In this document: positions 1-64,000 of the stretch, in pieces | Layout: each line of letters begins with the position of its first letter | Numbering within the stretch: the stretch's first letter is position 1 | Virus record (IMG/VR): IMGVR_UViG_3300009514_000001 | Coordinates: 1-64,000 of that record | Length of the DNA stretch: 64,000 bases | Direction: 5' to 3' (one strand) | The notes under the pieces: model-generated | The model's database searches: none | Told to the model about the DNA's origin: nothing | What the model saw: the letters and a program-made list of their open reading frames with translations, nothing else | Translations under genes and position numbers: made by a program

Positions 1-160
1 GAAGCTGTGCCAGTCCGACCTGACGGAGGTACCCTGGTAGTAAGCTCCCGGCCCAACGGTGAGGGCGCGTAAGGCGGCGCAAGCCGCTGGACGACTCCCG
101 AGGAACTGTCCCGTTTAGAACGGTGGAGGACAATCGCCAAGCGCATCGATAGGGACGTGC

Positions 161-1054
161 CTAGTGCTCTAGAATGAGTCTCATCTCCTCATCCGACAGG
201 CCTTGCTCAAGCTGACGAGCAACGTGGAGCACCATGCGCTCCATGATTTTCTGGGCGGCCTCGTCGGGTCCCTCGCCTTCGGCAGCTGTCAGTCCACGCA
301 CGAATTCCATCGCCGGACCCAGACCCGGGATGTCGGAGGTGGAGAAGGGGAGTTTGTCGGCCAGGCCACCGCCCGTGGCGAAGCTCTCTGCGGTCTCCCC
401 GTGAAGGAAGATGTCGTCGGCGACTCCACTGACCGCCTTGATGCCAATGTGAAGGCTCAGACTGTGGAGGAGTGCTTTGCTCGCTCCCCAGGCCGCACCG
501 CCACCCATCGCCCCCAGGACCGTCCCGGCGACATAGACGCCCGTCCCATACAGCGTCTTCATCTCGGCCTTGGTCGGCTTGCGCTTCTCCTTGAGGAGCT
601 TGGCGACGATGACCGGGGTGTCGACAACCACCGACTTGACCTCGCCCTTGGCCGATTTCCAGAGCTGAGAGGCAGCAGCCCCCGGGGCCTTCTTGATCCT
701 GGAGGCCGCACTCTTCATGGCCTTGCCGCGGAACGCCTTGTCGGTGACGAGATTCTGGACGTGCTCTGAGGCCCCCTTGAGCTTGACCTTCGCAGCGGGT
801 TTGAGGCCCTTCACGAAGGTGAGAATCCGAGACCCCAGGCCGCCTTTGCTCCCGCCACCGTCTCCGGTGTCCTTGGGGCCCCCTTCGAGGCGGGACTGCC
901 AGTCGGCCTTGCTCAGGGGCTTCTTGCCCTCGCGCTTCTTGCGCTTGACGTAATCCTGGTAGGAGGCCGCCTGGAACGCCCTAGACGCAACGCGCTGGGC
1001 GATGGCGACGCGCTGGGCCATCTCTTGGGCTTCTCTGGGGGTGATGGTCGACAT
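161..1054 (-). CDS. Hypothetical protein, possibly virion-associated (N-terminal AQRVA/IAQRVASR motif)
   Basis: 297-aa ORF with GGAGG RBS; shares the IAxRVA motif with several other ORFs in the window. Confidence 0.6.
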   Translation of the reverse strand: MSTITPREAQEMAQRVAIAQRVASRAFQAASYQDYVKRKKREGKKPLSKADWQSRLEGGPKDTGDGGGSKGGLGSRILTFVKGLKPAAKVKLKGASEHVQNLVTDKAFRGKAMKSAASRIKKAPGAAASQLWKSAKGEVKSVVVDTPVIVAKLLKEKRKPTKAEMKTLYGTGVYVAGTVLGAMGGGAAWGASKALLHSLSLHIGIKAVSGVADDIFLHGETAESFATGGGLADKLPFSTSDIPGLGPAMEFVRGLTAAEGEGPDEAAQKIMERMVLHVARQLEQGLSDEEMRLILEH

Positions 1055-1204
1055 CTTTTCCTCCTACACCAGAGGAGACTATCGAACCAATCTCCAAGAA
1101 CGACGAAAGGAGCCGCATCTTTCGATGCCGCTCCTTCTGCCTGAGCCTAGCGCTAGCTCCCGTTCGACCTACGCGCAGAGGTCGTCAACAAGAAAATGAA
1201 AGTG

Positions 1205-1233
1205 GGTCCATTTTAGTTTCTCCGGACGTATTA
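1205..1233 (+). promoter_or_regulatory. Putative phage promoter GGTCC-N18-GTATTA
   Basis: One of nine intergenic or gene-junction copies with exact 18-nt spacing; upstream of ORF 1291. Confidence 0.65.
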
Positions 1234-1290
1234 GGAGGGACATGGCCTCGACCCGTCGGAGGCCGTCAGAACCTGACTAAGGAACTAGCG

Positions 1291-3216
1291 ATGAGTGACG
1301 AAATTCTCCCAGATGTCATCCCGAACGTAGCTCACCTTCGTGATGACGATGATGGCGACAACCTTGCGGTTGGCCAGTGGTACTGGACTGTCGTCAAAGA
1401 CGAGAGGTGGTTGGGATGTTTGGTTCACATCGGTTCGAACTATGTCCAGGTTCAGCGCGTCGGCGTTGAACACTTCACGAGCGTTCGCATCCACCTGGAC
1501 GAGTTCCACAAGCACTGCGTGGAGCCCGAGAACGAGCCCAACGTCTACATCGGCCAGAAGGTCGAAGAGCACCGCCACCAGGTCCAGGGGCTGATGGGCC
1601 GCGTCAAGCAGCTTTGCGCCAAGTTCGGTCTCACCCCGGCTGGTGCACTCCCCGCCGAGTCCAGCCAGACATCGGGCGCACTCGTGGTGGCCCACGGTGT
1701 CTCCGACATCCAGAAGCATCGCTCCGACCTGGTCAAGGCCAAGGAGGAGACCCTCCCGAACCTGTTCAAGGAGATCGAAAAGCACCACCGCCAGATGGCG
1801 AACTGGATGAAGGCCGAACTCGCACCCCTCAAGGCGAACGAGAACGTTCTCAAGGCCCAGACACGTGGCCTGGAGGACCAGATTTTCACCGTCGACCTGT
1901 ACGCTGGCCTCTCGGAGGAGCTGGTCCTCCTCAGAGATGGCAAGCCGGCCCCGGACGAGGAGAAGATTCGCCTCTACCAGCGCCGCCACTACATGGACGA
2001 GGAGTGTCTACTCCAGTACGAGTCCGGGGGGATGGACTTCAGGGGCATCGGGTCCTTCGACCAGTGGCTCATGAAGGATGAGAACCGGGAGCGGATTCTC
2101 CCCAAGCCCCGGTGTATCGTGGCCTTCCGGGTGCGGCGCCACAATAAGGAGCGCGAGGTCCTGTCCCTGTCCGACTTGTCCCTGTCCGACTTCATCACCT
2201 TCCAAGGGTTCGATGAGGCGGACAAGTGGACGTTCCTCTACCTGCGCAACGGGGACCGGTACTTCAGACTCTCAACGACCATCGAGTTCGGTGAGCGCCT
2301 CTTCCCCGACATCGGGCGGTCCAAGCTCCTCGGCGGCGAGGAGCTGTACATCATGCCTGGGTGGACTCGCTCTAGCGAATGCCTCATCACCGAGCGTGAG
2401 CTGATTGCCAAGCGTGAGAAGGAGGCGAAGGAGAGGGCCAAGTACGAGGATAAGCTGGCTGCCTGGAAGAAGGCTGACCCGAAGGCTCGGGGCCTCCGCC
2501 CCCATCTCTGGTTGGGCTCCAGGCCTTCGTCCGAGAGGTACGAACCGCTCAACCAGGACAGCGTCTACTATGATGACGCGATGGCCGAGATTCACAAGGC
2601 CGCCCGGGACCATAATCGCGTCTCTGTCGTTCTCCAAGGTCTCCTTGACCGGTCGACCGCGTTCCAACCACATCCCCCCTGGCGCCTGTGGACAATCGAG
2701 GGGTTCCAGGGAGCTGTCGAGCTTATCTACAACGACTCTCGGGGTCTCGTTGCGGGCGAGAAGCCGGACTTCGAGGCTTTCCGGAAACGGCTCAACGCCA
2801 CACTCAAGAGAGGGTCGAAGACGGTCGGCCAGGAGTACTTCTGGCTGAGGCGGGAGGCGAAGAAGGAGAACGACCGAAGGGGCGACTCGTTTCCCTACAC
2901 CACGTTCCAACCCTATGGAAATCCTGGTCCTGGGGTCGTCGCCGAAGTCAGTGGGATGAGCAGGGACAAGACCAAGGTGAAGTTCACCTGGGAGCGGAAG
3001 AGGTTGAGCTACGGGTACGACCGTAGCCCCATACGCTGCCACCTCGAAGTCCCCATCGACCGCGTCCTGAATGTGGACGCCTACGAGCCGGGGTCTTACC
3101 AGCAATTCTACCGCGACCATAGAACACGCGCGGAGTACCTGAAGTGGGCTCCACTGCTGCTGGCCTGCGAGGACCACTACCAAGAAAAAGCGAAAAAAAG
3201 CGACATGCGTTCATAG
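1291..3216 (+). CDS. Large hypothetical protein (coiled-coil N-terminal half)
   Basis: 641-aa ORF with consistent GC3-rich codon usage; in-frame 15-bp duplication at 2162-2191. Confidence 0.75.
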   Translation: MSDEILPDVIPNVAHLRDDDDGDNLAVGQWYWTVVKDERWLGCLVHIGSNYVQVQRVGVEHFTSVRIHLDEFHKHCVEPENEPNVYIGQKVEEHRHQVQGLMGRVKQLCAKFGLTPAGALPAESSQTSGALVVAHGVSDIQKHRSDLVKAKEETLPNLFKEIEKHHRQMANWMKAELAPLKANENVLKAQTRGLEDQIFTVDLYAGLSEELVLLRDGKPAPDEEKIRLYQRRHYMDEECLLQYESGGMDFRGIGSFDQWLMKDENRERILPKPRCIVAFRVRRHNKEREVLSLSDLSLSDFITFQGFDEADKWTFLYLRNGDRYFRLSTTIEFGERLFPDIGRSKLLGGEELYIMPGWTRSSECLITERELIAKREKEAKERAKYEDKLAAWKKADPKARGLRPHLWLGSRPSSERYEPLNQDSVYYDDAMAEIHKAARDHNRVSVVLQGLLDRSTAFQPHPPWRLWTIEGFQGAVELIYNDSRGLVAGEKPDFEAFRKRLNATLKRGSKTVGQEYFWLRREAKKENDRRGDSFPYTTFQPYGNPGPGVVAEVSGMSRDKTKVKFTWERKRLSYGYDRSPIRCHLEVPIDRVLNVDAYEPGSYQQFYRDHRTRAEYLKWAPLLLACEDHYQEKAKKSDMRS

Positions 3217-3255
3217 TTGGCCTGGTGGGCGGGCTTACTGGAGTGAAGGGCGGCC
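3208..3255 (+). repeat. Conserved upstream element, copy 1 (CGTTCATAGTTGG..GGGCGGGCTTA.TG..TGAAGGG.CGGCC); copy 2 at 7877-7928
   Basis: Two near-identical ~48-nt intergenic blocks, each followed by an ACAACC(C)GAGAGG leader. Confidence 0.7.
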
Positions 3256-3287
3256 AAAGGGGCTGCTCACAACCGAGAGGCAACACC

Positions 3288-3765
3288 ATGACTAACTAAC
3301 GATACTCCCCTAGCAATCCAGTCCCTCCAGCGCGCGTACAACGGCTCCAACGAGGTCCGCTCCGAGCTAGTCATCCTCAACACCACCGGCGATGTCGACC
3401 CGCTCAACTACGGAGGGGGTGTCGTATTCGAGCGGTCCGAGACAGACACCGTCGAGTGGTGGTTCTGGTCCGGATGTGACGAGATGTACGGCGCCCCCGA
3501 CGACGAGCTGGACGCCAAGTTCAAGGTCTACCGACTCACCGTGCCGGACAACGTGCACGAGGAGTACGACTGGGCCGAGTGGAAGAGCATCAGCTCCTTC
3601 ACGGGCGCCGAGGACATCTGCAAGATGGCCGAGAGCAGTGACCTCCAGGAACGCCTCGTCGCTCTGGAGGCAGTCAAGAGCTACCACGGACCCGACGTCT
3701 TGGACTTCTACCCCGTCACGATGACCGGCCGCGAGCTGGCCCGGAAGTTCGGACTTGACAACTAA
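3288..3765 (+). pseudogene. Hypothetical gene broken at codon 4 by a 4-bp duplication (TAAC TAAC)
   Basis: ATG ACT AAC TAA after a strong GAGAGG leader; removing one TAAC joins the ATG to the long frame ending at 3765. Confidence 0.65.
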
Positions 3766-3819
3766 CCCACTGACGAGTGCTGCTGGGGAGCAGCCGAAAC
3801 GCCCCTCGGGGCGTCTGGG
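3766..3819 (+). ncRNA. Type I hammerhead ribozyme
   Basis: CCCA-CUGACGA-G(U)GCUGCU/AGCAGC C-GAAA-CGCCC/GGGCG-UC-UGGG: complete core, three stems, GUC cleavage triplet ending at 3815. Confidence 0.8.
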
Positions 3820-3841
3820 ACCCACTAACCACAGGAGAAGC

Positions 3842-4078
3842 ATGCTTGATAGTTCCACCCTGAACATCCTTCGTTCACAACATCCAGAGTTCACCTGGCA
3901 GGCCATCAAGGGAGCCGGCGTGATTGGCGCGAGAGGAACGAAGGACGAGGAGACCATCGAGGTCTTCTTCTGGGCCGACACCCACCAGTGGGTTGCCCAA
4001 CACAATGGCGGCAGCCTCACTCTGGGAAACCACTACACGGCCTGTCAGGCGGTCGATGAGACCCTCGCAACCGACTAG
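3842..4078 (+). CDS. Small hypothetical protein
   Basis: AGGAG RBS, ATG at 3842, directly downstream of the hammerhead. Confidence 0.55.
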   Translation: MLDSSTLNILRSQHPEFTWQAIKGAGVIGARGTKDEETIEVFFWADTHQWVAQHNGGSLTLGNHYTACQAVDETLATD

Positions 4079-4086
4079 GAGATGCA

Positions 4087-4608
4087 ATGAAATACGACGA
4101 ACGACACTACACCATGGCCCGCCAGGCGGCGGCTGTGGCTCACCAGGGGCAGACCTACGAGATTTTCCCCTACACCATGCACCTCGACCTCGTCGTCGAC
4201 GTCATCAAGCGACACGGCCTCTCCGGTCCGTTCATCGTCGCCGGGTACCTTCACGACGCGATGGAGGACGGGGCTCTGACCTACTCCAAAATCAAGCGCT
4301 ATTTCGGTGAGAAGGTCGCCGAGATGGTTCTCGCGGTCACTGACGAGATCGGACGCAACCGCAAGGAGAAGAAGACCCGAACCTTGGCCAAGATTGCCGG
4401 AAATGAGGACGCCACCATCCTCAAGTTGGCCGACCGCATCGCCAACGTGGAATTCGGCAAGGAGTTCGGGGGCAAGGTCGACATGTATCGCAAGGAGTAC
4501 AGGGCGTTCCGCCAGGCACTCTACAATCTCGACCACTCACGGGCTTGTCCCCTCTGGCGAGACCTGGACGTGTTGATGGGCTGGGTGGGTGAGGAAATCG
4601 ATGGCTAG
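4087..4608 (+). CDS. HD-domain protein of the RelA/SpoT hydrolase (small alarmone hydrolase/Mesh1-like) type
   Basis: AH.GQ....PY..H, LHDAMED (HDxxED) and KLADRIAN motifs. Confidence 0.85.
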   Translation: MKYDERHYTMARQAAAVAHQGQTYEIFPYTMHLDLVVDVIKRHGLSGPFIVAGYLHDAMEDGALTYSKIKRYFGEKVAEMVLAVTDEIGRNRKEKKTRTLAKIAGNEDATILKLADRIANVEFGKEFGGKVDMYRKEYRAFRQALYNLDHSRACPLWRDLDVLMGWVGEEIDG

Positions 4609-4846
4609 CTTTGATTTCCACACCCTCTACGTGGTCTGCTACCCCGGACCACACTGCCCCCAACCCTTCGACGAGAGGGTCTACACTGACCGCGTCGAGG
4701 CCGAGAAGGTGGCCGCCTACGCACGCAAAGCGAAGGGTCTTGGCGTTCGTCCATATAAGGACGCCAAGGTCCTGTCGCTCGGCGACTTCATCTCGGACGT
4801 CCGCACCGAGGCCCTCGACGCCACCCGAGGAGACCACTGCTGGTGA
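4601..4846 (+). CDS. Small hypothetical protein
   Basis: GAGG RBS; overlaps the stop of the previous gene. Confidence 0.5.
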   Translation: MASFDFHTLYVVCYPGPHCPQPFDERVYTDRVEAEKVAAYARKAKGLGVRPYKDAKVLSLGDFISDVRTEALDATRGDHCW

Positions 4847-5164
4847 CCCCCATGAAGATTCGACTGACCTGCCCTCGCCGACGGCGAGGTCTGTGCCGGG
4901 GCTCTCAACTGGGACGAGCCCCAGGAGAGGAAAGATGCTGAGCGAGCCGACGCCTGGATTACCCAAGCGGTCGAGAACCACATTAAGCGCTGCAGCGGAG
5001 CGTACTAGTCAAAGATCTAGGTGGGATGCCGGATCTCGGTGATCGCATCCTACCCGAAGTGTAATGCGCCCTGTGGAGGTGTGGATCGACGAAGAGGGTT
5101 ACTACAGACTATCAATCTACTCCAAGGACACTTCACCCGCGGGGCGTTACCCCGAGAGGACGAC

Positions 5165-5449
5165 ATGAGAGAAGACCTACAGCAGGCAGTTCGAGAGCTT
5201 CACGAAACGGACCCGCGCCGAGAGGCGTGGAACTTGTTCGAGGTGGTCGGCTCGAGCCAGAGACCCAACAAGTTCGAGATCGAAAAGGTCGACCTCCCAG
5301 AAGTCGAGTGCGAGGAGTTTGAGGCCGATGACGACGCGGCCACATACGTGGCCGAGCGCCTCATGGAGGTACACGGCGGGAACAGGTGGGCCGACCATCC
5401 CTCGTGCGCACAGTGTAGGTTGTGCCTCATCCGCGCACTCTACCCATGA
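5165..5449 (+). CDS. Hypothetical protein
   Basis: GAGGA RBS, ATG at 5165, phage-like codon usage. Confidence 0.5.
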   Translation: MREDLQQAVRELHETDPRREAWNLFEVVGSSQRPNKFEIEKVDLPEVECEEFEADDDAATYVAERLMEVHGGNRWADHPSCAQCRLCLIRALYP

Positions 5450-5827
5450 AGATCCACGGCGACCAGATCAGGTACTGGTCTGTGTTCGATCAAATGCCGG
5501 AGATACTTCGAGGACTTTTATTCTGGCGCGGATGCTGATGATTAGAGCTTTCTGAGCGTCCTGGTCGACGTATCCGAGATGGTCCGAGAGGCCGGAATCA
5601 CGTTCCCTACGGCCATGATGGCCCGAGAGGCCGGAATCACGTTCCCTACGGCCATCACACGCCGCCTGTAGGGACGAAAGGTAAACACGGCGAGGATCTG
5701 ACTGAAACCAACCAACCACTGGGGTGATGTCTTCTGGGGTGTCTGCAAGGGAGTGGGCCAGAACAAGCTGGGCCACATTTTGATGCAGGTGCGCCAGGAG
5801 CTACGCTCCCAACTCCAACAGGAGTGA
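5446..5827 (+). pseudogene. Decayed NADAR (YbiA-like) gene
   Basis: Fragments FLS..GITFPTA and ETN-HWGDVFWGVCKGVGQNKLGHILMQVRQEL in broken frames, with duplications at ~5584-5655 and ~5707. Confidence 0.7.
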
Positions 5828-5830
5828 CCC

Positions 5831-6433
5831 ATGTTCGCAATGTTCACAATGTACGACCCTCACGAGTTCGCCGAGGCCATCGAGGTCCCGGTGGAGGAGT
5901 GGCCAGGTCGGTGCTTCGAGATCGCCTGCCTCATCGTCAAACGTGCGTTGGTCGAGGGTACACCGGTCTATGGACACTGGCTCGGGCCGGTCCATCCGGA
6001 CAACGGCACGTTCGACCCCAAGCGTTCCTTCCAGCGTCATGGCTGGGTTGTGGATGACGACGGTGAGATCATCGACCCCACCCGGTGGGTGTTCGAGAAC
6101 CGCACCCCCTACATCTTCGCTGGCCCCAACGAAGATGGCTTCTACGACGAAGGGGGCAACAAGTTCAGGGACCTGTACCGGAGGCCCTGTCCGTCCCCGG
6201 ATGCTCACGACCAGTTCCCGGACTTCCAGGTCGTGGGTGAGGCCAGGGACTTCTGTATCGCCCAGATGGGCCCACCACCCTGGAACGTCCTCCAGGTGGG
6301 CTGGCTCGCCAACCTCAACCCCCAGCCCCTCGGCGACCTTGCCCCGGTCCTTCACCAGGCCATCAAGGACGCCGGGTGGTCTGGATTCATCCCCATCGAC
6401 AACCGTCTATGGGTCGAGCGCACCTTCGGGTGA
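5831..6433 (+). CDS. Hypothetical protein
   Basis: 200-aa ORF with good codon usage and GGAG RBS. Confidence 0.65.
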   Translation: MFAMFTMYDPHEFAEAIEVPVEEWPGRCFEIACLIVKRALVEGTPVYGHWLGPVHPDNGTFDPKRSFQRHGWVVDDDGEIIDPTRWVFENRTPYIFAGPNEDGFYDEGGNKFRDLYRRPCPSPDAHDQFPDFQVVGEARDFCIAQMGPPPWNVLQVGWLANLNPQPLGDLAPVLHQAIKDAGWSGFIPIDNRLWVERTFG

Positions 6434-6446
6434 GCTTGGAGGCCGT

Positions 6447-7034
6447 ATGACTGAAGAAGGCCATCCCAATTACCCCTTCAAGGCGGAGCCCGGGCGGGGG
6501 AATAGAAGTCACTGGAACCCCATCAGCTGTCGCTGTCGCTGAATACGTCTACGACTTCCTCATCGAAGAGGGAGAGCGTAGGTTGAAAGAGTACAGGGAA
6601 AACGGAGGGGTTGGCTGCTCTCCGACCTCGACACCTGGCACCAGTGCCGGGACCACTACGACGACCAGCCCCACCCCGAGATGGACATCTACTGTGACTG
6701 TGGGTGTGGCACCGAGGGCCTCTGCGAGGAGGAGGCCATTCGCTGGCAGGCCGAGGCCGCCGTCAGTCGGGTTCAGACACTGGCTGAGAAGCCGATGCTG
6801 CGAGAGGCCGTTCTAGTCACGCCTGAACTTGTCCGCCGGTTCGAAACCATCCAAGGCGGGCTCGGCTCTTTCGATGACTCCGAGGCCATCCTGGCCGCCG
6901 CCGAGCGTCGGGGAGTTTCGGTCGAGCAGAACGGCCGCGGCGAAAGAATCGGCCTCCGGCGCAGGTACGACGCCCTCGGCGACTACACGCCCGTGTTCAT
7001 GACTGACAAAGATGACGACGACATCCCCTTCTGA
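6447..7034 (+). pseudogene. Frameshifted hypothetical gene (CxC..C motif in the C-terminal frame)
   Basis: Coding-like sequence continues across three frames to the stop at 7034. Confidence 0.4.
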
Positions 7035-7047
7035 GAGGCAACACACC

Positions 7048-7344
7048 ATGGACACTCCCAAGCGCATCATCCTAGTCCACGACCTAAATCCTGACAGCCA
7101 GGGTCGGCAGTCCTTCACCATGCTTTGGCCGGACGACCGGCTGTTCCTCCTCGGCAAGGAGAAGGCGGAACAGATGAGAAAGAAGGGCCGCACCCAGTAC
7201 GTCCGCGGCCAAGGTTTCTTCGCCAAGGTCGAGGACCACACGAGACCTGGAGACCTCGTCCTCGACGACTTCAACAACACCCGCTTAGAGGAGGCCAAGG
7301 GTCTTCTCCTCCCGGAGAACCATCATGTCACTTCCACGGATTAA
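7048..7344 (+). CDS. Hypothetical protein
   Basis: Preceded by the GAGAGGCAACACACCATG leader. Confidence 0.6.
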   Translation: MDTPKRIILVHDLNPDSQGRQSFTMLWPDDRLFLLGKEKAEQMRKKGRTQYVRGQGFFAKVEDHTRPGDLVLDDFNNTRLEEAKGLLLPENHHVTSTD

Positions 7345-7873
7345 CGCTCACAGCGTCAAACGATGCGTAGGTGAGGTTATCAATTTCATTCTCGACCCGG
7401 ATTTCCCCTTCGAGTTCAACCCCGCCTACCAGCGAGGTGCCGTCTGGAGCGTCGAGCAGAAACGCAACCTCTGGAAGTCTCTCCTGATGGGGCTTCCGGT
7501 GGGGGCGGTGTTCATTAACCAACGGGGGGACCACTCCTTCGGAGCCGAGAAAACCTATCACGTCGTCGACGGCCAGCAGCGCCTGCGAGCCCTGCTGGAG
7601 TTCCGCCAAGGTCTCTACGGCCTCCCCCGCGACTGGTTCGAAGACGACTGGGTAGCTCCTGACTACGAGGGCGAGTTCGTCACCTTCGACGGCCTCTCTC
7701 GGAATGGTTGGTCCTGTATCCGCAAAGAGGCCACCATCATCTGGCTGGAGACCACCCTGAAGACCGAGGCCGAGGAGGCCGAGATGTACCTCCTTATCAA
7801 CTTCGGCGGAGTCGAGCAGACGGCGGAAGACCGCTCCAGGGCTGAGGATGTCGCTTTTTCACAAGAAAAGTGA
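7325..7873 (+). CDS. Stand-alone DUF262 (ParB-like, GmrS/SspE-type) domain protein
   Basis: PAYQRGAVW, LLMGLPVG and VVDGQQRL motifs. Confidence 0.8.
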   Translation: MSLPRINAHSVKRCVGEVINFILDPDFPFEFNPAYQRGAVWSVEQKRNLWKSLLMGLPVGAVFINQRGDHSFGAEKTYHVVDGQQRLRALLEFRQGLYGLPRDWFEDDWVAPDYEGEFVTFDGLSRNGWSCIRKEATIIWLETTLKTEAEEAEMYLLINFGGVEQTAEDRSRAEDVAFSQEK

Positions 7874-8064
7874 CCTCGTTTCATAGTTGGTCCTCTGGGC
7901 GGGCTTAGTGACATGAAGGGGGCGGCCCCCACAACCCGAGAGGAGACGAGATGTCCGCCAACTACTGGCAAAAAGGTCCATTCGGATACACCGCCACAAT
8001 CAGTGGAATCGCTGGTCGCTCTGTCGAGAGGGAGAGTTCCTCGAGACGGCCGATACCCTGAAGG

Positions 8065-8196
8065 TGACGATGGCCCGCGGCGGCGGGCCGAAACGCCCTC
8101 ACGGGCGTCTGGGACGCAAACACCCACCCATGACGATGGCCCGCGGCGGCGGGCCGAAACGCCCTCACGGGCGTCTGGGACGCAAACACCCACCCA
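8065..8196 (+). repeat. Perfect 66-bp tandem duplication containing a hammerhead-like fold
   Basis: 8065-8130 equals 8131-8196; contains UGACGA, the stem GGCCCGC/GCGGGCC, GAAAC, CGCCC/GGGCG and UCUGGG as at 3766. Confidence 0.8.
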
Positions 8197-8464
8197 CAAC
8201 CCGAGAGGCAACACCATGAGCTACGAGAAACGAGACGAGAGAATGGAAGCAGCCCTCAACCGCTTCCGCGCCAACACCCGACGACGCCGCCGCAACCGAC
8301 GCCGGGTCGAGGCCCGGGACCGCAAGGAAGAGCGCTTCCGCGACGTCGACCCGCACCTCGCCCCGAGCAGTATCGCCTGCACCGACGAGGTCTGACACCC
8401 TTCTCCTGTCCACTGGAATTCTAGTGGACAGGAGAACGCACCCAACACCCCGAGAGGCAACACC

Positions 8465-9065
8465 ATGTCAGCTACCGACACCCGACCCGTCGTCCTGTCC
8501 TACGGACTCGGCGCCGACTCCACCGCCATCCTGCTTCGCTGGCTCCTCGACCCGTCGAGCCGTAACTTTGACCTGTCCCAGCTCATCGTCGTCACGGCGA
8601 TGGTCGGCGACGAATTCGACGAGACCGGTCGTCTCGTCGAGGAGCACATCCTCCCCATCATCCGCGAGATCAACGAAGAGCTTCGCAAGCAAGGCCGGCA
8701 TCCGGGTAGCTCAGGTCGCCCGAGGCGGTCGCCTGGAGAAAGACGGCATCGTCGTCCTGGACGACTCCACCAACCCCGAGAAGCTCCACCTCAAGGGCGC
8801 CTACAAGCTCAGTGACGAGCTTCGCCACGCCCTCACCGTTCCCCAGTTCCGGGCCTACGCCCGCAAGTCCCACTCGGCCAGCGACGAGGACCGGCCCCAG
8901 GAGGACAGGAACGAGGCCCACGAGATGGCCAGGATGTTCGCCGCTCTCGAACACGAGGGCATCAAGCCCTGGGAGATTTCCTTTGGCTACCACGACTGTC
9001 CGGAGAGCGTCCTGGGGATTTGCTACCACCAGACCATCGCCAAGGAGTGGTGTGACGTGAGCTAA
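8465..9065 (+). pseudogene. PAPS-reductase-like (adenine nucleotide alpha-hydrolase) gene, frameshifted and truncated
   Basis: N-terminal VVLSYGLGADST PP-loop motif; frame change near 8695. Confidence 0.55.
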
Positions 9066-9082
9066 ACCCGAGAGGTGTCACC

Positions 9083-9367
9083 ATGTCCCGCAAGAAGAAG
9101 AGCAACAAGCAACGACGAGAGCGGCGGGAGCGCCTGAGGGTTCGTCGCCAAGAGCGTTTCGACAACGCCCCTCAGGCCCCCGCTCGCCCCTTCTTTCTGG
9201 GCAAGTCCAGGAAGGGCGACGAGGCGGAAGTTTGCTTTGACTTCCGCGACCAACCTGAGATCGAAGTCGACTTCGAGGATGCAGAGGACCCGGGGGAAGC
9301 CATCAAGGAGGCCTCCCTGCGGAATCAATGGTCTGAGCTGGACCACACCACCAAAGGTGAGGCCTAG
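9083..9367 (+). CDS. Small basic/acidic hypothetical protein
   Basis: GAGAGG leader and ATG. Confidence 0.5.
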   Translation: MSRKKKSNKQRRERRERLRVRRQERFDNAPQAPARPFFLGKSRKGDEAEVCFDFRDQPEIEVDFEDAEDPGEAIKEASLRNQWSELDHTTKGEA

Positions 9368-9939
9368 CTCAGGGCCATCCTCTCAACGTCTGCTCGGGAG
9401 ATGGGAGTTCTGCCGTCCCAGGGCACTTCGGTCCAGACGAAGCCGAACTCGAACCGCAGTCCGCGGGCTTTCGAGTACAGCTCCGAGCCCGGGTCAGGCG
9501 ATATCTGGAGGGCTGGGCTGCCTGAGGGATCAACCGCGAGAACCGCACGGGGGACTCCCTCCGTGAAGTACATGCCGACGACGCCCTCCCTACTCTTGTA
9601 GATGACAGCGTCCTGTTGATACCGACGTCCCAGCTCGAACAGGTCTTGAGAGGACATCCCGGGTACCAAGATGGACCTCTCGGAGACTCCCTCCCACTTG
9701 CCTCGGAGGGGTTCCCACCGACGATAGCCCATCGCTTGGAGGTCACGAATCAAGTTCGTGTGGCGTCTCTTGTTCTCGGACTTCGAGGTCGTCGTGTAGG
9801 CCGACAGAACCCCAAAGTGACTTCCCATGCCCATCAGCTTCCTGAGCTGATGGACGCGAAGGGCCGTCTTCTGTCTGGCTGTCACCACCTCGCGCAGGTA
9901 CCAAGACGCTACGCGCTTCGCAATCTGGATGTCGCCCAT
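9364..9939 (-). CDS. Hypothetical phage protein (FGVLSAY..SENKRRH..QDAVIY), IAKRVA motif
   Basis: GGAGG RBS; resembles a conserved large-phage hypothetical family. Confidence 0.6.
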   Translation of the reverse strand: MGDIQIAKRVASWYLREVVTARQKTALRVHQLRKLMGMGSHFGVLSAYTTTSKSENKRRHTNLIRDLQAMGYRRWEPLRGKWEGVSERSILVPGMSSQDLFELGRRYQQDAVIYKSREGVVGMYFTEGVPRAVLAVDPSGSPALQISPDPGSELYSKARGLRFEFGFVWTEVPWDGRTPISRADVERMALS

Positions 9940-9987
9940 CAACCGTCCTCCCAAGACCCACAGAAATAGACAGAAAACCCAACAAGG

Positions 9988-10016
9988 GGTCCACTTGGAC
10001 TCCCGAGGACGTACAA
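9988..10016 (+). promoter_or_regulatory. Putative phage promoter GGTCC-N18-GTACAA
   Basis: Exact spacing; divergent intergenic region. Confidence 0.6.
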
Positions 10017-10378
10017 GAGAGTGTCACTGGGCTTACGCCCTCGAACCAAACACTGAACCAACCCCAACCAGGAGGTGCCTATGAGGTGGCCCGGCCGCGG
10101 AGGTGACTAGCCGCGGTGCAGGATAAAGCCACCGACGTCAACCAAGCTCTCTGCATTGACCATGTACCCACGTGAGGACGACCCTTGAAGACAGATACCT
10201 GGTGCATCTGGAAGTGGAACGACAACATCGTTGGTGGCCCAATCACCTGGTGCGGACAAGAGCGATACGAGGGGCCTGCATACCGTAGGGTCAATGACGC
10301 CATGTACAAGGGCGGCCCCAAGGTCTGTCCCGGGTGTGTCAATGAAGTCGTAAAGCACCTCCAGGGTAGGAAAGGACC

Positions 10379-11017
10379 ATGAGCAAAGACGACAAGAGCC
10401 ACCCAAGCTACGCAACCATCCGCTGGGGACACCAACAGTCCTCAGGGAACGACCCCCTGTTCATGTCGTCCCTAGGACATCGGAACACCGTCTACGTCGA
10501 GGTGTCTGAGGCCGTCGAATACCTTGACAGAGTCCCGCGGGCGATTGCCAAGGATCTCATTATCCAGCTCCAGATGAGCCCTCTTCAGTGGGCCGAGTTC
10601 ATCTCGACACCGAACCAGGGAACGGGTACCCCGTGTACCATCCAGCGACGAGGCGCCGAGCTGGTGCCCCGGCCTCCCAGGAATGAAGAGACGGCCCGAC
10701 TGCGTCAGAAGGTCCGTAACAAGGCAGGTGAGGTCTCAGAGGGCGGCAAGAACCTCCTCAAGGAGATGGACGCCATCATCGGAGGCAAGTCCGTCCGCAA
10801 GAAGGACCTGAGAGAGCTTCGCGACAAATTCAGCCAGCTCCTCCTACAAATCAACGACCGCCTTCCCTTCGTTGTCCAGGAGTTCCAGGAACACATGGAC
10901 GACCTCACCCACGACGCTGTGGCGTCCGTCAACAGCCAGATTCAACACAAGATTCGAGAGACTGGACTCGCCGCCCTGGGAGTCCAGATTGATGCCCCGG
11001 CGCTGCCGGAAGAATGA
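10379..11017 (+). CDS. Hypothetical protein
   Basis: 212-aa ORF coupled (ATGA overlap) to the small ORF 10185-10382. Confidence 0.65.
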   Translation: MSKDDKSHPSYATIRWGHQQSSGNDPLFMSSLGHRNTVYVEVSEAVEYLDRVPRAIAKDLIIQLQMSPLQWAEFISTPNQGTGTPCTIQRRGAELVPRPPRNEETARLRQKVRNKAGEVSEGGKNLLKEMDAIIGGKSVRKKDLRELRDKFSQLLLQINDRLPFVVQEFQEHMDDLTHDAVASVNSQIQHKIRETGLAALGVQIDAPALPEE

Positions 11018-11480
11018 CCCATGCCTGACGGGTGTCGTACTCAAGTGCCGGGGCAGGAAATAACAACGAGGAACGAACCGTGCACCACGAACCCCCCGAC
11101 AGAGAAGAGCTGTGCGACCTGCTGGTCGCCGAGGCCTTTGCCCTACGACAAGAGTTCCGAGCGGCCGAGCTGGATGACGGCACCGGTCCCGGGACGCCTA
11201 TCCGTCTACGTCTCAACGACCAGGGGTGGAACCTACTCACCGGCGACTCCTCATTCGACCAAGACCTCGAAGGCCTTGTCGCTGTCGGGTGGTTGCCCTA
11301 TGATGCCGATGCCGATGTCTGCGACGACGTTGCCGAGCAATTGCTCGAAGAGCTTGAGGAACTGGCTGCCGAGTAGCCAGTTCACATCGCCTTCCCCGGG
11401 TTGGGTTGCCTCTCGACCGGGGATTCGAAGGCCCTCCGAGTTGGGTGCTCGGGGGGCCTTCACCGCTTTTGGAGTCTGTC

Positions 11481-12104
11481 ATGGATGACCTCGAACGCCT
11501 CCTCCAGCTCGTACACAGCGGAGACCGGGAGGCCGCCAAGGACGTGTTTGCTCAGGCTCGCAGGCGAGGAGACAAGGCCGCAACTCAGATGGCAGGCCTT
11601 CTCCTGTACCCCACCGAGGCCATGTACCTGCGGAGCGTCCTAGTACCGGCCTGGAAGGACCGGGACGCTAGGCTCCTGGAGTTCGCCTCCACATGCCTCG
11701 GGGTGTGTCTGGACGTCGCCACCGTCACGAGGCTGGACGCCCTCCGCTCCCGAGCCAACAGGAAAGACGACTCCCCCCACATGACGACCTCTCTGGACAT
11801 CGTCAGGACACTCCAGGGGGCTCTCGCCAAAGACACACACTGGGATTCCCCCTCCAGGAAAACCACGAAAAGAGACGCTCTCGGAACCCACCGGACGATA
11901 GTCTTGGCCACTCGCCAGGGCGGTACTCTGGTGTGTGGCATCTCCTCCGCCGACGTACTCAACCCTCACCCAGGCCACTTCTGGGACGACCTCAACCCCT
12001 GGGGGTGGACTGCCAGCTCTACCGGCGACGGTGAGTTCCTCCAGCGCTTGCAGAAATGGGCAAGCGACACCCGGAGCGACCGAACCACCATCGACATCCT
12101 CTGA
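11481..12104 (+). CDS. Hypothetical protein
   Basis: GGAG RBS, ATG at 11481. Confidence 0.55.
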   Translation: MDDLERLLQLVHSGDREAAKDVFAQARRRGDKAATQMAGLLLYPTEAMYLRSVLVPAWKDRDARLLEFASTCLGVCLDVATVTRLDALRSRANRKDDSPHMTTSLDIVRTLQGALAKDTHWDSPSRKTTKRDALGTHRTIVLATRQGGTLVCGISSADVLNPHPGHFWDDLNPWGWTASSTGDGEFLQRLQKWASDTRSDRTTIDIL

Positions 12105-12201
12105 CGCCCCGCCCCGGCGGGGTCCTTTTCGATCTTTGGGGGTCCTCCGGGGGAGGACCCCACGCCGTATGAGTCCGATAGCGCCGCAACAGGAGAACCC
12201 C

Positions 12202-12958
12202 ATGACTGACTGGGAGTATGACCTAATTGAGACTTTCTGGCTCCCTGAGCATCTCAGTGAGGGGTTCCACAAAGCAGACGTTGCATTTCAGCATGTTGCG
12301 GGCGAGCCTCACCATCAGTGGACAGTACTGAGGTTCAACTACCCCATGGCTCTTGTCGACATCAGGGATGCTACGTTTGTCGAGATTCACGTAGGTTCTT
12401 CCCTATGGCCTCCTCTCGAAGCACGTCTTCCTCGGTTGTGCGATGGCCTTCGTTCCGAACTCGAACGAATCGGCTGGAGCGCCCTTGACCAAAAGGACTG
12501 CCCATGAGCCAACAGAAGGACATCACCTTGGTCCACATCCTCAAGCACATCGAGACCCTGCGCTCCCAGGAGGTCACCGTGCACGTCGACCAGGGGCGTC
12601 TGGAGTCGAAAGACTGGGAGCGCGTCAACATCCGACAGCACAAGGTCGACGAGGCCACGGTCATCATCGACGGAGAGGCACCGGAGCCTGGGGCCGCCTC
12701 ATGAAATTTCAGGTCATGAAGTCAGCGACTATCAAAGACCCGCAAGGACGGCCCTTGACCGTCAGGCCGCCCAATATTCTGGACCTTTCCGGCGTCCCCC
12801 AGTCCAACAACGAATACTGGCACTACATCATGACTCTCGTCAGGGACCAGCGTATCATCGAACCTCTGCCGGCTGTTTCTGCTGGGCCTTACTTCACCCA
12901 CTGCGCGGACCCCCTGGTGTTCTGGGGAGTCATCTCTGGGTCCAGGAGTTTGCACTGA
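12202..12958 (+). CDS. Three coupled small hypothetical ORFs (12202-12507, 12504-12704, 12701-12958)
   Basis: Successive ATGA overlaps. Confidence 0.5.
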
Positions 12959-13174
12959 TGAGCAAAAAATGACGGATACAACCAGGCGTACCTCATCTGG
13001 TGCTACTACTACTTCGAGGCGGAGCACTACGACCGCAAGGTCTGTCAGCACATGAAGGACGGAGATGCCTTTCCCTTTGTGGCCACTGTGATGATGGTCG
13101 CAATGGCGATAATGACCAAGAAAGCAGAAGGGCCCGCCATCAGGCGAGCCCTTCCACCAGTCGAGCTGGGAGGC

Positions 13175-13471
13175 TTACCGGCCGTCGGCAGCGTCGCCAG
13201 TCGCATCCTCCTCGGCGGGAGCGTCTTCGGTCGTCGCGTCTTCCTCGGAAACGTCCTCGGCGGGTGCGTCTTCAGAGGGGGCGTCCTCGACAGCGGCGTC
13301 GCCTTCGGTACTGTCTTCGGCAGCGGCGTCACCTTCGGCAGCGTCCTTGACGGGAACGTCACCTTCGATGGCGTCGGTCGGAGCCTGGACGTCGGTGCTC
13401 TTGTCGTCACTGCCACAGGCGAAGGTCAGGGTGAGGGCGAGAGTGGCCAGAATGAGAATCAGCTTGCGCAT
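13175..13471 (-). CDS. Lipoprotein with acidic DAxxxD repeats
   Basis: MRK + hydrophobic stretch + TFA-C lipobox; low-complexity Asp/Glu/Ala tail. Confidence 0.7.
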   Translation of the reverse strand: MRKLILILATLALTLTFACGSDDKSTDVQAPTDAIEGDVPVKDAAEGDAAAEDSTEGDAAVEDAPSEDAPAEDVSEEDATTEDAPAEEDATGDAADGR

Positions 13472-13614
13472 TGTTGGTTGGTACTACCCGATATCCCTTA
13501 CGGGATGTCGACAGGAGTTGGGGAAACGGCCCGTCGGCCAAGCCGGCATCTCTACCCGTTCTTCTTTCCCAGGTCAAGTCCAACCCCTGACCATCGTGCA
13601 AAGGAACCATCTAG

Positions 13615-14658
13615 ATGAGAAAGCCCTCTGTCGACAAATTCCAAGGATGCCTCATTGGGTGCGCTGTCGGAGATGCCGTCGGCGCTCCCGCGGAAACCTG
13701 GGGACTGCGAGAGTGTCAGACCTACGTCAAGACCAAGGTCGGACCCATGGCCTTTGAGAGGGTGTTCCGGACGTCCAGAAAGGGCGAGCGAGTCCCCTTC
13801 GGACAGTACACCGACGACACCCAGCTCACCCGAGAGCTGATCTCGTCCATCCTCGACCGCGGCGAGGTCGACCCTGAGCACTACGCCGATATCCTCGTGG
13901 ACCTGTTCGGTAACCGCAACCCGGTCGGTACCGGACGAGCCACTAGAGCGGCCGTCACCCGCCTCTATCAGGGAGTCCCCTGGGACGAGGCAGGAACGCC
14001 CTCGCCATCCGCGGGCAACGGCTCGGCCATGAGGGCCGCCCCCGTCGGCCTGCTCCACTGGAACACCAGGCCGAAGCGTATCAAGAACCTGGTCGAGGAC
14101 GCCGAGGCCCAGGGCATCATCACGCATGCCAACCCCGTGTGTACCGCGGGGGCCGTTGCCCTCGCCACTGCCGTCAAACAGGCCCTCTCGCCCGCCCCTC
14201 CGAACACGCTACGCTGGTGGAAGGACCTGGCGGAGGGGGTGTCCTGCGTGGACCACAACGCCTACGACGACGTCCCGATGGACGAACTTATCCTGAGCCT
14301 GTGGAAGCGCCGTGAGGCCAAACCCGAGGACATCAGGACCTGGCTGATGGACATCACCCCAGACTTCGGCACCAAGTGGCGGGGTATCAGCTCCTGGGTT
14401 GTCTCCAGTGTCCTCTGGTCTCTGTACGCATTCCTCCGGACCCCGGACGACTTCTGGATGACCATCCAGACGGCTATCTGGCCGGGAGGAGACGTCGATT
14501 CGACCGCGGCCATGGCAGGGGCCATCAGCGGCGCCTACAACGGCCTGGGAGCCATTCCCGAGGACGTGGCCAGGCAGGTCAACGACGACGGCTCCCAGGG
14601 CTATGAGGAGCTGTGTGAGATGGCCAGCAAACTCCATCAACGAACAGTAGGAGGCTAG
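13615..14658 (+). CDS. ADP-ribosylglycohydrolase (ARH/DraG family)
   Basis: AVGDAVG, YTDDTQ, GNGSAMRAAPVG and GGDVDSTAAMAGAISGA motifs. Confidence 0.92.
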   Translation: MRKPSVDKFQGCLIGCAVGDAVGAPAETWGLRECQTYVKTKVGPMAFERVFRTSRKGERVPFGQYTDDTQLTRELISSILDRGEVDPEHYADILVDLFGNRNPVGTGRATRAAVTRLYQGVPWDEAGTPSPSAGNGSAMRAAPVGLLHWNTRPKRIKNLVEDAEAQGIITHANPVCTAGAVALATAVKQALSPAPPNTLRWWKDLAEGVSCVDHNAYDDVPMDELILSLWKRREAKPEDIRTWLMDITPDFGTKWRGISSWVVSSVLWSLYAFLRTPDDFWMTIQTAIWPGGDVDSTAAMAGAISGAYNGLGAIPEDVARQVNDDGSQGYEELCEMASKLHQRTVGG

Positions 14659-14660
14659 CG

Positions 14661-15491
14661 ATGGGAGACATCTTCACCGACGCCAACAAGGGCTACTGGA
14701 GAGAGAAGAAAGCCCGGGCGAAAGCGGCTCGGCTCAAGGACGAAGCAGCCCAGAGGGAGGTAGAAGCCATGGGAGACGGACAATATCACGCTTGGAAGGA
14801 GCAAAGAGACAAGGAAGACAAGGAGAAGCTCCGCAAGAGCAAGCAGGTCACCGGTCACAGTGCCAAGAACATCATGCGGGTGATATCCTTGAGCGTTCCC
14901 CAAGAGGCCTGGGAAACAGTCGTCCAGGTCTTCCAGAACAATGGGATGCTTCTTCACGATACGAAGGTGCCAGAGCCCGACGGGGGGCCTCTGCTCGATG
15001 TCTGGATTCGACCGGATACGATTAGGACCCTCCCTCTCCCGGACCAGAAGGGGTTTTTCCTGGAACCCTCCAACCTTCGAACGTCGTACGACAGGGCCGA
15101 CGTGTTCATCCACGCGATGGTCCGACATACCTGTCCCGACGGCGGCACCAAGAAATGGACTCAGGACCACACTCTCGGCAGGACCGTGTGGGACAGCCAC
15201 CTCGGATTCCAGTGCCGCTGTGGCGTGTGGGTGGGCATCACCCAGGCCACGTTCCAGGCTCTCCCAAACTCCTGGGACAGCCTCCTGAGTGGACATAAGG
15301 AACGAGACCTCTTGGCCACCAGGACGGCATCCGACAAAGAGAACCTCCTCGGCGAGGTCGAAGAGATGGACGTAGGTGAGGACGTTCCCAAACTCACCCG
15401 AGAGGACCTCCAAGAGGCTCTAGGCAAGGGGAAGGTGTTTGTCCATACCGACCACGGCCTCCAGGCCGCCCCAGAGGACATTCTCAGCTAG
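14661..15491 (+). CDS. Hypothetical protein
   Basis: 276-aa ORF with GGAGG RBS. Confidence 0.65.
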   Translation: MGDIFTDANKGYWREKKARAKAARLKDEAAQREVEAMGDGQYHAWKEQRDKEDKEKLRKSKQVTGHSAKNIMRVISLSVPQEAWETVVQVFQNNGMLLHDTKVPEPDGGPLLDVWIRPDTIRTLPLPDQKGFFLEPSNLRTSYDRADVFIHAMVRHTCPDGGTKKWTQDHTLGRTVWDSHLGFQCRCGVWVGITQATFQALPNSWDSLLSGHKERDLLATRTASDKENLLGEVEEMDVGEDVPKLTREDLQEALGKGKVFVHTDHGLQAAPEDILS

Positions 15492-15492
15492 A

Positions 15493-15798
15493 ATGCGTAT
15501 CCCACACCGGTGCTCACGGTGTCAGGCGCGACATGCGTTCAAGTTCCACTGGCAGACGTACCGGAAGGTCATGAGGTGCGCCCAGTGTGGCTACGCCAAG
15601 TTCTACGTCGACAAGGCGAGGATGCGAAGAAACAACGGCAAACTGGCCTGTCTCTGTGACGCCTACCACTATCCTCACCGCTATCAGTCCGGTCAGTGTA
15701 TTCACGGCCCGAACCCGTATGGGTCTGTCTCGTTCGAGCCACCACCCCCGCCGTTCGACTACAGCGCGCCCGACGACGACGACGGGACGCCCTTCTAG
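15493..15798 (+). CDS. Small Cys/His-rich (Zn-binding) hypothetical protein
   Basis: CxxC, CxxC and CxC..H..C patterns. Confidence 0.55.
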   Translation: MRIPHRCSRCQARHAFKFHWQTYRKVMRCAQCGYAKFYVDKARMRRNNGKLACLCDAYHYPHRYQSGQCIHGPNPYGSVSFEPPPPPFDYSAPDDDDGTPF

Positions 15799-16028
15799 TC
15801 CCCGAACAGTTCCAGAATGCCAACGGGGCCTTCGTGGAGAGGCTCCCAGTTGGTCTCGAACTGCTCTTCGGACTCGACTCCGAACATGCCGACCGAACAC
15901 CCGGTGTCGTAATAGACGGTGCCGTCGATACGGTCGAGGACCTGACACTGATGAGCCGACGCAACTCGATGGCGGTACGTCGGCTCAAAGGGGTCGGCCT
16001 TCGTAAAGGTGTAGCCGTTCTTAGTCAA
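15795..16028 (-). CDS. Small hypothetical protein ending ILELFGD
   Basis: Follows ORF 16021-17170 on the same strand; the C-terminal motif recurs elsewhere. Confidence 0.4.
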   Translation of the reverse strand: MTKNGYTFTKADPFEPTYRHRVASAHQCQVLDRIDGTVYYDTGCSVGMFGVESEEQFETNWEPLHEGPVGILELFGD

Positions 16029-17170
16029 GGAAATCGCCCTTACGAGCCAGCCGCTCGGCTTCGCGGATGACAGTCGAGATGCTGGCCTCTCCCAGCTCCC
16101 GGGACCGCCTACCTAGACTCACCTCGTACTCTCCTCGGAAAGTGTCGTAGTGAACTCCGAGGTAGGTCCTCCCACCGAAGGCAGGGTCAGAGGCTTCGTT
16201 CCAGATAGAGATCCGGATAGAGTCGATACTCCGGTCGGCAGTGAGGTCGGAAGACAGGCCGTATTTTCGCTCGAAGTGATGAGCGATTTGTAGAAGAGCT
16301 TTCTTTGCCTTCGCTGGTGAGAGGGCCGCCCGGCGGTCAAGTCTCTTCGCGGCTTTCACAGCGAGGTAGGCGTCGTCCGAGGCGATACCGGAGTCCATCA
16401 GACTCTTGGCAACGTCTCTTTCCAAGAGACCGATGCCGAGCATCGAACGGGCCCTGTGAATCAGGCTTTCGTCGACCATTGCTTGAAGAGACCTCCCGGA
16501 AGACGCCGTCTCCCTGTCAGCAGCGACAACGGCGTCGAGGAGCTTGTTGCGGAGGGTCTCGTCCTGGACCGTCGAGGCGAACTTGATGGTGTCGGCTCGG
16601 AGGGCCTGATAGCCGTCGTTGCTTTCGGAGGCGACCATCTCCAGACCGCCACCCGCGGTCTCGTGCGCCGAGTCCCGGAGAGCGTCATTGACAGACCCGC
16701 CGCCGGTGTCGTCGACGTACTTGCGCAGCTTGCGAGAGAGGAAGTTAGCGAGTGATCTGAGTTCCTTGCGAGAGTCCTCGAACAGGTGGTCGAGGTCGCC
16801 GTCGAACATGGTCACTCCCTCTCCTCGGAGGGTCATGAACGCCAGGTAGTCGCCGTCGGCGTCCATGAAGGCGTCGGCCTGTTCGCCCAGGTCCTGGCCA
16901 GCCAGGTATCCCTTGAGAGGGTTCTGCTTGAACCAAGACTTGAGGGCCTTCTCCAGCTCCCTTTGGAACTTGTCGATGGCCTTCCCCACCTCTTTGGTGG
17001 CCTCGGCATCTCGGCCGTCCAGCCCCATCGACTCGGCCTCGCCCTGGACCAGCCAGTCCATCACGTCCGGGTCGTCGAGGGCGGCCATCTTCTCCAGGAT
17101 GGGCAGGATGTGCTCCTGGAGGTGAGGCTTGTCGGCGATGTAGCGAATGGTGGCGTCGCGAAGGCTCATG
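16021..17170 (-). CDS. Hypothetical protein, possibly virion-associated (LRDATIRYIADKPHLQEHILPIL motif)
   Basis: GAGGAG RBS; motif shared with ORF 56752-57705. Confidence 0.6.
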
Positions 17171-17252
17171 TGGAATCTCCTCAGGAGGTCTCGGGTCCAG
17201 ACCGCTGGTTCGTCACCCTGGTGCAATTATCGAAGCTCTAGTGGCTTAGGGG

Positions 17253-17281
17253 GGTCCTGTCCAGGCCCCGGTGCGGTATAC
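17253..17281 (+). promoter_or_regulatory. Putative phage promoter GGTCC-N18-GTATAC
   Basis: Exact spacing; upstream of ORF 17288 and the ligase N-half. Confidence 0.6.
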
Positions 17282-17287
17282 AGAGGT

Positions 17288-17644
17288 ATGGAGCTGAGGG
17301 AGTCCCCAATGGCCTGGAAAGTGGTTTACGATGGACGACGTGGGCAGAGTCTCCACCCGGTTGAGAAGCCGGCGCCCGAGTGCGTCTCGCCCCACTGTGA
17401 CTGCAAGACACAGTGGCCCAAGCCCTCTTGGGACAACCATCTGGGGTTTCGCTACGCCGATCACAGCAACCATTGGGAGGTCCGAGATGCCGCCCTAGCC
17501 CTGGACAACCGGGCTGAACGGGCGGTTCCATCCCTGTGGCTCGCCCACATGGAGGAGATCGGCCGCCCCGTGAGACAGGTCTCTTGGAGAGGGGCCCACG
17601 GCAAAATCCCGAAATTCTACAGAAGAAGAGGACAAGAGCAATGA
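17288..17644 (+). CDS. Hypothetical protein
   Basis: GAGG RBS; ATGA overlap with the ligase N-half. Confidence 0.55.
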   Translation: MELRESPMAWKVVYDGRRGQSLHPVEKPAPECVSPHCDCKTQWPKPSWDNHLGFRYADHSNHWEVRDAALALDNRAERAVPSLWLAHMEEIGRPVRQVSWRGAHGKIPKFYRRRGQEQ

Positions 17645-18756
17645 ACAAGAGCGCGCTCACCAGGAAGATTGAAGATGCCAGAAAGGCCTACTACGGACCT
17701 AACGCCCCTCTCATGACGGATGCCGAGTACGATGCTCTCGAAGACGAGCTTCGCCTCCTCGACCCCGAGCATTACCTGCTCATGACAACAGGGACTCCTC
17801 CTGGCGACAGCGGCTGGGAGAAGGTCTCCCACGGCATCCCGATGCGCTCACTCAACAAGGCCCAGGTCTTCGATGAGATGGGCACCTGGTTCAAGAGCCT
17901 GGGACAGGTCCCCTGCCCACCTCTGGAACCCTCTCTGGTATTGACCGAGAAGCTCGACGGGATCTCATGCTCCCTCCAGTACATCAAGGGCCGACTCGTC
18001 TCGGCCCTGACCCGAGGTGACGGTGCCGTGGGTGAGGATATCACCCGCAACGTCAGTCTGATGAAGGGCGTTCAACACCGGCTGCCGAAAGGACCCTATG
18101 AGAACTGGAGCGGCCACCTCCGAGGTGAGATCGTCTGTCGCCGGTCCGACTTCGAGAAGCACTTCAAGGGCTACTCGAATCCCCGGAACACGGCGAGCGG
18201 GACGGCCAAACGTGAGAGCGACCCGGAGCCCTGCAAACACCTGACGGTCATCGTCTACCAGATGGTTCCCGAGGGCGGCTACATGATTTCGAAGATGACG
18301 GAGCTGGAGACCATCCAGAGCCTCGGGTTCATCGCCCCCAACTACGTTGGCCTGAAGTTCGACCGCATCGAGTCCATCTACCGAGGGTACGTTGACGACC
18401 AACGGGAGCTGTTGGACTACGACATCGACGGCCTGGTCATCGAGGTCAACTCCCAGTCCTTCGCTGAGGACCTCGGCGAGCTGAACAAGAGACCCAAAGG
18501 TGCCGTCGCGTTCAAGTTCCCCCACGACTCCAAAGAGACTACCCTGGAGCGCGTCGAATGGCAGGTCGGCAACACCGGCCGCATCACGCCGGTGGCGGTG
18601 TTCAAGGCGGTCAACCTGGCCGGTGCCAACGTTACCCGGGCAAGTCTCCACAACGTGTCCTACGTCAAGTCACTCAATCTCCACGAGGGCGACAAGATTC
18701 TCGTCAGCCGACGAAATGACGTCATCCCGGCCGTAGAGTCCAACCTCTCAAGGTAA
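17641..18756 (+). CDS. ligA: NAD-dependent DNA ligase, N-terminal half (Ia + adenylation + OB domains)
   Basis: YY..D.EYD.L, EKLDG, RGDG..GEDIT, NPRN.ASG, DIDGLV, WQVG.TGRITPVA and RASLHN; stops right after VIPAV. Confidence 0.93.
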   Translation: MNKSALTRKIEDARKAYYGPNAPLMTDAEYDALEDELRLLDPEHYLLMTTGTPPGDSGWEKVSHGIPMRSLNKAQVFDEMGTWFKSLGQVPCPPLEPSLVLTEKLDGISCSLQYIKGRLVSALTRGDGAVGEDITRNVSLMKGVQHRLPKGPYENWSGHLRGEIVCRRSDFEKHFKGYSNPRNTASGTAKRESDPEPCKHLTVIVYQMVPEGGYMISKMTELETIQSLGFIAPNYVGLKFDRIESIYRGYVDDQRELLDYDIDGLVIEVNSQSFAEDLGELNKRPKGAVAFKFPHDSKETTLERVEWQVGNTGRITPVAVFKAVNLAGANVTRASLHNVSYVKSLNLHEGDKILVSRRNDVIPAVESNLSR

Positions 18757-19252
18757 CTAAGGAATCCGGTAAGAATGGCCAAAAAGAAAACTGGGTTCTC
18801 CCTGTTCAAAAACCCCGTCACCAGAATGAGCGCGACGCCTCTCGTAGAGCGAAGGGTGTCATGGAGAAGCTGGCTGGCGTCGGCTCGGCGTTCAACAAAC
18901 TCCCCAAGAGCCCGACACCCGTCAATCTCTTGGCCTTTGGAGTACAACTCCCAGAGGAGCCGACCAATCTCCTGGCCGACCTTCTTGTCCTGCCCCTCCT
19001 CGTTCCGGTCGAGGAACCAGAAGTTCTGGTCGCTCTTCGACCCTGAGGACACGACAGTCTCGTCCCAGAGCTTCGTCACCTTGACCTGGTCTTTGTTGCT
19101 CCCGAGGACCTCGGTGTTGGGGTGGTTGGCGAGCACGCGGCCGATGAGTTCGTGGAACTCGAACATCCAGAACTGCGTGAGAGAGGGGTCGGACGACGGG
19201 TCCAGGGCCTTCTCTGAGAGGAGCTTGGACAGACCGACGACTCCAAAGGGAG

Positions 19253-19969
19253 TTGTACGGCTCCCGTGTTGAGGTGATGAGTTCCGGTCGCTGGAACTCG
19301 ACCCTCCGTTCCTGGAACATCGGTGAGGATTCCCTCGAAAGCGAACAGACCAGTGCTCTCCTGGAGCGTATCGAGAGGTTCTTCGCTGCTGGGCATTCTC
19401 GGAGCATCATCCTTCATGGGTCCCCGGGAACGGGCAAGAGCGAGATGTCCAGGACGATCTCGAAGAGCCTCCAGGGGATGACCCTGTTCATCAACGCATC
19501 CGAGTTCAAGAGCCTCCAGTCGAATACTCTGTCCAACTGTCTCGACCTCCTCCACCCTGACATCGTCATCATCGACGACCTCGACTGTGTCTACGACGTC
19601 AAATCACTCCTCTCGGCCATCGACCGCATTCACCGGACCACCAGGCTGTTCATCGTGACAGCGAACGACCTGGAGTCCTTCGATGCTGCTGCGGTTCGGG
19701 CAGGGCGCTTCGACGAAATCGAGGTGGTCAGGAGAGTGGTCATGCCCGAGGACATGATTCCGGGCCTGGAGGAATCCGTCTACAAAGACCTCAACGACTG
19801 GCCCGTTGCCTTCGTCGAGGAGCTGGGGAAGAGGCTTGAAGTCCTGGGGGATGAGAGCCTGAGCGAGGAGATGGGACGACTCAAGGCCCGTGAGGAAGCA
19901 AACGTCGTCAACCGCAAACGGGGTGCCGCATCCCTAGAAGAAACTACGGAAGGTAGCAGTGATGAGTAA
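19253..19969 (+). CDS. AAA+ ATPase (N-terminal region 18775-19253 appears frameshifted)
   Basis: LHGSPGTGKS, IVIIDDLD, TAND and RAGRFD motifs. Confidence 0.8.
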   Translation: MYGSRVEVMSSGRWNSTLRSWNIGEDSLESEQTSALLERIERFFAAGHSRSIILHGSPGTGKSEMSRTISKSLQGMTLFINASEFKSLQSNTLSNCLDLLHPDIVIIDDLDCVYDVKSLLSAIDRIHRTTRLFIVTANDLESFDAAAVRAGRFDEIEVVRRVVMPEDMIPGLEESVYKDLNDWPVAFVEELGKRLEVLGDESLSEEMGRLKAREEANVVNRKRGAASLEETTEGSSDE

Positions 19970-21092
19970 CAAGACGTTCCTGACTGGTGTTCACGAGATT
20001 GACCGTGTGTTCGGTGGTCTACCAATCAACACGGTCTGGACCCACCTCGACATCGACTCGAAGAGGGGTGACAAGACCCTCGACAGATTCATGGCCGCCC
20101 TCCGCAAGCAAAATCTTCGCGCTATGTTCTTCGATGTCGTGCCGGAGGAGCGCCCTTCGGACTGGGACTTGGTTCTCGTCCGCTGCGACGAGGAGAGCTT
20201 CGTCGAACAACTTCGACGGGCCCAGCATCACAGCGTCTATGGGGGCGTCGGGACGATTCTCTCCGTCAACGTCCCCGAGCGGTTCCTCGACTTCGTCGAA
20301 CGGAAGGGGACCGTCGAACTGGCTCGCCTGTACCGAGGGGAGTTGGCTGAACGATGCGACCTGGTAACGGCCACCCTACCTCGGCCCTATGACGTCGGGA
20401 TTTGGATGAGCTGCCTCAAGTCCCGCCAACGGGGATTCGGCTCCTTCGAGTGGCCTCCTGTCGAGAGACTCCCCGACAAGCCGTCCCTATCTGAGGCGAT
20501 GAGTGTCATCGGCGACACCCTGGGCGACAACGCTCTCCTCGATGGTCTGTCCTGGGAACCTCGTGGGTCAGCATCGACGAGCTTCGGGACTACAACCGCA
20601 TCGACGAAAGTGATTGACGCCTTGGACATCGACGACCTGGTCCGTCGCCTTCCGGTAGGACAGAACGTCCGTCGCCTCGCTGTCCGCATCGTCCGCGAAG
20701 CGGGACAGCGTGGTGGCTCTGTGCTCGTCGACCTAGTGGCGAACCTGATCTCACGAGCCAATGAGGTCGACCTCTACGAAGAGGAACGCAACGAGGCCCT
20801 AGAGGACCTGGAGAGCCTCATCCTGGAGGTCAGCTTCGAGGGTCAGGACTTCGAAGAGTCCCTCAAATACTGGAAGTCTGTCGAACAACTCCGGAGACTG
20901 GAGAGCCTCATCCTGGAGGTCAGCTTCGAGGGTCAGGACTTCGAAGAGTCCCTCAAATACTGGAAGTCTGTCGAACAACTCCGGAGAAAAGCCATCGACC
21001 TCCTCATCGAGCACGGCGTCGACCGCGACGAGATGGACAGCGACCTTCTCAAGGGCATCAAACTACTGGCCGAGAGAGACGATGACGACTGA
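19962..21092 (+). CDS. Hypothetical protein with a degenerate RecA/DnaB-like N-terminus and a 90-bp internal duplication
   Basis: TGVHEIDRVFGGL; 20808-20897 equals 20898-20987. Confidence 0.55.
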   Translation: MSNKTFLTGVHEIDRVFGGLPINTVWTHLDIDSKRGDKTLDRFMAALRKQNLRAMFFDVVPEERPSDWDLVLVRCDEESFVEQLRRAQHHSVYGGVGTILSVNVPERFLDFVERKGTVELARLYRGELAERCDLVTATLPRPYDVGIWMSCLKSRQRGFGSFEWPPVERLPDKPSLSEAMSVIGDTLGDNALLDGLSWEPRGSASTSFGTTTASTKVIDALDIDDLVRRLPVGQNVRRLAVRIVREAGQRGGSVLVDLVANLISRANEVDLYEEERNEALEDLESLILEVSFEGQDFEESLKYWKSVEQLRRLESLILEVSFEGQDFEESLKYWKSVEQLRRKAIDLLIEHGVDRDEMDSDLLKGIKLLAERDDDD

Positions 21093-21399
21093 CCCTACGA
21101 CCATCCGCTGGTACCTCTGGGAAGCCGACGACGGCTCCAGCAGCTATTACTCTCCCTCTCCCGGACACCCCGACAGACATCTGAAGGAGGAGGACAGGGA
21201 CCCCTATACCCTGGCCAAGACCTTCGACGTCGTCGGGTGCGGCAAGGAGTGCTGGGACGAGAACAACCCGCCAGAAACTCCACACAACGACATGTGCAGG
21301 ACCTGCTATTGCACTGGTATGCAGGCCCTGTACGACCACTACGACTGGGAGGCGTACAACCCACCTCTCCCTGGAACCTTCAAGGACGACGATGTCTGA
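21082..21399 (+). CDS. Small hypothetical protein (CxxxC, CxxC)
   Basis: Overlapping, coupled ORF. Confidence 0.5.
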   Translation: MTTDPTTIRWYLWEADDGSSSYYSPSPGHPDRHLKEEDRDPYTLAKTFDVVGCGKECWDENNPPETPHNDMCRTCYCTGMQALYDHYDWEAYNPPLPGTFKDDDV

Positions 21400-21679
21400 C
21401 GACCCAGTCCTCGCCCTCGCTCCCTTAGTGCCGGTCGACGGGGTTTTGGAGCCGGTGTATGACGCCGTGTTGGTTGACGTTGGGCCCAACCGTTTGGCCA
21501 CCCTCAGGAGGCTCCGCATCGGTCTCTGGCCCGACCTTGGCCTCCTGGAGGTCAAGAGACGGATGGACAAGCTCCCTGTCATCCTGCGGGAGGACATCGA
21601 CCTCTCCGATGCCCAGGACATCAAGAGGGAGTTCTCTCGCTTCGGGGCTCGGGTCGAGATCGTACCTGGGTCCAGTTAG
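21392..21679 (+). CDS. Ribosomal protein bL12 (L7/L12) C-terminal-domain-like protein
   Basis: YDAVLVDVGPNRL...LGLLEVKRRMDKLPVILREDIDLSDAQDIK.EFSRFGARVEI aligns by eye with the bL12 CTD. Confidence 0.65.
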   Translation: MSDDPVLALAPLVPVDGVLEPVYDAVLVDVGPNRLATLRRLRIGLWPDLGLLEVKRRMDKLPVILREDIDLSDAQDIKREFSRFGARVEIVPGSS

Positions 21680-21697
21680 GTGAGCTAGGTCGTATAA
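21669..21697 (+). promoter_or_regulatory. Putative phage promoter GGTCC-N18-GTATAA
   Basis: Exact spacing; upstream of ORF 21729. Confidence 0.65.
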
Positions 21698-21728
21698 CCA
21701 GGTGCTACAACTGACAAGGAGACTACGG

Positions 21729-22127
21729 ATGGCAAGACGACTCAACGACCTATTCAAGCGCGTACAACGACGACGAGGCCCTGGACTCGCTGACCTCAGC
21801 GACCTGAAGAAGCGCCTGGGCATCGAGGAAGCAGAACCCCATGAGGCCCTTCTCAGCTACCCGATGGCGGTAGCCTCTCGCTTTGCCGCGGCGGCCGGAA
21901 CCCTGCGGGACAAGGTCGACACAATGGACCCCTTGGATGGGTTGGTTGAAGTCGGTCGGGCCAAAGCCCTTGCCGGAATCATCCGGTCACAGGAGGGGGA
22001 GGCCAAAGCCGAGGAGATATTGACCATCCTCGGGGTCGATCTGAAGGGTCTCCAGCGGCGCCTGGAGGAACGCCTGGTCGAGGAGATGACCGATCTCGTC
22101 ACCAACTCCCTCTCGGGAGGTGAGTAG
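21729..22127 (+). CDS. Hypothetical protein
   Basis: AGGAG RBS. Confidence 0.55.
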   Translation: MARRLNDLFKRVQRRRGPGLADLSDLKKRLGIEEAEPHEALLSYPMAVASRFAAAAGTLRDKVDTMDPLDGLVEVGRAKALAGIIRSQEGEAKAEEILTILGVDLKGLQRRLEERLVEEMTDLVTNSLSGGE

Positions 22128-22717
22128 TGACCCACATCGAACGCGAGCACAAGTGGACCGTAAGGCCCTTCTTCCACTTCCCTGTCGGCAGCTTCGACCG
22201 CAAACACGATATTTGGACCCCTCACGGCGTTTTGGTGGGAGACGGAAAGTATGCTCCCTCCACGGAGAAGCGTATCATCCAGGTGTACCTGGACGGCACC
22301 AGTCTCGACCTCCGCAACACCGAACGCATCCGCCTCATCAAGGAGGACGGCAAGTGTCGCTTCTTCCACACCCACAAGACTCACCGGACCGCGGGGGAGG
22401 CCTACGAGACGGAGAAGGAGATTACGAACACGGAGTTCTCTCGCCTCTACCGGACCTTTCGCAGCCCTCTGGCCAGTGACCTCGTCAAGACTCGTCGGAC
22501 GTTCACCTGGAAAGACATTGTCTGGGAGATGGACAAGTTCGACCAGCCCACCTACTCCCGGTATCTGCTGGAGGCTGAGGTCGAGGACTTGTCCGCCACT
22601 CTGGAACCACCCCCTCTCTGGTCCGTGACCAAAGTTACGGGGGACCCGAAGTACTCCAACGCTTACCTGGCCCTCACCGAGCTGGGCCGGCTCCTTTGGG
22701 AGGACACTAGAACATGA
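22127..22717 (+). CDS. CYTH-domain (triphosphate tunnel metalloenzyme) protein
   Basis: N-terminal EREHK (ExExK), RIR, K.R and EAEVE motifs; C-terminal VTGDPKYSN. Confidence 0.85.
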   Translation: MTHIEREHKWTVRPFFHFPVGSFDRKHDIWTPHGVLVGDGKYAPSTEKRIIQVYLDGTSLDLRNTERIRLIKEDGKCRFFHTHKTHRTAGEAYETEKEITNTEFSRLYRTFRSPLASDLVKTRRTFTWKDIVWEMDKFDQPTYSRYLLEAEVEDLSATLEPPPLWSVTKVTGDPKYSNAYLALTELGRLLWEDTRT

Positions 22718-23388
22718 CTCACCCACTCATTCGTCCGGGCAAGATTGTCCTCCTCACCGGCTATCCCGAGAGCGGGAAGACGACTGAGGCCCTGAAGGCC
22801 TCCGCCGAAGTCAACAACGAAGGCGGAGCCGTGTTCTACGTCGATGCGTGCAACCAATTCGACCACCAGTTCGCCGAACACCTGGGGGTGCCGGTGACTG
22901 ACAAGGAAGCGTTCGGGCTGATGTACGCCTCCGTCATCGACCAGGCTGTCCTGGTGTCGAAAGCGGCCATCAAGTCTGGAGTCGACCTGCTCGTCCTGGA
23001 CATGGTCAATGCCATGGTCGAGCCCGGGGCGGAGACTTTCTCCCTGGTGGACCAGGAGGACCGGGCGGACGAGGTGCTCAGGGCCCGAGCCCGAGAGAGG
23101 GAGGACTTCTTGGAGATGTCCCAGGAGGAGGTCATCGAAGGTGATCCCGAAGAAGGCATCGACACGGAAGAGGAAATGGACACCGTAGACGTCCCTGAGA
23201 GCCCCGAGGAGCTGGCCCTTGCCGAGACGTGGCAAGAGCACCTGGAAGGTATCCAGGAGGCTCTCAGAAGCTCTCACACGGCTGTCCTGGCCCTCTGGGG
23301 AACGTCCCGCAAGTTCCTCAACACCAAGGGTGCGTATGTCCCCTGGTCGAAGGCCGCCGAAGCCGTCCTCGACGTGGAGTCCCTCTGA
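22714..23388 (+). CDS. Short RecA-like ATPase with an acidic insert
   Basis: GKIVLLTGYPESGKTT, FYVDA...D..FA..LGV and VDLLVLD. Confidence 0.75.
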   Translation: MTHPLIRPGKIVLLTGYPESGKTTEALKASAEVNNEGGAVFYVDACNQFDHQFAEHLGVPVTDKEAFGLMYASVIDQAVLVSKAAIKSGVDLLVLDMVNAMVEPGAETFSLVDQEDRADEVLRARAREREDFLEMSQEEVIEGDPEEGIDTEEEMDTVDVPESPEELALAETWQEHLEGIQEALRSSHTAVLALWGTSRKFLNTKGAYVPWSKAAEAVLDVESL

Positions 23389-24011
23389 TGAGCACTGACA
23401 TCTGTAGCAACCTGCGCGTCGCCACCGGCGGCTACCTGATGAACATCAGGCGGGCGTCCGACAACATGATGCAGGCAGTTTCACAGCCCAAAACTCTGGA
23501 GGAGAGGGCAGAGACCTCTTTCATGAGTATGCTGGAGACCGTCAGAAAAGCCTGTGCTTGTGACTGGTTCACGATGGCCGAGTACGACCAGATGTCCCGC
23601 TTCAACGGATTTGAGTCTGAGCCGGAGCTTCCCACCGGGATGGTCCTCCTTCACACGCTCCGACACTCCTTGGGCGGGTTCGTCGCCACGTTCCCGAAGA
23701 ACCCCGAGGAGGAAGTCATCCTGCCGACCATCTCCGATGTGATGGAGGCCCTGATGAGCTTCGAGTACGTCCTGAACTTCGAGGAGGAAGAGGAAGGGGA
23801 AGAGGAAGAACACACCCAGGGGCCGTGGAAGGGGACGGGGACGTACAAATTCATCAGCCAGGTCACGGTCGACGGACCCGAACTGCACTTAAGTGAGGTC
23901 GCCCTGACTTCGGAGGAGACCGCCGCCTTCGAGGTGATGACTCCAGCGCAGCAGGACCTCTTTCTTCTCAGCCGCAGCCTAGAAGACTCCGAGGAGGAGG
24001 GTCAACCATGA
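23388..24011 (+). CDS. Acidic hypothetical protein
   Basis: TGATG coupling to the RecA-like gene. Confidence 0.55.
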   Translation: MSTDICSNLRVATGGYLMNIRRASDNMMQAVSQPKTLEERAETSFMSMLETVRKACACDWFTMAEYDQMSRFNGFESEPELPTGMVLLHTLRHSLGGFVATFPKNPEEEVILPTISDVMEALMSFEYVLNFEEEEEGEEEEHTQGPWKGTGTYKFISQVTVDGPELHLSEVALTSEETAAFEVMTPAQQDLFLLSRSLEDSEEEGQP

Positions 24012-24356
24012 AAGAAAAGACCATGAATGCCAGAGTCACGAGAACGATGCTCGGGTTCGAGGACCACGGCATTCTGACCGCCCTTGTGGACGTCACCTTT
24101 GCTGATGGCGGACAGGGCTTCGGTGGTCTGTTCCTCGACAACGCCAACCTCGCCTGGTTCGTCAAGGCGTCCTCAAGGCGGTGGGTGTCGACAAGTGGGG
24201 AAGCCTCAAGGGCAAGCCGTGTCGAGTTAGGGGCACCGCCGTGAAGCTCACGGCCATTGGCCACTTCATCGACGACGAGTGGTTCGACATTACGAACCCG
24301 CCTCCAGTCGACTCGGAGAACGTCCCCGCCCCCGATAAGGGATACGAGATCGTCTA

Positions 24357-24385
24357 GGTCCTGAGGAGATTCGGAACCCGTACTA
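24357..24385 (+). promoter_or_regulatory. Putative phage promoter GGTCC-N18-GTACTA
   Basis: Exact spacing; directly upstream of the ligase C-half. Confidence 0.6.
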
Positions 24386-24412
24386 GAAGATAGAACAGCC
24401 AATGAGGAGACC

Positions 24413-25252
24413 ATGAACATTCTCGACATGTTTGGTGACGAGGAAGACCAGGCCCAGCTGACCAGCCAGCCAATCGCCATCCCCACCCACTGCCCGGAGT
24501 GCGAGTTCCCGCTCCGGATGGACGGGGAGTACCTGGTGTGCAAGAACGGCAAGGCCTGTCCCGCTCAGGTGACGGGGGCAATGAAAGCCTGGATTTCCAA
24601 GCTGGGCATCCTTCACTTCGGCACCTCTCTCATCGAGGCCATCGTCGAATCCGGCTTGGCCAAGACTGTTCCCGACCTCTACCGACTCAAGGCGCCCCAG
24701 GTGGCGGCACTGACGATGTCCGGCCGGCGCGTCGGCGACAGCACGGCCCACACTGCCCTCTCCAACCTACACGCCAAGAAGGACCTGGCTCTGGCTACTA
24801 TGGTCGGTTCCCTGGGCATCCCGATGGTTGCCCGAAGCATGTGCAAGACCATCGCCCAGGGAGGTTTCGATACCATCGACCTGATGATGGTGGCCAAGGT
24901 CGACGACGTGGCCGCCATCCCGGGTGTCGGCCAGAGCAAGGCCGAGAGCTTTGTTGCCGGCATCGCCGAGCGCAAGGAGATCATCGAAGACCTCCTGGAG
25001 GTGGGAGTCACCATCAAGGCGGCGGCCGACGGACCCCTCAGGGGCAAGCTCTTCTGCATGACCGGGTTCCGCTCGAAGGAGATGGAAGAGGCCATCGAAG
25101 ACGCTGGCGGCATCATCAAGTCGGGCGTCAGCCGCAAGCTCGATTTTCTGGTTGCGGACGACCCGGATTCGACCAGCGGCAAGCCCAAGAAGGCCCGCAG
25201 GTACGGCGTACCCATCATCGACAAGGCGACACTCTGGGGGATGGTATCGTGA
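24413..25252 (+). CDS. ligA: NAD-dependent DNA ligase, C-terminal half (Zn finger + HhH + BRCT)
   Basis: PTHCPEC...C.N..ACPAQ, LGI..V, IPGVG..KA, LRGKLFCMTG, SGVSRKLDFLV and KARRYGVPII; own GAGGAG RBS. Confidence 0.9.
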   Translation: MNILDMFGDEEDQAQLTSQPIAIPTHCPECEFPLRMDGEYLVCKNGKACPAQVTGAMKAWISKLGILHFGTSLIEAIVESGLAKTVPDLYRLKAPQVAALTMSGRRVGDSTAHTALSNLHAKKDLALATMVGSLGIPMVARSMCKTIAQGGFDTIDLMMVAKVDDVAAIPGVGQSKAESFVAGIAERKEIIEDLLEVGVTIKAAADGPLRGKLFCMTGFRSKEMEEAIEDAGGIIKSGVSRKLDFLVADDPDSTSGKPKKARRYGVPIIDKATLWGMVS

Positions 25253-26082
25253 ATGACCATACACTCGTCGATGCCCTCCTAGAGGGCATCTGTGACAACC
25301 TCGAACGACATCAGGCAAAGGCCCAAGGACCGAAAAGCGAGGTCAAGAAGTTCGCTCAACTCGTCCGAAAAGAGTTGGAAAACGATGTCCTGGCAAGAGT
25401 CTCCCGAAGCCAAGCCAACGAGTTGCGTCTGGAGTTTGTTCGCGCCCTCGACTTCTGCCTCCACTGTGGTGAGGACACCCGAGACCGTGTCTGCTACTGC
25501 TACCGAGACGAATGAGGTGTCATGGCTACCGCCCTCACTACCGCCCGCACTCTGGTCCAGATGGACCTGCCGCCACCCCCAGGCATTGATGACTGGGCCG
25601 CTCCGGAGGGTGTCCTCTCCCCCACGGAGGTGAAGGAGCTGCGTATTGGCCGCAAGCTCTTGATGCACGGCTGGGTCGAGTTCGGCTACCCTGAGGACTC
25701 CCTCTCCCGACGAGGGGTTGTACACCCCGTGGAGGGGCCTCCCCTGGAGGTCTACTTCATCGGCTGGCGGTACCGATGCGAGGGTGTCCGCACACCTGGG
25801 CACAAGGCCGGCTGGTCGGGCGTAGACCACTGGGACCCGGGCTCGCCTTCGGAGTTCTCCATGAAACGGAGAGTTCTCGTCGTGCAGGTCAAGAGGGGAC
25901 CTGGGTCGAGGATTGAGGAAACCCTCCCCTCTCAAGTGACGAGGAAGAGATGACCATCCAGGTCGAACAAGAGATGTACGGATGGACCCTGGAGCCCCTA
26001 CGGAACCAGACTCGGGACATGGAAGAGTTTGCTCAGAAGATAAACGACTTCCTTGTCGCAATGGGGATTGACGCCCCGACCT
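25249..26082 (+). CDS. Three small hypothetical ORFs (25249-25515, 25522-25953, 25950-26082)
   Basis: Coupled starts and stops after the ligase C-half. Confidence 0.5.
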
Positions 26083-26159
26083 GACGACGGTAAGGTCCGC
26101 GGCGCTACTCATTTAGAGCCACGGGCCTTTGAGGCCCCTCACTCCCCGAGGAGGGAACC

Positions 26160-26438
26160 ATGAACAAGAATGAACTGATCACCGCCGTCCACAACAACAA
26201 TGACAACCTCACCAAGAAGCAGGTGGAGCAAGTCATCTCCACCTTCTTCAACGTGACCGCCAACGAGCTGAAGTCCGGCGGCGCGGTCAGATACCACGGA
26301 TTCGGTTCGTTCACCGTCTCCCAGCGGAACGCTCGTAAGGGCCGCAATCCGCAGACCGGCAAAGCCATGAACATTCCGGCCAAGAGAATCGTGAAGTTCA
26401 AAGCCGCCAAGACTCTCTCGGAAACCGTCAACGTCTGA
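26160..26438 (+). CDS. hup: HU/IHF-family DNA-binding protein
   Basis: MNKNELI, GFGSF..RNARKGRNPQTG..IPAKR.VKFKAAK.L. Confidence 0.95.
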   Translation: MNKNELITAVHNNNDNLTKKQVEQVISTFFNVTANELKSGGAVRYHGFGSFTVSQRNARKGRNPQTGKAMNIPAKRIVKFKAAKTLSETVNV

Positions 26439-26466
26439 GCCGACAGTCGACCGAGAGCACCATAGA

Positions 26467-26496
26467 GAGGGGACTCTGACCCAGGGTCCCCTCTCC
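26467..26496 (+). terminator. Hairpin after HU
   Basis: AGAGGGGAC...GTCCCCTCT inverted repeat. Confidence 0.5.
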
Positions 26497-26557
26497 TCGT
26501 TTCGAGGAGGTACCATGAGCCTCGTCAGCTCAAACCCCTACTCCTGAGGATACCAGC

Positions 26558-27688
26558 ATGATCATCGAGTATATCTGGATTGACGGAACCGGGCCAACGC
26601 CCCAGCTCCGAAGCAAGACCAAGGTCGACAACAACAACAAGTCCCGGCTGGTGACAGAAGCCGTCCAGGACGGATTGGTAGCCACCGACGACGACGACAA
26701 CATCCCAGAGAACCTGCGTGAGTGCTATCTCGGCCCTGTCTGGGGCGCCGACGGCAGTTCGACGAACCAGGCGGCAGGAAAGGACTCCGACATCATCCTC
26801 GTCCCTGTCTGCTCAGTACGGGACCCGTTCCGGGCCAACGCCTTCCTGAACCTTTGTGAGGTCCTCGACAGCAAGGGAGAGCCTCACTCAAGCAACACCC
26901 GGGCGAAATTCCGAAAAGTCCTCACCCCACGGAGGCACTTCCAGCCTTGGCTCGGCCTGGAGCAGGAGTACACCCTCCTGACGCTCTCTAACCACGTGTC
27001 CTTGGATGCCAAGGGCAACACGGCCTTCGTCCTGGACCCCCTCGGGTTTGTAGCTCAGAAGGGCTACCCCAGACCCCAGGGTCCCTACTATTGTGGGGTC
27101 GGAGCCAACAACATCTACGGCCGAGGGGTCTACGAGGAATTCCTCAAGGCCACCTCCCTCGCCGGCATTGCCATCACGGGGGCCAACTGGGAGGTCATGC
27201 CTGGACAGGCTGAGTTCCAGGTCTCTGCCCCGGAAGCTCTCCTGACCTGCGACCATCTCTGGCTCGCCAGGTGGATTATCCAGCGCGTCGCGGAGGACCA
27301 CAGGGCCGTCGTGTCCTTCGATCCCAAACCGGCCGATGGTGACTGGAACGGCGCCGGTATGCACGCCAACTTCTCCACCGGGGTGATGCGAAGCCGGGAT
27401 GGACTCGACGTCATCAAAGAGGCCTGTGACCAGCTCGAAGAGCACGTCCAAAAGCACCTAGACGCCTACGGCGAGGGCTACGAACGTCGCCTCACGGGCG
27501 ACCACGAGACGTGCTCCTTCCAAGAGTACCGGTGGGGCATCGCTGACCGGACGGCCAGCGTCCGCATCCCCCTCCAAGTCAAGGAGGATGGCAAGGGCTA
27601 CCTAGAGGACCGTCGGCCAAACGCCAACGCCGACCCGTACAACGTCGGCCGGGTCCTCGTCGACACCATCTGTCGTCGGTTCACCTAG
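26558..27688 (+). CDS. glnII: Glutamine synthetase type II
   Basis: EYIWIDG, DGSST, EQEY, PQGPYYCGVG, EVMPGQ.EFQ, DWNGAGMH.NFST, LTG.HET and GYLEDRRP. Confidence 0.95.
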   Translation: MIIEYIWIDGTGPTPQLRSKTKVDNNNKSRLVTEAVQDGLVATDDDDNIPENLRECYLGPVWGADGSSTNQAAGKDSDIILVPVCSVRDPFRANAFLNLCEVLDSKGEPHSSNTRAKFRKVLTPRRHFQPWLGLEQEYTLLTLSNHVSLDAKGNTAFVLDPLGFVAQKGYPRPQGPYYCGVGANNIYGRGVYEEFLKATSLAGIAITGANWEVMPGQAEFQVSAPEALLTCDHLWLARWIIQRVAEDHRAVVSFDPKPADGDWNGAGMHANFSTGVMRSRDGLDVIKEACDQLEEHVQKHLDAYGEGYERRLTGDHETCSFQEYRWGIADRTASVRIPLQVKEDGKGYLEDRRPNANADPYNVGRVLVDTICRRFT

Positions 27689-27696
27689 CAGCCTGA

Positions 27697-27731
27697 CCAA
27701 CGCTTTCTGAAAAAATTGCAGAAAGCGTTGG
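27697..27731 (+). terminator. 13-bp perfect stem hairpin after glnII
   Basis: CCAACGCTTTCTG / CAGAAAGCGTTGG. Confidence 0.6.
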
Positions 27732-27732
27732 G

Positions 27733-27761
27733 GGTCCGGTGTGGGTCCCTCCTCCGTATTA
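27733..27761 (+). promoter_or_regulatory. Putative phage promoter GGTCC-N18-GTATTA
   Basis: Exact spacing; upstream of the NYN gene. Confidence 0.65.
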
Positions 27762-27795
27762 AGAGGAGGAGACCCACACTGGACCCGGAGAGGAG

Positions 27796-28743
27796 ATGAT
27801 GACCTCTGACGCCGCTGCACTTTTCGTCGACTTTGAAAACCTCTACTACCGCCTCTTGGACGCACCGTTCAGTCTACGAGGAGACGAGGCCCTCTCGAAG
27901 TCCCTTGACGTCCTGAACGAACTTCGAGACGCCGCCCGCAAGAGTGGCCACTCCCTCATCGTCGAGCGCTGCTATGCCGACTGGGAGTTGATGCCGATGA
28001 CTGCTCAGAGGCAGCTCCAAATCGCTGGAATCCTTCCCAGGTACGTCGACTCTCGCCGCAAGAAGAACTCGGCCGACATCGAGATGAGCCTCGACGTCCT
28101 GAATGTCGTCCTCACCAGGCCCGAGATAACCTTCGTCATCCTAGTCGGCGGGGACCGGGACTACCTGCCCATCCTGAGGCGTCTGAAGGAACACCACCGA
28201 TCCGTTCGCATCGGCTCCCTCAAGGAGTCCCTCTCCGGAGACATGCGGGAGTTCGCCAACACCTACTCCCTGGCCGACGTGGTCGAACTGAACCAGTGGG
28301 TTGAGAGCAAGGAAAAGATTCCCTCGGCTGAAGAAAGCCTCGTAGAGGTCCAGGACGTCGTGGTTGAGGACCTTGTGGTTGAGGACCTTGAGCCGATCGC
28401 TGTCGAAAAGACGCCCAAGACCGCCCCACCTGTAGAGCAGAACCACAACACGAGGAAGGCCCAGAGCATCGAGGTCGGTGAGTGGCACGAACGCTACATC
28501 CGGGCCATGTTGGACTTTCTACGAGACCACGGGTACGACGAGGTCCACATGGGGCCCTACCTTCGCTGGCTGAACCACTCTGGTCGCTTCGACCTAGTCA
28601 GCCACCGCGAACAGAGGAAAGTACTCGACGACCTCCAGGCCCTCGGTGCGGTGAACATCGAGAGCCGGCGCGCCTACGAGGGCCACACCTTTGGTGTAGC
28701 CCACATTGACTGGAACCACAGCCTGGTTCAGTCCGCAAACTAA
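27796..28743 (+). CDS. NYN (LabA/DUF88, PIN-like) domain protein
   Basis: LFVDFENL, KNSADIEMSLD and GGDRDYLP. Confidence 0.88.
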   Translation: MMTSDAAALFVDFENLYYRLLDAPFSLRGDEALSKSLDVLNELRDAARKSGHSLIVERCYADWELMPMTAQRQLQIAGILPRYVDSRRKKNSADIEMSLDVLNVVLTRPEITFVILVGGDRDYLPILRRLKEHHRSVRIGSLKESLSGDMREFANTYSLADVVELNQWVESKEKIPSAEESLVEVQDVVVEDLVVEDLEPIAVEKTPKTAPPVEQNHNTRKAQSIEVGEWHERYIRAMLDFLRDHGYDEVHMGPYLRWLNHSGRFDLVSHREQRKVLDDLQALGAVNIESRRAYEGHTFGVAHIDWNHSLVQSAN

Positions 28744-28752
28744 GGAGACCAC

Positions 28753-29432
28753 ATGTCGCGCTACAAGTTCGAGCCCGGAACCAAAGTCCTCTACCTGGCC
28801 GGAGAGGACATCATCGAGACCACCATCGAGAGGCTCGGCTCAGGCCATCCGGAGATGGGTCCGTCCTACCTCATCACCGTCGGTGAGAGTGACGAGAGTG
28901 AGATCGTGGAGGTCTACGGGGACCATCTCCTGCCCCAGTTGGGGTTGGAGCGAGACAAGACCAAGCCCGCGGGCGTCGTCCGCTACACCTTCCGCGACGA
29001 CAAGGGCCAGCAGTGCTCCCTGGAGTTCAACCGTCACAAGGACAGCGGAATGCTCTGGGTCGGCATCGAGGTCAACCTCCAGGGCACCAAGCTCGTCGCC
29101 GGACGCATGTGTCTCAACCGAGCCCAGGCGATGGTCATCGCCCCCCTGCTCGCTCAGTTCGCCGTGAGCGGGACCCTCTCGTGAGCGTGGTCGAGGAATT
29201 CAGGAAGCTCTGGGAGCAGAAGCACATTGACGCCACCGCTTTCTGGCTGGCAGTGGCTGAGGGGATAGATGAACGAGGCGAGGAGACCGAGTGGGAGCTA
29301 CTTCAGGGGCTGAGGACTTGGCCGGATGGAGTTGCCCACGGGTTGAGGAGCTTCTCGTCAAACATGCAAAAGGGGAGGATACCTTCACAGGCAGTTCTCA
29401 CTACAACGCCAGGACCAACTGTCACACCCTAG
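28753..29432 (+). CDS. Two hypothetical ORFs (28753-29184, 29181-29432)
   Basis: AGGAG RBS and GTGA coupling. Confidence 0.5.
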
Positions 29433-29734
29433 GGTACACAAACTGTACCCGCTAACTTAACAATTTCTGTCTAAATCTCACTTTTTCTCGGTAGTGTAGT
29501 TATACCAACCCCCTAAGTAGGTGAAGGTCATGATGAGGAAAGCCATGATTGTCCGAGTTACCGCAACCGAGTTTGAAACTGACCAGGGGAGGGTGTTCCC
29601 GCACCCTGTCCCCTTTGAGGAAGATCAGGTGCCTTCCGTCGAGGACTTCCAGAAATGGTACGACCATTGGTTTGCCCTTTTCTGCGATGAGTTCTCGGGA
29701 GAGAGAATCGCCGTGCTGCCAAAGAGAGGAGAGG

Positions 29735-30361
29735 ATGCCGAAGAAGGATAAACTTCTGTCTCTCGGCAAAGCCTCCACTTTGCTAGGTCTTCACCCAAAC
29801 ACACTCCGCAACTGGAGTAATGAGGGGAAGATCAAGTCCGTCCGAACGCCTGGGGGTCACCGTAAGTTCCCCCTCTCGGAGGTCCAGAAGCATATGGGGC
29901 TGGAGTCCTCTGAGGATCAACCAGGAAACCGCACCGCCATCTACTGCCGTGTCAGCAGTCACGACCAGAAGAAAAAAGGTGATCTAGAACGCCAGGCGGG
30001 CCGGGTGAGTTCTTACTGCGTCCAGAAAAGCTACCAGGTGGTTGATGTCCTCCAAGATGTCGGGTCTGGTATGTCTGAGAATCGACCTCGTTTGCGTAAG
30101 CTATTCAAGTTGGTGGACGACCACCAAATTGACCGGGTGGTCGTCGAGCACAAGGACCGCCTGACCCGGTTCGGTTTCGGTCTCTTGCAAGCCTACTTCG
30201 GGAGTCACGGAGTGGCCATCGAGTGGACAGAGGAGACTCTGGGGAAATCCTACGAGGAAGAGTTGGTGGAGGACATCTTGTCCCTCATGGCGTCCTTCTC
30301 CGCCCGCATCTACGGCAAGCGTTCCGCTGAAAACAGGAAGAAAGCCCAGGATAATAAATGA
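29735..30361 (+). CDS. tnpA: IS607 serine-recombinase transposase
   Basis: MerR-like HTH (LGLHPNTLRNW..RTPGGHR), then IYCRVSS.DQK..DLERQ and EHKDRLTRFGF. Confidence 0.93.
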   Translation: MPKKDKLLSLGKASTLLGLHPNTLRNWSNEGKIKSVRTPGGHRKFPLSEVQKHMGLESSEDQPGNRTAIYCRVSSHDQKKKGDLERQAGRVSSYCVQKSYQVVDVLQDVGSGMSENRPRLRKLFKLVDDHQIDRVVVEHKDRLTRFGFGLLQAYFGSHGVAIEWTEETLGKSYEEELVEDILSLMASFSARIYGKRSAENRKKAQDNK

Positions 30362-31080
30362 AAATGAGAGTCTGTATCCCATATTTCGGCGCGAAGTTTA
30401 TGAGAGCACCTCACTACCCGGCCCCTCAACACGACACCATTGTGGAGCCTTTTTGTGGGGGTGCGGGTTATTCTCTGAGACATCACATGAAAAAGGTGAT
30501 TCTATTTGACAAGAGTGAGTACGTCGTTGGTGCCTGGAGGTTCCTTCTCAGATCTCCAAAAAAAGAAATACTCAATTTGCCCCTTCTGGAACCTGGTGAG
30601 GACGTATCCGATCTGAGCATCTGCCAAGAGGCAAAGTGGTTGATCGGGTTTTGGATCAATCAGGGATCTGCGGTTCCGAAGAGGACTATGGGGGGCAGGC
30701 GGTCAAATAGAAGATTCGGAACCTGGGGAGATGCTGCCCGTCAGCGACTTGCTGACCAAGTTGGATCCCTTCGTCACTGGGAAATAAATCAGGGGAGTTA
30801 CACAGAAGTGCCTGATATTAAAGCGACTTGGTTTATAGACCCTCCATACCAAATCCAGGGTAAACATTACCCCCACCGCATCGGGGACTATACGGGTTTG
30901 GCTTTATGGTGTCGGAGCCGAAGAGGTCAGGTGATGGTGTGCGAAAGTGAAGGCGCAGACTGGCTTCCTTTCTCTCCTGTCACAACTGTCGTCGGTGCCA
31001 CGCACCGAAAGACAACCGAAGTTCTCTGGACAAACAAAAACGAGGCATTGGTTCCTCCTATCCACAAGGTGGATAAGTAG
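30358..31080 (+). CDS. Dam/D12-class N6-adenine DNA methyltransferase
   Basis: YFGAK, IVEPFCGGAGY (motif I) and FIDPPY (motif IV). Confidence 0.85.
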   Translation: MKMRVCIPYFGAKFMRAPHYPAPQHDTIVEPFCGGAGYSLRHHMKKVILFDKSEYVVGAWRFLLRSPKKEILNLPLLEPGEDVSDLSICQEAKWLIGFWINQGSAVPKRTMGGRRSNRRFGTWGDAARQRLADQVGSLRHWEINQGSYTEVPDIKATWFIDPPYQIQGKHYPHRIGDYTGLALWCRSRRGQVMVCESEGADWLPFSPVTTVVGATHRKTTEVLWTNKNEALVPPIHKVDK

Positions 31081-31082
31081 TT

Positions 31083-32346
31083 ATGTCTGTCGTCCAAAGG
31101 GCATACAAGGTTGAGATCGACCCCAATAACAAGCAACGCACCGCTCTGCGGTGCCGCTCTGCGGTGCCACGCTGGTTGTGCCAGGTGGGCATTCAATTGG
31201 GGACTCTCCCGTAAAATCGAGTCCTACAAGGAGACGAGGAAGTCCCCGAACAACATCGAGCTTCATCGGGAGTTGAATAAGCTCAAGAGGGCCGACCCAG
31301 AGAACGGTGGAATTCCCTGGATGTACAACGTCTCGAAGTGCGCACCACAGGAAGCTCTCCGAGACCTGGATAAAGCGTTCAAGAGCTTCTTCAGACGCTG
31401 TAAGAAGGGGGCCAAGAGAAAAGGTTTCCCTCGGTTTAAATCTCGTCGGAAGAGTCCCCTCAAATTTCGCCTCACAGGGGCTATCAGGACTTCCGAAGAC
31501 GGCAAACAGATCAAACTCCCCAACTTGGGGTGGATCCGGCTCAAAGAGACCGGGTACCTCCCAGGACCCGAGAGGAAAGAAGTGAAAATCCAGTCGGCAT
31601 CACTCTCTGAGCGAGCCGGAAGGTGGTTCGTTTCTCTGACCTGTAAAGTAGAGGTTCCTGATACCGCACCACGACCGAGAACCAAAGTCGTTGGGGTGGA
31701 TGTTGGAATCAAATCTCTTGCGGTGACGAGCGACGGACAGGTGTTCGAGAATCCGAAAGCCCTGGCTCGTGTGCAACGCCGCTTGCGGCGAGCACAAAAG
31801 GCACTGGCTAGGAAACAGAAGGGCAGTAGGAATCGGGAGAAGGCACGTAGGAGAGTTGCGAAGCTCTACTATCGGGTGTCGTGCATCCGACAAGATGCTC
31901 TACACAAAGCCACCAGTGAGATCGTGAAGGGCGCAGATGTAGTCTGCATCGAGTCCCTGAACGTCTCTGGGATGTTGAAGAACAGGAAACTCTCTCGTGC
32001 TCTTTCTGACGCATCCCTGTCGGAGTTCTTGCGTCAGTTGGCCTACAAGGCTGAGTGGGCCGGTGTTGAGGTGGTAGAGGCCGACAGGTTCTACCCATCG
32101 AGCAAGACCTGTTCTGGGTGTGGTCACGTCAAACAGGACTTGTCTTTGTCTGATCGTACCTACTCTTGTGGGGAGTGTGGTTTGGTGATGGACCGAGACC
32201 TGAATGCCGCAATCAATTTGAAAAACTTGGCCCCGAGTTCCGGGGTGTCAGCCTGTGGAGAGAATGTAAGACCCCAGTCGGAGCTTGCTCGGGTTGGGGC
32301 TATCTCTGCGAAACAGGAACCGAACACAGGAGCTACACCATGTTAG
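31083..32346 (+). pseudogene. tnpB: TnpB RNA-guided nuclease, frameshifted by a 13-bp duplication at 31141-31166
   Basis: GVDVG, CIESL and DRDLNAA RuvC residues and the Zn ribbon are intact; removing one CCGCTCTGCGGTG restores MSVVQRAYKVEIDPNNKQRTALRCHAGCARWAFNW. Confidence 0.88.
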
Positions 32347-32471
32347 CTTTTGGTAAGTTTCGGAGAACGGTTGATGACCCCTCAGGGAGGGTATGACGTG
32401 CTGACGGCCAAGGGTGTGAGAGTCGTCCAACTGGTCTACTTCGGTCCCATCAAGGGTCGGGTACTCAAGTC

Positions 32472-33197
32472 ATGAACCACCGAACTGGCGATCCCGTCTC
32501 CATCCCCCAGGGCAAGGGTTCTCTGAGGGAAGACCTCGTGCGCCGCCTGAATAACGTTGCCCTGGACATCGAGATGTACAGGGAGGGCTTAGACATCGAC
32601 GAACACGTCGCCCTCGACTTTGCCCAACGCTGCGACGTGATTTGTGGTCTTCTCAAGAGGGACAAGGAACCACCATCACCCTTCGCCCAGTTTGTTGACC
32701 CGGCCCTCTTCTGGGCGGCGGTAGCGCAAGGATGGAGTCTTCAGACCAAGGTCGACAATCTCCTCCACGTCGTTGTTCTCGGTCCGACTGGGGTCCCGTA
32801 CGTTCGTACCGACGACTTCGACTCGCCTTTCTTGGCTAAACCGAAAATGTCCTCCCAGTACCCGATCATCGGCATCTGGGTCGTCCGCGACGTGAACGGA
32901 GTTGAGGGGAGTCCCTATTGGGACGAGTTCGCCGGCAACAGCGAGTATACCGTCGTTCGACTGGTCGACGGTGGTGTTGGCATCGTCAGCACCGACTATG
33001 AACGATCCGGTCCCGGGAGACACCGCGTACGGAGGTATTTCAAGGACGAAAAGAGGGGTGAATCCGTCGAGGGCCCACTGAACGCCACCGCCTCGACCAC
33101 CTGGCGCACCTACGAGAATGGCCAAGGAGATGCCTACGGGAGACTCCTCAAGAAGGCCAAGGCCCGGGTGAGGTGTCCGGGGCATGAGATCGCCTAG
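32472..33197 (+). CDS. Hypothetical protein
   Basis: 241-aa ORF. Confidence 0.55.
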   Translation: MNHRTGDPVSIPQGKGSLREDLVRRLNNVALDIEMYREGLDIDEHVALDFAQRCDVICGLLKRDKEPPSPFAQFVDPALFWAAVAQGWSLQTKVDNLLHVVVLGPTGVPYVRTDDFDSPFLAKPKMSSQYPIIGIWVVRDVNGVEGSPYWDEFAGNSEYTVVRLVDGGVGIVSTDYERSGPGRHRVRRYFKDEKRGESVEGPLNATASTTWRTYENGQGDAYGRLLKKAKARVRCPGHEIA

Positions 33198-33225
33198 GTC
33201 CACTTCGGTCCCTCCGGCCGTATAA
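33197..33225 (+). promoter_or_regulatory. Putative phage promoter GGTCC-N18-GTATAA
   Basis: Exact spacing; upstream of the PARP-like gene. Confidence 0.65.
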
Positions 33226-33265
33226 CAGGGTGGAAGCAAACCACCCTTGTCGAGAGGACAAACCG

Positions 33266-35011
33266 ATGGCCAAGGCCGACAAACTCAAGCGAAAGCTCCT
33301 CCCCCCCAACCACACTGCTGCCGACTTCCAGTACAGGGGTCGGCCATCGACTGATGTGGGCGACTTCGGCGAGGACGTGGGTATCGCTGACGGAGCTTGC
33401 GTCAACCAGTTCGGCGATGACGGCTCCGACAAGGGCCGCAACAACTGCAAGTACTACCACGGCGGCGTCGTCCAGAGTACCAAGGACAACTCCTGGTGGT
33501 GCTACTTCCAGTACGGACGCATCGACGACAGTGGCGAAAGCTGGACGGCCCCCTACTCGAACCCGGCGAAGGGTGGCGACTTCCGCGGCGGAGACTTCCA
33601 GTTCTACGGATGCGAGAGCGAGGCCCACGCGCGCAAAGAGTTCGCCGCCCAGATGAGGAAGAAGTCCACGAACCGCCTGGAGAGGAAAGACCTCGGCGGT
33701 GGCGTGAAGGTCTGGGTCTCGAAGACCGACAAGAACGGCAAGAGCAAGGATGGCTACATCATCCAGGCCTTGGCCACACGGACCCGAGGCCTCCCCGACG
33801 CCTACACCATCAAGGACGACACCGGAGTCACCATCAAGGACGACACCGGAGTCGCCGAGGCGAAGGCGAAGCCCAAGAAGAAGACCAAGCGAGCGTCTTC
33901 GGCCCCCAAGGTCCACCCCCAGGTCGTCAAGCTCGCCCAAGACCTCGTGGGTGGTACCAAGACCTTCGCCCGGGCTGCCGCGGCGGCCACGGGTGTCACG
34001 CCCACCCTGGCGGCCATCACCGAGGCTCGCGACGTCATCATCCCCCAGGCGCTCCAGCTCCTCGCCAAGATCGGAGATGACCTCGACGCCCAGCTCAACG
34101 ACAAGAACCTCCAAGGACTGTCCCGCTACATGGCCGGGCGCATCCCCGTCATCATCCCTCGTGGAGCCACTCAAGAGGACCGGGCCAAGATGCTGCTCCT
34201 CTCCAAAGACACCATCATGGAGCGCCAGCAGGACCTCGACGCGTTCGAGGCCGCCCTCAAGTCTGAGGACTTCGAGACCGAAGGGGACTCCCCGGTCGTC
34301 GACTACAACGCCATGCTCGGCGCCCTGGTCGACTGGATTGACCCCCAGAGCGAGTTGGGAAGGTGGTTGGAACCCACATTCCGGGCGATGTCGAACAATC
34401 GTCACTACAACAGTAGGGGACGTCTGGTCATCAAGAACATGTTCAAGGTGGTTCGGCCGGACAGGGACGCCCTTTTCGTGGCTGCGACCAAGAAAGTCGC
34501 TGCCAAATGTCGGGGAAGAGTCGACCTCAAGGCGCGTCTCCAGCCACCAGCCAGGCCCGATGTGTCGGACATCTCGGACGAATACGACCAGGCCAACGTG
34601 TTCCTGGGCATCCACGGAACCCGGGCTGTGAACATCCACCCCATCATGTCGACGAACCTGAGACTTCCAAAGTCTCTCAGAGGAGTCGTAATCACCGGCA
34701 GTGCCTTCGGATCGGGTATTTACGCAGCTTCCGACTGGAAAAAAAGCTATAATTATTGTGGGCTTAGCAGCTCCTACTACGGGGGTGGAGGTACGATTTC
34801 GGGCCGCGGGTTCTTCATGTTCCTCCAGGACATCATCATGGGCCAGGCATACAAGGCCCGATCCGTGGGTTCTTGGCAGACTCCTCCCAACGGGTGTGAC
34901 TCCATCGCGGCCTACCCGGACTTCATGAGGACGCTTCAGAACGACGAGCACATCATCTTCGACCCGTCGTATCAGCGTATCCGATACCTCATCGAAGGGG
35001 AGATTCACTAG
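33266..35011 (+). CDS. PARP-like ADP-ribosyltransferase with WGR and helical regulatory domains
   Basis: YFQYGRI (WGR-like), helical middle, IHGT, GSAFGSGIYAAS..KKS.NY, FMFL.D...G and LQNDEHIIFD..Q.IRYL (H-Y-E triad). Confidence 0.85.
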   Translation: MAKADKLKRKLLPPNHTAADFQYRGRPSTDVGDFGEDVGIADGACVNQFGDDGSDKGRNNCKYYHGGVVQSTKDNSWWCYFQYGRIDDSGESWTAPYSNPAKGGDFRGGDFQFYGCESEAHARKEFAAQMRKKSTNRLERKDLGGGVKVWVSKTDKNGKSKDGYIIQALATRTRGLPDAYTIKDDTGVTIKDDTGVAEAKAKPKKKTKRASSAPKVHPQVVKLAQDLVGGTKTFARAAAAATGVTPTLAAITEARDVIIPQALQLLAKIGDDLDAQLNDKNLQGLSRYMAGRIPVIIPRGATQEDRAKMLLLSKDTIMERQQDLDAFEAALKSEDFETEGDSPVVDYNAMLGALVDWIDPQSELGRWLEPTFRAMSNNRHYNSRGRLVIKNMFKVVRPDRDALFVAATKKVAAKCRGRVDLKARLQPPARPDVSDISDEYDQANVFLGIHGTRAVNIHPIMSTNLRLPKSLRGVVITGSAFGSGIYAASDWKKSYNYCGLSSSYYGGGGTISGRGFFMFLQDIIMGQAYKARSVGSWQTPPNGCDSIAAYPDFMRTLQNDEHIIFDPSYQRIRYLIEGEIH

Positions 35012-35226
35012 CTGGAGTGCTCGGTCACTCTAACCGCCCAGTCCAGGAACTCTTGGACTGGGCGGTTCCGTTTCATGCGGTTACACCTGCTGCAACAAGG
35101 AACACAGTTGTCCACCTCATAGCCTCGGTCGTTATCGACCCGGTCGATGCCTGAGGCACGCAAGACGGGGGTTATCTCCTGTGCCCGATCTGTCGTGCCG
35201 AGCGCCCCGCGCCCTCCTGATTGCAC
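35008..35226 (-). pseudogene. HNH endonuclease fragment
   Basis: GIDRVDNDRGYEVDNCVPCCSRCNRMK. Confidence 0.7.
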
Positions 35227-35229
35227 TTG

Positions 35230-35747
35230 AGACGGGGCGTTCGTCGTTCTTGACGACGACTCAGCGAGTTTGCATACTTGGCGAGCAATCAGGAGGCCGC
35301 CTTGAGGAGGCGTTCGACATCCAGGTCCAGTGCTTCGACCCGGAGGCCGTCGCCCGTCTCAACCGCATCTCGAAGGAGACCGGGGCCGAGTTCGTGCTCA
35401 CGACCAACTGGCGGCGACGCATCGGACCTGAACGCCTGGTCCGAATCCTCAAAGCCATCGGCGTCATGTTCGATGGCCTGGTGTTCCAGACCGGAGTCCG
35501 GTTCAGCCACCAGGAGCGCTCCGACGAGATTCTCGGGTGGCTCAACGACAACCACGGCAAGCTCAACATCGAGAGCTTCGTCATCCTGGAGGACCTCCAC
35601 CCGATGCGCCAGCTTGAAAGGATGACCGTCAGGACGGACGCCCGCTGGGGTCTCCGCGAGAACCACGTCGAGAAGGCCATCGACATCCTCACCGAGTCCT
35701 CGAATGAGGACTGGCTCCCTCTTCTCAACGCCCCGGAGTTCTACTGA
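35230..35747 (+). pseudogene. HAD_SAK_2-like (HAD superfamily) protein lacking a clear N-terminus
   Basis: DPEAVARLNRI..TGAEFVLTTNWR, RSDEI..WL, FVILED and GL.E.HVEKAIDIL; no intact DxDGV start found. Confidence 0.6.
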
Positions 35748-35838
35748 TGGGAAGCGCACCTGAAGCACGGATTTTCTACGGCTACTTCCTCGACGACCTC
35801 GACATCGACGGCTACGCTCGAGAACTTAGGAGAACCCC

Positions 35839-36423
35839 ATGTCCATGACAGACAAGATGCAGAGCCTCCGACGCCACGGAGCAACCAACTTCAACTTCCT
35901 CACTCTGACGAGCGGCCTCTTCGGCCTGGTCGTTGTCCTTTCCGAGGAGGCATCCAGAGCACGGGGTCTGATTCGTATCCTCCAGGTCAATGCTACGACC
36001 CCAGCCGAGACGCCCGGACGACTGATGGACGAAGTCCTCCAGCGCCTCGAAGGCCAGAAGGACATCCCGAAGCACTGGATTGGAGAGGCTGAGACCTCGA
36101 CTCCCTCCGAGGGTCTCAAGCTCATCGTCAAGGAGCGGGAGCGCCAGGTCCAGAAGAAGGGATTTACGCCCGACAAGGACCGTCAGTACACCGACGGTGA
36201 GCTGTACCGGGCAGCTATCTGCTACGCCGCCGGCAAGATGCCGGTGTTCATCCCCTCGGAAGAGGGGGTGGGACATAACAACAGCCCCAACGGAGACAAG
36301 ATGGTCGACCCCTGGCCCTGGGACGCCGAGCACGACCACCGGTCCGCGGACCGAGTCGAAGGTCTGGCGAAAGCGGGAGCGCTCATCGCCGCCGAAATCG
36401 ACCGCCTTCTCTCGATGAGTTGA
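35839..36423 (+). CDS. Conserved phage hypothetical protein (ERERQ..GFT..D..Y..GEL..AA.CYA..WPW..AGALIAAEIDR)
   Basis: Recognisable recurrent phage domain of unknown function. Confidence 0.65.
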   Translation: MSMTDKMQSLRRHGATNFNFLTLTSGLFGLVVVLSEEASRARGLIRILQVNATTPAETPGRLMDEVLQRLEGQKDIPKHWIGEAETSTPSEGLKLIVKERERQVQKKGFTPDKDRQYTDGELYRAAICYAAGKMPVFIPSEEGVGHNNSPNGDKMVDPWPWDAEHDHRSADRVEGLAKAGALIAAEIDRLLSMS

Positions 36424-37389
36424 ATGATGTCTCTCTCCCCGAAAGAACTGGTCGAACACTCCATTACCATCGCCGAGGAGTACCGGCGTCAGGGCCTCAA
36501 CCTGACCCTACGCCAGCTCTACTATCAGCATGTCGCTAGGGGCCTCACGGGCTCCGGGCAGAAGGTCTACAACCGCCTGGGGGCCGCCCTGACCAAGGCC
36601 CGCTACGATGGCAGGTTCCCGGTCGAGTGGCTCTGCGACCGGGGGCGGTCTGTAGAGTCCTCTCAGTCGACGGGCCACAACGTGAAACCCGACTCCGCGA
36701 TGGTCCAGGCTGAGCGCATCATCGGCGACCTTCCACACTGGCTACTCAAGTCTGAGCGCTGGGTGGGCCAGCCTATATACGTTTCGGTGTGGGTCGAGAA
36801 GGAAGCCCTGGCGGGGGTGTTCGAGCCCGTCACTCAACAGTTGGGCGTCGGCATGTTCGCCTGCAAGGGATACCCCTCTGTCAGCGCCCTGTACCAGTGG
36901 CTCGAACAGGCCGACCGAGCCGCCCAGGGCATCTGGGACGACGGTCACGACCACTTCGAGGGCCACGCCGAGAGAGCGGTGGTGCTCTACTTTGGCGACC
37001 ACGACCCTGATGGCTTCGAAATTCCGAGGTCGGCCAAGCGCAACCTCGACAAGCTGGTCAACGTCACCCGGTTCGATCCCGGGCCCATCGAGTTCCGGCG
37101 CATCGCCCTGAATATGGACCAGATTCGCCAGTACTCCCCACCCCCGTTCGAGGCCAAGACCACCTCCTCACGCTACGCCACCTACCGCGTAGAGCACGAC
37201 ACCGAGGACGCCTGGGAGCTGGATGCCCTGGAGCCGACGGTCCTTCGCGATCTCATCAGGACCAACGTCCGGGCCTTGTTCGACCAGGACATCTATGCGG
37301 ACAACCAGGACCTGGTTCGAGAGGCTCGCGAGGAGATGCGTGAGCGCATGGCCGACATCGAGTGGCTCGAAGAGGTCGTCGGAGACTAG
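36424..37389 (+). CDS. Topo VI-A/Spo11-like TOPRIM-domain protein
   Basis: TLRQLYY, VWVEKEAL, GDHDPDG and WELDAL. Confidence 0.75.
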   Translation: MMSLSPKELVEHSITIAEEYRRQGLNLTLRQLYYQHVARGLTGSGQKVYNRLGAALTKARYDGRFPVEWLCDRGRSVESSQSTGHNVKPDSAMVQAERIIGDLPHWLLKSERWVGQPIYVSVWVEKEALAGVFEPVTQQLGVGMFACKGYPSVSALYQWLEQADRAAQGIWDDGHDHFEGHAERAVVLYFGDHDPDGFEIPRSAKRNLDKLVNVTRFDPGPIEFRRIALNMDQIRQYSPPPFEAKTTSSRYATYRVEHDTEDAWELDALEPTVLRDLIRTNVRALFDQDIYADNQDLVREAREEMRERMADIEWLEEVVGD

Positions 37390-37886
37390 CGCTCCAGCGG
37401 CACCGGGACGCCAGAGTAGGGAGCCTGCTTGAGGTCCCCGGACTTGACCACCCCGGCCAGGTGCCGGATGTAGGCCTCGGCGACCTCACTGGCGCTATTG
37501 AGGCCGGAGATGTTCGGCGGGTCGATGTGAGAGGCGCTGAAGCTCTCCGTGATGTTCGGCTTGCGGGGGTCGTGGACGAACTGCTGGAACATCGCCGCCG
37601 GCAGCTCAACCACGAAGAGCATGGCCCGGTGGTCGCCCGACTTGAACAAGTTGAGATGCAACTTCCGATCTCCATCCAGGTGGACCCGAGGCGGGTGTGA
37701 GTTACTCGGGTCGATGTTCGTCGCCCTCTTGCGGATGAGTTCGACGACGGCATCTCTGAACTTGCGGGAGAGATCGACGTCGGTGGTCGAGAGGAGCTGA
37801 CGGATGTAGGCCAGGGACGACGTCTGCTGCGTCACGTAGATGTAGGCCACCCTCCTGGCGATGTTCTCGGCGGCTTGTCGGTTCAT
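37386..37886 (-). CDS. Hypothetical protein (IARRVA motif)
   Basis: GAGGAG RBS. Confidence 0.55.
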   Translation of the reverse strand: MNRQAAENIARRVAYIYVTQQTSSLAYIRQLLSTTDVDLSRKFRDAVVELIRKRATNIDPSNSHPPRVHLDGDRKLHLNLFKSGDHRAMLFVVELPAAMFQQFVHDPRKPNITESFSASHIDPPNISGLNSASEVAEAYIRHLAGVVKSGDLKQAPYSGVPVPLER

Positions 37887-37936
37887 CCAGCCCTCCTCAA
37901 GTCTCTACAGAGTACCAGGCGATAGAGAGACAAGTG

Positions 37937-37965
37937 GGTCCACTTTCGGACCCGGTGTCGTATGG
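37937..37965 (+). promoter_or_regulatory. Putative phage promoter GGTCC-N18-GTATGG in front of the cas operon
   Basis: Exact spacing, 23 nt before the GTG start at 37988. Confidence 0.6.
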
Positions 37966-37987
37966 AGGGCTACGAGGTGAGGAAAGA

Positions 37988-39985
37988 GTGAGAGACATCT
38001 ACGCCAGGCCGGGACAGCTTCTTTACGACCACCTGCTGGGTGTCTGTCGAAAAGCTCTCCCAAAGGCAGCTCGACTCAATCTTGAAAAGCCCCTGTTTGA
38101 CCTGATTGTGAGCCACGATTTAGGTAAGGCTTCATTTCTCTGGCAGCAAGGATTGCAGAGAGGAGACAGACCCCTGCCTGACCACGTCTCCGCAGGGGCT
38201 AAGGTACTTCTCGACAGAGGGAGTCCGCTATTCCTGTTGTCGCATAGCCACCATGGTAGTCTAGGCAGTCTCGCGGCTTGTCGCCCCCAAGTAGGGGAGT
38301 TCTCAGTACCCGAAGAAGTTCTGATTTGGCTCTCTGATAACGCACCGAGGCTGGCTAGTGAAGTCCACCAAGAGCTGGGCCTGGGTGTTGAGTTCGGCAG
38401 GGAGAACAACCCCTGGTGGCTGGAAGACACCCCAGAACAGGTCTCTCTTCGTCTACGGCTCCTCTTCTCCCTTCTTGGAGACATGGACATCCAAGATGCT
38501 AGGGAGTTCGACACAGGAGAACGCCAGAATCATCACGGAGTGCAGGAGCTTCACCAGAGGTTCTTGGAGTGGGTCGACAACAGTCCCTCAACTGTCGTCT
38601 CCGAAGCCCTAGCGTTCGCCCGGCACCCCCCCGGTAGGTACCGCATCACATCCCCCCACCCCATCGGCAAGACGACTGCGGGGCTGGGATACGGACTGGC
38701 CCATGCGAGGGCGCACGACCTGGACAGGGTCGTTCTGGTCGCCCCCTACCTTTCCCACCTACACCATCTGGAGGAGCGTCTCACAGACCTCTTCGGAGAG
38801 CGACTGGTCTCTAGTTCAGTTCTCCAGCACCACACCGGGATAGCCACTTCCGAGTTGTCTCCTTGGGCCAAGCCGCTCATCCTGACTACCTCGGCCCAGT
38901 TCTGGGGGACCCTCAACCATCACCATAAGATGGCCCTCCGCAACGTCCACTATCTCTCCCACAGTGTCGTCATCCTCGACGAGAACCAGGCTCTCACCTC
39001 TCGCCTTCACGACCACTATGAAAGCACCCTGAACCTGATGCGGGATGAGTGGGGGTGTTCGATTGTGCAGACAGGACAAACTATCCGTGCCCGCTCAAGA
39101 GAGATGCCAGCCCGCCTGTCGTCTTCCTCAGGGACAGATAATCGGTCGTCCACCCTACTAGGGGAGGTGGAGTGGTCTGCTGTTGCCTCACGGGCTAGTG
39201 AGTCGACCAGAGCAATGGTTGTCACCAACACCATCGCCGATGCTCTGGAGGTGGCCAGCCACATGCCGGAGGGAACTGTGTGCCTGACCAGTCGCCTCTG
39301 CTCGCGAGACCGACAGGACATTGGACACCGCCTCCGCCTCCGAACACAAGAGGGCCCCCTGAGAGTGGTTGCGACTCCCCTGACGGAGACAGACACCGGG
39401 ATGCTCTTCGGTCTCGTGTTGAGGGCCATGTGTGGAGCGGGGTCCCTGCTCCTTTCACGGGCACACCTCCTCCCCGGAGGGGAGATGGGCATCTTCACCT
39501 CGACACCCCCAAGGGCGGCTGGTCGGGATGCCGCTATTACCCAGAGGCTTCTCCAAGACCCCTGGCAGCTCACAGACTCGGACTGGCTGGCCGAGTACTA
39601 CGACCAAGTCTTAGCGACAGGAACCGTCAGCTCCGACCTCGTCAGAGCGGCCCATGAACTCGACTTCAGAGGAGCATCCAGAGCCTTCAGGCTCATCTCA
39701 GATAACAAGACCAACATCCTGCTCGTGAGACACCCCAACGTTGACATCCAAGATGAGATTGACTCCGTATTGGGAGGCCTGAGGTCCCCCTCACCAAGGA
39801 TACGGCGAAAAGCGCGTCGAGACGCCCTGAGATACTCCGTGCCCCTTTCTGAGTATGAGTTGAACTCTGCTAGGAACCAGGGCCTTATCGGAACCCTCGC
39901 CACACATCTGGAATGTGACCTCGAAACACCCATCTGGCTAGGGGGCTACGACGACACAAGTGGAGGACTTCGTTTTTTCTCTTGA
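37988..39985 (+). CDS. cas3: Type I-C Cas3: intact HD domain, degenerate SF2 helicase
   Basis: DHL, SHDLGKA, DHVSAG and SHHG (HD); SPHPIGKTT, ILDENQ, VTNT, ATPLTETDTG and SLLLSRAHL (eroded helicase motifs). Confidence 0.88.
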   Translation: MRDIYARPGQLLYDHLLGVCRKALPKAARLNLEKPLFDLIVSHDLGKASFLWQQGLQRGDRPLPDHVSAGAKVLLDRGSPLFLLSHSHHGSLGSLAACRPQVGEFSVPEEVLIWLSDNAPRLASEVHQELGLGVEFGRENNPWWLEDTPEQVSLRLRLLFSLLGDMDIQDAREFDTGERQNHHGVQELHQRFLEWVDNSPSTVVSEALAFARHPPGRYRITSPHPIGKTTAGLGYGLAHARAHDLDRVVLVAPYLSHLHHLEERLTDLFGERLVSSSVLQHHTGIATSELSPWAKPLILTTSAQFWGTLNHHHKMALRNVHYLSHSVVILDENQALTSRLHDHYESTLNLMRDEWGCSIVQTGQTIRARSREMPARLSSSSGTDNRSSTLLGEVEWSAVASRASESTRAMVVTNTIADALEVASHMPEGTVCLTSRLCSRDRQDIGHRLRLRTQEGPLRVVATPLTETDTGMLFGLVLRAMCGAGSLLLSRAHLLPGGEMGIFTSTPPRAAGRDAAITQRLLQDPWQLTDSDWLAEYYDQVLATGTVSSDLVRAAHELDFRGASRAFRLISDNKTNILLVRHPNVDIQDEIDSVLGGLRSPSPRIRRKARRDALRYSVPLSEYELNSARNQGLIGTLATHLECDLETPIWLGGYDDTSGGLRFFS

Positions 39986-40079
39986 CGAGAGTCAGAGAAA
40001 GCCCTTGCCTTTCCGACCACGGGAACACCCGGGGAACTATTAACAACACAATGTGGTTGAGGCGAAAATTGAGGCGAAA

Positions 40080-40754
40080 ATGAACCTGAGAAAACTACTC
40101 AGCGACCCTGTGAGGGTCAAGGTCACAGGCAGAAGAGGCCTCTTTTCGCGCCATGACTTTCCTACGGAGAGGATTTCATACCCTATCATGACCCCCAGTG
40201 CCGCCCGGGGGCTGCTCAGAAGGATATACGGAAAACCTCAGCATTTCTGGGTGATACAGGCGGTTCAGGTGCTGAATCCAATTCGGTTCGAGAACATCAC
40301 CTACAACGAGGTGAGACTCCCGAAGAGACCTGTTCCTGTGAATGTTAGCAATACATCTCAGGTCCGTATTCAGAGGTCTGCCCAGGTTCTCATAGAGCCC
40401 TCCTACATCATCGAGGCACGGGTTCTGGTGCATCCCTATGCGTACAGGAACGGAGGCATGCCCACCAAGCACACGGAACAGCTCAAGAGACGTCTGAAGA
40501 GGGGCCAGTTCTTCCTCCAACCCGATCTCGGCAAGAGCGAGTTTTTCGCTGATTGTTCTTTGCCGGACGGCAGCGAGAGTCCCCTTCCAGTGAGCCAGGA
40601 CCTCGGCCGTATCCCTCTCTTCGTCGATCAGAGCGAAGGGCGCTCGCACTACTTCCAGGCCTTCATGAAGCGGGGTGTGGTGCAGGTGCCGCAGAAGCAG
40701 CTTCTGGACGTCCTGGAGCCGAAACTCCTCGACCAAGACCCTTGGAGAACGTGA
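40080..40754 (+). CDS. cas5: Type I-C Cas5 (Cas5d, crRNA-processing)
   Basis: ERISYPIMTPSAARG.L..IYGKP..W.I..V.VLNPIRF..I..NEV; TKH..Q..RR..RGQ.F.QP.LG..EF. Confidence 0.92.
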   Translation: MNLRKLLSDPVRVKVTGRRGLFSRHDFPTERISYPIMTPSAARGLLRRIYGKPQHFWVIQAVQVLNPIRFENITYNEVRLPKRPVPVNVSNTSQVRIQRSAQVLIEPSYIIEARVLVHPYAYRNGGMPTKHTEQLKRRLKRGQFFLQPDLGKSEFFADCSLPDGSESPLPVSQDLGRIPLFVDQSEGRSHYFQAFMKRGVVQVPQKQLLDVLEPKLLDQDPWRT

Positions 40755-42655
40755 TGTACAATCTCATCCGAGAACTCACCAAAGTACGGGTGCCCTCGAC
40801 GTTCCCGGGCCCTGGGTATCTCCTCAGAACTGCCAACGTGTTCTGTCACCTAGACAGATCGGGATTCTCTCACTGGGAGGTCAAGAAAGAGGGTGAGCTT
40901 TACATGCTCCCCGACTCTGGACGTACAGGGACGGGTACAAAGGTCGGCCTGTGGGGTGACCAGGTGAGGGTCTACACCGGGAACAAGGAGACCAAGAAGG
41001 CCCGGGCCAAGAGAGAGGCCGCGAACAAGGCGAAGGGGAGAGACAACTCCAACGACTTGGCGGTTGCAATGGCCAAAGCTGTGAGCGAGGCCCACAATCG
41101 CATCAAGGGCCGCGCCGGAGAGGACACCAGGCTGAGTCTCGTCTACACATTTCTCACGGACGAGAGTCAGCGTCAGCGGGCTTACGATGCCCTTCCGGAT
41201 GACGTGAACCCGAACAGTCCTGTCGTCCTTGTTGTCGAGGGGAGGACGATGGTCCGTCCCCAGGAAGGTCCCTGGGCATCTCCGAACATCGACCTCTACG
41301 AGGAAGAGGGCAAACGCATTGCCTGGGTAGGCAATCTCAAGACCGTCGAGGGGGTGTGTAGCGTCACAGGCGAAAAGGACCTCATCCCCGACATCCACCC
41401 TGGGTCCGTGAAGATTGGTGACTCCAGAGCCCAGCTACTTTCCGGAAACATCCCCCAACACTTCCCCAATCCCAAAGGCAAGCTGTGGAGCACTGGCATC
41501 GGCCTGGAGGCTGCCCAGCAGTACACGACCGCCCTTGACTACCTGACGACGGACAAGAACCACCACCTGACGGCCCTCCACACCACGACCAAGAACCCCT
41601 CCTCCAGCGACTTCCAGAAGATAGTCTGGTGGGGCCGGGACGAGGACGCCTCCCTTCCTATCTACCAGAGCATTATCCGCCCCTCTGCGGAAGTCCGCAC
41701 GGCTATCGAGGAAGCCCTTGAGGGGAGGGGAGGTCCGGTCAACCTCGAACACCCCTTCAACACACTCGTCCTAGGTACCCACGTCAGACGCCTGGTGGTG
41801 CTCAGCATGTCGAGCGATACCCTCCTGGGTGTCTACCAGAGTGCCAGTCGATGGCTGAGAATGACCGAGACTCTCAGCGTTGATGAAAGGGGCGCCCTTG
41901 CCCGGAAAAACCACTCTCTCAAGGCCCTGTCGAGGGCCCTTCTGCCCCGCTCAAAGGAGGGTGAGTGGTTCGGTAAGTGCTCTCCCTACACGACGCAGGA
42001 CATCCTGAGGTCCATGCTCTTTCGGGAGCCCCTCACCAAGAGGCTCATCCACGGCCTGATGACTCGTCTCGAACGTGACCAACAGCTAACCACCGCCCGC
42101 ACAGCCCTCTTGCAGGTCTACCTACACCAACGAGGAATCATGGCTGACAAGACCCAAGCCCGAACCCCCATCGACCCGGAACTGGGAGGGTACGTCGGAT
42201 ACAATCTCGGACGTCTCCTCCAAGAGGCGACGGCCATCCAAAAGGCGGCAATCCGAGTCAATCGGGACTTGAGTTCCACCCTCTCATCCTACGCCAAGAA
42301 CCACCCCCGACGGCTGTACGACAAAACCACTCAGAAGGCGGACAATCACTTGACCTCTCTCAGGACCAAAGGGGACTACGGACTGGCCTCAATGTTCGAG
42401 AAGCGCCTGGGGGCCATCATCGGACGCATCTCTATGGTGCCGAAACAACTTCCCGAGGAGCAACTCGCACTGTTTCGCAAGGGACTGCGGGATCAGTATC
42501 TGGCCTCCCAGGCCGCCAACAAAAGACGATCTCAACTTAACAACGAGGACATCGCCAAGGACGAACTCGCATACCAGAAAGCGCAGGTCGACCTGACTCT
42601 AGGTCTCATTGACCCGGAGGACTGCCCTGCACCACCCACCACCGACAAGGAGTGA
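40754..42655 (+). CDS. cas8c: Type I-C Cas8c large subunit
   Basis: CSVTGEK...HP, AAQQYTTALDYL and C-terminal GYNLGRL..Q..A; TGATG coupling to cas5. Confidence 0.82.
   Translation: MYNLIRELTKVRVPSTFPGPGYLLRTANVFCHLDRSGFSHWEVKKEGELYMLPDSGRTGTGTKVGLWGDQVRVYTGNKETKKARAKREAANKAKGRDNSNDLAVAMAKAVSEAHNRIKGRAGEDTRLSLVYTFLTDESQRQRAYDALPDDVNPNSPVVLVVEGRTMVRPQEGPWASPNIDLYEEEGKRIAWVGNLKTVEGVCSVTGEKDLIPDIHPGSVKIGDSRAQLLSGNIPQHFPNPKGKLWSTGIGLEAAQQYTTALDYLTTDKNHHLTALHTTTKNPSSSDFQKIVWWGRDEDASLPIYQSIIRPSAEVRTAIEEALEGRGGPVNLEHPFNTLVLGTHVRRLVVLSMSSDTLLGVYQSASRWLRMTETLSVDERGALARKNHSLKALSRALLPRSKEGEWFGKCSPYTTQDILRSMLFREPLTKRLIHGLMTRLERDQQLTTARTALLQVYLHQRGIMADKTQARTPIDPELGGYVGYNLGRLLQEATAIQKAAIRVNRDLSSTLSSYAKNHPRRLYDKTTQKADNHLTSLRTKGDYGLASMFEKRLGAIIGRISMVPKQLPEEQLALFRKGLRDQYLASQAANKRRSQLNNEDIAKDELAYQKAQVDLTLGLIDPEDCPAPPTTDKE
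42140..42655 (+). CDS. cas11: Cas11c small subunit from an internal in-frame start in cas8c
   Basis: GAGG-AATC-ATG in frame, just before the Y.LGRL C-terminal domain. Confidence 0.6.
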   Translation: MADKTQARTPIDPELGGYVGYNLGRLLQEATAIQKAAIRVNRDLSSTLSSYAKNHPRRLYDKTTQKADNHLTSLRTKGDYGLASMFEKRLGAIIGRISMVPKQLPEEQLALFRKGLRDQYLASQAANKRRSQLNNEDIAKDELAYQKAQVDLTLGLIDPEDCPAPPTTDKE

Positions 42656-42659
42656 AAGA

Positions 42660-43613
42660 ATGGACGTCAAGTGTATCAACCCAAAGACCCGCCACGATTT
42701 GCTAATCACCTTCAGCGTCACCCGAGGCAACCCCAACGGAGATCCGGATGCCGGAGGAGCGCCCCGAGAAACCCAGGATGGCTATGGCATCGTCACCGGT
42801 GAGAGCATCAAGCGCTTGGTACGGGATGCCGCGGAAGAGGTCTTCGAACAGAAGATTTACATCCGGTCCGGACCGCCCCTAGAGGAGGCTCTGTTGAAGG
42901 CCGTCGAGCGAGCCTACAACGGAGACTCCTCCGAAGCTCCCCGTGACAAGAAAGGCAACCTCCTGGTGGCCCAGGTACCAAAGGACAAAATCCAGGCCAT
43001 CCTCGACGAACTGAGATCGTACTTCGACAACCGCATGTTCGGAGCCGTTTTCGCCAGTCAGAAAGTCCCTGTCGGACGATTCCGAGGACCCGTAGCTATC
43101 GGAGATGCCCGGTCCTTCGATGAGATCGTAGTCCGAGAAAATCGCCTCACTCGGGTCGTCTCCGCCAAGTCCGATGAGGGCAAGGACCGAACCGGCCAGG
43201 GCACCTTCGCGGAGCGCTACGCCGTCGACTTCGGCTTCTACGAAAGCTTCGGCAGCTTCAGCCCCCACGGCTCTGGCAAGCACGTCTCCGAGGAGGACCT
43301 CAAGGTGCTCTTCCAGTCTCTCGTCACGGGGTTCCAAGAAAGCGCCTCCGCCCGTCGTGGGGGCTCCTACCAGGTTCACCGCATCTACGTGTTCACGCAC
43401 GACAACGCCCTGGGTAACGCCTCCCAGCACGATCTCCGCAAAGTCGTCAAGGTGACCAAGCGGAAAGACGTGGATAGTCCCCTCTCCCTCGACGACTACC
43501 TCGTCGAAGTGAACCGAGGTGCCATCCCCAAAGGAGTTCACCTGAGCATCATCGACAACAGCAACGTCCTGGACCCGCAGGCCTGGTACGTCGACAGCTC
43601 CCGTCCTCGATAG
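42660..43613 (+). CDS. cas7: Type I-C Cas7 (Csd2)
   Basis: GNPNGDPDAGG.PR, G.VT.ESIKR.VRD, FDNRMFGAVF, RGPV and HDNALGNA. Confidence 0.95.
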   Translation: MDVKCINPKTRHDLLITFSVTRGNPNGDPDAGGAPRETQDGYGIVTGESIKRLVRDAAEEVFEQKIYIRSGPPLEEALLKAVERAYNGDSSEAPRDKKGNLLVAQVPKDKIQAILDELRSYFDNRMFGAVFASQKVPVGRFRGPVAIGDARSFDEIVVRENRLTRVVSAKSDEGKDRTGQGTFAERYAVDFGFYESFGSFSPHGSGKHVSEEDLKVLFQSLVTGFQESASARRGGSYQVHRIYVFTHDNALGNASQHDLRKVVKVTKRKDVDSPLSLDDYLVEVNRGAIPKGVHLSIIDNSNVLDPQAWYVDSSRPR

Positions 43614-43789
43614 TACCCGTTCGAACACCCCAGTGATGAGGAGACCCCTAGGGGTGCTCGAACGATAATGAAATCAATAGGTTGGATGCACTTTTGAGAG
43701 CCTCCCATCTTGTTCTTTGATAAGTGAATTAGGGGTGCTCGAAAACAGTACTCCAACTACCTAAGAACACTAGCTTTTGGGCTAGTGCG
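43614..43789 (+). promoter_or_regulatory. CRISPR leader
   Basis: AT-richer region with CGTTCGAACACCCC/GGGGTGCTCGAACG inverted repeat and a second AGGGGTGCTCGAA. Confidence 0.7.
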
Positions 43790-45473
43790 GTCGTCTTCTC
43801 GAAAGAGGAGACGGGAGATTTCAACGTGAGAAAGCTGAGGAGGTTCTGGAAGCATGGAGCGTCGTCTTCTCGAAAGAGGAGACGGGAGATTTCAACGAGG
43901 TGGGCGTAGACTCCGGGGGACTCGCCTTCAGTCGTCTTCTCGAAAGAGGAGACGGGAGATTTCAACGAGTTCGATGGGGACCGGCTTAAAGGAATCCTGA
44001 GCAGGTCGTCTTCTCGAAAGAGGAGACGGGAGATTTCAACGCCGAGAAGTACCCGGTGTAGTCGTAGCCATGGAACAGTCGTCTTCTCGAAAGAGGAGAC
44101 GGGAGATTTCAACGAGTGTGTAGTGGGCTGCCCCGCTACGGATTACGGGTCGTCTTCTCGAAAGAGGAGACGGGAGATTTCAACGATGATGCCTGCGGTG
44201 ATGTAGGGGCCGTCTTTCCGGGTCGTCTTCTCGAAAGAGGAGACGGGAGATTTCAACCTAGGATAGGGAAACGGGTTCAGCCGAAGACGCACGTCGTCTT
44301 CTCGAAAGAGGAGACGGGAGATTTCAACGTTGAAGAGAAGACCAGGAGAGACAGAGAGGCCACGTCGTCTTCTCGAAAGAGGAGACGGGAGATTTCAACA
44401 ACGTCGACACCAGTCTCTTCTCGCCCTTCTTGAGAGGTCGTCTTCTCGAAAGAGGAGACGGGAGATTTCAACTGATTCTGTCGGACACGACTGTCCTCGA
44501 CGCACTGAGTCGTCTTCTCGAAAGAGGAGACGGGAGATTTCAACGTCTTCAGGAGAGCTGGAGCCGACCCCACCCGACCCCACCTGAGCCCGTCGTCTTC
44601 TCGAAAGAGGAGACGGGAGATTTCAACATGGTCAGGGTCTCGACGGGGAGGTGATACGAGGGCGGTCGTCTTCTCGAAAGAGGAGACGGGAGATTTCAAC
44701 CCGAAGAGATCGTCGGAGGCGAATCCGCCACCCACGAGTCGTCTTCTCGAAAGAGGAAGATTTCAACTATCCGAGGTTAGAACAGGACAGTGAAGGTGTC
44801 GCCTGAGAGCTGAACTCGTGTCGTCTTCTCGAAAGAGGAGACGGGAGATTTCAACAGGGCCTGGCTACCCCCAGGAGACTTCTGGGCGGGCGTCGTCTTC
44901 TCGAAAGAGGAGACGGGAGATTTCAACTCACTCTCGTGGTCCACATCCAACCTCGGGGCTCCTGTCGTCTTCTCGAAAGAGGAGACGGGAGATTTCAACG
45001 ATGAAGAGCCGAAGCCGCGCCAGCGCCCGAGAAGCGCGTCGTCTTCTCGAAAGAGGAGACGGGAGATTTCAACGGAGGGACAGCGTGTTTCTTCTTCGGC
45101 TTGGCTTCCTGTCGTCTTCTCGAAAGAGGAGACGGGAGATTTCAACCGGAGCAGATGCTACGCAGGGCGGAGACTGCCCGCGGTCGTCTTCTCGAAAGAG
45201 GAGACGGGAGATTTCAACGGACTACGAGCGCCGCTATCCTGGCACCACGCACCCCGTCGTCTTCTCGAAAGAGGAGACGGGAGATTTCAACAGGTGCGGT
45301 CGTCTTCTCGAAAGAGGAGACGGGAGATTTCAACAAAGACAGGGACACGGTCGTTCACACCTGGTGTCGTCTTCTCGAAAGAGGAGACGGGAGATTTCAA
45401 CGGCAATGTCGCCCGCTGTTAGCCCCCAGCGCAGCCAGTCGTCTTCTCGAAAGAGGAGACGGGAGATCCGGGG
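43790..45473 (+). CRISPR. Type I-C array: 24 repeats GTCGTCTTCTCGAAAGAGGAGACGGGAGATTTCAAC (36 bp), 23 spacers, mostly 34-38 bp
   Basis: Counted by hand; 9-bp stem with GAAA loop and a G-U pair supports the + strand; the last repeat (45438) is degenerate. Confidence 0.97.
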
Positions 45474-45527
45474 CTTCGAGCCCCTTCAACTGCAACCAAG
45501 CCACCCCACGAGGAAGGATTACAACCA

Positions 45528-46418
45528 ATGGCTACTGCAACTATGACCAACACCGTTCCCACCGTCGACTCCGTACTCCAGGGCACCTCCAACTGGAGGG
45601 ACGCCGCCTTCGAAGCCTGTAAGTTCTACGTCGACCAAGGCCAGTGCTTCAGCTCCGGCGAGGTCGCCCGAGACCTTCGAACGCACCGGACCGATCTCAA
45701 GTTCTCCGTCATGGGTGTCGGAGAGTACCTCCGCGACCTGTTCTACGGCGGAGGGATGCCTGACTACCAGGCCCTCGGCATGACCATGCCTGTTCAGCAG
45801 GTCGGCCGAACGACCACCGGCAAGGGGCGGACCCCGGCGGGCCGAGACGTCTTCGTCTACTGCCCTGACCCAACTGAGGGCTACAACCACGACTTCGAGG
45901 TCGACATCCCTCGTCCCCCGGTTGATGGCGGGTTCGTCGCAACCGGCATCCTTCCAGGACGCGTCTCGGCGACGAGACCTACCGGAGCGCCGGCTCTGAC
46001 CCCCGTTCCGGTGGGCGCGACTCCTTCGGGCATCCACCCGCCGCACCAGTCGACCTACACTCGCCAGCCGACGGCCAAGGCCGCCAACATCACTGGCAAG
46101 GCTCCAAAGAAGGACCCCGAGGCCAAGGTCCACACCGACCGCCGCCTCTGCATCTCCCGCAACGCCTTCGAGGCCTTCGTCCACCTGACAAAGACGCCGA
46201 TGAAGGGAGGTGACCCGATTTACCTCTCCTTCGACGGAGACACAGCCACCGTCACCCTCGACCAGGTTCCCGGGTCCAAGCCCTACAGCCTGGCCACGGA
46301 GAGGGGACGCATCCTGTTCCCGTCGCCGAACAAGACCAAGTCCTTCGCTCCGGGCAAGACGACTCCGGTGACCATCACCGCCAAGAGTCTCTCGGTGAAC
46401 CTGGCGGACGTCTACTGA
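45528..46418 (+). CDS. Hypothetical protein
   Basis: 296-aa ORF with good codon usage. Confidence 0.7.
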   Translation: MATATMTNTVPTVDSVLQGTSNWRDAAFEACKFYVDQGQCFSSGEVARDLRTHRTDLKFSVMGVGEYLRDLFYGGGMPDYQALGMTMPVQQVGRTTTGKGRTPAGRDVFVYCPDPTEGYNHDFEVDIPRPPVDGGFVATGILPGRVSATRPTGAPALTPVPVGATPSGIHPPHQSTYTRQPTAKAANITGKAPKKDPEAKVHTDRRLCISRNAFEAFVHLTKTPMKGGDPIYLSFDGDTATVTLDQVPGSKPYSLATERGRILFPSPNKTKSFAPGKTTPVTITAKSLSVNLADVY

Positions 46419-46444
46419 CGTGACGGACCTGGCCAAGAGCAACA

Positions 46445-46482
46445 AGACCCCTCGGGCTCTCTCACGGGGCCGGAGGGGTCTT
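46445..46482. terminator. Hairpin between convergent genes
   Basis: AAGACCCCTC...GAGGGGTCTT. Confidence 0.55.
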
Positions 46483-46500
46483 GCGTTTCGTTCGGGCTGG

Positions 46501-46788
46501 TCAGGTTATGATGCCCAGCAACTCGCCCTCACGGAGCAAGTAGTGATCCTTTCCTTCGAGTTGGACCGTCGCGGCACCTCCGGCATACTTGCCGTAGATG
46601 ACGCGGTCGCCCACCGAGACTTCCATCGGGATTCGCTCCCCTTGCTCGTTTCGAGCGCCGGGTCCAACGGCGATGACGACCCCCTCGTTGGGCTTGTCTG
46701 GATTCACGAGCAGGATGCCGCCCTTGCTCCGTCCTTCGGCTTTGTGGGGTCTGATGAGTACGCGGTCGCCCAGTGGCTTGATTCCCAT
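46501..46788 (-). CDS. groES: Co-chaperonin GroES
   Basis: IKPLGDRV, GGILL, GVVIAVGPG, VGDRVIYGKYAG and LLREGELLGI. Confidence 0.95.
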   Translation of the reverse strand: MGIKPLGDRVLIRPHKAEGRSKGGILLVNPDKPNEGVVIAVGPGARNEQGERIPMEVSVGDRVIYGKYAGGAATVQLEGKDHYLLREGELLGIIT

Positions 46789-46849
46789 GGTGTCCCTCCT
46801 GTCGAGACGGGTATGGTGCTGACGTGACACTACCACCAAGGAGAACCAG

Positions 46850-47290
46850 ATGAACGACCCGTATCGAGTAGTTGAGGTCGACGACAACCTCACGGTCCTG
46901 GAAGAGAATCCCGAAGCCGCCTACGGCAAGGCCAAGCGCGAGGGCAACCTGGCCTACGCTGTCGTCTCACTGGCCGACATCCGGGACGACTGGTTCGCCT
47001 GGATGGCCTACAAGCTCTGTCGGAATGACGACCAGCTAGATATGCCGACCGCCTCTGTCGTGGTCTCCCTAGCCGCCATCCGACGACCCGTCGAACCGAG
47101 TCAGGTCGTCGAGTGGTTGGCGGAGTGGCTCAAGGAGCCCAGCGGCGTAGAGGACGTACTCAACCGACTTCTGAAGGACGGCAACGTCCAGACCAAGGAC
47201 GGCCCCATCGAGGCCGTCCGTAACCTCAACGGCCAGCTCCAGTTCATCTCGACGAATACCTGGCCCATACCCAAGTTGGAGACTAAGTAG
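46850..47290 (+). CDS. Hypothetical protein
   Basis: AGGAG RBS. Confidence 0.55.
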   Translation: MNDPYRVVEVDDNLTVLEENPEAAYGKAKREGNLAYAVVSLADIRDDWFAWMAYKLCRNDDQLDMPTASVVVSLAAIRRPVEPSQVVEWLAEWLKEPSGVEDVLNRLLKDGNVQTKDGPIEAVRNLNGQLQFISTNTWPIPKLETK

Positions 47291-47483
47291 TGTCAGAGAC
47301 CATCGAAACCGGAACCGTCTTCACCCCCGGCAGCTCCAGCAACCTAGCCTTCGGAAACGGTCAGTGCATCTGCTCGGCCGGAGGATATCGGAACCGCTAA
47401 ACCAGTTCCAACTCTACTCTAGGACCCTTGGGAAACCGTTTTACCGGTCCCTGAGCGTCTGTTTTCTGATCTCAGGAGACTCC

Positions 47484-48371
47484 GTGTCATCAGTACGCAT
47501 TCCCGAACCCCACGAAATCGACCTCGTTCTCTACCACGCCGGCTGCACAGACGGCTTCACAGCAGCCTGGGCAGCCTGGGAGGTCCTCGGCGACAAGGCC
47601 GAGTACATCCACGTCCAGTACGGGTCCGACCCGCCAGACGTCGAGGGACGCAAGGTCGCCGTCGTCGACTTCAGCTACCCCCGGGAGCAGCTCCAGGAGA
47701 TGGCCTCGAAGGCAGAGGCCCTCGTCGTCCTGGACCACCACAAGACGGCGGAAGCTCAGCTCCACGGCCTCGACTACGCCCGGTTCGACATGGACAAGTC
47801 CGGCGCTGTCCTCTCCTGGGAGTTCTTCCACCCCGGCAAGACGGTTCCTCCGGGTGTCCTCTACGTCCAGGACCAAGACCTCTGGCAGTGGGAGATGGCT
47901 GACTCCAAGGAGTTCTCGGCCGGCCTCGGCCTCCGGGAGTTCGAGTTCGAGGTGTGGCGAAAGGTCATGTATGACTCCTGGGAGGTCACCGACGAGGGGG
48001 TCATCATCCTCAAGTACGTCGACAACCAGGCCTCCCGCCTGGCGAAGAAGGCGGTCTTGGTCGAGATCAACGGACAGCGGATGTGGATGGTCAACGCCAC
48101 CAACCACGCCAGCGAGATTGGCCATCTCCTGTGTGCTCGCGAGGATGACGTCGGGGTCGCAATGATTTGGTTCTACGAGGCCCAGAAGAGTAGGGCACGG
48201 GTGTGCTCTCTTCGGTCTCGCAAGGGCGGGGTTGATGTGGGTGCCTTCGCGGCCTCGTTCCGCAAAGACAACCCGGAGAAGGTACTCTCGGGGGGTGGTC
48301 ACCAGGCAGCCGCAGGGTTCGTCTGGAAAGGTCCTATCGAGGACCTGGTCACCTTCATTGATGACGAGTGA
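47484..48371 (+). CDS. DHH/DHHA1 phosphoesterase (NrnB-like)
   Basis: YHAGCTDG, VVDFSY, LDHHKT, DQDLW, SLRS and GGGHQAAAGF. Confidence 0.9.
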   Translation: MSSVRIPEPHEIDLVLYHAGCTDGFTAAWAAWEVLGDKAEYIHVQYGSDPPDVEGRKVAVVDFSYPREQLQEMASKAEALVVLDHHKTAEAQLHGLDYARFDMDKSGAVLSWEFFHPGKTVPPGVLYVQDQDLWQWEMADSKEFSAGLGLREFEFEVWRKVMYDSWEVTDEGVIILKYVDNQASRLAKKAVLVEINGQRMWMVNATNHASEIGHLLCAREDDVGVAMIWFYEAQKSRARVCSLRSRKGGVDVGAFAASFRKDNPEKVLSGGGHQAAAGFVWKGPIEDLVTFIDDE

Positions 48372-48378
48372 GCGAACG

Positions 48379-49580
48379 ATGGACAGGCTGCACCACTACG
48401 GACGAGATGACTCCGGGGCTCTCTACGAGCTGGCGGTAATCTCTCGTCGTAGGGGTGACCGGGCGCCTTGGGGCGTCGCTGTCAGCCGTCTCGTCGTTCT
48501 TGAGCAGTGGAATCTGCTCGCCGATGCCTTTTTGGGGAGTCCACTTCCCTGGCTCCGGTCGTATTATCCAGTAACAGGGCGCTGTGCCTCCTCATGGAAA
48601 GTGGCAGCACGGTGCCTCCGGGCCCTAGAAGGCCCGGACTGGTGGCTCTGGCTCCAACAGCATTCACTGGACTCTTGCGTCGCCGGTATCCTACATGGCG
48701 ACGACCGGGACCTCAGCGAGGCTGTCAGGGCCGACTGGAACCGGCTTCTTGCCGAAGGCGTCAGCCAAAGGATTCTCGCCAAGGGCAAGAGAGGACCGGT
48801 TCTCTGGGTTCGAGTCCCAGTTCCTTCACTGGACACGAGGATGCGATGAAACACGTTCTGCCCGAAGACACGACCGAGAAAGAGTTCCCCCGCCAGTTGG
48901 CCGCCATCCTGGCGAAAGCCTCGGACGGTGACGAGATCGAGCTGCCGACCAATGAGCTGTGCCAGGTGGCCGCCGAGACCCTCAGGGAGGACTACCCCAA
49001 CAAGCAGAATATCCGCCTGATCAGCCAAGAACCAATTCCCGTGTTCCAAGCCCCGGGCGGCGGACCCATGGTGCTCATCGGACCACCGCCGTGGCTCCAG
49101 GGAGAGGGAGACAACGACACTCCCCTGGCCGGCTCACCTCTCAGAGACTACGACGCCTGGATTCAAAAGCTCCAGGAGGACGGCCGGGTCCCAAGCGAAG
49201 AGGACGTCCAGGAGTGGCGGGAAAGGGAGGCGAGCATCCGAGGCCACGAGACCTGGATGGCCGGCTGGTTCGACAGCATGATTCACGGGTTCATCATGGC
49301 GGGCAGGGAGGAAGGGACCAACGAGTTCCTCGACCGAACCCGCGTCCTTGTCCACCAGAGCGCCCTCGTTGTAGGACACCTGATGGAACTGGCTCGCCAG
49401 GCTGCCAACCGGGAGGAAGGAAAGGGACCCGAAGTCCTTCAGGAGCTTCGGGACCTGATGCGCGACGGTATCCGTTCGGGCATCTCGGACACCTCCAACT
49501 GCCAGTGCCCGAGCTGCGTTCAGCGACGCGAGGAAGAAGCCCGCGCCGCCGAAGCCGCTCTGGATGAGGATGGGGATTGA
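48379..49580 (+). CDS. Two hypothetical ORFs (48379-48849, 48846-49580)
   Basis: ATGA coupling. Confidence 0.55.
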
Positions 49581-49589
49581 CAGGTTGTC

Positions 49590-49734
49590 GCAGAGTCCGC
49601 GCGAGCGGAGATGAGCCCGACCCCTGCTGCGGGACCGGTGGGATGCTCGCGCCTACCCCACATGCGTGGGGATGAGCCCGTACCCTGGTCTGATGCGAAG
49701 CCCGAGTCCGCTCCGCACACGCGGAGATGATCCC
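49590..49734 (+). CRISPR. Degenerate type I-E-like mini-array: 3 repeats of 29 bp, spacers of 32 and 26 bp
   Basis: Repeats at 49590-49618, 49651-49679 and 49706-49734, each 5 nt + 6-bp stem + 4-nt loop + stem + ATGA(G/T)CCC. Confidence 0.65.
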
Positions 49735-49737
49735 CTC

Positions 49738-50766
49738 CTAGAGGTCGCCGAAGATTTGGCCCCACCAGGGAGCGATATCCCACTTGGTCTTCACCACATG
49801 GTGGTGGCCGATGACACCGCGGAACGTGCTGGCTCCGCCTTTGCCCGTGAGAGCCTCACGGGGGATGACCCCGTGGTAGGGCTCGCCCGTCTCCTCCAGG
49901 CCGTCCTTGCCCCTGGGGATGCGGAACGGGATGCCGAGCGCGGCACAGAGGTCCTCTGTCAGCTCCCTGGCCGCCTTGGCCAGTCGGGGCTCCAGGGTGA
50001 CGATCTTGTCTCGACCCCGAGGATTGGGGTTGTCGACCAGCTCGACGTTCCACCCCTTCTTCTTGAGCTTCTTGAGCCACTTCTCCGTCGGCTGCTGACA
50101 GATGTCCAGACCGACGGACCGGCTGTTGGCCCCCGCCGCGTGCCAGGCCCGGTGGATGGTGTCTAGGAACTGGTAGAAGTAGACCTGGTCCTCCGCGACC
50201 TGCAAGTCCAGGCCGCCGTGGGAGGACACGTTGCGCTTGTCCGAGACGATGTTGCCCTTCTTGTCGAACTTGGCGTTCTCGAAGACGTTGAACAGGGACT
50301 GGGCTGAAAAGGCGCCCCAGTGCCAGACGATGTAGTCGATGCCCTGACCCAGCTTACGGCCCTCGTTGTAGTCCTTCTCCCGGTGCAGGTCGAGGCCGCC
50401 CCCATCATTGAAGTTGATGAACTGGTAGCTGCGGCCCTCGGGAAGGGCGATCTCCTGTCCGTCGTGAATCAGACGGTTCACCCACGGACCCACTTGTTTG
50501 AGGTGGTCGCCGTAGTTGTCCTTGATGGCCCTCCAGGTCCCGTTACCGAGTTTGCCGTCCCAGTCCTCCTCGTCCTCGAACACGGCCCTCTGGATGTCGT
50601 GGACGGCCTCGGCGAACGCGAGACTACTCGGGTCCTGGGCAAGGTCTGGAAAGGCCTCCAGAGCCGCAAGGGGCATCTTGTCGTAGAAGTTCAGCTTGGC
50701 TTCGGCGCGCTCGTTGAAGTCGGCGGCCTTCTTCGGGTCGTACCCGAATTCCATCAGGTCACTCAT
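49738..50766 (-). CDS. N-acetylmuramoyl-L-alanine amidase (endolysin-like) with a PG-binding motif
   Basis: DGKLGNGTW, IVWHW, VSSH, RAWHA..AN.RSVGLDI and GHHHV..TKWD. Confidence 0.8.
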   Translation of the reverse strand: MSDLMEFGYDPKKAADFNERAEAKLNFYDKMPLAALEAFPDLAQDPSSLAFAEAVHDIQRAVFEDEEDWDGKLGNGTWRAIKDNYGDHLKQVGPWVNRLIHDGQEIALPEGRSYQFINFNDGGGLDLHREKDYNEGRKLGQGIDYIVWHWGAFSAQSLFNVFENAKFDKKGNIVSDKRNVSSHGGLDLQVAEDQVYFYQFLDTIHRAWHAAGANSRSVGLDICQQPTEKWLKKLKKKGWNVELVDNPNPRGRDKIVTLEPRLAKAARELTEDLCAALGIPFRIPRGKDGLEETGEPYHGVIPREALTGKGGASTFRGVIGHHHVVKTKWDIAPWWGQIFGDL

Positions 50767-50771
50767 CTCTC

Positions 50772-51272
50772 TCACCCTCGTTGGAGTTCTCGGAGGCTCT
50801 TCAGACGGTACTCGTCGAAGAGTCTCCATACGGGATCGACATAGGGGCGGACGAGAACCCTCTCCGCCTCCTCACGAGTTTCTACTCCTGGCTTGACTCT
50901 CTGCCTGGCCATGAAATAGAAGCTATAGGCAACCTCCGGACTAGACTGACACCAGACAACGACCGGCAACCCTTCGAGCCGAATGTCGTCGGTGTCGGGA
51001 ACCCGGAATAGGGCTCTCGCCGTGGCTGCTACCTCAGCCGAACTGTAGTGCTTAGGTCTCTCCTCCTCGTAGAGGTCAAAGAGAGGACGCCAGACACCCT
51101 CCTCGTAGGGTGACGCCAGATAGTTCGCCCCATGGGCAAGCCAGAAGGTGTAGCGGCCGTCCTTGACGAAGGCGTCGACCTTGGTCTTTGACAGTATACC
51201 CTTCCGAGGAGGTCTCCGTGACCGGACCCGGTCCTTGCGCTTCCTCTGTTTCTTGCGCTTCTGTCTGCCCAT
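50772..51272 (-). CDS. Hypothetical protein with a basic N-terminus
   Basis: 166-aa ORF. Confidence 0.5.
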   Translation of the reverse strand: MGRQKRKKQRKRKDRVRSRRPPRKGILSKTKVDAFVKDGRYTFWLAHGANYLASPYEEGVWRPLFDLYEEERPKHYSSAEVAATARALFRVPDTDDIRLEGLPVVVWCQSSPEVAYSFYFMARQRVKPGVETREEAERVLVRPYVDPVWRLFDEYRLKSLRELQRG

Positions 51273-51455
51273 GACTTTCCGTCAGCAGATTGTTGAGTGC
51301 GTGGCGGCTCGCCACCTAATCCTCAAAACAACCCACCACCCATCCCTCGAATTACCCCTCTCCACCTTACCCACCTTAGACACCGCCACGCACTCCTCTC
51401 GTTGTTCCTTCGATACTTGCGCCTAGCGTAGTCGACCTCAGAGGAGCGTACCCAG

Positions 51456-51812
51456 ATGAAACTACTCAGGCCCTCCCGTTGCAGCCAGTGCGGACGCACC
51501 ATCCAGGTTCCAGGGCGCGGTTCCTACCGCATCGCCTGTGAGTGTGGCCACCTCAACGAATACCGCGGCACCCCCTCCCGGAAGTGGGAGAAGCCAACGC
51601 CTCCGCGAGAGCCGGCCCCCAGGATTGTGCCCGAGCCTCGACCGGCACCGGAGCCGGAACCAGAGCCTCTCCCCGAGTGGAACAGCAGGATGCTCAAGGC
51701 CGAGCTGTTCACCACCGCCACGGAGTGGTCCCTGGATGTCAGCACTGACAGCACCAAGGCAGAAATCATCGAGGCCCTCAAAGACCTCGAAGCCAGCCGG
51801 AGCGGAGAATGA
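51456..51812 (+). CDS. Small protein: Zn ribbon + Pro-rich linker + SAP/HeH-like helix pair
   Basis: CxxC..CxC, PEPE linker and KAEL..A....V....TKAEIIEAL. Confidence 0.55.
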   Translation: MKLLRPSRCSQCGRTIQVPGRGSYRIACECGHLNEYRGTPSRKWEKPTPPREPAPRIVPEPRPAPEPEPEPLPEWNSRMLKAELFTTATEWSLDVSTDSTKAEIIEALKDLEASRSGE

Positions 51813-54768
51813 CAGCCATGAATCCTCGCCTCCAACTGGAGAGGTTGTCGCAAAAGGTCTCGCGTGAGTTCCTCCGGGCTCTTGACCGGGACGAGTACGA
51901 GGAGGCTAACAACATTCTGCGGGAGTTCTCTCGCAAGGCCCTTCCTATCCTGCAATCTCTCGACAAGGAGTTGACTGGAAGGAACGATAGCAGACTCACG
52001 GAGAAAGGACTGTATGAGGCCTTGTTCGAAGGGTCCGGCTCCTATGTCTACTACCTGAGCGACGGGGGCTACAGCCGGTTGGTGTTTGACATCATGCAGA
52101 CAATGGGCTCCTCTTCGCTCCCGTTTGGCATCGAAAGAGGCCTGGCAACAGCCAGGACGCTCTCCCGTTGGGACGAGATGAGAAAGGCGAGCGGAGGTCT
52201 TCTGGCCGAGCTTGAGAGGAGAGTGGAAGCTCTCCTCTCTGAGGCGGAAAGTAGGGAGGGCAAAATCACCTACGAGGAAGCCAAAGAGATAGGAGGACCC
52301 TTCAAGGAGTGGTTCCTGGCCACATTCCTCATCGAGAGGAGTACCACCCCGAGGGGAGGAAAGAAGGTCAAGGAAGAGGCAAGGAAACTCCTCTGGGCGC
52401 TGACGAACGGCATCTACATAGGAGGGGGGTGGACAATCCAATCGGTCCGCGCCGCTTGGGGACAATTCCGGCCTCTGGCACCCACCCTTGTCAAGCTCTT
52501 CTCAGATGAAGGGAAAGACAAGGACCACCTCCGCGAGAAGAAGACCTCCCTCGCGACCTACGTCAACCAAAGGGGGTTGTCGAACAAGACCTTCCTCAAG
52601 TACGTGGGGGTTATCGAAGCCGTCATAGGCAACCTCAAAGGGTGGCGCCGCAAGGCCCTGGGGAGGGGATTGAGAGTCATCCTCGCCAGTCCCGACCACT
52701 TTCGCGGAACAGCCTCCGGGAAATATCGAAGAGAGGAGGATGCTCTCTACGTTCGAGCCACGCCCAAGGTCCTGAAGAGGACTTCTGGGGCGTATGCGTC
52801 CCCCGAATACATCATCGTCCACGAACTGGGTCACAGGTACGAGTACAAACAGCGAGTCCCCCTGGACTTCGACAGGACCCCTTGGACAACAACCAGGTAC
52901 TCCCGCACGGAAGGCGAGGCCTTCGCGGAACTGTTCGCTCTCGGCCACTTCGGATATCCAGAGTACAGCGACATCCTAGTCAAGTTTGAGGAAGTCATGA
53001 CGGGGAAGAAAAAGAGGCGAGCAACGATGGGCCCCAGAGCAATCGCCCGTAGCATCGCCGAGCGTCTCTCCTGCGGACCTCACCCATGCCAGTGTGGTGG
53101 GGCCTGTCAGTGTGGCGGCACCTGCCGGTCCAAGGGCGCCGACCAGGCCAAGGACGCTGAGCAGATGGTCTACTTCGACGCTGACCACATCGACGTCGAC
53201 GTGACCATCGGTGAGGTCGAAATCGAGAACAAGGGTGGACAGCCGGACATGATAGGCGGATTAAAGGGGGAGTACTACGGAGACATCCCGTTCTCCGAAA
53301 CTTACGGAGACTTGGGTGCCAAGCTCCAGTTCGGTTCCTGTTTCAATGAGGTTGCCCAGGCGGAAAATAGCTTGGTTCTCGCTAGTAATAACCACCCTTG
53401 CGACGGCGGATTTTACGGTTGTGAACCAACCCCCTATCCGCCCAGGACTCACGTCCTCTCCGCAGGCTGTAACACCGATGAACTACCGGCTGAGCCCAAA
53501 CATAGAGACCCTGTCAGACCTCGTCAAGGGGACTCCTGGAAGCTCGCCGGCTGGGATCGAGGTCTCACTGTGGACCAGGTCGAGTTGAAGCTCTCCTACG
53601 CCGACAGAGAGGCCTACGTCCCTTTTGTACCGGGCGCTCGACCTGACCTGCAAGACCAGCAGGAAGAGCGCCCTTTCAACGAGTACATCCACCCCGACGC
53701 CCTCCCGAACGACGACGAGAGCGAGGCTCACCCAGCCACTCCGACGCCGGCGGAGGTCCTCATTCGCAAGGCATCAGCCGGCAGAGTCAGACCCTACCTC
53801 CTCAAGTACCTGAAGATTCTCGGCGAGAAGATTCGCCCTAAGATCAAGATTCGGGGTCGAGGTGGTTGGGCCAAACCCTGTGGACCAGCAGAGATCCTGG
53901 CACCACCACGATTGTCCTCCAGAAGCGCATCCTCGACGACCCGTCCACCCTGGAAAGGGTCGTTGCCCATGAGGTGGTCCACCACGTTGAGTTCATGAGC
54001 GTGGCGCGGGAAGACATCAAGAGGATGAAGTACCATCCCGAGCACGGGAAAATGTTCCTGGATTTGGCTGCCAAGGTAAATGCAGCGATGGGCTCCGGCT
54101 TCGTGACCGTCACATCAGACCAGACATACGTCGAGACTGAGAACACCCGCGAGTTCTACCTCCTGGTAGAACCTCTCCCCTACAGAGGAGAGACCCGATA
54201 CGGCTGGGCGTGGGGAGCCAGGATGACCAAGCGCACCAAGGCGAAGGTGGAGCGCTCCATAAGGAGTGGTGGGAAGCTGGTTCGGACCCGGGATGGACGG
54301 TGGCTAAACGGGGCCAAGCTCAGTCAAGGGGGGTACTCCCTTGCCAAGCCGGGAAGCCCCGAGGAAGATGAGATCAAACACATCCTGGGCATCAAGCCGG
54401 AAAAGCACGCCAGTGCCAGGAGAACGGTGGTTCTGCCCAAGGGTTTCCGCAAGGCGGTCGAGAAGCACGCCAGTGGCGTGTTCGTCATCCTGGGTGGCAA
54501 GAAGTACAAGCTCGTCAAGAAGGGTCACAGCGGAGCCTGGGAGGTCGAGGGAGTGCCCGGTCGACGAGGCGGCGGTCCTCATGTCGGCGAGAGATACATG
54601 CTCAGGGCCAAGCCCTCAAACACGATGTTGTCAGCCTCCCCAGGTGAGTCCCGGACGCCGAGGAGAGTCTACCTCTCCCCGACGACAAGCCGAGGCACGG
54701 CAGACAGGGGGAGCGACGAGAAGGTCTACTTCCCGTTCGACGAGATGGTCCTCTTGCTTCCTCGCTAG
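51809..54768 (+). CDS. Large multi-domain protein with two HExxH zincin motifs, apparently split by a frameshift near 53866
   Basis: IVHELGHR in ORF 51809-53998; VAHEVVHH in ORF 53866-54768. Confidence 0.55.
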
Positions 54769-56747
54769 ATCCCTAACAGGTCCATCAGCTCATCGACCTG
54801 GCGTTGCTCCTCGGGGCTCATGGACTTGCGCTCCACTTCTTCGACCACGGTCTTGATGGCCTTCGGAGAGACCGTCGGGGCCACGTCTGGCTGCGGGAAC
54901 TTGGTCACTCGACCTGTGTGGAAGTGGAACTCCACCGGGACCGGGATGCGGAGCTTCTCAGCGATGGCCAGACGGTGGTTGCCTTCGGCGACCTTGGCAG
55001 AGCCGTCACGGCCGATGTGGAAGTGCAGCGGCTCCTTCGGGTTCCACCCGTTGCGCCGCATGTCCTCCACCAGAGCGTCCCACTTCATTGGTCCTTCGAG
55101 CCAGACGCTCTTGCCCCCGACCTTGGCGTAGCCTGAGCGGCTGTTATCTCGGGTCCAGCGATACTCCTTGTGAGGGGCCATCTCCCGAGGCTTGAACGGT
55201 TGGGGCATCGAATCGTCGAGAGCCTTATCTCCGTCCTCGGACCATCGTCGGATGACCTCGTCGACGGACACGCCGCGGCGGAGACGGTAGTAACCGGCCA
55301 CCCGCTGCATGTACTCGCCGGCGACCCTCTGGGCCATCTGGGACTGAATCAGCTCATCATTCTCCCGTTCTATCCAGAGACGTCGGACCCCATCCAGAAG
55401 TTTATGGGAGGGGTAGCTCTGCCCAAGCTGTTTGGGGGTCGTGCCCATTGCGTTACAGAAGTCGACCAACCACTGCGAGCGCTTTGCGGCGTACCCAGGG
55501 TCCCTCCCGTAGGGCCCGAAACAGAACTCGAAAACCGCTCGCATCTCCTCGGGGTGAGGGGGCCGCCCCCAGACCAGATTGTACTCGGTGATGATTCTGC
55601 CCAGGGCGTCGCCCATGATGTCGGCCGGACCATCGCCGTTGTACATCGCCTCATCGGCAGGGTCGACACCTGGGAAGGCGTTGAGCAGGCCACCCTTGTC
55701 GACCGGCGGAGGGGAGATGCCTGGGTTGCCCGGTGTGATGGCCCACCAGCCGGCGACCTTGTTCGCCAGTCTCCTCTCACCCTCGGCGACCAACTCCATG
55801 CTCTTGACTGGGGCCGGCTCGACGCCGACAACCTGGTAGTCCCGGAGACGACCTCGGTCGAGCGTCTTCATGAGGCTCTGCTCATTGATGACCACCCGCC
55901 ACAGGTCGCGAATCTCGCCGCCTCCCAGGTCGCTGGCGATGCCGTAGGCCCGGTCGGCGTCCGTCGTCAGGAAGATGCCTGGAGGAACCGTCCGTGCGTT
56001 CTCGTAGTGGCGCCTGTCACGCGTCGGGCGGGCCGTCCATAGGAGGAGCCACTTGCCAGGCTTCGAGGTGCTCCCAGGGCTCTCCAGCTCCCTCACGAGG
56101 CCGAAGTAGTCTGACTCGTCTGCGGAGTTCTGGAAGAAGTAGGAGTCCTGGCCCTCCAGGACCTCCATCACCACGACCTTGCTACCTTCAAGGTAGGCTG
56201 AGAATCCCATCAGGTCGCCGAGGCGGACATAGCCACCGGTGACCGGAGTGGTCAGGCCCGTCTCCTCATTGTACATCGGCTCGACCACCACATCGTGGAC
56301 GCCGGACCAAGTCTTGAACCGCTTGGTGGCTTTCTCGATGTGGCCCACGAGAGTATCCAGGTTGACCTTGCTCTCGTCGATTACCTTCTGAGCCGAGGGG
56401 CGATAGTTCTCGTAGAGCTGGTCCTCGGTCATGCTAAGCTCTTCGACTCCCTGGAGCTGGTCGAGGTAGTCGTAGACCTTACGCCAGGTGCTGAACAGCT
56501 CCGTGGGGACGCGGTCGAATAGACCCCGGTCCACCACCATCAAGCTGATCTCAGAGGCGTTGCCGTCTCTCAGGGCCTGGGCGTAGTTCGAGCCGATGTG
56601 GGGCTCCAGAAGGTCTGCCAGGTCGACCCCGTTGATGCGGTTCTGACGGAGGCGCTCGTACCTCTTCCAGGCATACCGAGCCCCCTCGGCCAGGTCAGCG
56701 TCCAGGTCGTCGAGGTACTTCTTCGCGTCAATAGTGACTCGGCCCAT
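54765..56747 (-). CDS. Large multi-domain protein with a C-terminal ParB/Srx-like domain
   Basis: LVEDMRRNGW..PL...VAEGNHRLAIA; internal LANKVA and MAQRVA motifs. Confidence 0.6.
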   Translation of the reverse strand: MGRVTIDAKKYLDDLDADLAEGARYAWKRYERLRQNRINGVDLADLLEPHIGSNYAQALRDGNASEISLMVVDRGLFDRVPTELFSTWRKVYDYLDQLQGVEELSMTEDQLYENYRPSAQKVIDESKVNLDTLVGHIEKATKRFKTWSGVHDVVVEPMYNEETGLTTPVTGGYVRLGDLMGFSAYLEGSKVVVMEVLEGQDSYFFQNSADESDYFGLVRELESPGSTSKPGKWLLLWTARPTRDRRHYENARTVPPGIFLTTDADRAYGIASDLGGGEIRDLWRVVINEQSLMKTLDRGRLRDYQVVGVEPAPVKSMELVAEGERRLANKVAGWWAITPGNPGISPPPVDKGGLLNAFPGVDPADEAMYNGDGPADIMGDALGRIITEYNLVWGRPPHPEEMRAVFEFCFGPYGRDPGYAAKRSQWLVDFCNAMGTTPKQLGQSYPSHKLLDGVRRLWIERENDELIQSQMAQRVAGEYMQRVAGYYRLRRGVSVDEVIRRWSEDGDKALDDSMPQPFKPREMAPHKEYRWTRDNSRSGYAKVGGKSVWLEGPMKWDALVEDMRRNGWNPKEPLHFHIGRDGSAKVAEGNHRLAIAEKLRIPVPVEFHFHTGRVTKFPQPDVAPTVSPKAIKTVVEEVERKSMSPEEQRQVDELMDLLGI

Positions 56748-56751
56748 GGCC

Positions 56752-57705
56752 TTAGTCCACGGCAAGGTAGTAGTGGAAGTTAATACCCAGGTCGCTCATG
56801 ACCTTGGTGACGTCGCGGAACGACATCTTGGGGATGTCGGACTCGTTCTGGCGGGCCCACTCGTAGAACTTCTTGGTGCCCGTCCGCTTGCGCTTGCGGG
56901 GGATGGCCGTCGGCTCGTTGATCTTGTCGGTCAGGTCCCTGACCATGAAGCTCTGCGGTTCGGCAACGACCCTGACCTTGGGGCCGGAGACGTCGACAGG
57001 GTCCATCCCTACCGGGTCGATGCGAATGCCCTTGTGAGTGCGTTCGTCGAGCATCAGGCGGTAGCTGAGGCCCAGGACTGACTTGGCCATGCGAAGGGCC
57101 TTCGTGTAGTCCGCCGAGTAGAGAGAGGAGGACACGTAGTCCAGGAGAGCCTTGCCGAGGCCATCCAGGTACGTCTGGGACCCCAAGCTGAACTGGTCGA
57201 CCTTCTTCCCCCGCTTGCCGGCGTAGGTGAGGTCCCAGACCTTCACCCAGTCCGCGAGACGCTGAACGCGGATGCGACCGTTCTCGAACTTCTCCCCGAC
57301 GGCCAGGGGCTTCCCGGTCGCCCGCTGGACCTTCTTGATGAGTTCGGGGTGCCACTGGCCCTGGTCCCGTGTTCCATACTCCAGCTTCCGAAGCTCTCGG
57401 TACTTCTCGAACTCACGGTCGAGACTGCGAGCTTGTCTAAGGATGGGCAGAAGACGATCTCGAAGCTCCGGCTTGGCGTGAGCCAGACGGACCACCTCGT
57501 CGAAGAGGGCGGCCTCCTTGTCCGGCTGCGGATGGATGTCGCGCTTGTCGAAGTCCTCGCGCTCAACACGCTCCTCTCCATCCTTGTCGAGGTCAGCGAC
57601 CTGAGACGCCCGACGACCCAACCAGCTTCCTCTGGCCTCCTTGGTTGGGCCGCTGACCATCTGGTTCACGACTCGGCGAGCAATCTCCCTGGCGTCCATA
57701 TTCAT
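56752..57705 (-). CDS. Hypothetical protein, possibly virion-associated (IARRVV and VRLAHAKPELRDRLLPIL motifs)
   Basis: GGAG RBS; shared motifs. Confidence 0.6.
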   Translation of the reverse strand: MNMDAREIARRVVNQMVSGPTKEARGSWLGRRASQVADLDKDGEERVEREDFDKRDIHPQPDKEAALFDEVVRLAHAKPELRDRLLPILRQARSLDREFEKYRELRKLEYGTRDQGQWHPELIKKVQRATGKPLAVGEKFENGRIRVQRLADWVKVWDLTYAGKRGKKVDQFSLGSQTYLDGLGKALLDYVSSSLYSADYTKALRMAKSVLGLSYRLMLDERTHKGIRIDPVGMDPVDVSGPKVRVVAEPQSFMVRDLTDKINEPTAIPRKRKRTGTKKFYEWARQNESDIPKMSFRDVTKVMSDLGINFHYYLAVD

Positions 57706-57760
57706 CTCCCAATTGGTCCGCACTGGCTGTCCAATACTCCGGTTGTATAGGAGGCATATC

Positions 57761-57860
57761 ATGCCAGCAGATTCCACATTTGAACAACGACGCATCGCCC
57801 GCCGAGTGGCGGACGCCTACTTCAGAGCCCATCCCGCTGCGCCACGTGACAACAGGGCCA
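57761..57860 (+). pseudogene. N-terminus of an IARRVA-motif gene truncated by the IS remnant
   Basis: GGAGG RBS; MPADSTFEQRRIARRVADAYF runs into tnpB-derived sequence. Confidence 0.5.
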
Positions 57861-58154
57861 TGCTCAGGAGTCAAGGTTATCGAAGCGGACCGATGGTTTC
57901 CCAGCTCGAAGACGTGTTCTGGGTGCGGGGAAGTAAAGTCTGACTTGAGTTTGTCGGACCGGACGTACGAATGTTCGGGGTGCGGTCTCAAACTAGATCG
58001 AGACCTGAACGCCGCAATCAATTTGAAGCAGTTGGCCGGGAGTTCGGCGGTATCAGCCTGTGGAGAGGACGTAAGACCATCAGGAGAGCTTGCTCACCTG
58101 ATGGCGACCTCGATGAAGCAGGAACCGGACAGAGGAAAAAGTTCTGGAGAACGG
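57860..58154 (+). mobile_element. tnpB: IS607 remnant: 3' end of tnpB plus the right end/omega-RNA region
   Basis: GVKVIEADRWFPSSKTCSGCG..DRDLNAAINL; ends GGAGAACGG like the element ending at 32370. Confidence 0.85.
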
Positions 58155-58182
58155 GTCCAGTTGACTCCTCGCGGTCGTATAT
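58154..58182 (+). promoter_or_regulatory. Putative phage promoter GGTCC-N18-GTATAT overlapping the IS right end
   Basis: Exact spacing; the first G is the last base of the IS end. Confidence 0.6.
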
Positions 58183-58217
58183 AGGTATAAGACCTATTCC
58201 GTCGCAAGGAGAAGACG

Positions 58218-58958
58218 ATGACGAACGCCAACAGTACCCTCACAGCCGCCGCTCTTTCTGATGCAGACAACGATGCGCTCACCCGCATCATCACGCGCAA
58301 GAAAGGCATCTCCCGAGGCAAGGGAAACAACCGCAAAGTCTACGGAGACGACCTGGTCGAAGTCCTCGTGGTGACCGGCTTCGACTATCACGAGGTCGTC
58401 GAGCGCTCCTGGCAGGAGCTGAAGAACCTCGACATCAACGACGTCGTTGGAGAGCTTTCCGGACGTCTCGACGGCGAAGGCAACCCCATCACCCGAGACG
58501 ACATCGGCGCCGCGATGAAGGAGCTGCAAGCCAGCTTCTCGGCCAGCCTCGACGGCCGCAACCACGCCTCGACAGAGGGTAACTTCGAGACCCTGGAGGT
58601 CGACGGACAGAAGGTTCGAACAGTCAAGGTCTACAAGGGCCCGAAGACGGGGCAGAAGCGGGCCACCGAGGGTCTGGCACCGGGGACCATCTACATCCAC
58701 GGCCTCAAACTCTCAGAGAAGGTCCTGGAGCCAGCAGCCAATGGGCCCAAGCCCAAGAGCAATTCCTCGGCGAAAACCATCGCCAAGCGGTTCGTTCGTG
58801 GTAAGCTCTCGGTGGGTTCCTACGTGAGCTACGAGCTGCCTCCCGAAGGCAAGCCGTTCATCGTTCGTCCAGGAGGGACGACCCCGTTCCATTCGGACGG
58901 CAGTCGCATCCGGTTCCGCAACGCCACCGTCGAAACCCTCTTCGGTATTGCAGGGTGA
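58218..58958 (+). CDS. Hypothetical protein
   Basis: 246-aa ORF with AGGAG RBS. Confidence 0.7.
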   Translation: MTNANSTLTAAALSDADNDALTRIITRKKGISRGKGNNRKVYGDDLVEVLVVTGFDYHEVVERSWQELKNLDINDVVGELSGRLDGEGNPITRDDIGAAMKELQASFSASLDGRNHASTEGNFETLEVDGQKVRTVKVYKGPKTGQKRATEGLAPGTIYIHGLKLSEKVLEPAANGPKPKSNSSAKTIAKRFVRGKLSVGSYVSYELPPEGKPFIVRPGGTTPFHSDGSRIRFRNATVETLFGIAG

Positions 58959-58959
58959 G

Positions 58960-58988
58960 TACGACCCCGCATGAGCGGGGATGTTCCC
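58960..58988 (+). repeat. Solitary type I-E-like CRISPR repeat unit
   Basis: TACGA-CCCCGC-ATGA-GCGGGG-ATGTTCCC has the 5+6+4+6+8 layout of I-E repeats. Confidence 0.55.
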
Positions 58989-58999
58989 AAACGGGAACA

Positions 59000-59089
59000 G
59001 GTCATTGACCGCTATTGACCTCCTCCGCGAGCACGGAGATTCCCGGTCATTGACCGCTATTGACCTCCTCCGCGAGCACGGAGATTCCC
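59000..59089 (+). repeat. Perfect 45-bp tandem duplication
   Basis: 59000-59044 equals 59045-59089. Confidence 0.9.
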
Positions 59090-59099
59090 AAAGGAGCAC

Positions 59100-59633
59100 A
59101 TGACAGACACCATTCTTTTCCAAAATCGCTGGGTCAAGGTCATCGACCGTGACGGCTACACCATGGTCCACGGGGCCGGGAATGCCGTCGCGGTTCTCCC
59201 CTTTCGAGGGGCGGTCGGCCAAGCCACAACCGCTGACGTGGAGTTCCTGGCTCGCATCGAGCCCTGTCCTCCCCACGGACCGAAGCCCCACCTCTGTGGC
59301 ATTACGGGGGGCATCGAGGGCCGGGAGAAGCCGGTCGACGCTGCGGTGAGGGAGACCTTCGAGGAGTCTGGGTTCCGGGTCACCAGGGAACAACTGGTTC
59401 GCCTGGGCATGGTATGGCCGAGCAAGATGTCGACCACCATCATGCACCTGTTCGCCGTCGATGTGTCCAGCGTCCCCTGGGAGACTCCCCCGGGGGACGG
59501 GACCGTCTACGAGGCCCAGTCGATGACTGTGTGGCTCCCTTACGAGAAGTCCGCCCTGGTCCCAGACGCAGTCTACTGCTCGATGATGCTACGCCTGGGA
59601 CGGTTCTTCCGTGAGGGCCTCTGGGGCGGGTGA
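59100..59633 (+). CDS. Nudix hydrolase (ADP-ribose pyrophosphatase-like)
   Basis: Nudix box GGIEGREKPVDAAVRETFEESGF; N-terminal AVAVLP. Confidence 0.88.
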   Translation: MTDTILFQNRWVKVIDRDGYTMVHGAGNAVAVLPFRGAVGQATTADVEFLARIEPCPPHGPKPHLCGITGGIEGREKPVDAAVRETFEESGFRVTREQLVRLGMVWPSKMSTTIMHLFAVDVSSVPWETPPGDGTVYEAQSMTVWLPYEKSALVPDAVYCSMMLRLGRFFREGLWGG

Positions 59634-59883
59634 GTCTCCGAAGAGGTCGAGTATGCCGCCCTCGGAGGGCGCCGCGGAACGTTCTTCGTTGAGTTGGAAG
59701 AGTCGGTCGAGTAGTTCATCCTCGACTGGTCGTGTCCAGCATAGCTCGGAACGTCGAGGTCGTCCCACCCGTAGCTTCTGAGGACCTCCATCTCTTCGTG
59801 GAGCTGTTGAAGCGGGTAGTTCGCCGGCCTTGATAGTGTTGTAGAGCTTGATAGTGTTGTAGAGCTTCGTCAGGACCTGGTTC
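59631..59883 (-). pseudogene. MmeI/type IIL-like R-M C-terminal tail, copy A (frameshifted)
   Basis: LTKLYNTIK..LHEEM..YGW.DL..ILDLFGD; homologous to 62527-62815. Confidence 0.65.
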
Positions 59884-60526
59884 CTACGTCCTGAATGTGG
59901 ACGGATTCACGCTGGCTCCGGAAGAGCGTGACGCCCTTATCGACAAGGACCCGAGGAACGCCCAAAGAATCTTCCCCTACATCGGAGGAAAAGAGGTCAA
60001 TAGCTCACCGACTCAAGACTTCCATCGATACATCATCAACTTCGGCCAGATGTCGCTGGAAGAGGCCGAACAGTGGTCAGACCTGGTTGAGCGGCTGAGA
60101 AGACTCGTCAAACCGGAGAGAGATAAGCTCAAAAGAGACAATTACCGACTACTCTGGTGGAGGTTTGGAGAGCCCCAAGTAGGCCTCTACCGCGCCCTCT
60201 CCGGACTACATCGTTGTTTGGTTACGGCTGCGACTTCGAAGCATGTGATGTTCTCGTTTCAGCCGGCGGGGAGGGTGTTCGGTCACGTCCTCTACGTGTT
60301 CCCTTTGGAGTCGTGGACGGCCTTCGCGGTGCTCCAGTCTCGGGTCCACGAGTACTGGGCTCGCATCATGGGCTCTTCTCTTCAAGGAACTTCCCGCTAT
60401 ACGGCGGAGACCTGCTTTCGAACCTTCCCCTTTCCTCGTGAGGACCCCAAAGAGGTCATCCTCTCGGAAGGCATCGGACAGCGGCTCTATGCCGCCCGAG
60501 CCGAGTGGATGACCTCGAATCAGAAA
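59879..60526 (+). pseudogene. MmeI/type IIL-like target-recognition-domain fragment
   Basis: RIFPYIGGKEVN, RYIINF, WWRF, TSKH, FAVLQSRVHEYWA, RYT..TCFRTFPFP and RLYAARA. Confidence 0.75.
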
Positions 60527-60555
60527 CGAAACTCAGACCCTTGTTGGCCCCCAAC

Positions 60556-60748
60556 GGGAGGGGGTCCGGGCGCTCCGGAGCCCGACGTAGACGAGAGTTC
60601 AGCGCGGCCGTCACTGGGTCCGGGCGCTCCGGAGCCCGACGTAGACGAGAGTTCAGCGCGGCCGTCACTGCGGCCGTCACTGGGTCCGGGCGCTCCGGAG
60701 CCCGACGTAGACGAGAGTTCAGCGCGGCCGTCACTGCGGCCGTCACTG
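60556..60748. repeat. Compound tandem repeat (GGTCCGGGCGCTCCGGAGCCCGACGTAGACGAGAGTTCAGCGCGGCCGTCACT x3 with sub-duplications); related single copy at ~62836-62905
   Basis: Read directly from the sequence. Confidence 0.85.
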
Positions 60749-61450
60749 AAGGGTCTGTCGAGATTCCGCCAGGTCACTCCTGGTCCTAACCACCCATTCC
60801 ACCACTTCGGCAACCAGCTCGTCCTGGGTCTTCGTGGCATCCAGAATGACCCTCCCTTTGCGGGGAGTGTTCGAGTAGGGGCCTTCGACCAGGTCGAGAT
60901 AGGCCTGGCGGTACTGGGCGAGCTGGTCAGGAGTCTCGAATGAATCCGCTTTTCGACCGGCCTGGATGCGCTCGTAGGCCACCTCTGGAGCCAGGTCCAT
61001 GACCAGGAGGAGGTCGGGAACTGGGCAAATCTGCGTGGCCTCGAACCAGATGCGCTGCCGCAGACCGTATATCCCTCCTTGGGCCGGCATGCGCAACGCC
61101 TGATAGACGATGGTGCTGTGGTAGTAGCGGTCCGTGACGATGACTTCGCCGCGCTCCAGGGCCGGACGGATGACCCGACGGGCGTGCTCGGCACGGTCGA
61201 GCATGAACAGCCAGTACTCCTCCAAGGGGGAGTAGCGCTCGTCCCTGCTCTCACAGAGAAGCCTGCCGAACTTCCCGTCGCGGGTCGGCTCCCTTGTCTG
61301 GGATGCTGGAAGGCCCTTTTCCCGGAGGGCGGGGACCAGGTTGTCCACGAGGGTGCTCTTGCCCGCGCCGTCCATACCCTCAACCACGACCAACATGCCG
61401 TGGCCCACGACACCGGCAGGAACCGGCTGACCCGTCTTCATCATCGCCAT
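60743..61450 (-). CDS. tmk: Thymidylate kinase
   Basis: VVEGMDGAGKST, TREP, DRAEH, TDRYYHSTIVYQ and PDLLLVMD. Confidence 0.93.
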   Translation of the reverse strand: MAMMKTGQPVPAGVVGHGMLVVVEGMDGAGKSTLVDNLVPALREKGLPASQTREPTRDGKFGRLLCESRDERYSPLEEYWLFMLDRAEHARRVIRPALERGEVIVTDRYYHSTIVYQALRMPAQGGIYGLRQRIWFEATQICPVPDLLLVMDLAPEVAYERIQAGRKADSFETPDQLAQYRQAYLDLVEGPYSNTPRKGRVILDATKTQDELVAEVVEWVVRTRSDLAESRQTLQ

Positions 61451-61460
61451 CTTCTCTCCT

Positions 61461-62462
61461 TCACATCTTGAACGACTTGGGGGCAGGACCCTTGAACCCC
61501 TCCCACGAGGTGATGTGGTCCCACCTCGACTCTTTACCATACCCACCCTCGCTCTGGGGTGTCTCGTAAGTCAAGCGCAGGACCTCCATAGCACTCGCGC
61601 CCTTGCCTGCCTTCTCCTTTCCTACGCGGGTTCGCTTGTAAGCGGACCCACTGTTCTGGATACGGATGCAGGCGGCCAGTATCTGACCTCCATTCGGTCC
61701 GTCGAGATCGGAAGTCCACCCGAAGTTCCGGGCCATCTTGAGGCCCTTGGCTCCATACTTCTTGAGCCACACCTCTGCCTGGAACTTCATCGCCTCCGGC
61801 TTGCGGGCCGCCCACCACCAGCCGGCACAAAGCCAGTTGTAGCGAGCCTGATGCCTGCGCTCTCCTTGTTTGGCCCGGACTCGTTCACGAATCCAGTCGT
61901 GGTCGCGCATATTCTCCGCCGTCTCAGCTCCCCAGGCCTGAGCTGACAGCTCCGGAAGGGCTCGAACGAACGAGGCCAGGAAGGGCGGCGCTGTCCCCGC
62001 CCAGTAATGGGCGATGCCGATACTGAACTCGTCCACAGAAACCCAGCTCTTGGGGTCTCGGCTGAACTTGCCCCCCGGCCTCCATCCGCTGACCAAACGG
62101 AACATGGCGTCGTGCCACCTACCGTGTGAGGTGAAGGACTCCCAAGCTGGGGCCCTGATGGGATACCTGAGGTCTCCGGGTTCTTGGGCATGGTCGTACC
62201 CCCAGCGAGGGACGAAGATGGGCATGGGATGGAGGGTGAGCATCTCCTCGGAGAACGGTCCGTACCGGTGAACCAGCTCCTCTTGAGTGCCCGGTCCAAG
62301 CATCCCGTCAACGGTCAGCCTGAGGGCCTTCTGTTGCATCTCCACCCAGGCGACGCCGGCGAGAGTCGTCGGGTCAACCATGACACCGGTGGACTGGCAG
62401 AGGAAAGGACCGGGAGCGCGCTTGCGGTTGTAGGCAATGGCCTTGTCGACATTGACAGCCAT
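61461..62462 (-). CDS. Protein with an N-terminal peptidoglycan-binding motif; possible cell-wall hydrolase
   Basis: QQKALRLTVDGMLGPGT; the rest is unassigned. Confidence 0.55.
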   Translation of the reverse strand: MAVNVDKAIAYNRKRAPGPFLCQSTGVMVDPTTLAGVAWVEMQQKALRLTVDGMLGPGTQEELVHRYGPFSEEMLTLHPMPIFVPRWGYDHAQEPGDLRYPIRAPAWESFTSHGRWHDAMFRLVSGWRPGGKFSRDPKSWVSVDEFSIGIAHYWAGTAPPFLASFVRALPELSAQAWGAETAENMRDHDWIRERVRAKQGERRHQARYNWLCAGWWWAARKPEAMKFQAEVWLKKYGAKGLKMARNFGWTSDLDGPNGGQILAACIRIQNSGSAYKRTRVGKEKAGKGASAMEVLRLTYETPQSEGGYGKESRWDHITSWEGFKGPAPKSFKM

Positions 62463-62526
62463 GGAGACCTCCTGTGGTGAAGTGTCTTCACCACAGGCGA
62501 TTTCATAGGCTGGCTAGTGTCTCAGT

Positions 62527-62815
62527 TCAGTCTCCAAAGAGGTCGAGTATGCCGCCCTCGGAGGGCGCTGTAGTCCGTTCATTCAACACGAAGAGCCGGT
62601 CCAGCACTCCGTCCTCGAAATTCTGGTCGTGTTCGGTGTAGGGCGGGACGTCTAGGTCACCCCACCCGTAGGCTTTGAGGACCTCTCGGTCCATCTCTTC
62701 GTGAAGCTGTTGGAGTTCGGGCAGCTCACCGGCCTTGATGGTGTTGTACAACTTCGTCAGGCCTTTCTGGTTCGAGGCCATCCACTTGGCCCGGGCCGCA
62801 TAGAGACGCTGAGAA
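62527..62815 (-). pseudogene. MmeI/type IIL-like R-M C-terminal tail, copy B
   Basis: QRLYAARAKWMASNQKGLTKLYN..LHEEMDREVLKAYGWGDL..LDRLF.LNER..ILDLFGD. Confidence 0.7.
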
Positions 62816-62905
62816 CGGTGGAGCCCTGATGAATTGACCCTTCGTTGGCCTCTAGGGGCAAGGGGTCCGGACGCTCAGGACCTCGACGTAGACGGGAGTT
62901 CAACG

Positions 62906-63199
62906 TCATGCTGCGTTCCTCTCCGTGTGATGTCCGCCTCGTGGCCAGACCTTGGTCACAGGCTTCCTGCGCTGTCGAGTGTACCTCACCGTCGACCAGG
63001 TGTCAGGCGGGTGGACGACGATGAAGAACCCCAGTTCTCTGGCGATGCTGTGGGCCTGCTCGTCGGCCCCGACACAATCTCCATGGTGGAAGACGGGCTG
63101 TGTGTTGCAGCGCTCTACGATGCGTCTGAGGAGCTTGTAGAGGGTCTGTCGCTGGAGGTCCGTCAGACCATCCCGTGTGCCAGTGAACCCTACGTGCAT
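62906..63199 (-). CDS. SLOG/YspA-like small phage protein, possibly truncated
   Basis: VGFTGTRDG..FHHGDCVGAD.QAH.IA..VVHPP. Confidence 0.6.
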   Translation of the reverse strand: MHVGFTGTRDGLTDLQRQTLYKLLRRIVERCNTQPVFHHGDCVGADEQAHSIARELGFFIVVHPPDTWSTVRYTRQRRKPVTKVWPRGGHHTERNAA

Positions 63200-63876
63200 C
63201 GCCTCGGCGGGACCAAAACCTCGAAGGAGTAGTCCTCCACCCCGAGGTGTTCGAGATAGAGGTCACAGACCCGAGTGAACCCCTTGTGGACAAGAACCCG
63301 CAGACGCTTCACGACCTGCCAGGTGGCTGGGTACTTGGACGCCAGTTGGCGGTCGCTCGAAAAGGGAGCCTTGGGCTTGAAGAAGTCCGGGTGGAGCTTG
63401 AGGGCCTTGACGATCTCTGCGCCCAGGAACTTGAGGGCGTCCTGAGTCTGCTTTGTCGCGGCCACCAGCAAGGAACCGTCCGTCAGAAGGGCTCGTTGCT
63501 CGCAGAGTTGAATGGCCTGGAAGAGGAATGGCTCTTCACTAAACTTGAAGTTTAGAATCTTGCCACCGGGGAGAAGGTTCTCCGTCGGCTTCACAACCTG
63601 GAGCCCGTCCGACGGAGATGTAGAGACCCTCAGCTTGACCGTGCCGTAGAGCAACATCTGTTTGACCAGATGCCCCGAGAGCGTGGTGAACTCCTCGTTG
63701 AACCTGGCCAGGCCCCCTGCCACGGACTTGTCCGGGGACTCCGTCCACTGGTAGCGAGGGCGAGTGGCCAGGTTGAGCTGCAAGGTCAGGGCTCGAAGGC
63801 GGTCAACAGCCTGTCCGAGGATTGGATAGGTCTGGAGGGCCTGGTTGATGTGTTCGACTTGGTCCACAGCTCTCAC
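63190..63876 (-). CDS. Hypothetical protein
   Basis: 228-aa ORF. Confidence 0.5.
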   Translation of the reverse strand: MRAVDQVEHINQALQTYPILGQAVDRLRALTLQLNLATRPRYQWTESPDKSVAGGLARFNEEFTTLSGHLVKQMLLYGTVKLRVSTSPSDGLQVVKPTENLLPGGKILNFKFSEEPFLFQAIQLCEQRALLTDGSLLVAATKQTQDALKFLGAEIVKALKLHPDFFKPKAPFSSDRQLASKYPATWQVVKRLRVLVHKGFTRVCDLYLEHLGVEDYSFEVLVPPRRCT

Positions 63877-64000
63877 CGGATTTCTTGGGACACCACGACG
63901 GCTTCTCCCCTCCTACCTTAGGGTATTTTCCACCAAAGCGTGCACGTTGCGCTGCGTCCTTGTGTCGGCATTGCCCGAAAGCTCTCTTGTGCTGGCCATT

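Follow-up and report, generated by a model that had tools for sequence, protein, structure and literature searches.

The first 64,000 nucleotides of the IMG/VR record IMGVR_UViG_3300009514_000001 (hereafter the window), part of a 222-kb predicted phage genome, encode a stripped-down type I-C CRISPR system. Its very divergent Cas3 retains the residues of the HD nuclease site but has lost most of the residues that power the helicase motor. This Cas3 therefore probably cuts a target locally instead of shredding it, an inference that rests on sequence alone. The first-pass annotation had reported a Cas3 with an intact HD nuclease and an apparently dead helicase in an uninterrupted frame of 665 amino acids, and this observation was confirmed. 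Its interpretation, an undescribed I-C variant selected for local nicking, recombination or repression rather than processive degradation, was only partly supported.

Genomic context

The cas3 gene (37988..39985, + strand, 665 aa) is the first gene of a cas3-cas5c-cas8c-cas7c operon followed by a CRISPR array. The open reading frame extends over 37934..39985, and a first GTG at 37934 would yield 683 aa. The GTG at 37988 is preceded by a GAGG/AGGA Shine-Dalgarno-like stretch and also corresponds to the public gene call of 665 aa. The coding frame has no internal stop, against 23 and 30 stops in the other two forward frames, and hence is not open by chance. The gene is followed by cas5c (40053..40754, +), encoding the pre-crRNA endonuclease, cas8c (csd1; 40754..42655, +; 633 aa) and cas7c (csd2; 42660..43613, +; 317 aa). 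Cas5c and Cas8c score above the Pfam cut-offs (Cas_Cas5d 59.7 against 23; Cas_Csd1 132.6 against 27), and Cas7c passes the NCBIfam cut-off (TIGR02589, 187 against 182.25). The Tyr/Lys/His triad of Cas5c (RIYGKP, TKH) was identified by alignment to 3kg4 and 3vzi and is intact (PMC8524198).

A partly A+T-rich leader (43614..43789, +) separates cas7c from the array (43790..45473, +), which consists of 24 repeats of 36 nt and 23 spacers. Of the repeats, 22 are identical, one carries a 9-nt internal deletion near 44738 and the last is degenerate at its 3' end; one spacer is only 7 nt long. The repeat folds as a 10-bp stem, a GAAA loop and an 11-nt 3' tail, a typical I-C hairpin. Apart from Cas3, the system looks functional. 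No Pfam hit to the adaptation module cas4-cas1-cas2 was obtained among the called genes within 10 kb on either side, and the array directly follows cas7c. A search of Rfam with positions 36-52 kb returned nothing, and a promoter and terminator scan of the operon gave no signal above shuffled expectation.

No self-match of the spacers in the window exceeded chance 11-18-mers, no target was found in the phage collection, and none was found in viral contigs for spacers 1-3, so that activity of the system in nature remains an inference. The repeat was found only on the source contig among viral contigs, and neither in metagenome contigs nor in the genomes of 185,579 species. Hence, neither a host nor a sister phage was identified. 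A search of viral contigs with Cas8c likewise recovered only the source contig itself.

Affiliation and conserved nuclease motifs

In an exhaustive HMMER search of 1.84 billion representative sequences, the protein obtained 3484 hits, the best with E=2.5e-45. Its AlphaFold2 model (pLDDT 89.6, pTM 0.91) best matches solved type I-C Cas3 structures in Foldseek (8zns, E 3e-32, TM 0.73; and 8g9u_P), although the prediction leans on the homologue alignment and does not prove that this sequence folds or docks. In contrast, the scores remain below the curated family cut-offs (TIGR01596, 33.4 against 43.45; TIGR01587, 28.9 against 102.45; PF22590, 15.9 against 27), and no HD or DEAD Pfam hit was obtained. 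Both RecA-like domains and the C-terminal domain (CTD) are present and modelled with confidence, which sets the protein apart from the stand-alone Cas3'' HD nucleases of I-A and some I-B systems.

The HD nuclease domain (37988..38542, aa 1-185) contains H15 (DHL), H43-D44 (HDLGK), H66 (DHVS), H88-H89 (SHH), S161 and D165/D167, all of them conserved in alignments of 13, 24, 150 and 14 sequences. The histidine of the N-terminal 'AH' motif is replaced by arginine. The possibility that this replacement disables the HD site was rejected, since arginine is a recurrent natural variant found at this position in 14 of 130 homologues. The CTD (39524..39982, aa 513-665) keeps 7 of 7 highly conserved columns.

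Erosion of the helicase motifs

The RecA1-like domain (38630..39118, aa 215-377) and the RecA2-like domain (39119..39523, aa 378-512) are eroded at positions that are 89-99% conserved in 149 homologues. In motif I (nt 38651-38674), PTGGGKT is changed to PHPIGKT: T224 and G225, both 98-99% conserved, are lost, whereas G227-K228-T229 are kept. In motif Ia, Q260 is replaced by histidine. Motif II (nt 38978-38989), DExQ, is kept as DENQ, a feature that the first-pass annotation did not mention. Motif III (nt 39074-39082) reads GQT instead of TAT. In motif V (nt 39371-39406), TQLVEAGVDxDFP is changed to TPLTETDTGMLFG, and in motif VI (nt 39437-39466), QAAGRCNR is replaced by a 5-residue deletion plus LSR. 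A low-complexity linker predicted with low confidence spans about aa 361-390, starting at the end of the RecA1 part. The earlier claim that both arginine fingers are gone is not certain, since in three MAFFT alignments the arginine of LSRAH (R491) aligns with the second motif VI arginine; the assignment depends on the placement of the gap. With GKT, the DE of motif II and possibly one motif VI arginine retained, a dead helicase is likely but not proven.

The erosion is specific to this lineage. All 23 nearest relatives inspected, including the sister sequence P0040, keep the motifs. Among 150 family members, the window protein lacks 42 of 84 highly conserved helicase columns, the most of any, followed by one protein lacking 32 and a third lacking 18. 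The loss is also concentrated in the helicase domains: HD and CTD together keep 25/29 conserved columns (18/22 in HD) versus 42/84 in the helicase (Fisher p=0.0008), while P0040 keeps 28/29 and 66/84, respectively. The protein has the longest terminal branch in the family tree (2.18 versus a median of 0.76). Its overall divergence is nevertheless not exceptional within the operon: Cas7, Cas5 and Cas8 are equally divergent, with 39%, 39% and 27% identity to the L005 system, whose Cas3 (P0041) is the second-best hit. Some of the change thus reflects fast evolution in general, and the anomaly lies in which residues were lost rather than in how many.

As proposed with the first-pass annotation, orthologues sharing these losses were sought. 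The phage collection contained no close relatives by DNA and only proteins of about 24-27% identity. A word-indexed search of 5.8 billion proteins gave at most 28% identity, and the exhaustive HMMER search at most 34%. The only other contig with the gene is 99.99% identical over 9.8 kb, which precluded a dN/dS estimate for this lineage and leaves purifying selection on this copy unsupported by direct measurement.

A second lineage of Cas3 with eroded helicase motifs

A second clade of five full-length I-C Cas3 proteins (P0085 and P0189-P0192; loci L006, L009 and L010) was found to have perfect HD motifs but no working Walker A or motif VI. These proteins are encoded ahead of cas5c, and one member heads a cas3-cas5c-cas8c-cas7c operon without cas4/1/2; no phage context is evident. 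The comparison of P0085 with P0189 gave a dN/dS of 0.148 in the RecA domains and 0.150 in HD, indicating purifying selection across the dead domains. The clade shares with the window protein the loss of motif I T/G, Ia Q, III, V and VI, but has also lost the Walker A GK and, in some members, the Walker B DE. The two lineages lost overlapping residue sets (18 shared losses, Fisher p=0.009) and kept the same ssDNA-path residues. In a FastTree reconstruction, without an AU test, the window protein groups with P0040 (support 97), whereas P0085 lies in another clade of 16 members (support 98) at a path distance of 4.98. With 26-32% identity, the two lineages hence appear to have an independent origin.

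Comparison with described systems

Canonical type I-C Cas3, represented by the Neisseria lactamica protein (PDB: 8zns, 8g9u), has the same domain order (HD, RecA1, RecA2, CTD), the same HD residues, the same operon order and the same repeat architecture. The window protein shares only about 20% identity with it, is about 100 residues shorter, has eroded motifs I, Ia, III, V and VI, lacks an associated cas4-cas1-cas2 module and is carried by a phage. Engineered Cas3 proteins with an intact HD site and a disabled motor nick the R-loop strand and represent the functional state proposed here. Motif I, II or VI mutants of a I-F Cas3 (ZmoCas3 K458A/D608A/R887A) nick plasmids (PMC8753164), a motif III mutant of the I-E Cas3 of E. 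coli (S483A/T485A) nicks only the non-target strand (PMC9427990), and the I-G Cas3 variants K39A and D164A still protect against plasmid and phage P1 (PMC10482374). Those are, however, single laboratory substitutions in other subtypes, whereas here many residues changed naturally and the Walker A lysine and Walker B aspartate targeted in those mutants are kept.

The huge-phage type I-C variant of Al-Shayeb et al. 2020 (PMC7162821) similarly combines a I-C-like Cascade and Cas5d-type processing with the absence of Cas1/Cas2. It has an unrelated helicase in place of Cas3 and so lacks the nuclease, whereas here the nuclease is kept and the helicase function is eroded. HNH-Cascade systems (Cas8-HNH, Cas5-HNH) are type I derivatives that replace processive shredding with local cleavage (PMC10910872, PMC11459484); they lost cas3 and gained an HNH domain in Cascade, while in our case Cas3 itself is retained and modified.

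Proposed function and alternatives

The best reading of these data, to which we assign a probability of about 0.5, is that the gene encodes a real, expressed Cas3 of a huge phage's interference-only CRISPR system, with its motor lost or severely weakened and its nuclease site and scaffold kept, and that this Cas3 acts as a Cascade-recruited, ATP-independent nickase. In this view, Cas5c would cut the array transcript, as inferred from its intact triad, and Cas5c, Cas8c and Cas7c would form Cascade with the crRNA and open an R-loop on a matching target, as inferred from homology. Cas3 would dock through its retained RecA-like and C-terminal surfaces and take up the displaced strand, for which the ssDNA-path residues W293, T300-T301, R318, H321, T463 and R479 are kept, and the HD site would nick this strand without ATP. 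Cleavage of ssDNA without ATP has been observed for I-C Cas3 (PMC11417383). Because the residues that bind ATP and couple hydrolysis to movement are eroded (motif I T/G, Ia Q, III, V and VI Q..GR), Cas3 would not reel and shred DNA over kilobases, and damage would stay local as a nick or short gap that replication can turn into a break. The analysis itself establishes the sequence features, their lineage and domain specificity, the operon and array, and the convergent second lineage; every biochemical step is inferred. For the suggested role as a silencer no specific support was obtained, and the intact HD site argues for cutting rather than mere binding.

Alternatively, the helicase may still work, perhaps slowly, with non-canonical motif residues, and the system may degrade targets processively like ordinary I-C. 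The retention of G227-K228-T229, D331-E332-Q334 and the ssDNA-path residues, the alignment of R491 with the second motif VI arginine and the confidently predicted fold are compatible with this reading, and ATP binding and some hydrolysis cannot be excluded. It is nonetheless considered unlikely, since G225 is replaced by proline inside the P-loop and Q260, A364, G469, D471 and the Q..GR of motif VI, all 95-99% conserved in 149 homologues, are missing. Single substitutions at motif III or VI already abolish translocation in other Cas3 proteins (PMC8753164, PMC9427990), and the same residues are lost in the clade that also lacks the Walker A lysine. Somewhat less likely still is a decaying relic, with Cas3 no longer contributing and either Cascade alone binding targets, as in silencing, or the whole locus inert. 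The long terminal branch, the scores below all curated cut-offs, the low complexity and atypical second-codon-position G+C (0.59) of the RecA2 segment, the defective repeat, the 7-nt spacer and the absence of known orthologues would fit such decay. However, 665 codons without stop or frameshift despite heavy divergence, and a CTD conserved downstream of the eroded part, argue against long neutral decay. The conservation of HD ligands and CTD alongside the loss of equally conserved helicase residues indicates selective rather than uniform change, and the neighbouring cas genes are intact.

As a further alternative, Cas3 might supply only the nuclease, while a separate helicase, encoded elsewhere in the phage or provided by the Cas3 of the host, supplies movement, as in the split Cas3'/Cas3'' systems of other type I subtypes. 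A phage without adaptation genes may depend on host CRISPR parts anyway, and only 64 of the 222 kb was inspected, which leaves room for a helicase acting in trans in the other 158 kb. This possibility is the most doubtful of those considered: no helicase gene lies within 10 kb on either side, and a scan of viral contigs with two I-C Cas3 helicase-motif patterns (motifs Ib and VI) returned no second locus on this contig, although patterns derived from intact motifs cannot count eroded Cas3 genes in phages. Furthermore, the repeat search described above revealed no host system with matching repeats.

A broader and more tentative hypothesis, somewhat less likely than not, is that type I-C systems which have shed their adaptation genes repeatedly convert Cas3 from a shredding motor into a natural, ATP-independent RNA-guided nickase. 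Such a conversion would have arisen at least twice, once in this phage lineage, caught at an intermediate stage with GKT and DE still present, and once in the conserved clade with fully dead Walker motifs under purifying selection. Searches of the literature revealed no description of such natural variants, which is absence of evidence and not proof of novelty. Cas3 is defined by the coupling of a nuclease to a motor, and processive shredding is taken as the hallmark of type I interference. Compact nickase systems so far exist only as laboratory mutants, and natural Cas3 proteins of this type would offer them ready-made, while the conserved clade makes the idea directly testable with more than one protein. 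Natural Cas3 proteins that keep the nuclease and scaffold but drop the motor would show that evolution also uses Cascade-Cas3 for local cutting, and would say something about what a phage needs from a CRISPR system: a nick may be enough to stop a rival replicon.

Genomic context

The region analysed comprises the first 64 kb of a 222,005-bp metagenomic contig (JGI 3300009514, Ga0129284_10000009) that is listed in IMG/VR as a viral genome. Its gene content fits a huge phage and includes an NAD-dependent DNA ligase, an ADP-ribosylglycohydrolase, a transposase, a phage-type topoisomerase, a DHH phosphoesterase, an endolysin/amidase and proteins with Cpn10, PARP and NYN domains. The ADP-ribosylglycohydrolase, the NAD-dependent DNA ligase and a 581-aa protein with a PARP domain form a cluster of NAD/ADP-ribose-related genes (13615-14658, 17536-18756 and 33266-35011). 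An IS607-like unit (29894-32346), made of a serine recombinase (Resolvase domain) and a TnpB (OrfB_IS605/Cas12f-like) gene, sits in the only marked G+C dip of the window (0.53 against about 0.60).

The frame of the cas3 gene is open on the plus strand from 37934 to 39985. The GTG at 37988 is preceded by a stretch resembling a ribosome-binding site and gives the 665-aa product of the public gene call (P0001). Downstream follow cas5c (40053-40754), cas8c (40754-42655), cas7c (42660-43613), a 176-nt leader and a CRISPR array of 24 repeats of 36 nt (43790-45473). The repeat folds into a 10-bp stem with a GAAA loop and an 11-nt 3' tail, the layout of type I-C. The last repeat is degenerate at its 3' end, so the array is read on the plus strand with the operon. 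One repeat carries a 9-nt internal deletion (about 44738-44764), one spacer is only 7 nt long (45292-45298) and two spacers are long, one of 47 nt and one of about 46 nt. These irregularities suggest recombination or decay within an array that cannot be renewed by its own adaptation genes. No Cas1, Cas2 or Cas4 domain is on record within 10 kb on either side. The locus is an interference-only type I-C system on a phage.

Directly upstream of the operon, a gene at 36424-37389 (+) encodes a 321-aa protein matching a phage 'DNA topoisomerase' family (phrog_6247, E 1.7e-67). It has no Pfam hit, but carries RQLYYQ and GDHDPDG, which by eye resemble the catalytic-tyrosine and toprim motifs of topoisomerase VI-A/Spo11-like proteins. 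A 166-aa gene without family match (37386-37886, minus strand) is transcribed divergently from cas3 across a 100-bp gap and could be a regulator of the operon. A further intergenic region (49590-49737) contains three units that look like type I-E CRISPR repeats and appear to resemble those of actinobacterial I-E systems. Each is a 5-6 bp hairpin followed by GATGAGCCC or GATGATCCC, with spacings of 61 and 55 nt, and the stems differ in sequence but stay complementary. They could be a degenerate mini-array or solitary repeat-like RNAs aimed at a host I-E system.

Sequence and predicted structure of the phage Cas3

The reading frame has no internal stop, against 23 and 30 stops in the other two forward frames. 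The protein is a homologue of Cas3, although a remote one. Pfam recognized only a weak C-terminal helicase match, and the NCBIfam HD and helicase-core models scored 33.4 and 28.9 bits, below their cut-offs. An exhaustive HMMER search gave 3484 hits, the best at 34% identity, whereas a sequence search of the PDB found two type I-C Cas3 chains through RecA1 only. A structural model built from 150 homologues was predicted with confidence (pLDDT 89.6, pTM 0.91) and best matched the type I-C Cas3 structures 8zns and 8g9u.

The first-pass annotation had described a Cas3 with all HD metal-ligand motifs and an eroded helicase, and this observation was confirmed. In four alignments every HD residue listed there is conserved, together with S161 and D165/D167. 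The erosion of the helicase motifs is also as described. Motif I reads PHPIGKT in place of the family consensus PTGGGKT, motif III reads GQT in place of TAT, motif V reads TPLTETDTGMLFG in place of TQLVEAGVDxDFP, and in motif VI (QAAGRCNR) a 5-residue deletion leaves LSR. Our alignments add that motif II (DExQ in this family) is intact as DENQ and that the motif Ia glutamine is lost. They also correct the claim that both motif VI arginine fingers are gone, since the Arg in LSRAH aligns with the second motif VI arginine in all three MAFFT alignments in which motif VI was read out, and hence one arginine may survive.

The whole operon is divergent. Compared with an ordinary bacterial I-C locus (L005), Cas7 is 39%, Cas5 39%, Cas8 27% and Cas3 35% identical. 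The anomaly is not the amount of change but where it fell. Of the columns conserved in at least 85% of the other 149 homologues, the protein keeps 18/22 in the HD domain and 7/7 in the CTD, but only 27/50 in RecA1 and 15/34 in RecA2 (Fisher p=0.0008). Among the 150 sequences it lacks the most helicase columns (42), and the lost residues include G225, Q260, A364, G469 and the Q and R of motif VI, each 99% conserved. Its nearest relative, P0040 (34% identity), keeps 66/84 helicase columns and all catalytic motifs except the motif V Gln, which is Pro in both proteins. P0040 is encoded on a phage-like contig (locus L004, 207-2396) with no Cascade genes or array in the 10 kb downstream, and could be a lone phage Cas3, or its partners could lie off the contig.

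The phage Cas3 has the longest terminal branch in the family tree (2.18 against a median of 0.76). After that much change, an open frame with a conserved CTD downstream of the eroded region argues that the protein is still made and used. No orthologue was found and there is no sequence variation between the two contigs that carry the gene, so that this argument rests on the open frame and the conserved domains and not on a measured selection on this copy. The one sign of relaxed constraint is a low-complexity, low-confidence stretch after motif III (about aa 361-390), together with an atypically high second-codon-position G+C in RecA2.

A second lineage of helicase-eroded Cas3 proteins

The runner-up in lost helicase columns, P0085, led to a small clade of type I-C Cas3 proteins (P0085, P0189, P0190, P0191 and P0192; 54-79% identical to P0085; loci L006, 316-2493; L009, 238-5784; and L010, 295-5908). 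All members are full length (720-780 aa). None has a helicase Pfam domain on record, and all but P0189, which has no Pfam hit at all, have an HD domain on record. Their HD motifs are perfect. In contrast, Walker A reads GPPADRT or similar, with no Gly-Lys, Walker B is DEFQ, EGFQ or DDFQ, and motifs III, V and VI are gone. P0085 is followed by the start of cas5c. P0190 heads a cas3-cas5c-cas8c-cas7c operon (L009) that runs straight into unrelated genes, with no cas4/1/2 and no array on the 8.5-kb contig. Between P0085 and P0189, dN/dS (Nei-Gojobori) is 0.150 in HD, 0.148 in the two RecA-like domains and 0.186 in the CTD. The dead domains of this clade are therefore conserved and not decaying.

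In the phylogenetic tree this clade sits apart from the phage protein, in separate clades with support 98 and 96-97. Long-branch attraction would tend to join the two lineages rather than separate them, and on the basis of this tree, without an AU test, we take the losses as independent. The two lineages lost overlapping residues, with 18 shared losses among 85 columns (Fisher p=0.009). The shared losses are motif I T/G, Ia Q, III, V AGVD.D and VI Q..GR, whereas both lineages kept W293, T300-T301, R318, H321, Q334, R442, T463, E467, F474 and R479. W293 corresponds to W354 of the Neisseria I-C Cas3 (the conserved Trp preceding motif Ib in alignments A1-A3, three of the four alignments), named there as important for helicase activity, and D331 corresponds to its Walker B D392 (PMC11417383).

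Inferred mode of action

The other parts of the system look functional, as judged from sequence. Cas5c has the Tyr-Lys-His triad (as defined in PMC8524198), Cas7c passes its curated cut-off, and 22 of the 24 repeats are identical. We propose that Cascade forms an R-loop, that Cas3 docks and takes the displaced strand, and that the HD site nicks it without ATP, with no long-range reeling to follow. Laboratory work supports each step for other Cas3 proteins. I-C Cas3 cuts ssDNA without ATP (PMC11417383), and motif I, II or VI mutants of a I-F Cas3 nick plasmids (PMC8753164). A motif III mutant of E. coli Cas3 cuts only the non-target strand and keeps collateral ssDNase activity (PMC9427990), and helicase-deficient I-G Cas3 still protects E. 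coli from a plasmid and from phage P1 (PMC10482374). While the motif losses, their concentration in the helicase domains and the second clade are results of the sequence comparison, every step of this model is inferred for the present protein.

Alternative readings remain possible. GKT, DE-Q and perhaps one arginine are retained, so residual ATPase activity is possible and this lineage may be at an intermediate stage. A helicase acting in trans cannot be excluded, because 158 kb of the phage lay outside the region analysed. However, none is located within 10 kb, and a scan of viral contigs with two I-C Cas3 helicase-motif patterns returned no second locus on this contig. No target was found for any spacer tried and no host was identified, so that activity of the system in nature is likewise inferred. 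The first-pass interpretation as a natural nickase or silencer is supported in part. A nickase is the best mechanistic guess, to which we assign a probability of about 0.5, whereas the silencer reading has no specific support.

By homology, predicted fold and gene context the protein is a type I-C Cas3. It fails the curated HMM cut-offs and the helicase-motif criterion, so it is a derived member rather than a typical one. It differs from the huge-phage I-C variant of Al-Shayeb et al. (PMC7162821), which replaced Cas3 with another helicase, and from the HNH-Cascade systems, which lost Cas3 altogether (PMC10910872). Functionally, the closest counterparts are laboratory helicase-dead mutants. Literature searches found no description of natural helicase-eroded Cas3, although the literature covered was incomplete. 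The loss of the motor with retention of the nuclease is well supported by the comparative evidence and by a convergent, conserved clade, and the pattern of ATP-site residues lost and DNA-contacting residues kept in both lineages is what a strand-holding scaffold without a motor would show.

What the first reader, a model, noticed from the sequence alone, without database searches (positions are those of the whole stretch)
49590..49734. Orphan type I-E-like mini-array made of three different repeat variants
Seen: GCAGA-GTCCGC-GCGA-GCGGAG-ATGAGCCC, GCCTA-CCCCAC-ATGC-GTGGGG-ATGAGCCC and GTCCG-CTCCGC-ACAC-GCGGAG-ATGATCCC, separated by 32 and 26 bp, filling the gap between convergent genes. Stems vary with compensation while the 8-nt 3' handle is kept; the 5' ends are degraded. 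The repeats are unrelated to the I-C repeat and no I-E cas gene is in the window. Established: this is the I-E repeat layout, 32 bp is the I-E spacer length, and viruses use mini-arrays and repeat-like RNA anti-CRISPRs. Inference: RNAs that load onto and redirect or jam the host I-E Cascade, so the phage would exploit two CRISPR types.
Basis: partly seen in the sequence, partly recalled or inferred. Interest (0 to 1): 0.72.

Follow-up and report, generated by a model that had tools for sequence, protein, structure and literature searches.

The report
Phage-borne type I-E CRISPR repeat mimics
A 222-kb phage that carries its own type I-C CRISPR system also holds, between two converging genes, a 145-bp string of three different look-alikes of type I-E CRISPR repeats, most likely small RNAs that occupy or redirect the host's I-E machinery, a kind of phage trick already described in other phages.

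Summary
Three 29-nt units lie at 49590-49618, 49651-49679 and 49706-49734 on the + strand, 32 and 26 bp apart. They fill the gap between a 244-aa gene and a convergent amidase/endolysin gene. Each has a 5-6 bp GC stem, a 4-nt loop and the tail ATGAKCCC.

A pattern derived from them retrieves genuine 61-nt-periodic I-E arrays in many bacterial genomes. The 3' 24 nt of unit 3 (stem, loop, handle) match one repeat of a MAG's array exactly and its other repeats over 23 nt; that MAG has a complete I-E operon. In the 222-kb phage only four sites come this close to real I-E repeats. The fourth is at 58960-58988.

The phage has no Cas6e or Cas7e, but has Cas3c-Cas5c-Cas8c-Cas7c plus a 23-24-repeat array. 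A related phage contig has the two flanking genes abutting, so the element is a lineage-specific insertion.

Not shown: expression, the host, any spacer target, any processing.

Best reading (about 0.5): a viral crRNA-like mini-array (Racr, Cracr-array or mini-array kind) acting on host I-E Cascade. The main rival is a decaying captured array fragment. It is a new member of a known kind, of moderate interest.

The parts
49590..49618 (+). psiR1: I-E-like repeat. 5-bp stem TCCGC/GCGGA (outermost pair G.G broken), loop GCGA, handle ATGAGCCC.
   Evidence: (6 mismatches to a real array repeat). In the MFE fold its hairpin is outcompeted by pairing with the 3' end of spacer 1.
49619..49650 (+). psiS1: spacer-like, 32 nt (the canonical I-E length).
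   Evidence: No match in the phage's own genome, IMG/VR, GenBank phages, sampled I-E host loci or related-phage loci.
49651..49679 (+). psiR2: I-E-like repeat. 6-bp stem CCCCAC/GTGGGG, loop ATGC, handle ATGAGCCC.
   Evidence: 6 mismatches. The hairpin is present in both the MFE and the centroid fold.
49680..49705 (+). psiS2: spacer-like, 26 nt (32 minus 6, i.e. one Cas7 step shorter).
   Evidence: No match found. E. coli Cascade accepts spacers longer than 20 nt for interference (PMC5159557).
49706..49734 (+). psiR3: the most canonical unit. 5' GTCCG, stem CTCCGC/GCGGAG, loop ACAC, handle ATGATCCC.
   Evidence: 4 mismatches to the array repeat of a Brevibacterium MAG. Its 3' 24 nt match one repeat of the array in L079 (genome G001) exactly, and two further repeats of that array over 23 nt. 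G001 has a full I-E operon.
48846..49580 (+). Upstream 244-aa gene of unknown function. Its stop lies 9 nt before psiR1, so the mini-array sits in its 3' flank in the sense orientation.
   Evidence: called product P0121, 244 aa. No Pfam or PHROG family (10, 83). Homologue in L164 at 53% identity. The start coordinate is computed from the 244-aa length.
49738..50766 (-). Convergent Amidase_2 / endolysin-like gene.
   Evidence: 78% identical to L164:1984-2994 (41).
58960..58988 (+). psiR4: solitary I-E-like repeat starting 2 nt after the stop of gene 58218-58958. Stem CCCCGC/GCGGGG, loop ATGA, handle ATGTTCCC. The handle also pairs with GGGAAC downstream.
   Evidence: 5 mismatches; fold z = -3.9.
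59000..59089 (+). Two exact 45-bp tandem units. Each ends in a degenerate I-E-like hairpin (CTCCG, 6-nt loop, CGGAG) with a handle shortened by 2 nt (ATTCCC). They lie directly upstream of the RBS and ATG of a NUDIX gene (59100-59633).
   Evidence: D6; gapped alignment to R1-R4. The assignment as I-E-derived is tentative.
37934..45473 (+). Context: the phage's own type I-C module. Cas3c 37934-39985, Cas5c 40053-40754, Cas8c 40553-42655, Cas7c 42609-43613, A/T-rich leader, and an array of 23-24 repeats of 36 nt at about 43790-45473.
   Evidence: No Cas1 was found in the genome.

Best explanation
The element is a virus-borne, cas-less mini-array of three type I-E CRISPR repeat mimics (psiR1-psiS1-psiR2-psiS2-psiR3). 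It was inserted between two convergent genes of a 222-kb phage with direct terminal repeats.

Proposed mechanism (inferred): it is transcribed on the + strand, by read-through from the 244-aa gene or from an unrecognised promoter. The host's Cas6e binds the hairpins and cuts at the 3' base of each stem. That would give a 61-nt and a 55-nt crRNA-like RNA, each with an 8-nt ATGAGCCC 5' handle and a 21-nt 3' hairpin, plus a hairpin-less tail RNA. These RNAs load host Cas6e, Cas7e and Cascade.

The benefit to the phage would be anti-CRISPR: competition with, or sequestration of, Cas proteins (Racr-like), and/or re-aiming Cascade at a host sequence such as a cas promoter (Cracr-like). The different stems may fit different Cas6e/repeat variants. 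A second locus (psiR4 plus two degenerate units, 58960-59089) would add to the dose.

Shown: the sequence and structural identity with I-E repeats, the orphan status, and the insertion status. Inferred: transcription, processing, loading and effect.
For: - The layout and sequence are those of I-E repeats. The derived pattern retrieves 61-nt-periodic arrays in at least 120 genome contigs, mostly Actinomycetota.
- The stem, loop and handle of psiR3 equal the repeat of an array in genome G001. The main array of G001 follows Cas3-Cse1-Cse2-Cas7e-Cas5e-Cas6e in the same orientation.
- Only four such sites exist in 222 kb, all on the + strand and each directly after a + strand stop codon.
- The conservation pattern fits selection on Cas binding. 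Handles are 8/8, 8/8 and 7/8, and stems are kept through two double changes. Loops and 5' ends are free: 11-12 of 21 positions are identical between units, by my own count. By contrast, the degenerate terminal repeat of the natural array in L079 has changes within the palindromic core.
- The spacings are 32 and 26 nt. The second is the canonical length minus one 6-nt Cas7 step, a length that still works in E. coli Cascade (PMC5159557).
- The element is accessory. In relative L164 (amidase 78% identical) the two genes overlap by 4 bp with nothing between them. In the more distant L165 the site holds a plain A/T-rich hairpin.
- Precedent exists. Solitary I-E repeat units are common in IMG/VR contigs. 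RacrIE1 and RacrIE2 inhibit I-E (PMC10651486). Twenty viral I-E Cracr arrays with 2-3 spacers and degenerate repeats have been described.
Against: - There is no expression or processing evidence; no sequencing runs were listed.
- No sigma-70-like promoter was found in or just before the element. The scan has no power in this phage, though.
- The host is unknown. None of the 175 spacers of the best-matching I-E genome G001 hits the phage, and G001 lacks the phage's TnpB.
- No target was found for either spacer, including in the sampled I-E cas operons.
- The closing pair of psiR1 is broken and its hairpin is not in the MFE fold. The whole region folds no better than shuffles, z = -0.28.
- Full-length psiS1 (32 nt) is unlike the short 21-24 nt psiS of the published CracrIE array.
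Confidence: 0.5

Rival explanations
1. Guide mini-array for inter-element conflict. The two spacers are real guides that make the host's I-E Cascade-Cas3 destroy a competing phage or plasmid (superinfection exclusion). This is as proposed for virus-borne mini-CRISPR arrays (Faure et al. 2019 and Medvedeva et al. 2019, as cited in the preprint read).
For: psiS1 has the canonical 32 nt. psiS2, at 26 nt, is still within the range that supports interference in E. coli. psiR2 and psiR3 have intact hairpins, so at least the psiS2 RNA would be a complete crRNA. The phage already invests in CRISPR warfare with its own I-C module and 23 spacers.
Against: No protospacer was found in 2.9 million IMG/VR contigs (exact, with every 6th base free), in 50,697 GenBank phages, or in the related-phage loci. 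The repeats are only about 66% alike, unlike the small arrays of near-identical repeats seen in other viral contigs. There is no adaptation module to renew the spacers.
Confidence: 0.15
2. Decaying relic. A fragment of a host I-E array (or several fragments) was captured by illegitimate recombination and now drifts. At most it serves as a set of GC hairpins that stop or stabilise the two convergent transcripts.
For: The element is absent from relatives and sits in a dispensable intergenic site. The repeats are strongly diverged. psiR1 has a broken pair, psiS2 has an odd length, and the second locus contains clearly degenerate copies with indels. There is no detectable promoter, target or host link. 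The distant relative L165 has an ordinary hairpin at the same place, so a hairpin may be all that is needed here.
Against: Neutral decay from one captured array should break stems and erode the handle at the same rate as the rest. Instead 23 of 24 stem cells pair, there are two compensated changes, and the handle is nearly invariant while about 45% of the other positions differ. Four units in two loci all have the sense orientation after a stop codon. The 5-6 bp stems lack a U-tract, so they are poor intrinsic terminators.
Confidence: 0.3
3. Not CRISPR-related at all: REP-like palindromes or terminators that resemble I-E repeats by chance.
For: GC-rich short palindromes are common in 60% GC DNA. 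Rfam gives no CRISPR-DR match.
Against: The hairpin-plus-handle motif is confined to these two loci in 222 kb, so it is not a dispersed REP family. There is a 24-nt exact identity to a real I-E array repeat, and the pattern retrieves real arrays. Shuffled genomes never come as close.
Confidence: 0.03

Closest known systems
Viral I-E 'Cracr arrays' (crRNA-like regulatory RNAs of phages; Liu et al., bioRxiv 10.1101/2024.10.29.618823; example: the CracrIE array of a Salmonella enterica Se29 prophage)
   Same: A cas-less array in a phage of 2-3 spacer-like segments between degenerate I-E repeat-like units. One unit is imperfect. The 8-nt 5' handle is kept. The units within one array differ from each other.
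   Different: The published psiS are 21-24 nt and were found through their match to host CreR or the casA promoter. Here psiS1 is 32 nt and psiS2 is 26 nt, and no such match could be tested because the host is unknown. The carrier here is a 222-kb DTR phage with its own I-C system, not a prophage.
RNA anti-CRISPRs (Racr; Camara-Wilpert et al., Nature 2023, PMC10651486), including RacrIE1/RacrIE2
   Same: Repeat mimics in viral intergenic DNA, similar in sequence and hairpin to the host's repeat and without cognate cas genes. The proposed action is sequestration of Cas6 and Cas7.
   Different: Racrs are solitary repeat units, usually with a promoter within 250 bp upstream. Here there are three units with crRNA-like spacing and no predicted promoter. 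psiR4 at 58960 is closer to the solitary form.
Virus-borne mini-CRISPR arrays used in inter-viral conflict (Medvedeva et al. 2019; Faure et al. 2019; cited and from general knowledge)
   Same: A short array with 1-2 spacers on a virus that relies on the host's Cas proteins.
   Different: Those arrays have near-identical repeats and spacers that match related viruses. Here the repeats are about 66% alike and no target was found.
Canonical type I-E CRISPR array (e.g. G001:C53, downstream of cas3-cse1-cse2-cas7e-cas5e-cas6e)
   Same: 29-nt unit, 6-bp GC stem, tetraloop, ATGAKCC(C) handle, 61-nt period for unit 1, same polarity.
   Different: There is no leader, no adjacent cas genes, only three units, heterogeneous repeats, and one 26-nt spacer.

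Membership tests
Type I-E CRISPR repeat (sequence/structure class) | 29-nt unit with a 6-7 bp GC stem, a 4-nt loop and an 8-nt 3' handle, found in 61-nt arrays next to I-E cas genes | tested here: met
   The pattern from the units retrieves 61-nt arrays. The psiR3 core is identical to a repeat of genome G001, which has the full I-E operon. Hamming distances are 4-6 against a shuffle floor of 7-8.
Bona fide CRISPR array | Near-identical direct repeats | tested here: not met
   Pairwise identity is about 66% (19/29). Only 13 of 29 columns are invariant over R1-R4.
Bona fide CRISPR array | Regular spacing with unique spacers of the subtype's length | tested here: inconclusive
   The periods are 61 and 55 nt. 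The spacers are unique and not significantly alike. One spacer is 6 nt short.
Bona fide CRISPR array | Leader and cognate cas genes in the same genome | tested here: not met
   No Cas6e or Cas7e in the 222 kb. The element starts 9 nt after a stop codon, with no A/T-rich leader.
Racr / solitary repeat unit | Repeat mimic on a virus or plasmid, outside any CRISPR-Cas locus of that type | tested here: met
   The record is a virus with direct terminal repeats. Its only cas genes are type I-C, 4 kb away, with an unrelated 36-nt repeat.
Racr / solitary repeat unit | Own promoter within about 250 bp; expressed as a small RNA | tested here: inconclusive
   The only sigma-70-like site is weak, at 49270-49297 inside the upstream gene. 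Such scans are at chance level in this phage. No RNA data were available.
Racr / solitary repeat unit | Binds Cas6/Cas7 and inhibits interference | not testable with these tools
   This needs the host or a reconstituted I-E system.
Viral Cracr array | psiR-psiS-psiR architecture with degenerate repeats on a mobile element | tested here: met
   compared with the description.
Viral Cracr array | psiS with at least 9 PAM-proximal matches to a host CreR/CreA RNA or a cas/toxin promoter | tested here: inconclusive
   The best matches in 0.89 Mb of sampled I-E loci, including the G001 cas operon, are 12-13 nt at E >= 0.15. The true host was not identified.
Viral Cracr array | Shortened psiS that allows binding without cleavage | tested here: inconclusive
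   psiS2 is 26 nt and psiS1 is 32 nt. The published examples are 21-24 nt.
Intrinsic terminator / REP element | Stem followed by a U-tract, or a dispersed multi-copy palindrome family | tested here: not met
   No terminator-like site in 49581-49737. The motif occurs at only two loci in the genome.

The most novel reading that the evidence does not exclude
The phage fights on two CRISPR fronts. It uses its own complete I-C interference module (Cas3c-Cas5c-Cas8c-Cas7c with 23 spacers) as a weapon. It also deploys a multi-specific decoy/regulator array whose three or four differently stemmed I-E repeat mimics are each tuned to a different Cas6e/repeat variant in its host range. That would neutralise or reprogram several hosts' I-E systems from the 3' UTRs of ordinary genes, without a dedicated promoter.
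Probability: 0.2. Interest if true: 0.6.

Novelty: new member of a known kind. Interest (0 to 1): 0.45.

Why it matters
If functional, this is an I-E crRNA-mimic array in a large environmental phage that also carries its own type I-C CRISPR-Cas. None of the examples in the papers read here combines the two. It would show one genome combining offensive CRISPR use with RNA mimicry of a second, host-encoded CRISPR type.

The heterogeneous but structurally compensated repeats would be a natural data set on what Cas6e and Cascade need to see in a repeat. Practically, the repeat sequences give a handle for predicting the host: an organism with an I-E system whose repeat ends in GGAGATGAKCC(C). The class itself is already published (Racr, Cracr arrays, viral mini-arrays), so the gain is incremental.

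Tried and rejected
- Rfam, at gathering and at E-value thresholds: no CRISPR-DR or other family at either locus.
- Genome-wide REP hypothesis: rejected, the motif is confined to two loci.
- Self-targeting: the spacers have no second copy in the phage.
- Protospacer searches gave only chance-level hits. Searched: IMG/VR with every 6th base free, GenBank phages, 120 sampled I-E genome loci plus the G001 cas operon, and related-phage loci.
- Shared seed idea. psiS1 and psiS2 share 7 of their first 10 nt (post hoc P about 0.008). The spacers are not alike overall (592 of 2000 shuffles score as well). The handle-plus-seed pattern finds only 4 coding-sequence chance hits in IMG/VR. Dropped.
- Host identification failed on every route:
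  - No relatives are drawn for a virus record.
  - No close phage in GenBank or IMG/VR.
  - TnpB homologues lie on other phage-like contigs.
  - Cluster names and the protein atlas gave no taxon.
  - G001 (best repeat match) has no spacer against the phage.
  - G001 and its 20 relatives have no copy of the phage's I-C repeat.
  - G001 has no homologue of the phage's TnpB.
- The phage's I-C spacers against sampled host loci and its own genome: nothing significant.
- Expression: no sequencing run was listed for either query.
- ATTGACM as a possible phage promoter motif before psiR1 and in the 45-bp tandem: its occurrences are scattered through coding DNA, so there is no support.
- One mis-specified and one over-long pattern call gave nothing.

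Full report
**What is there**

The window is the first 64 kb of a single-contig, 222,005-bp virus record. It has direct terminal repeats, 60% GC and no tRNA genes.

- There are three 29-nt units: psiR1 at 49590-49618, psiR2 at 49651-49679 and psiR3 at 49706-49734.
- They are separated by 32 nt and 26 nt.
- Each unit has a variable 5-nt head, a 5-6 bp GC stem, a 4-nt loop and the tail ATGAGCCC, ATGAGCCC or ATGATCCC.
- The element fills the 157-bp gap between the stop of a + strand gene and the stop of a convergent Amidase_2/endolysin-like gene (49738-50766).
- The + strand gene's called product is 244 aa, which puts the gene at about 48846-49580.

**Is it more than chance, and is it type I-E?**

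A degenerate pattern built only from the stems and handle of the units was searched in one genome per prokaryotic species.
- Most multi-hit contigs showed the pattern at a 61-nt period, i.e. CRISPR arrays. They are mainly from Actinomycetota, with some Myxococcota, Chlorobiota, Bacillota and others.

One of these genomes, G001, is a 5.4-Mb MAG labelled 'uncultured bacterium'.
- Its small array in locus L079 has one repeat identical to psiR3 over 24 nt (stem, loop and handle) and two more identical over 23 nt.
- Its main array has more than 170 repeats with the same stem and the loop ATGC. It follows an A/T-rich leader and a complete cas3-cse1-cse2-cas7e-cas5e-cas6e operon, in the same polarity as the phage units.

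I then scanned every 29-mer of the phage, on both strands, against 54 consensus repeats of the retrieved arrays.
- Only four sites lie within 6 mismatches: psiR1 (6), psiR2 (6), psiR3 (4) and a fourth unit at 58960-58988 (5).
- The next best sites have 8 mismatches, and five Markov shuffles never went below 7.
- Caveat: the references were fished with a pattern taken from psiR2/psiR3. The scan is therefore fully independent only for psiR1 and psiR4.
- A perfect-hairpin-plus-handle scan finds the motif at the same places only. It is not a dispersed REP family.
- Rfam reports nothing.

**Pattern of conservation**

- Between units, the 21 nt before the handle are only 11-12/21 identical, while the handle is 8/8 and 7/8 (my own count).
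- Over psiR1-4, 23 of 24 stem cells pair.
- Two stem positions change on both sides: C-G to U-A in two units, and G-C to A-U in one.
- Only the outermost pair of psiR1 is broken.
- This is what selection on a hairpin plus a protein-bound handle would give. It is also what separate capture from different I-E arrays would give. It is not what neutral decay of one captured array would give.
- With four sequences the statistics are weak: 17 of 500 shuffles reach the observed covariation score.

**Context**

The phage has no Cas6e or Cas7e anywhere.

It does encode a complete type I-C interference module about 4 kb upstream.
- The genes are Cas3c (37934-39985; PADLOC E = 4.7e-72), Cas5c, Cas8c and Cas7c.
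- They are followed by a leader and an array of 23-24 unrelated 36-nt repeats.
- No Cas1 was found.

So 'orphan I-E-like units in a phage that has its own I-C system' is correct.

**The element is accessory**

- The only homologue of the 244-aa protein (53% identity) lies on a 4.6-kb contig, L164.
- In L164 that gene overlaps by 4 bp the convergent amidase gene, which is 78% identical to the window's. There is no intergenic DNA and no I-E-like unit.
- A more distant relative, L165, is a 261-kb contig with an amidase 56% identical. It has an ordinary A/T-rich hairpin after the amidase stop.
- The 157 bp are therefore a lineage-specific insertion at a permissive site.

**A second locus**

- psiR4 (58960-58988) starts 2 nt after the stop of gene 58218-58958.
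- It is followed by two exact 45-bp tandem units (59000-59089).
- Each tandem unit ends in a degenerate version of the hairpin with a handle shortened by 2 nt.
- The tandem lies immediately upstream of the RBS of a NUDIX gene.
- All I-E-like units are in the sense orientation of the gene they follow.

**What could not be shown**

- Expression: no public sequencing run was listed for the region, so there is no expression or processing evidence.
- Promoters and terminators: sigma-70 and terminator consensus scans find nothing in the element. They are at chance level throughout this phage, so they carry little weight.
- Folding: the 171-nt region folds no better than shuffles (z = -0.28). The psiR2 and psiR3 hairpins appear in both the MFE and centroid structures. 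The psiR1 hairpin is displaced by pairing with the end of psiS1.
- Targets: neither spacer matches the phage itself, IMG/VR, GenBank phages, the sampled I-E loci (including the G001 cas operon) or related-phage loci.
- Host: it remains unknown.
  - None of the 175 G001 spacers hits the phage.
  - G001 and its 20 relatives lack the phage's I-C repeat.
  - G001 lacks a homologue of the phage's TnpB.

**Mechanism**

Established knowledge of I-E systems: Cas6e binds the repeat hairpin and cuts at its 3' base. This leaves an 8-nt 5' handle on the downstream spacer and a 21-nt hairpin on the upstream one. Cas7e coats the spacer in 6-nt steps.

Applied to a + strand transcript of this element, processing would yield three products.
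- A canonical 61-nt RNA: handle, 32-nt psiS1, psiR2 hairpin.
- A 55-nt RNA: handle, 26-nt psiS2, psiR3 hairpin.
- A hairpin-less tail.

E. coli Cascade assembles on shortened spacers with fewer Cas7 subunits and still interferes when the spacer exceeds 20 nt (PMC5159557).

Three published modes fit such RNAs.
- Racr-type sequestration of Cas6 and Cas7; RacrIE1 and RacrIE2 inhibit an I-E system (PMC10651486).
- Cracr-type reprogramming of Cascade onto its own cas promoter, combined with competition with crRNAs. Twenty viral I-E Cracr arrays with 2-3 spacers and degenerate repeats are reported (bioRxiv 10.1101/2024.10.29.618823).
- Guide mini-arrays against competing elements.

I favour an anti-CRISPR role (decoy and/or regulator) at about 0.5, for two reasons. 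The repeats are heterogeneous, as in Cracr arrays. No competitor target exists in very large viral collections. I give the guide mini-array about 0.15, a decaying relic that at most acts as hairpins between convergent genes about 0.3, and a chance or REP-like origin about 0.03.

**Novelty and score**

The class is known. The following are unusual here.
- Three (or four) different, compensated stems.
- A full-length spacer next to one shortened by 6 nt.
- Placement directly behind stop codons.
- A carrier that is a 222-kb phage with its own I-C module.

Other IMG/VR contigs with I-E-like units show solitary units or small arrays of near-identical repeats. Verdict: a real feature, a new member of a known kind, function inferred, interest 0.45.

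Noticed in passing
window 58960-59089: A second I-E-like locus. A solitary repeat mimic lies right after a stop codon. Two exact 45-bp tandem units follow, each containing ATTGACC twice and a degenerate hairpin with a shortened handle, just upstream of a NUDIX gene. The region folds far better than shuffles (z = -3.9).
   Followed up: partly
window 37934-45473: The phage encodes a complete type I-C interference module (Cas3c, Cas5c, Cas8c, Cas7c) and an array of 23-24 repeats, but no Cas1 was found in the 222 kb. The array has irregular intervals: spacers of 47 and 7 nt, and a 119-nt interval that is only a repeat at 44735 missed by the spacer-extraction script. The last repeat is truncated. 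No spacer target was found.
   Followed up: partly
window 31111-32346 (and a second copy elsewhere in the genome, protein P0005): An IS605-type TnpB gene sits in a local GC dip (53% against 60%). A second copy, 81% identical, lies elsewhere in the phage. The closest homologues (73-84%) lie on other phage-like contigs, including 89-191 kb ones (L160, L161).
   Followed up: partly
window 33230-35011, 47364-48371, 59100-59633: There is a cluster of accessory enzymes around the CRISPR features: a WGR-PARP-like protein, a DHH/DHHA1 phosphoesterase (PHROG 4771) and a NUDIX hydrolase. These are possible nucleotide-signal or NAD-related counter-defence genes. They were not analysed further.
   Followed up: no
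window 5578-5655, 8065-8196, 20808-20987, 33805-33852, 60545-60730: Several exact or near-exact tandem duplications of 24-90 bp are scattered through the window. Whether they are genuine or assembly artefacts is not known.
   Followed up: no
window 49597-49606 with 49641-49650: The stem-loop region of psiR1 (GCGCGAGC) is complementary to the 3' end of psiS1 (GCTCGCGC). This alternative pairing replaces the psiR1 hairpin in the predicted MFE fold. It could modulate processing or be chance.
   Followed up: no
window 49619-49628 and 49680-49689: The two spacer-like segments begin alike (GACCCCTGCT and GTACCCTGGT, 7 of 10). The spacers are otherwise unrelated, and the motif is not shared with other viral I-E-like units.
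   Followed up: yes
whole genome G000: ARAGORN finds no tRNA gene in the 222-kb phage. CheckV completeness is given as 42 despite the direct terminal repeats.
   Followed up: no

What the first reader, a model, noticed from the sequence alone, without database searches (positions are those of the whole stretch)
57860..58182. tnpB/omega-RNA remnant whose right end forms part of a phage promoter, so its guide would read promoter sequence
Seen: only the last ~300 bp of a second IS607 remain; it ends GGAGAACGG like the element at 32370, and its final G is the first G of a GGTCC-N18-GTAT motif. The would-be guide is GTCCAGTTGACTCCTCGCGG. Its first 8 nt recur after TGG at the 21669 promoter (GTCCAGTT), and the 9988 promoter is similar (GTCCACTTGGACTCC). 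Established: IS607 inserts at GG, and the omega-RNA spans the tnpB 3' end and takes its guide from the flank. Inference: the IS inserted into a promoter and regenerated it; the retained scaffold could guide a TnpB in trans to promoter-family sites. No intact TnpB is present in this window.
Basis: partly seen in the sequence, partly recalled or inferred. Interest (0 to 1): 0.6.

Follow-up and report, generated by a model that had tools for sequence, protein, structure and literature searches.

The report
IS607 guide-RNA relic beside phage promoter
A 222-kb phage genome keeps the last ~295 bases of a dead IS607 jumping gene, including most of its guide-RNA scaffold, pressed against a conserved phage promoter; it looks like an ordinary insertion-then-deletion scar, not a regulator of the phage's promoters.

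Summary
Window 57861-58154 is the 3' end of a tnpB gene (codons ~316-408) plus an IS607-type right end that stops at GGAGAACGG. Its last G is the first G of a GGTCC-N18-GTAT motif, which is over-represented and conserved at orthologous sites in two related phages.

Those relatives show the history. One has the empty site: small ORF, hairpin, G-run, promoter, gene. So the IS inserted at the G-run on the 5' edge of a pre-existing promoter. A later deletion removed the left end, about 315 tnpB codons and ~40 bp of phage DNA.

A covariance model built from 27 relatives matches the remnant full-length (97.9 bits). However, the remnant lacks the terminal hairpin present in all other copies, and two of five pairs in the 5' stem are broken.

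An apparently intact TnpB (419 aa, D-E-D present) lies outside the window at 219-220 kb. A second solo scaffold lies at 53288-53511 (minus strand).

The would-be guide matches no other site beyond 8 nt, and that 8-mer occurs mostly outside promoters, so promoter-family targeting is not supported. Most likely this is a young relic. Use as a trans guide against IS-free alleles remains possible but untested.

The parts
57716..57750 (+). Upstream promoter-like element (GGTCC...TTGTATAGG) in front of a small ORF. It probably drives transcription into the remnant.
   Evidence: Sequence. Conserved in relative L104 (TGTCC...CGTATAGGAGG). Function is inferred.
57761..57943 (+). Small ORF (60 aa). The first ~31 codons are phage-derived and homologous to a 29-aa ORF in relatives. 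The rest reads out of frame into the tnpB fragment.
57860..57861 (.). Left deletion breakpoint. Phage homology to relatives stops after ...CATGCTCA, inside what is a hairpin (CTCACCnGGAGGGTGAG) in relatives. The tnpB homology starts here.
   Evidence: Three-way alignment A4.
57861..58139 (+). tnpB 3' fragment (codons ~316-408: Zn-ribbon/TNB domain and the last RuvC motif DRDLNAAINL). The frame is still open.
   Evidence: dN/dS against copy 3 is 0.28 and dS is 0.58.
58011..58154 (+). Omega-RNA/reRNA-type scaffold. The pseudoknot, the central RAGATH-18-like hairpin and helix H4 are kept. Terminal hairpin H3 is deleted and 2 of 5 pairs in the 5' stem are broken.
   Evidence: Model R1: 97.9 bits, E 4e-28, model positions 1-173. 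H3 analysis. Sub-threshold RAGATH-18 hit at 58057-58124, 30 bits.
58146..58154 (+). Right-end terminus GGAGAACGG. The last GG is the recombination core.
   Evidence: Flanks diverge immediately after this in 34 relatives.
58155..58174 (+). Would-be guide (flank read by the scaffold). It equals the -35-like box minus its first G, plus the promoter spacer.
58154..58180 (+). Promoter-like motif GGTCC-N18-GTAT of the downstream gene.
   Evidence: Enrichment. Orthologous conservation in L104 and L105 with a divergent spacer.
58218..58958 (+). Downstream phage gene (246 aa, no Pfam family) served by that promoter.
29432..32370 (+). Copy 1: complete IS607-type element. It has a MerR-resolvase TnpA, a D12-class methyltransferase cargo, and a tnpB frameshifted by a 13-bp duplication.
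53288..53511 (-). Second solo omega-RNA-type scaffold with all helices intact and no recognisable tnpB coding sequence upstream.
   Evidence: Model R1: 68.2 bits, E 3e-19, full length. Sequence.

Best explanation
The feature is the scar of two ordinary events in a 222-kb phage genome.

1. An IS607-family element (serine-recombinase type, carrying a TnpB nuclease and its right-end guide-RNA scaffold) inserted at a run of G's. That run forms the 5' edge of a pre-existing phage promoter (GGTCC-N18-GTAT) for gene 58218-58958. These elements recombine at GG, so the right end finishes in GG and is followed directly by TCC. The promoter therefore stayed whole, and the sequence a guide RNA would copy from the flank is necessarily promoter sequence.

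2. A later deletion removed the left end, any transposase, about 315 codons of tnpB and ~40 bp of phage DNA. That left 295 bp.

The remnant is most likely a young, functionless relic. It is probably transcribed passively from the small-ORF promoter upstream, and its RNA scaffold is damaged. It has no role in controlling the phage's promoter family.

Shown: homology, boundaries, the empty site in a relative, scaffold architecture and its defects, and absence of secondary targets. Inferred: promoter activity, transcription through the remnant, and lack of function.
For: Identity and boundaries.

Ancestral state: relative L104 (neighbour gene 90% identical) has small ORF, hairpin, CAAAGGGGG, then TCCAGTT...CGTATATAGG, then the gene, with no tnpB sequence. 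Relative L105 has the same promoter.

GG targeting and a scaffold ending ...CGG are established for IS607.

Scaffold model: 27 relatives give 94.6% of cells paired against 82.6% in shuffles, with 0 of 500 shuffles as high. Slid controls give 34-64%.

Defects in the remnant:
- Only 13 unpaired nt lie between the H4 strands, where all 27 relatives and the other solo copy have a 30-41-nt hairpin.
- In IMG/VR, TnpB-linked variants still keep at least a 4-bp mini-hairpin, and none has a spacing under 17 nt.
- Two non-canonical pairs occur in the 5' stem.
- The score is 97.9 bits against 121-133 for the gene-linked copies.

Young age: the tnpB frame is open over 93 codons, and dN/dS of 0.28 matches that between the two full copies (0.36).

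No secondary targets.

Decay is common in this genome: copy 1 is frameshifted, and there is a second solo scaffold and a ~40-nt right-end scrap.
Against: - The remnant keeps the whole scaffold region rather than an arbitrary piece. Its pseudoknot (GUUC:GAAC), central hairpin (perfect 8-bp stem) and H4 (CCGGA:UCUGG, compensated relative to CCGAA:UUCGG) are intact.
- A second remnant in the same genome also keeps just the scaffold. No left-end-only remnant exists.
- An apparently active TnpB is available in trans.
- Hairpin loss might be tolerated: distal parts of some ISDra2 and ISFba1 stem-loops are dispensable.
- Absence of function is inferred, not shown. No RNA data could be obtained.
Confidence: 0.65

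Rival explanations
1. Solo guide RNA used in trans. The remnant (and the one at 53288-53511) still yields a working guide RNA. This is loaded by the intact TnpB at 219-220 kb and cuts the IS-free allele of this promoter (G-rich TAM + GTCCAGTTGACTCC...) in co-infecting relatives. Repair from the remnant-bearing genome would spread this allele, or the cut would simply cripple the competitor.
For: - Full-length model matches for both solo scaffolds.
- The key helices are intact, with a compensated H4.
- Intact TnpB with D-E-D and Zn finger.
- The self site is preceded by ACGG, analogous to the TCGG self-avoidance of CboTnpB.
- Protein-less elements encoding omega-RNAs that need TnpB in trans have been proposed (PMC10055086).
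- Related phages with the empty site exist.
- Only right-end remnants are found: two or three, against zero left-end remnants.
Against: - The terminal hairpin is missing, unlike every gene-linked copy examined, and the 5' stem is weakened.
- Full deletion of any of the three core stem-loops abolished ISDra2 TnpB activity (PMC10821889).
- The remnant's lineage differs from copy 3 (dS 0.58, 82% nt identity), so cross-loading is unproven.
- The nearest empty-site relative already mismatches the guide at positions 9, 11, 15 and 16.
- No expression data.
Confidence: 0.2
2. One reading: the retained scaffold guides a TnpB (or a dead derivative) to the family of GGTCC-N18-GTAT promoters and modulates them, like a TldR-type RNA-guided transcription factor.
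For: - The first 8 nt of the guide recur at two other promoter-family sites: 21670 (preceded by ctgG) and G000 98883 minus strand (preceded by GGGG).
- TldRs bind with ~6-nt seeds and use 9-11-nt guides (10.1101/2023.11.30.569447).
Against: - No site extends to 9 nt.
- The other 9 family sites listed match only 4-5 nt contiguously.
- 11 of the 13 other GTCCAGTT sites are not promoter sites.
- The only full-length open TnpB keeps all RuvC catalytic residues, so it is not TldR-like. No further TnpB-like gene exists in the genome.
- The shared 8-mer is simply the -35-like box itself.
Confidence: 0.04
3. Cis-regulatory exaptation. The remnant matters as DNA or RNA context for gene 58218. The deletion removed half of the hairpin that follows the small ORF in relatives, so transcription may now read from the upstream promoter through the remnant into the gene. 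The A-rich tract left by the hairpin deletion also lies just upstream of the -35-like box.
For: - The relatives' hairpin is half-deleted here.
- No terminator-like site on the plus strand between 57716 and 58218.
- The remnant lies in the sense orientation between two promoter-like elements.
Against: - The relatives' hairpin has no U-tract, so it may not be a terminator at all.
- There is no evidence of selection on this arrangement.
- The effect, if any, would be a side-effect of the scar.
Confidence: 0.1

Closest known systems
IS607-family elements with TnpB and right-end guide RNA (CboIStron IS607; 10.1101/2023.11.20.567912)
   Same: - Serine-recombinase partner (present in copy 1).
- GG core dinucleotide.
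- Scaffold ends ...CGG, directly followed by the guide.
- G-rich sequence on the left-end side.
- Self site distinguished by a C at -3 (ACGG here, TCGG there).
   Different: - The remnant has no left end, no transposase and only the last 93 codons of tnpB, so it cannot move or be re-homed.
- No group I intron.
- The TAM of this lineage has not been determined. Left flanks seen are TAGG, GAGG and GGGG.
ISFba1 IS607 TnpB with RAGATH-18-derived reRNA (PMC11061315)
   Same: Same architecture: a 5' hairpin whose loop pairs with the extreme 3' end of the scaffold (pseudoknot), a long central RAGATH-18-like hairpin, and 3' stem-loops before the guide. The remnant and copy 3 give full-length but sub-threshold RAGATH-18 hits (30 and 26 bits).
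   Different: - Scores are below Rfam's gathering cut-off (44.9).
- The proteins here are closer to ISDra2 TnpB (E 3e-65) than that paper reports for ISFba1-type TnpBs against previously characterised TnpBs (under 35% similarity).
- The remnant lacks the last stem-loop.
ISDra2 TnpB-omega-RNA (PDB 8H1J, 8EXA)
   Same: Copy-3 TnpB aligns over residues 5-394 with all catalytic residues. The guide RNA overlaps the tnpB 3' end and the right end, with a ~16-nt guide taken from the flank.
   Different: ISDra2 is IS200/IS605 (Y1 transposase, TTGAT TAM).
PATE-like protein-less IS605 elements encoding omega-RNAs (PMC10055086)
   Same: An omega-RNA locus without its own nuclease gene, which would need a TnpB encoded elsewhere in the genome.
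   Different: PATEs keep both transposon ends and remain mobilisable. The two phage remnants have only the right end and are deletion products.
TldR, nuclease-dead TnpB repressors on prophages (10.1101/2023.11.30.569447)
   Same: Phage-borne TnpB-family guide RNA whose guide is complementary to promoter DNA.
   Different: - No nuclease-dead TnpB is present.
- The guide matches the remnant's own flank, which lacks a TAM, not a separate target promoter.
- No conserved gene partnership.

Membership tests
IS607-family insertion sequence | Serine-recombinase TnpA (MerR HTH + resolvase domain) | tested here: not met
   There is none in or next to the remnant. The only resolvase in the genome is in copy 1 at 29936-30355. 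The remnant is a fragment of such an element, not a member.
IS607-family insertion sequence | Right end terminating in the GG core, identical in independent copies, with unrelated flanks beyond it | tested here: met
   GGAGAACGG occurs at four scaffold-bearing loci of the genome and GGAGAACGG or near-identical termini in 34 relatives, whose flanks diverge right after it.
IS607-family insertion sequence | Left end | tested here: not met
   No left-end homology anywhere except copy 1. In the remnant, the phage sequence runs directly into tnpB codon ~316.
TnpB nuclease gene | Complete WED/REC/RuvC protein with the D-E-D triad | tested here: not met
   The remnant has only the TNB/Zn-ribbon domain and the last RuvC motif. 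The feature is met by copy 3 outside the window.
TnpB omega-RNA / IS607 reRNA scaffold | Conserved structured RNA overlapping the tnpB 3' end and right end, supported by covariation | tested here: met
   Model R1 matches full-length at 97.9 bits.
TnpB omega-RNA / IS607 reRNA scaffold | Pseudoknot between the 5' hairpin loop and the 3' terminus | tested here: met
   GUUC (58042-58045) pairs with GAAC (58149-58152). In the family, 98.1% of cells are paired, with CG/UG/UA/GC types at one pair.
TnpB omega-RNA / IS607 reRNA scaffold | Terminal stem-loop (H3) enclosed by H4 | tested here: not met
   The remnant has 13 unpaired nt, against 30-41-nt hairpins in 28 other copies. TnpB-linked IMG/VR variants keep at least a mini-hairpin.
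TnpB omega-RNA / IS607 reRNA scaffold | Rfam RAGATH-18 (RF03064) membership | tested here: inconclusive
   30 bits, E 7e-4, full model length, but below the gathering score of 44.9. No hit at the gathering threshold.
TnpB omega-RNA / IS607 reRNA scaffold | RNA is expressed, processed and bound by TnpB | not testable with these tools
   No sequencing run was listed for this stretch.
TldR-type RNA-guided transcription factor | Nuclease-dead TnpB homologue | tested here: not met
   The only full-length open TnpB keeps D, E and D. There are no other TnpB-like genes.
TldR-type RNA-guided transcription factor | Guide complementary to a TAM-flanked promoter target elsewhere | tested here: not met
   The best non-self match is 8 contiguous nt. 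Every other site has at least 2 mismatches in the first 12 nt.
Phage promoter family GGTCC-N18-GTAT | Over-represented, upstream of genes in the sense direction, boxes and spacing conserved in orthologous positions while the spacer varies | tested here: met
   Transcription initiation itself was not tested. No phage sigma factor or single-subunit RNA polymerase was detected.

The most novel reading that the evidence does not exclude
The phage keeps a small set of nuclease-less right-end scaffolds (58011-58154 and 53288-53511) as trans guides for its one intact TnpB. Each is aimed at the IS-free allele of its own locus. In mixed infections the phage would then cut related genomes at those sites and either convert them or out-compete them. 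This would be a transposon-derived, array-free form of RNA-guided inter-phage warfare or allele drive.
Probability: 0.12. Interest if true: 0.7.

Novelty: new member of a known kind. Interest (0 to 1): 0.3.

Why it matters
As it stands, this is a well-documented example of how IS607 elements land on G-rich promoter edges in a large phage and then decay from the left. The decay leaves guide-RNA scaffolds behind. That is useful for annotation, and it warns that 'guide matches promoter' can be a trivial consequence of where the element inserted.

It would matter more if the solo scaffolds proved to be loaded by the intact TnpB. That would show that immobile transposon relics can persist as trans-acting guides in a virus.

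Tried and rejected
- Megablast of 56000-60000 against the phage collection: no match.
- The neighbour protein in IMG/VR: no relatives. Relatives came only from the protein search plus contig look-up.
- Sequencing-run search: none was listed, so expression and population polymorphism could not be examined and read laying was not used.
- Exact right-junction searches: nothing in IMG/VR. Two metagenome hits proved to be chance 20-mers with no other similarity.
- RNAalifold on the plain MAFFT alignment proposed one long helix between columns 57-66 and 201-210. I rejected its 3' half in favour of H4 (154-158 with 201-205), because pair 156:203 shows GC/AU/CG/UG covariation whereas 64:203 has four G-G clashes. 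I kept the 57-60:207-210 part as a pseudoknot.
- Rfam at gathering thresholds: no hit.
- I checked whether the 729-aa ORF crossing the second remnant is a real in-frame insertion. Homologues cover only ~37-40% of it and are mostly 400-500 aa long. The part over the remnant is therefore most likely read-through, not a conserved insertion.
- A 17/20 match of the second remnant's guide at 171337 has no protein-level paralogy behind it.
- Search for a phage sigma factor or T7-type RNA polymerase to explain the promoter motif: nothing above cut-off, and the T7-type search rang in no control genome.

Full report
**Setting.** The window is bases 1-64000 of a 222,005-bp IMG/VR virus record whose first 40 bases recur at 221,910, implying a ~96-bp terminal overlap. 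G+C is about 60%, dropping to 52-56% over 29-33 kb, where a complete IS sits.

**Observation.**
- The stretch 57861-58139 translates to the last 93 residues of a TnpB (E 1.2e-39 against the window's own full-length copy). It carries the Cas12f1-like TNB domain (E 3.9e-17).
- At the DNA level it is 82% identical to a third copy at G000 219062-219327 and 73% to the copy at 32104-32331.
- It ends with GGAGAACGG at 58146-58154, the same terminus as the other copies.
- G58154 starts a GGTCC-N18-GTAT motif. That motif occurs 8 times in the window against 1.26 expected. The N18 sites genome-wide lie upstream of an RBS and a start codon in the sense direction.

**History of the locus.**
- The downstream gene (58218-58958) has a 90%-identical homologue on contig L104 and a 74%-identical one on L105.
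- L104 shows the uninterrupted site. A 29-aa ORF is followed by a short hairpin, ~25 bp, a run of five G's, and then TCCAGTT...CGTATATAGG and the gene.
- L105 has the same promoter. It also has an independent IS607 copy, 92% identical to copy 1 over tnpA, inserted ~190 bp upstream in the opposite orientation inside the small ORF. This intergenic region is therefore a repeated landing site.
- In the window, phage homology stops at 57860 inside the relatives' hairpin and resumes exactly at G58155.
- The simplest reading is insertion at GG within the G-run, followed by a deletion from the phage hairpin to tnpB codon ~315.
- IS607 transposases require GG, prefer TGGG in the studied case, and leave GG at both junctions. 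The guide-RNA scaffold there ends ...UCGG (10.1101/2023.11.20.567912). ACGG followed by GTCC here fits that rule.
- The promoter boxes were never disrupted, so 'regeneration' is a by-product of GG-to-GG recombination.
- The same two boxes and the 18-nt spacing are conserved at a second orthologous site in both relatives, while the spacers differ. That supports a promoter-type element, although initiation was not tested and no phage sigma factor or polymerase was found.

**The RNA scaffold.**
- Relatives of the TnpB (45-57% identity) occur in Chloroflexota and Asgard-archaeal assemblies. Their 3' regions end in the same ...GGAGAACGG-type terminus, after which multi-copy elements diverge completely.
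- On a 27-sequence alignment (A3) I defined four elements:
  - a 5' hairpin;
  - a pseudoknot between its loop (GUUC) and the 3' end (GAAC);
  - the base of a long central hairpin;
  - helix H4 (CCGAA:UUCGG), which encloses a variable hairpin H3.
- These pairs are 94.6% canonical against 82.6% in shuffles (0 of 500 as high) and 34-64% when slid.
- The layout mirrors the ISFba1 IS607 reRNA: a 5' loop-3' end pseudoknot, a central RAGATH-18 hairpin and 3' stem-loops (PMC11061315). Both the remnant and copy 3 give full-length but sub-threshold RAGATH-18 hits.
- A covariance model of the alignment finds exactly four full-length matches in the genome:

| Copy | Location | Score (bits) |
|---|---|---|
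| Copy 3 | G000 219020-219183, minus strand | 132.9 |
| Copy 1 | window 32206-32370 | 121 |
| The remnant | window 58011-58154 | 97.9 |
| A further solo scaffold | window 53288-53511, minus strand | 68.2 |

**State of the remnant's scaffold.**
- Kept: the pseudoknot; a central hairpin with a perfect 8-bp stem; and H4, where CCGGA:UCUGG is a compensated version of CCGAA:UUCGG.
- Lost: H3. Only 13 unpaired nt lie between the H4 strands, where all 27 relatives and the other solo copy have a 30-41-nt hairpin.
- In IMG/VR, 19 contigs have the normal spacing and 6 TnpB-type loci have a shortened but still paired H3. None has a spacing under 17 nt.
- Two of the five pairs of the 5' hairpin are also broken.
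- For ISDra2, distal parts of stems can be trimmed. Removing any whole core stem-loop abolished activity in the trimmed scaffold, although deleting one of the corresponding segments alone in the full-length RNA was tolerated (PMC13639567, PMC10821889). The loss is therefore probably, but not certainly, disabling.

**Age.** Over the 93 codons, dN/dS against copy 3 is 0.28 (dS 0.58), similar to copy 1 against copy 3 (0.36). The frame is uninterrupted. Most divergence therefore predates the truncation. The remnant derives from a different IS lineage than copy 3 and has decayed little since.

**A nuclease in trans.** Copy 3 (G000 220293-219037, minus strand, 419 aa) is an uninterrupted solo tnpB. 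It aligns to ISDra2 TnpB over residues 5-394 with the D, E, D residues and both CxxC pairs present. No other TnpB-like gene and only one transposase exist in the genome.

**Targets.**
- The 20-nt flank has no second site in the genome with fewer than 2 mismatches in its first 12 nt.
- The 8-mer GTCCAGTT occurs 14 times. One is the self site, two are other promoter-family sites (21670 and 98883 on the minus strand), and 11 are elsewhere. None extends to 9 nt. The other family sites listed match only 4-5 nt contiguously.
- TldR repressors can bind through ~6-nt seeds, but the nuclease here is not dead and the shared 8-mer is simply the -35-like box. The promoter-family model is therefore not supported.
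- The only sensible target is the IS-free allele of this very site in other phages, as in the homing model for TnpB. The closest empty-site relative already differs at guide positions 9, 11, 15 and 16.

**Verdict.**
- The anatomy and history are secure.
- Function is most likely nil (0.65).
- A trans-guide role against IS-free alleles is the main rival (0.2).
- Expression could not be examined because no sequencing run was listed.

Noticed in passing
window 53288-53511 (minus strand): A second nuclease-less omega-RNA-type scaffold with all helices intact, including a 10-bp H3 and an enlarged central hairpin. It ends GGAGAACGG at 53288 and its would-be guide is GATGTCTCCGTAGTACTCCC. It lies antisense within the non-conserved C-terminal extension of a 729-aa ORF (51809-53998).
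   Followed up: partly
G000 219037-220293 (minus strand; outside the window): A solo tnpB of 419 aa with intact RuvC and Zn-finger motifs and its own scaffold. The right end is at 219020 and the flank is TGTTGTGTTGAATCC. No tnpA lies next to it.
   Followed up: yes
window 30358-31080: The complete IS607 copy carries a cargo gene between tnpA and tnpB: a D12-class N6-adenine DNA methyltransferase (Pfam PF02086, DPPY motif). The whole element has 52-56% G+C against ~60% for the phage.
   Followed up: partly
window 31143-31168: A perfect 13-bp tandem duplication (GCTCTGCGGTGCC twice) frameshifts the copy-1 tnpB after about 20 codons. It is absent from copy 3 and from the near-identical element in relative L105.
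   Followed up: yes
G000 ~221860-221900 (minus strand; about 100 bp before the record's terminal overlap): A scrap of ~40 nt resembles the H3 hairpin plus right-end terminus (...CCTAGCTTTGCCTAGGTTTTGAAGAACGG), followed by TTGAT as at copy 1. It was not detected by the covariance model.
   Followed up: no
L105 1-1690 (related phage contig): An independent IS607 insertion, in the opposite orientation, in the same small-ORF/promoter intergenic region. Its left end (GTTCACAAACTGTACCC...) abuts ...CTACGAGG. This suggests the region is an insertion hot spot.
   Followed up: partly
window 32371-32396: The flank of copy 1's right end (GG TTGATGACC...GGGTATGA) resembles the promoter layout with a spacing one base shorter. 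Copy 1 may also have landed on a promoter-like GG.
   Followed up: no
L104 9915-10946 and L105 5554-6585; homologous region at G000 ~64046-65113, just beyond the window: A gene with a precomputed AcrVA2-like (PF26125) hit, a family of Cas12a inhibitors, lies ~6 kb downstream in a phage that itself carries TnpB, the Cas12 ancestor.
   Followed up: no
window 59000-59089 and 60562-60748: Perfect tandem repeats: 45 bp x2 between the 246-aa gene and the NUDIX gene, and 54/66 bp x2-3 inside an ORF.
   Followed up: no
window 58144-58160: The right-end terminus and the first bases of the flank form an inverted repeat (CTGGA...TCCAG). In RNA this could pair the guide's seed with the 3' strand of H4. 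On the minus strand it scores as a terminator-like hairpin followed by a T-run.
   Followed up: no
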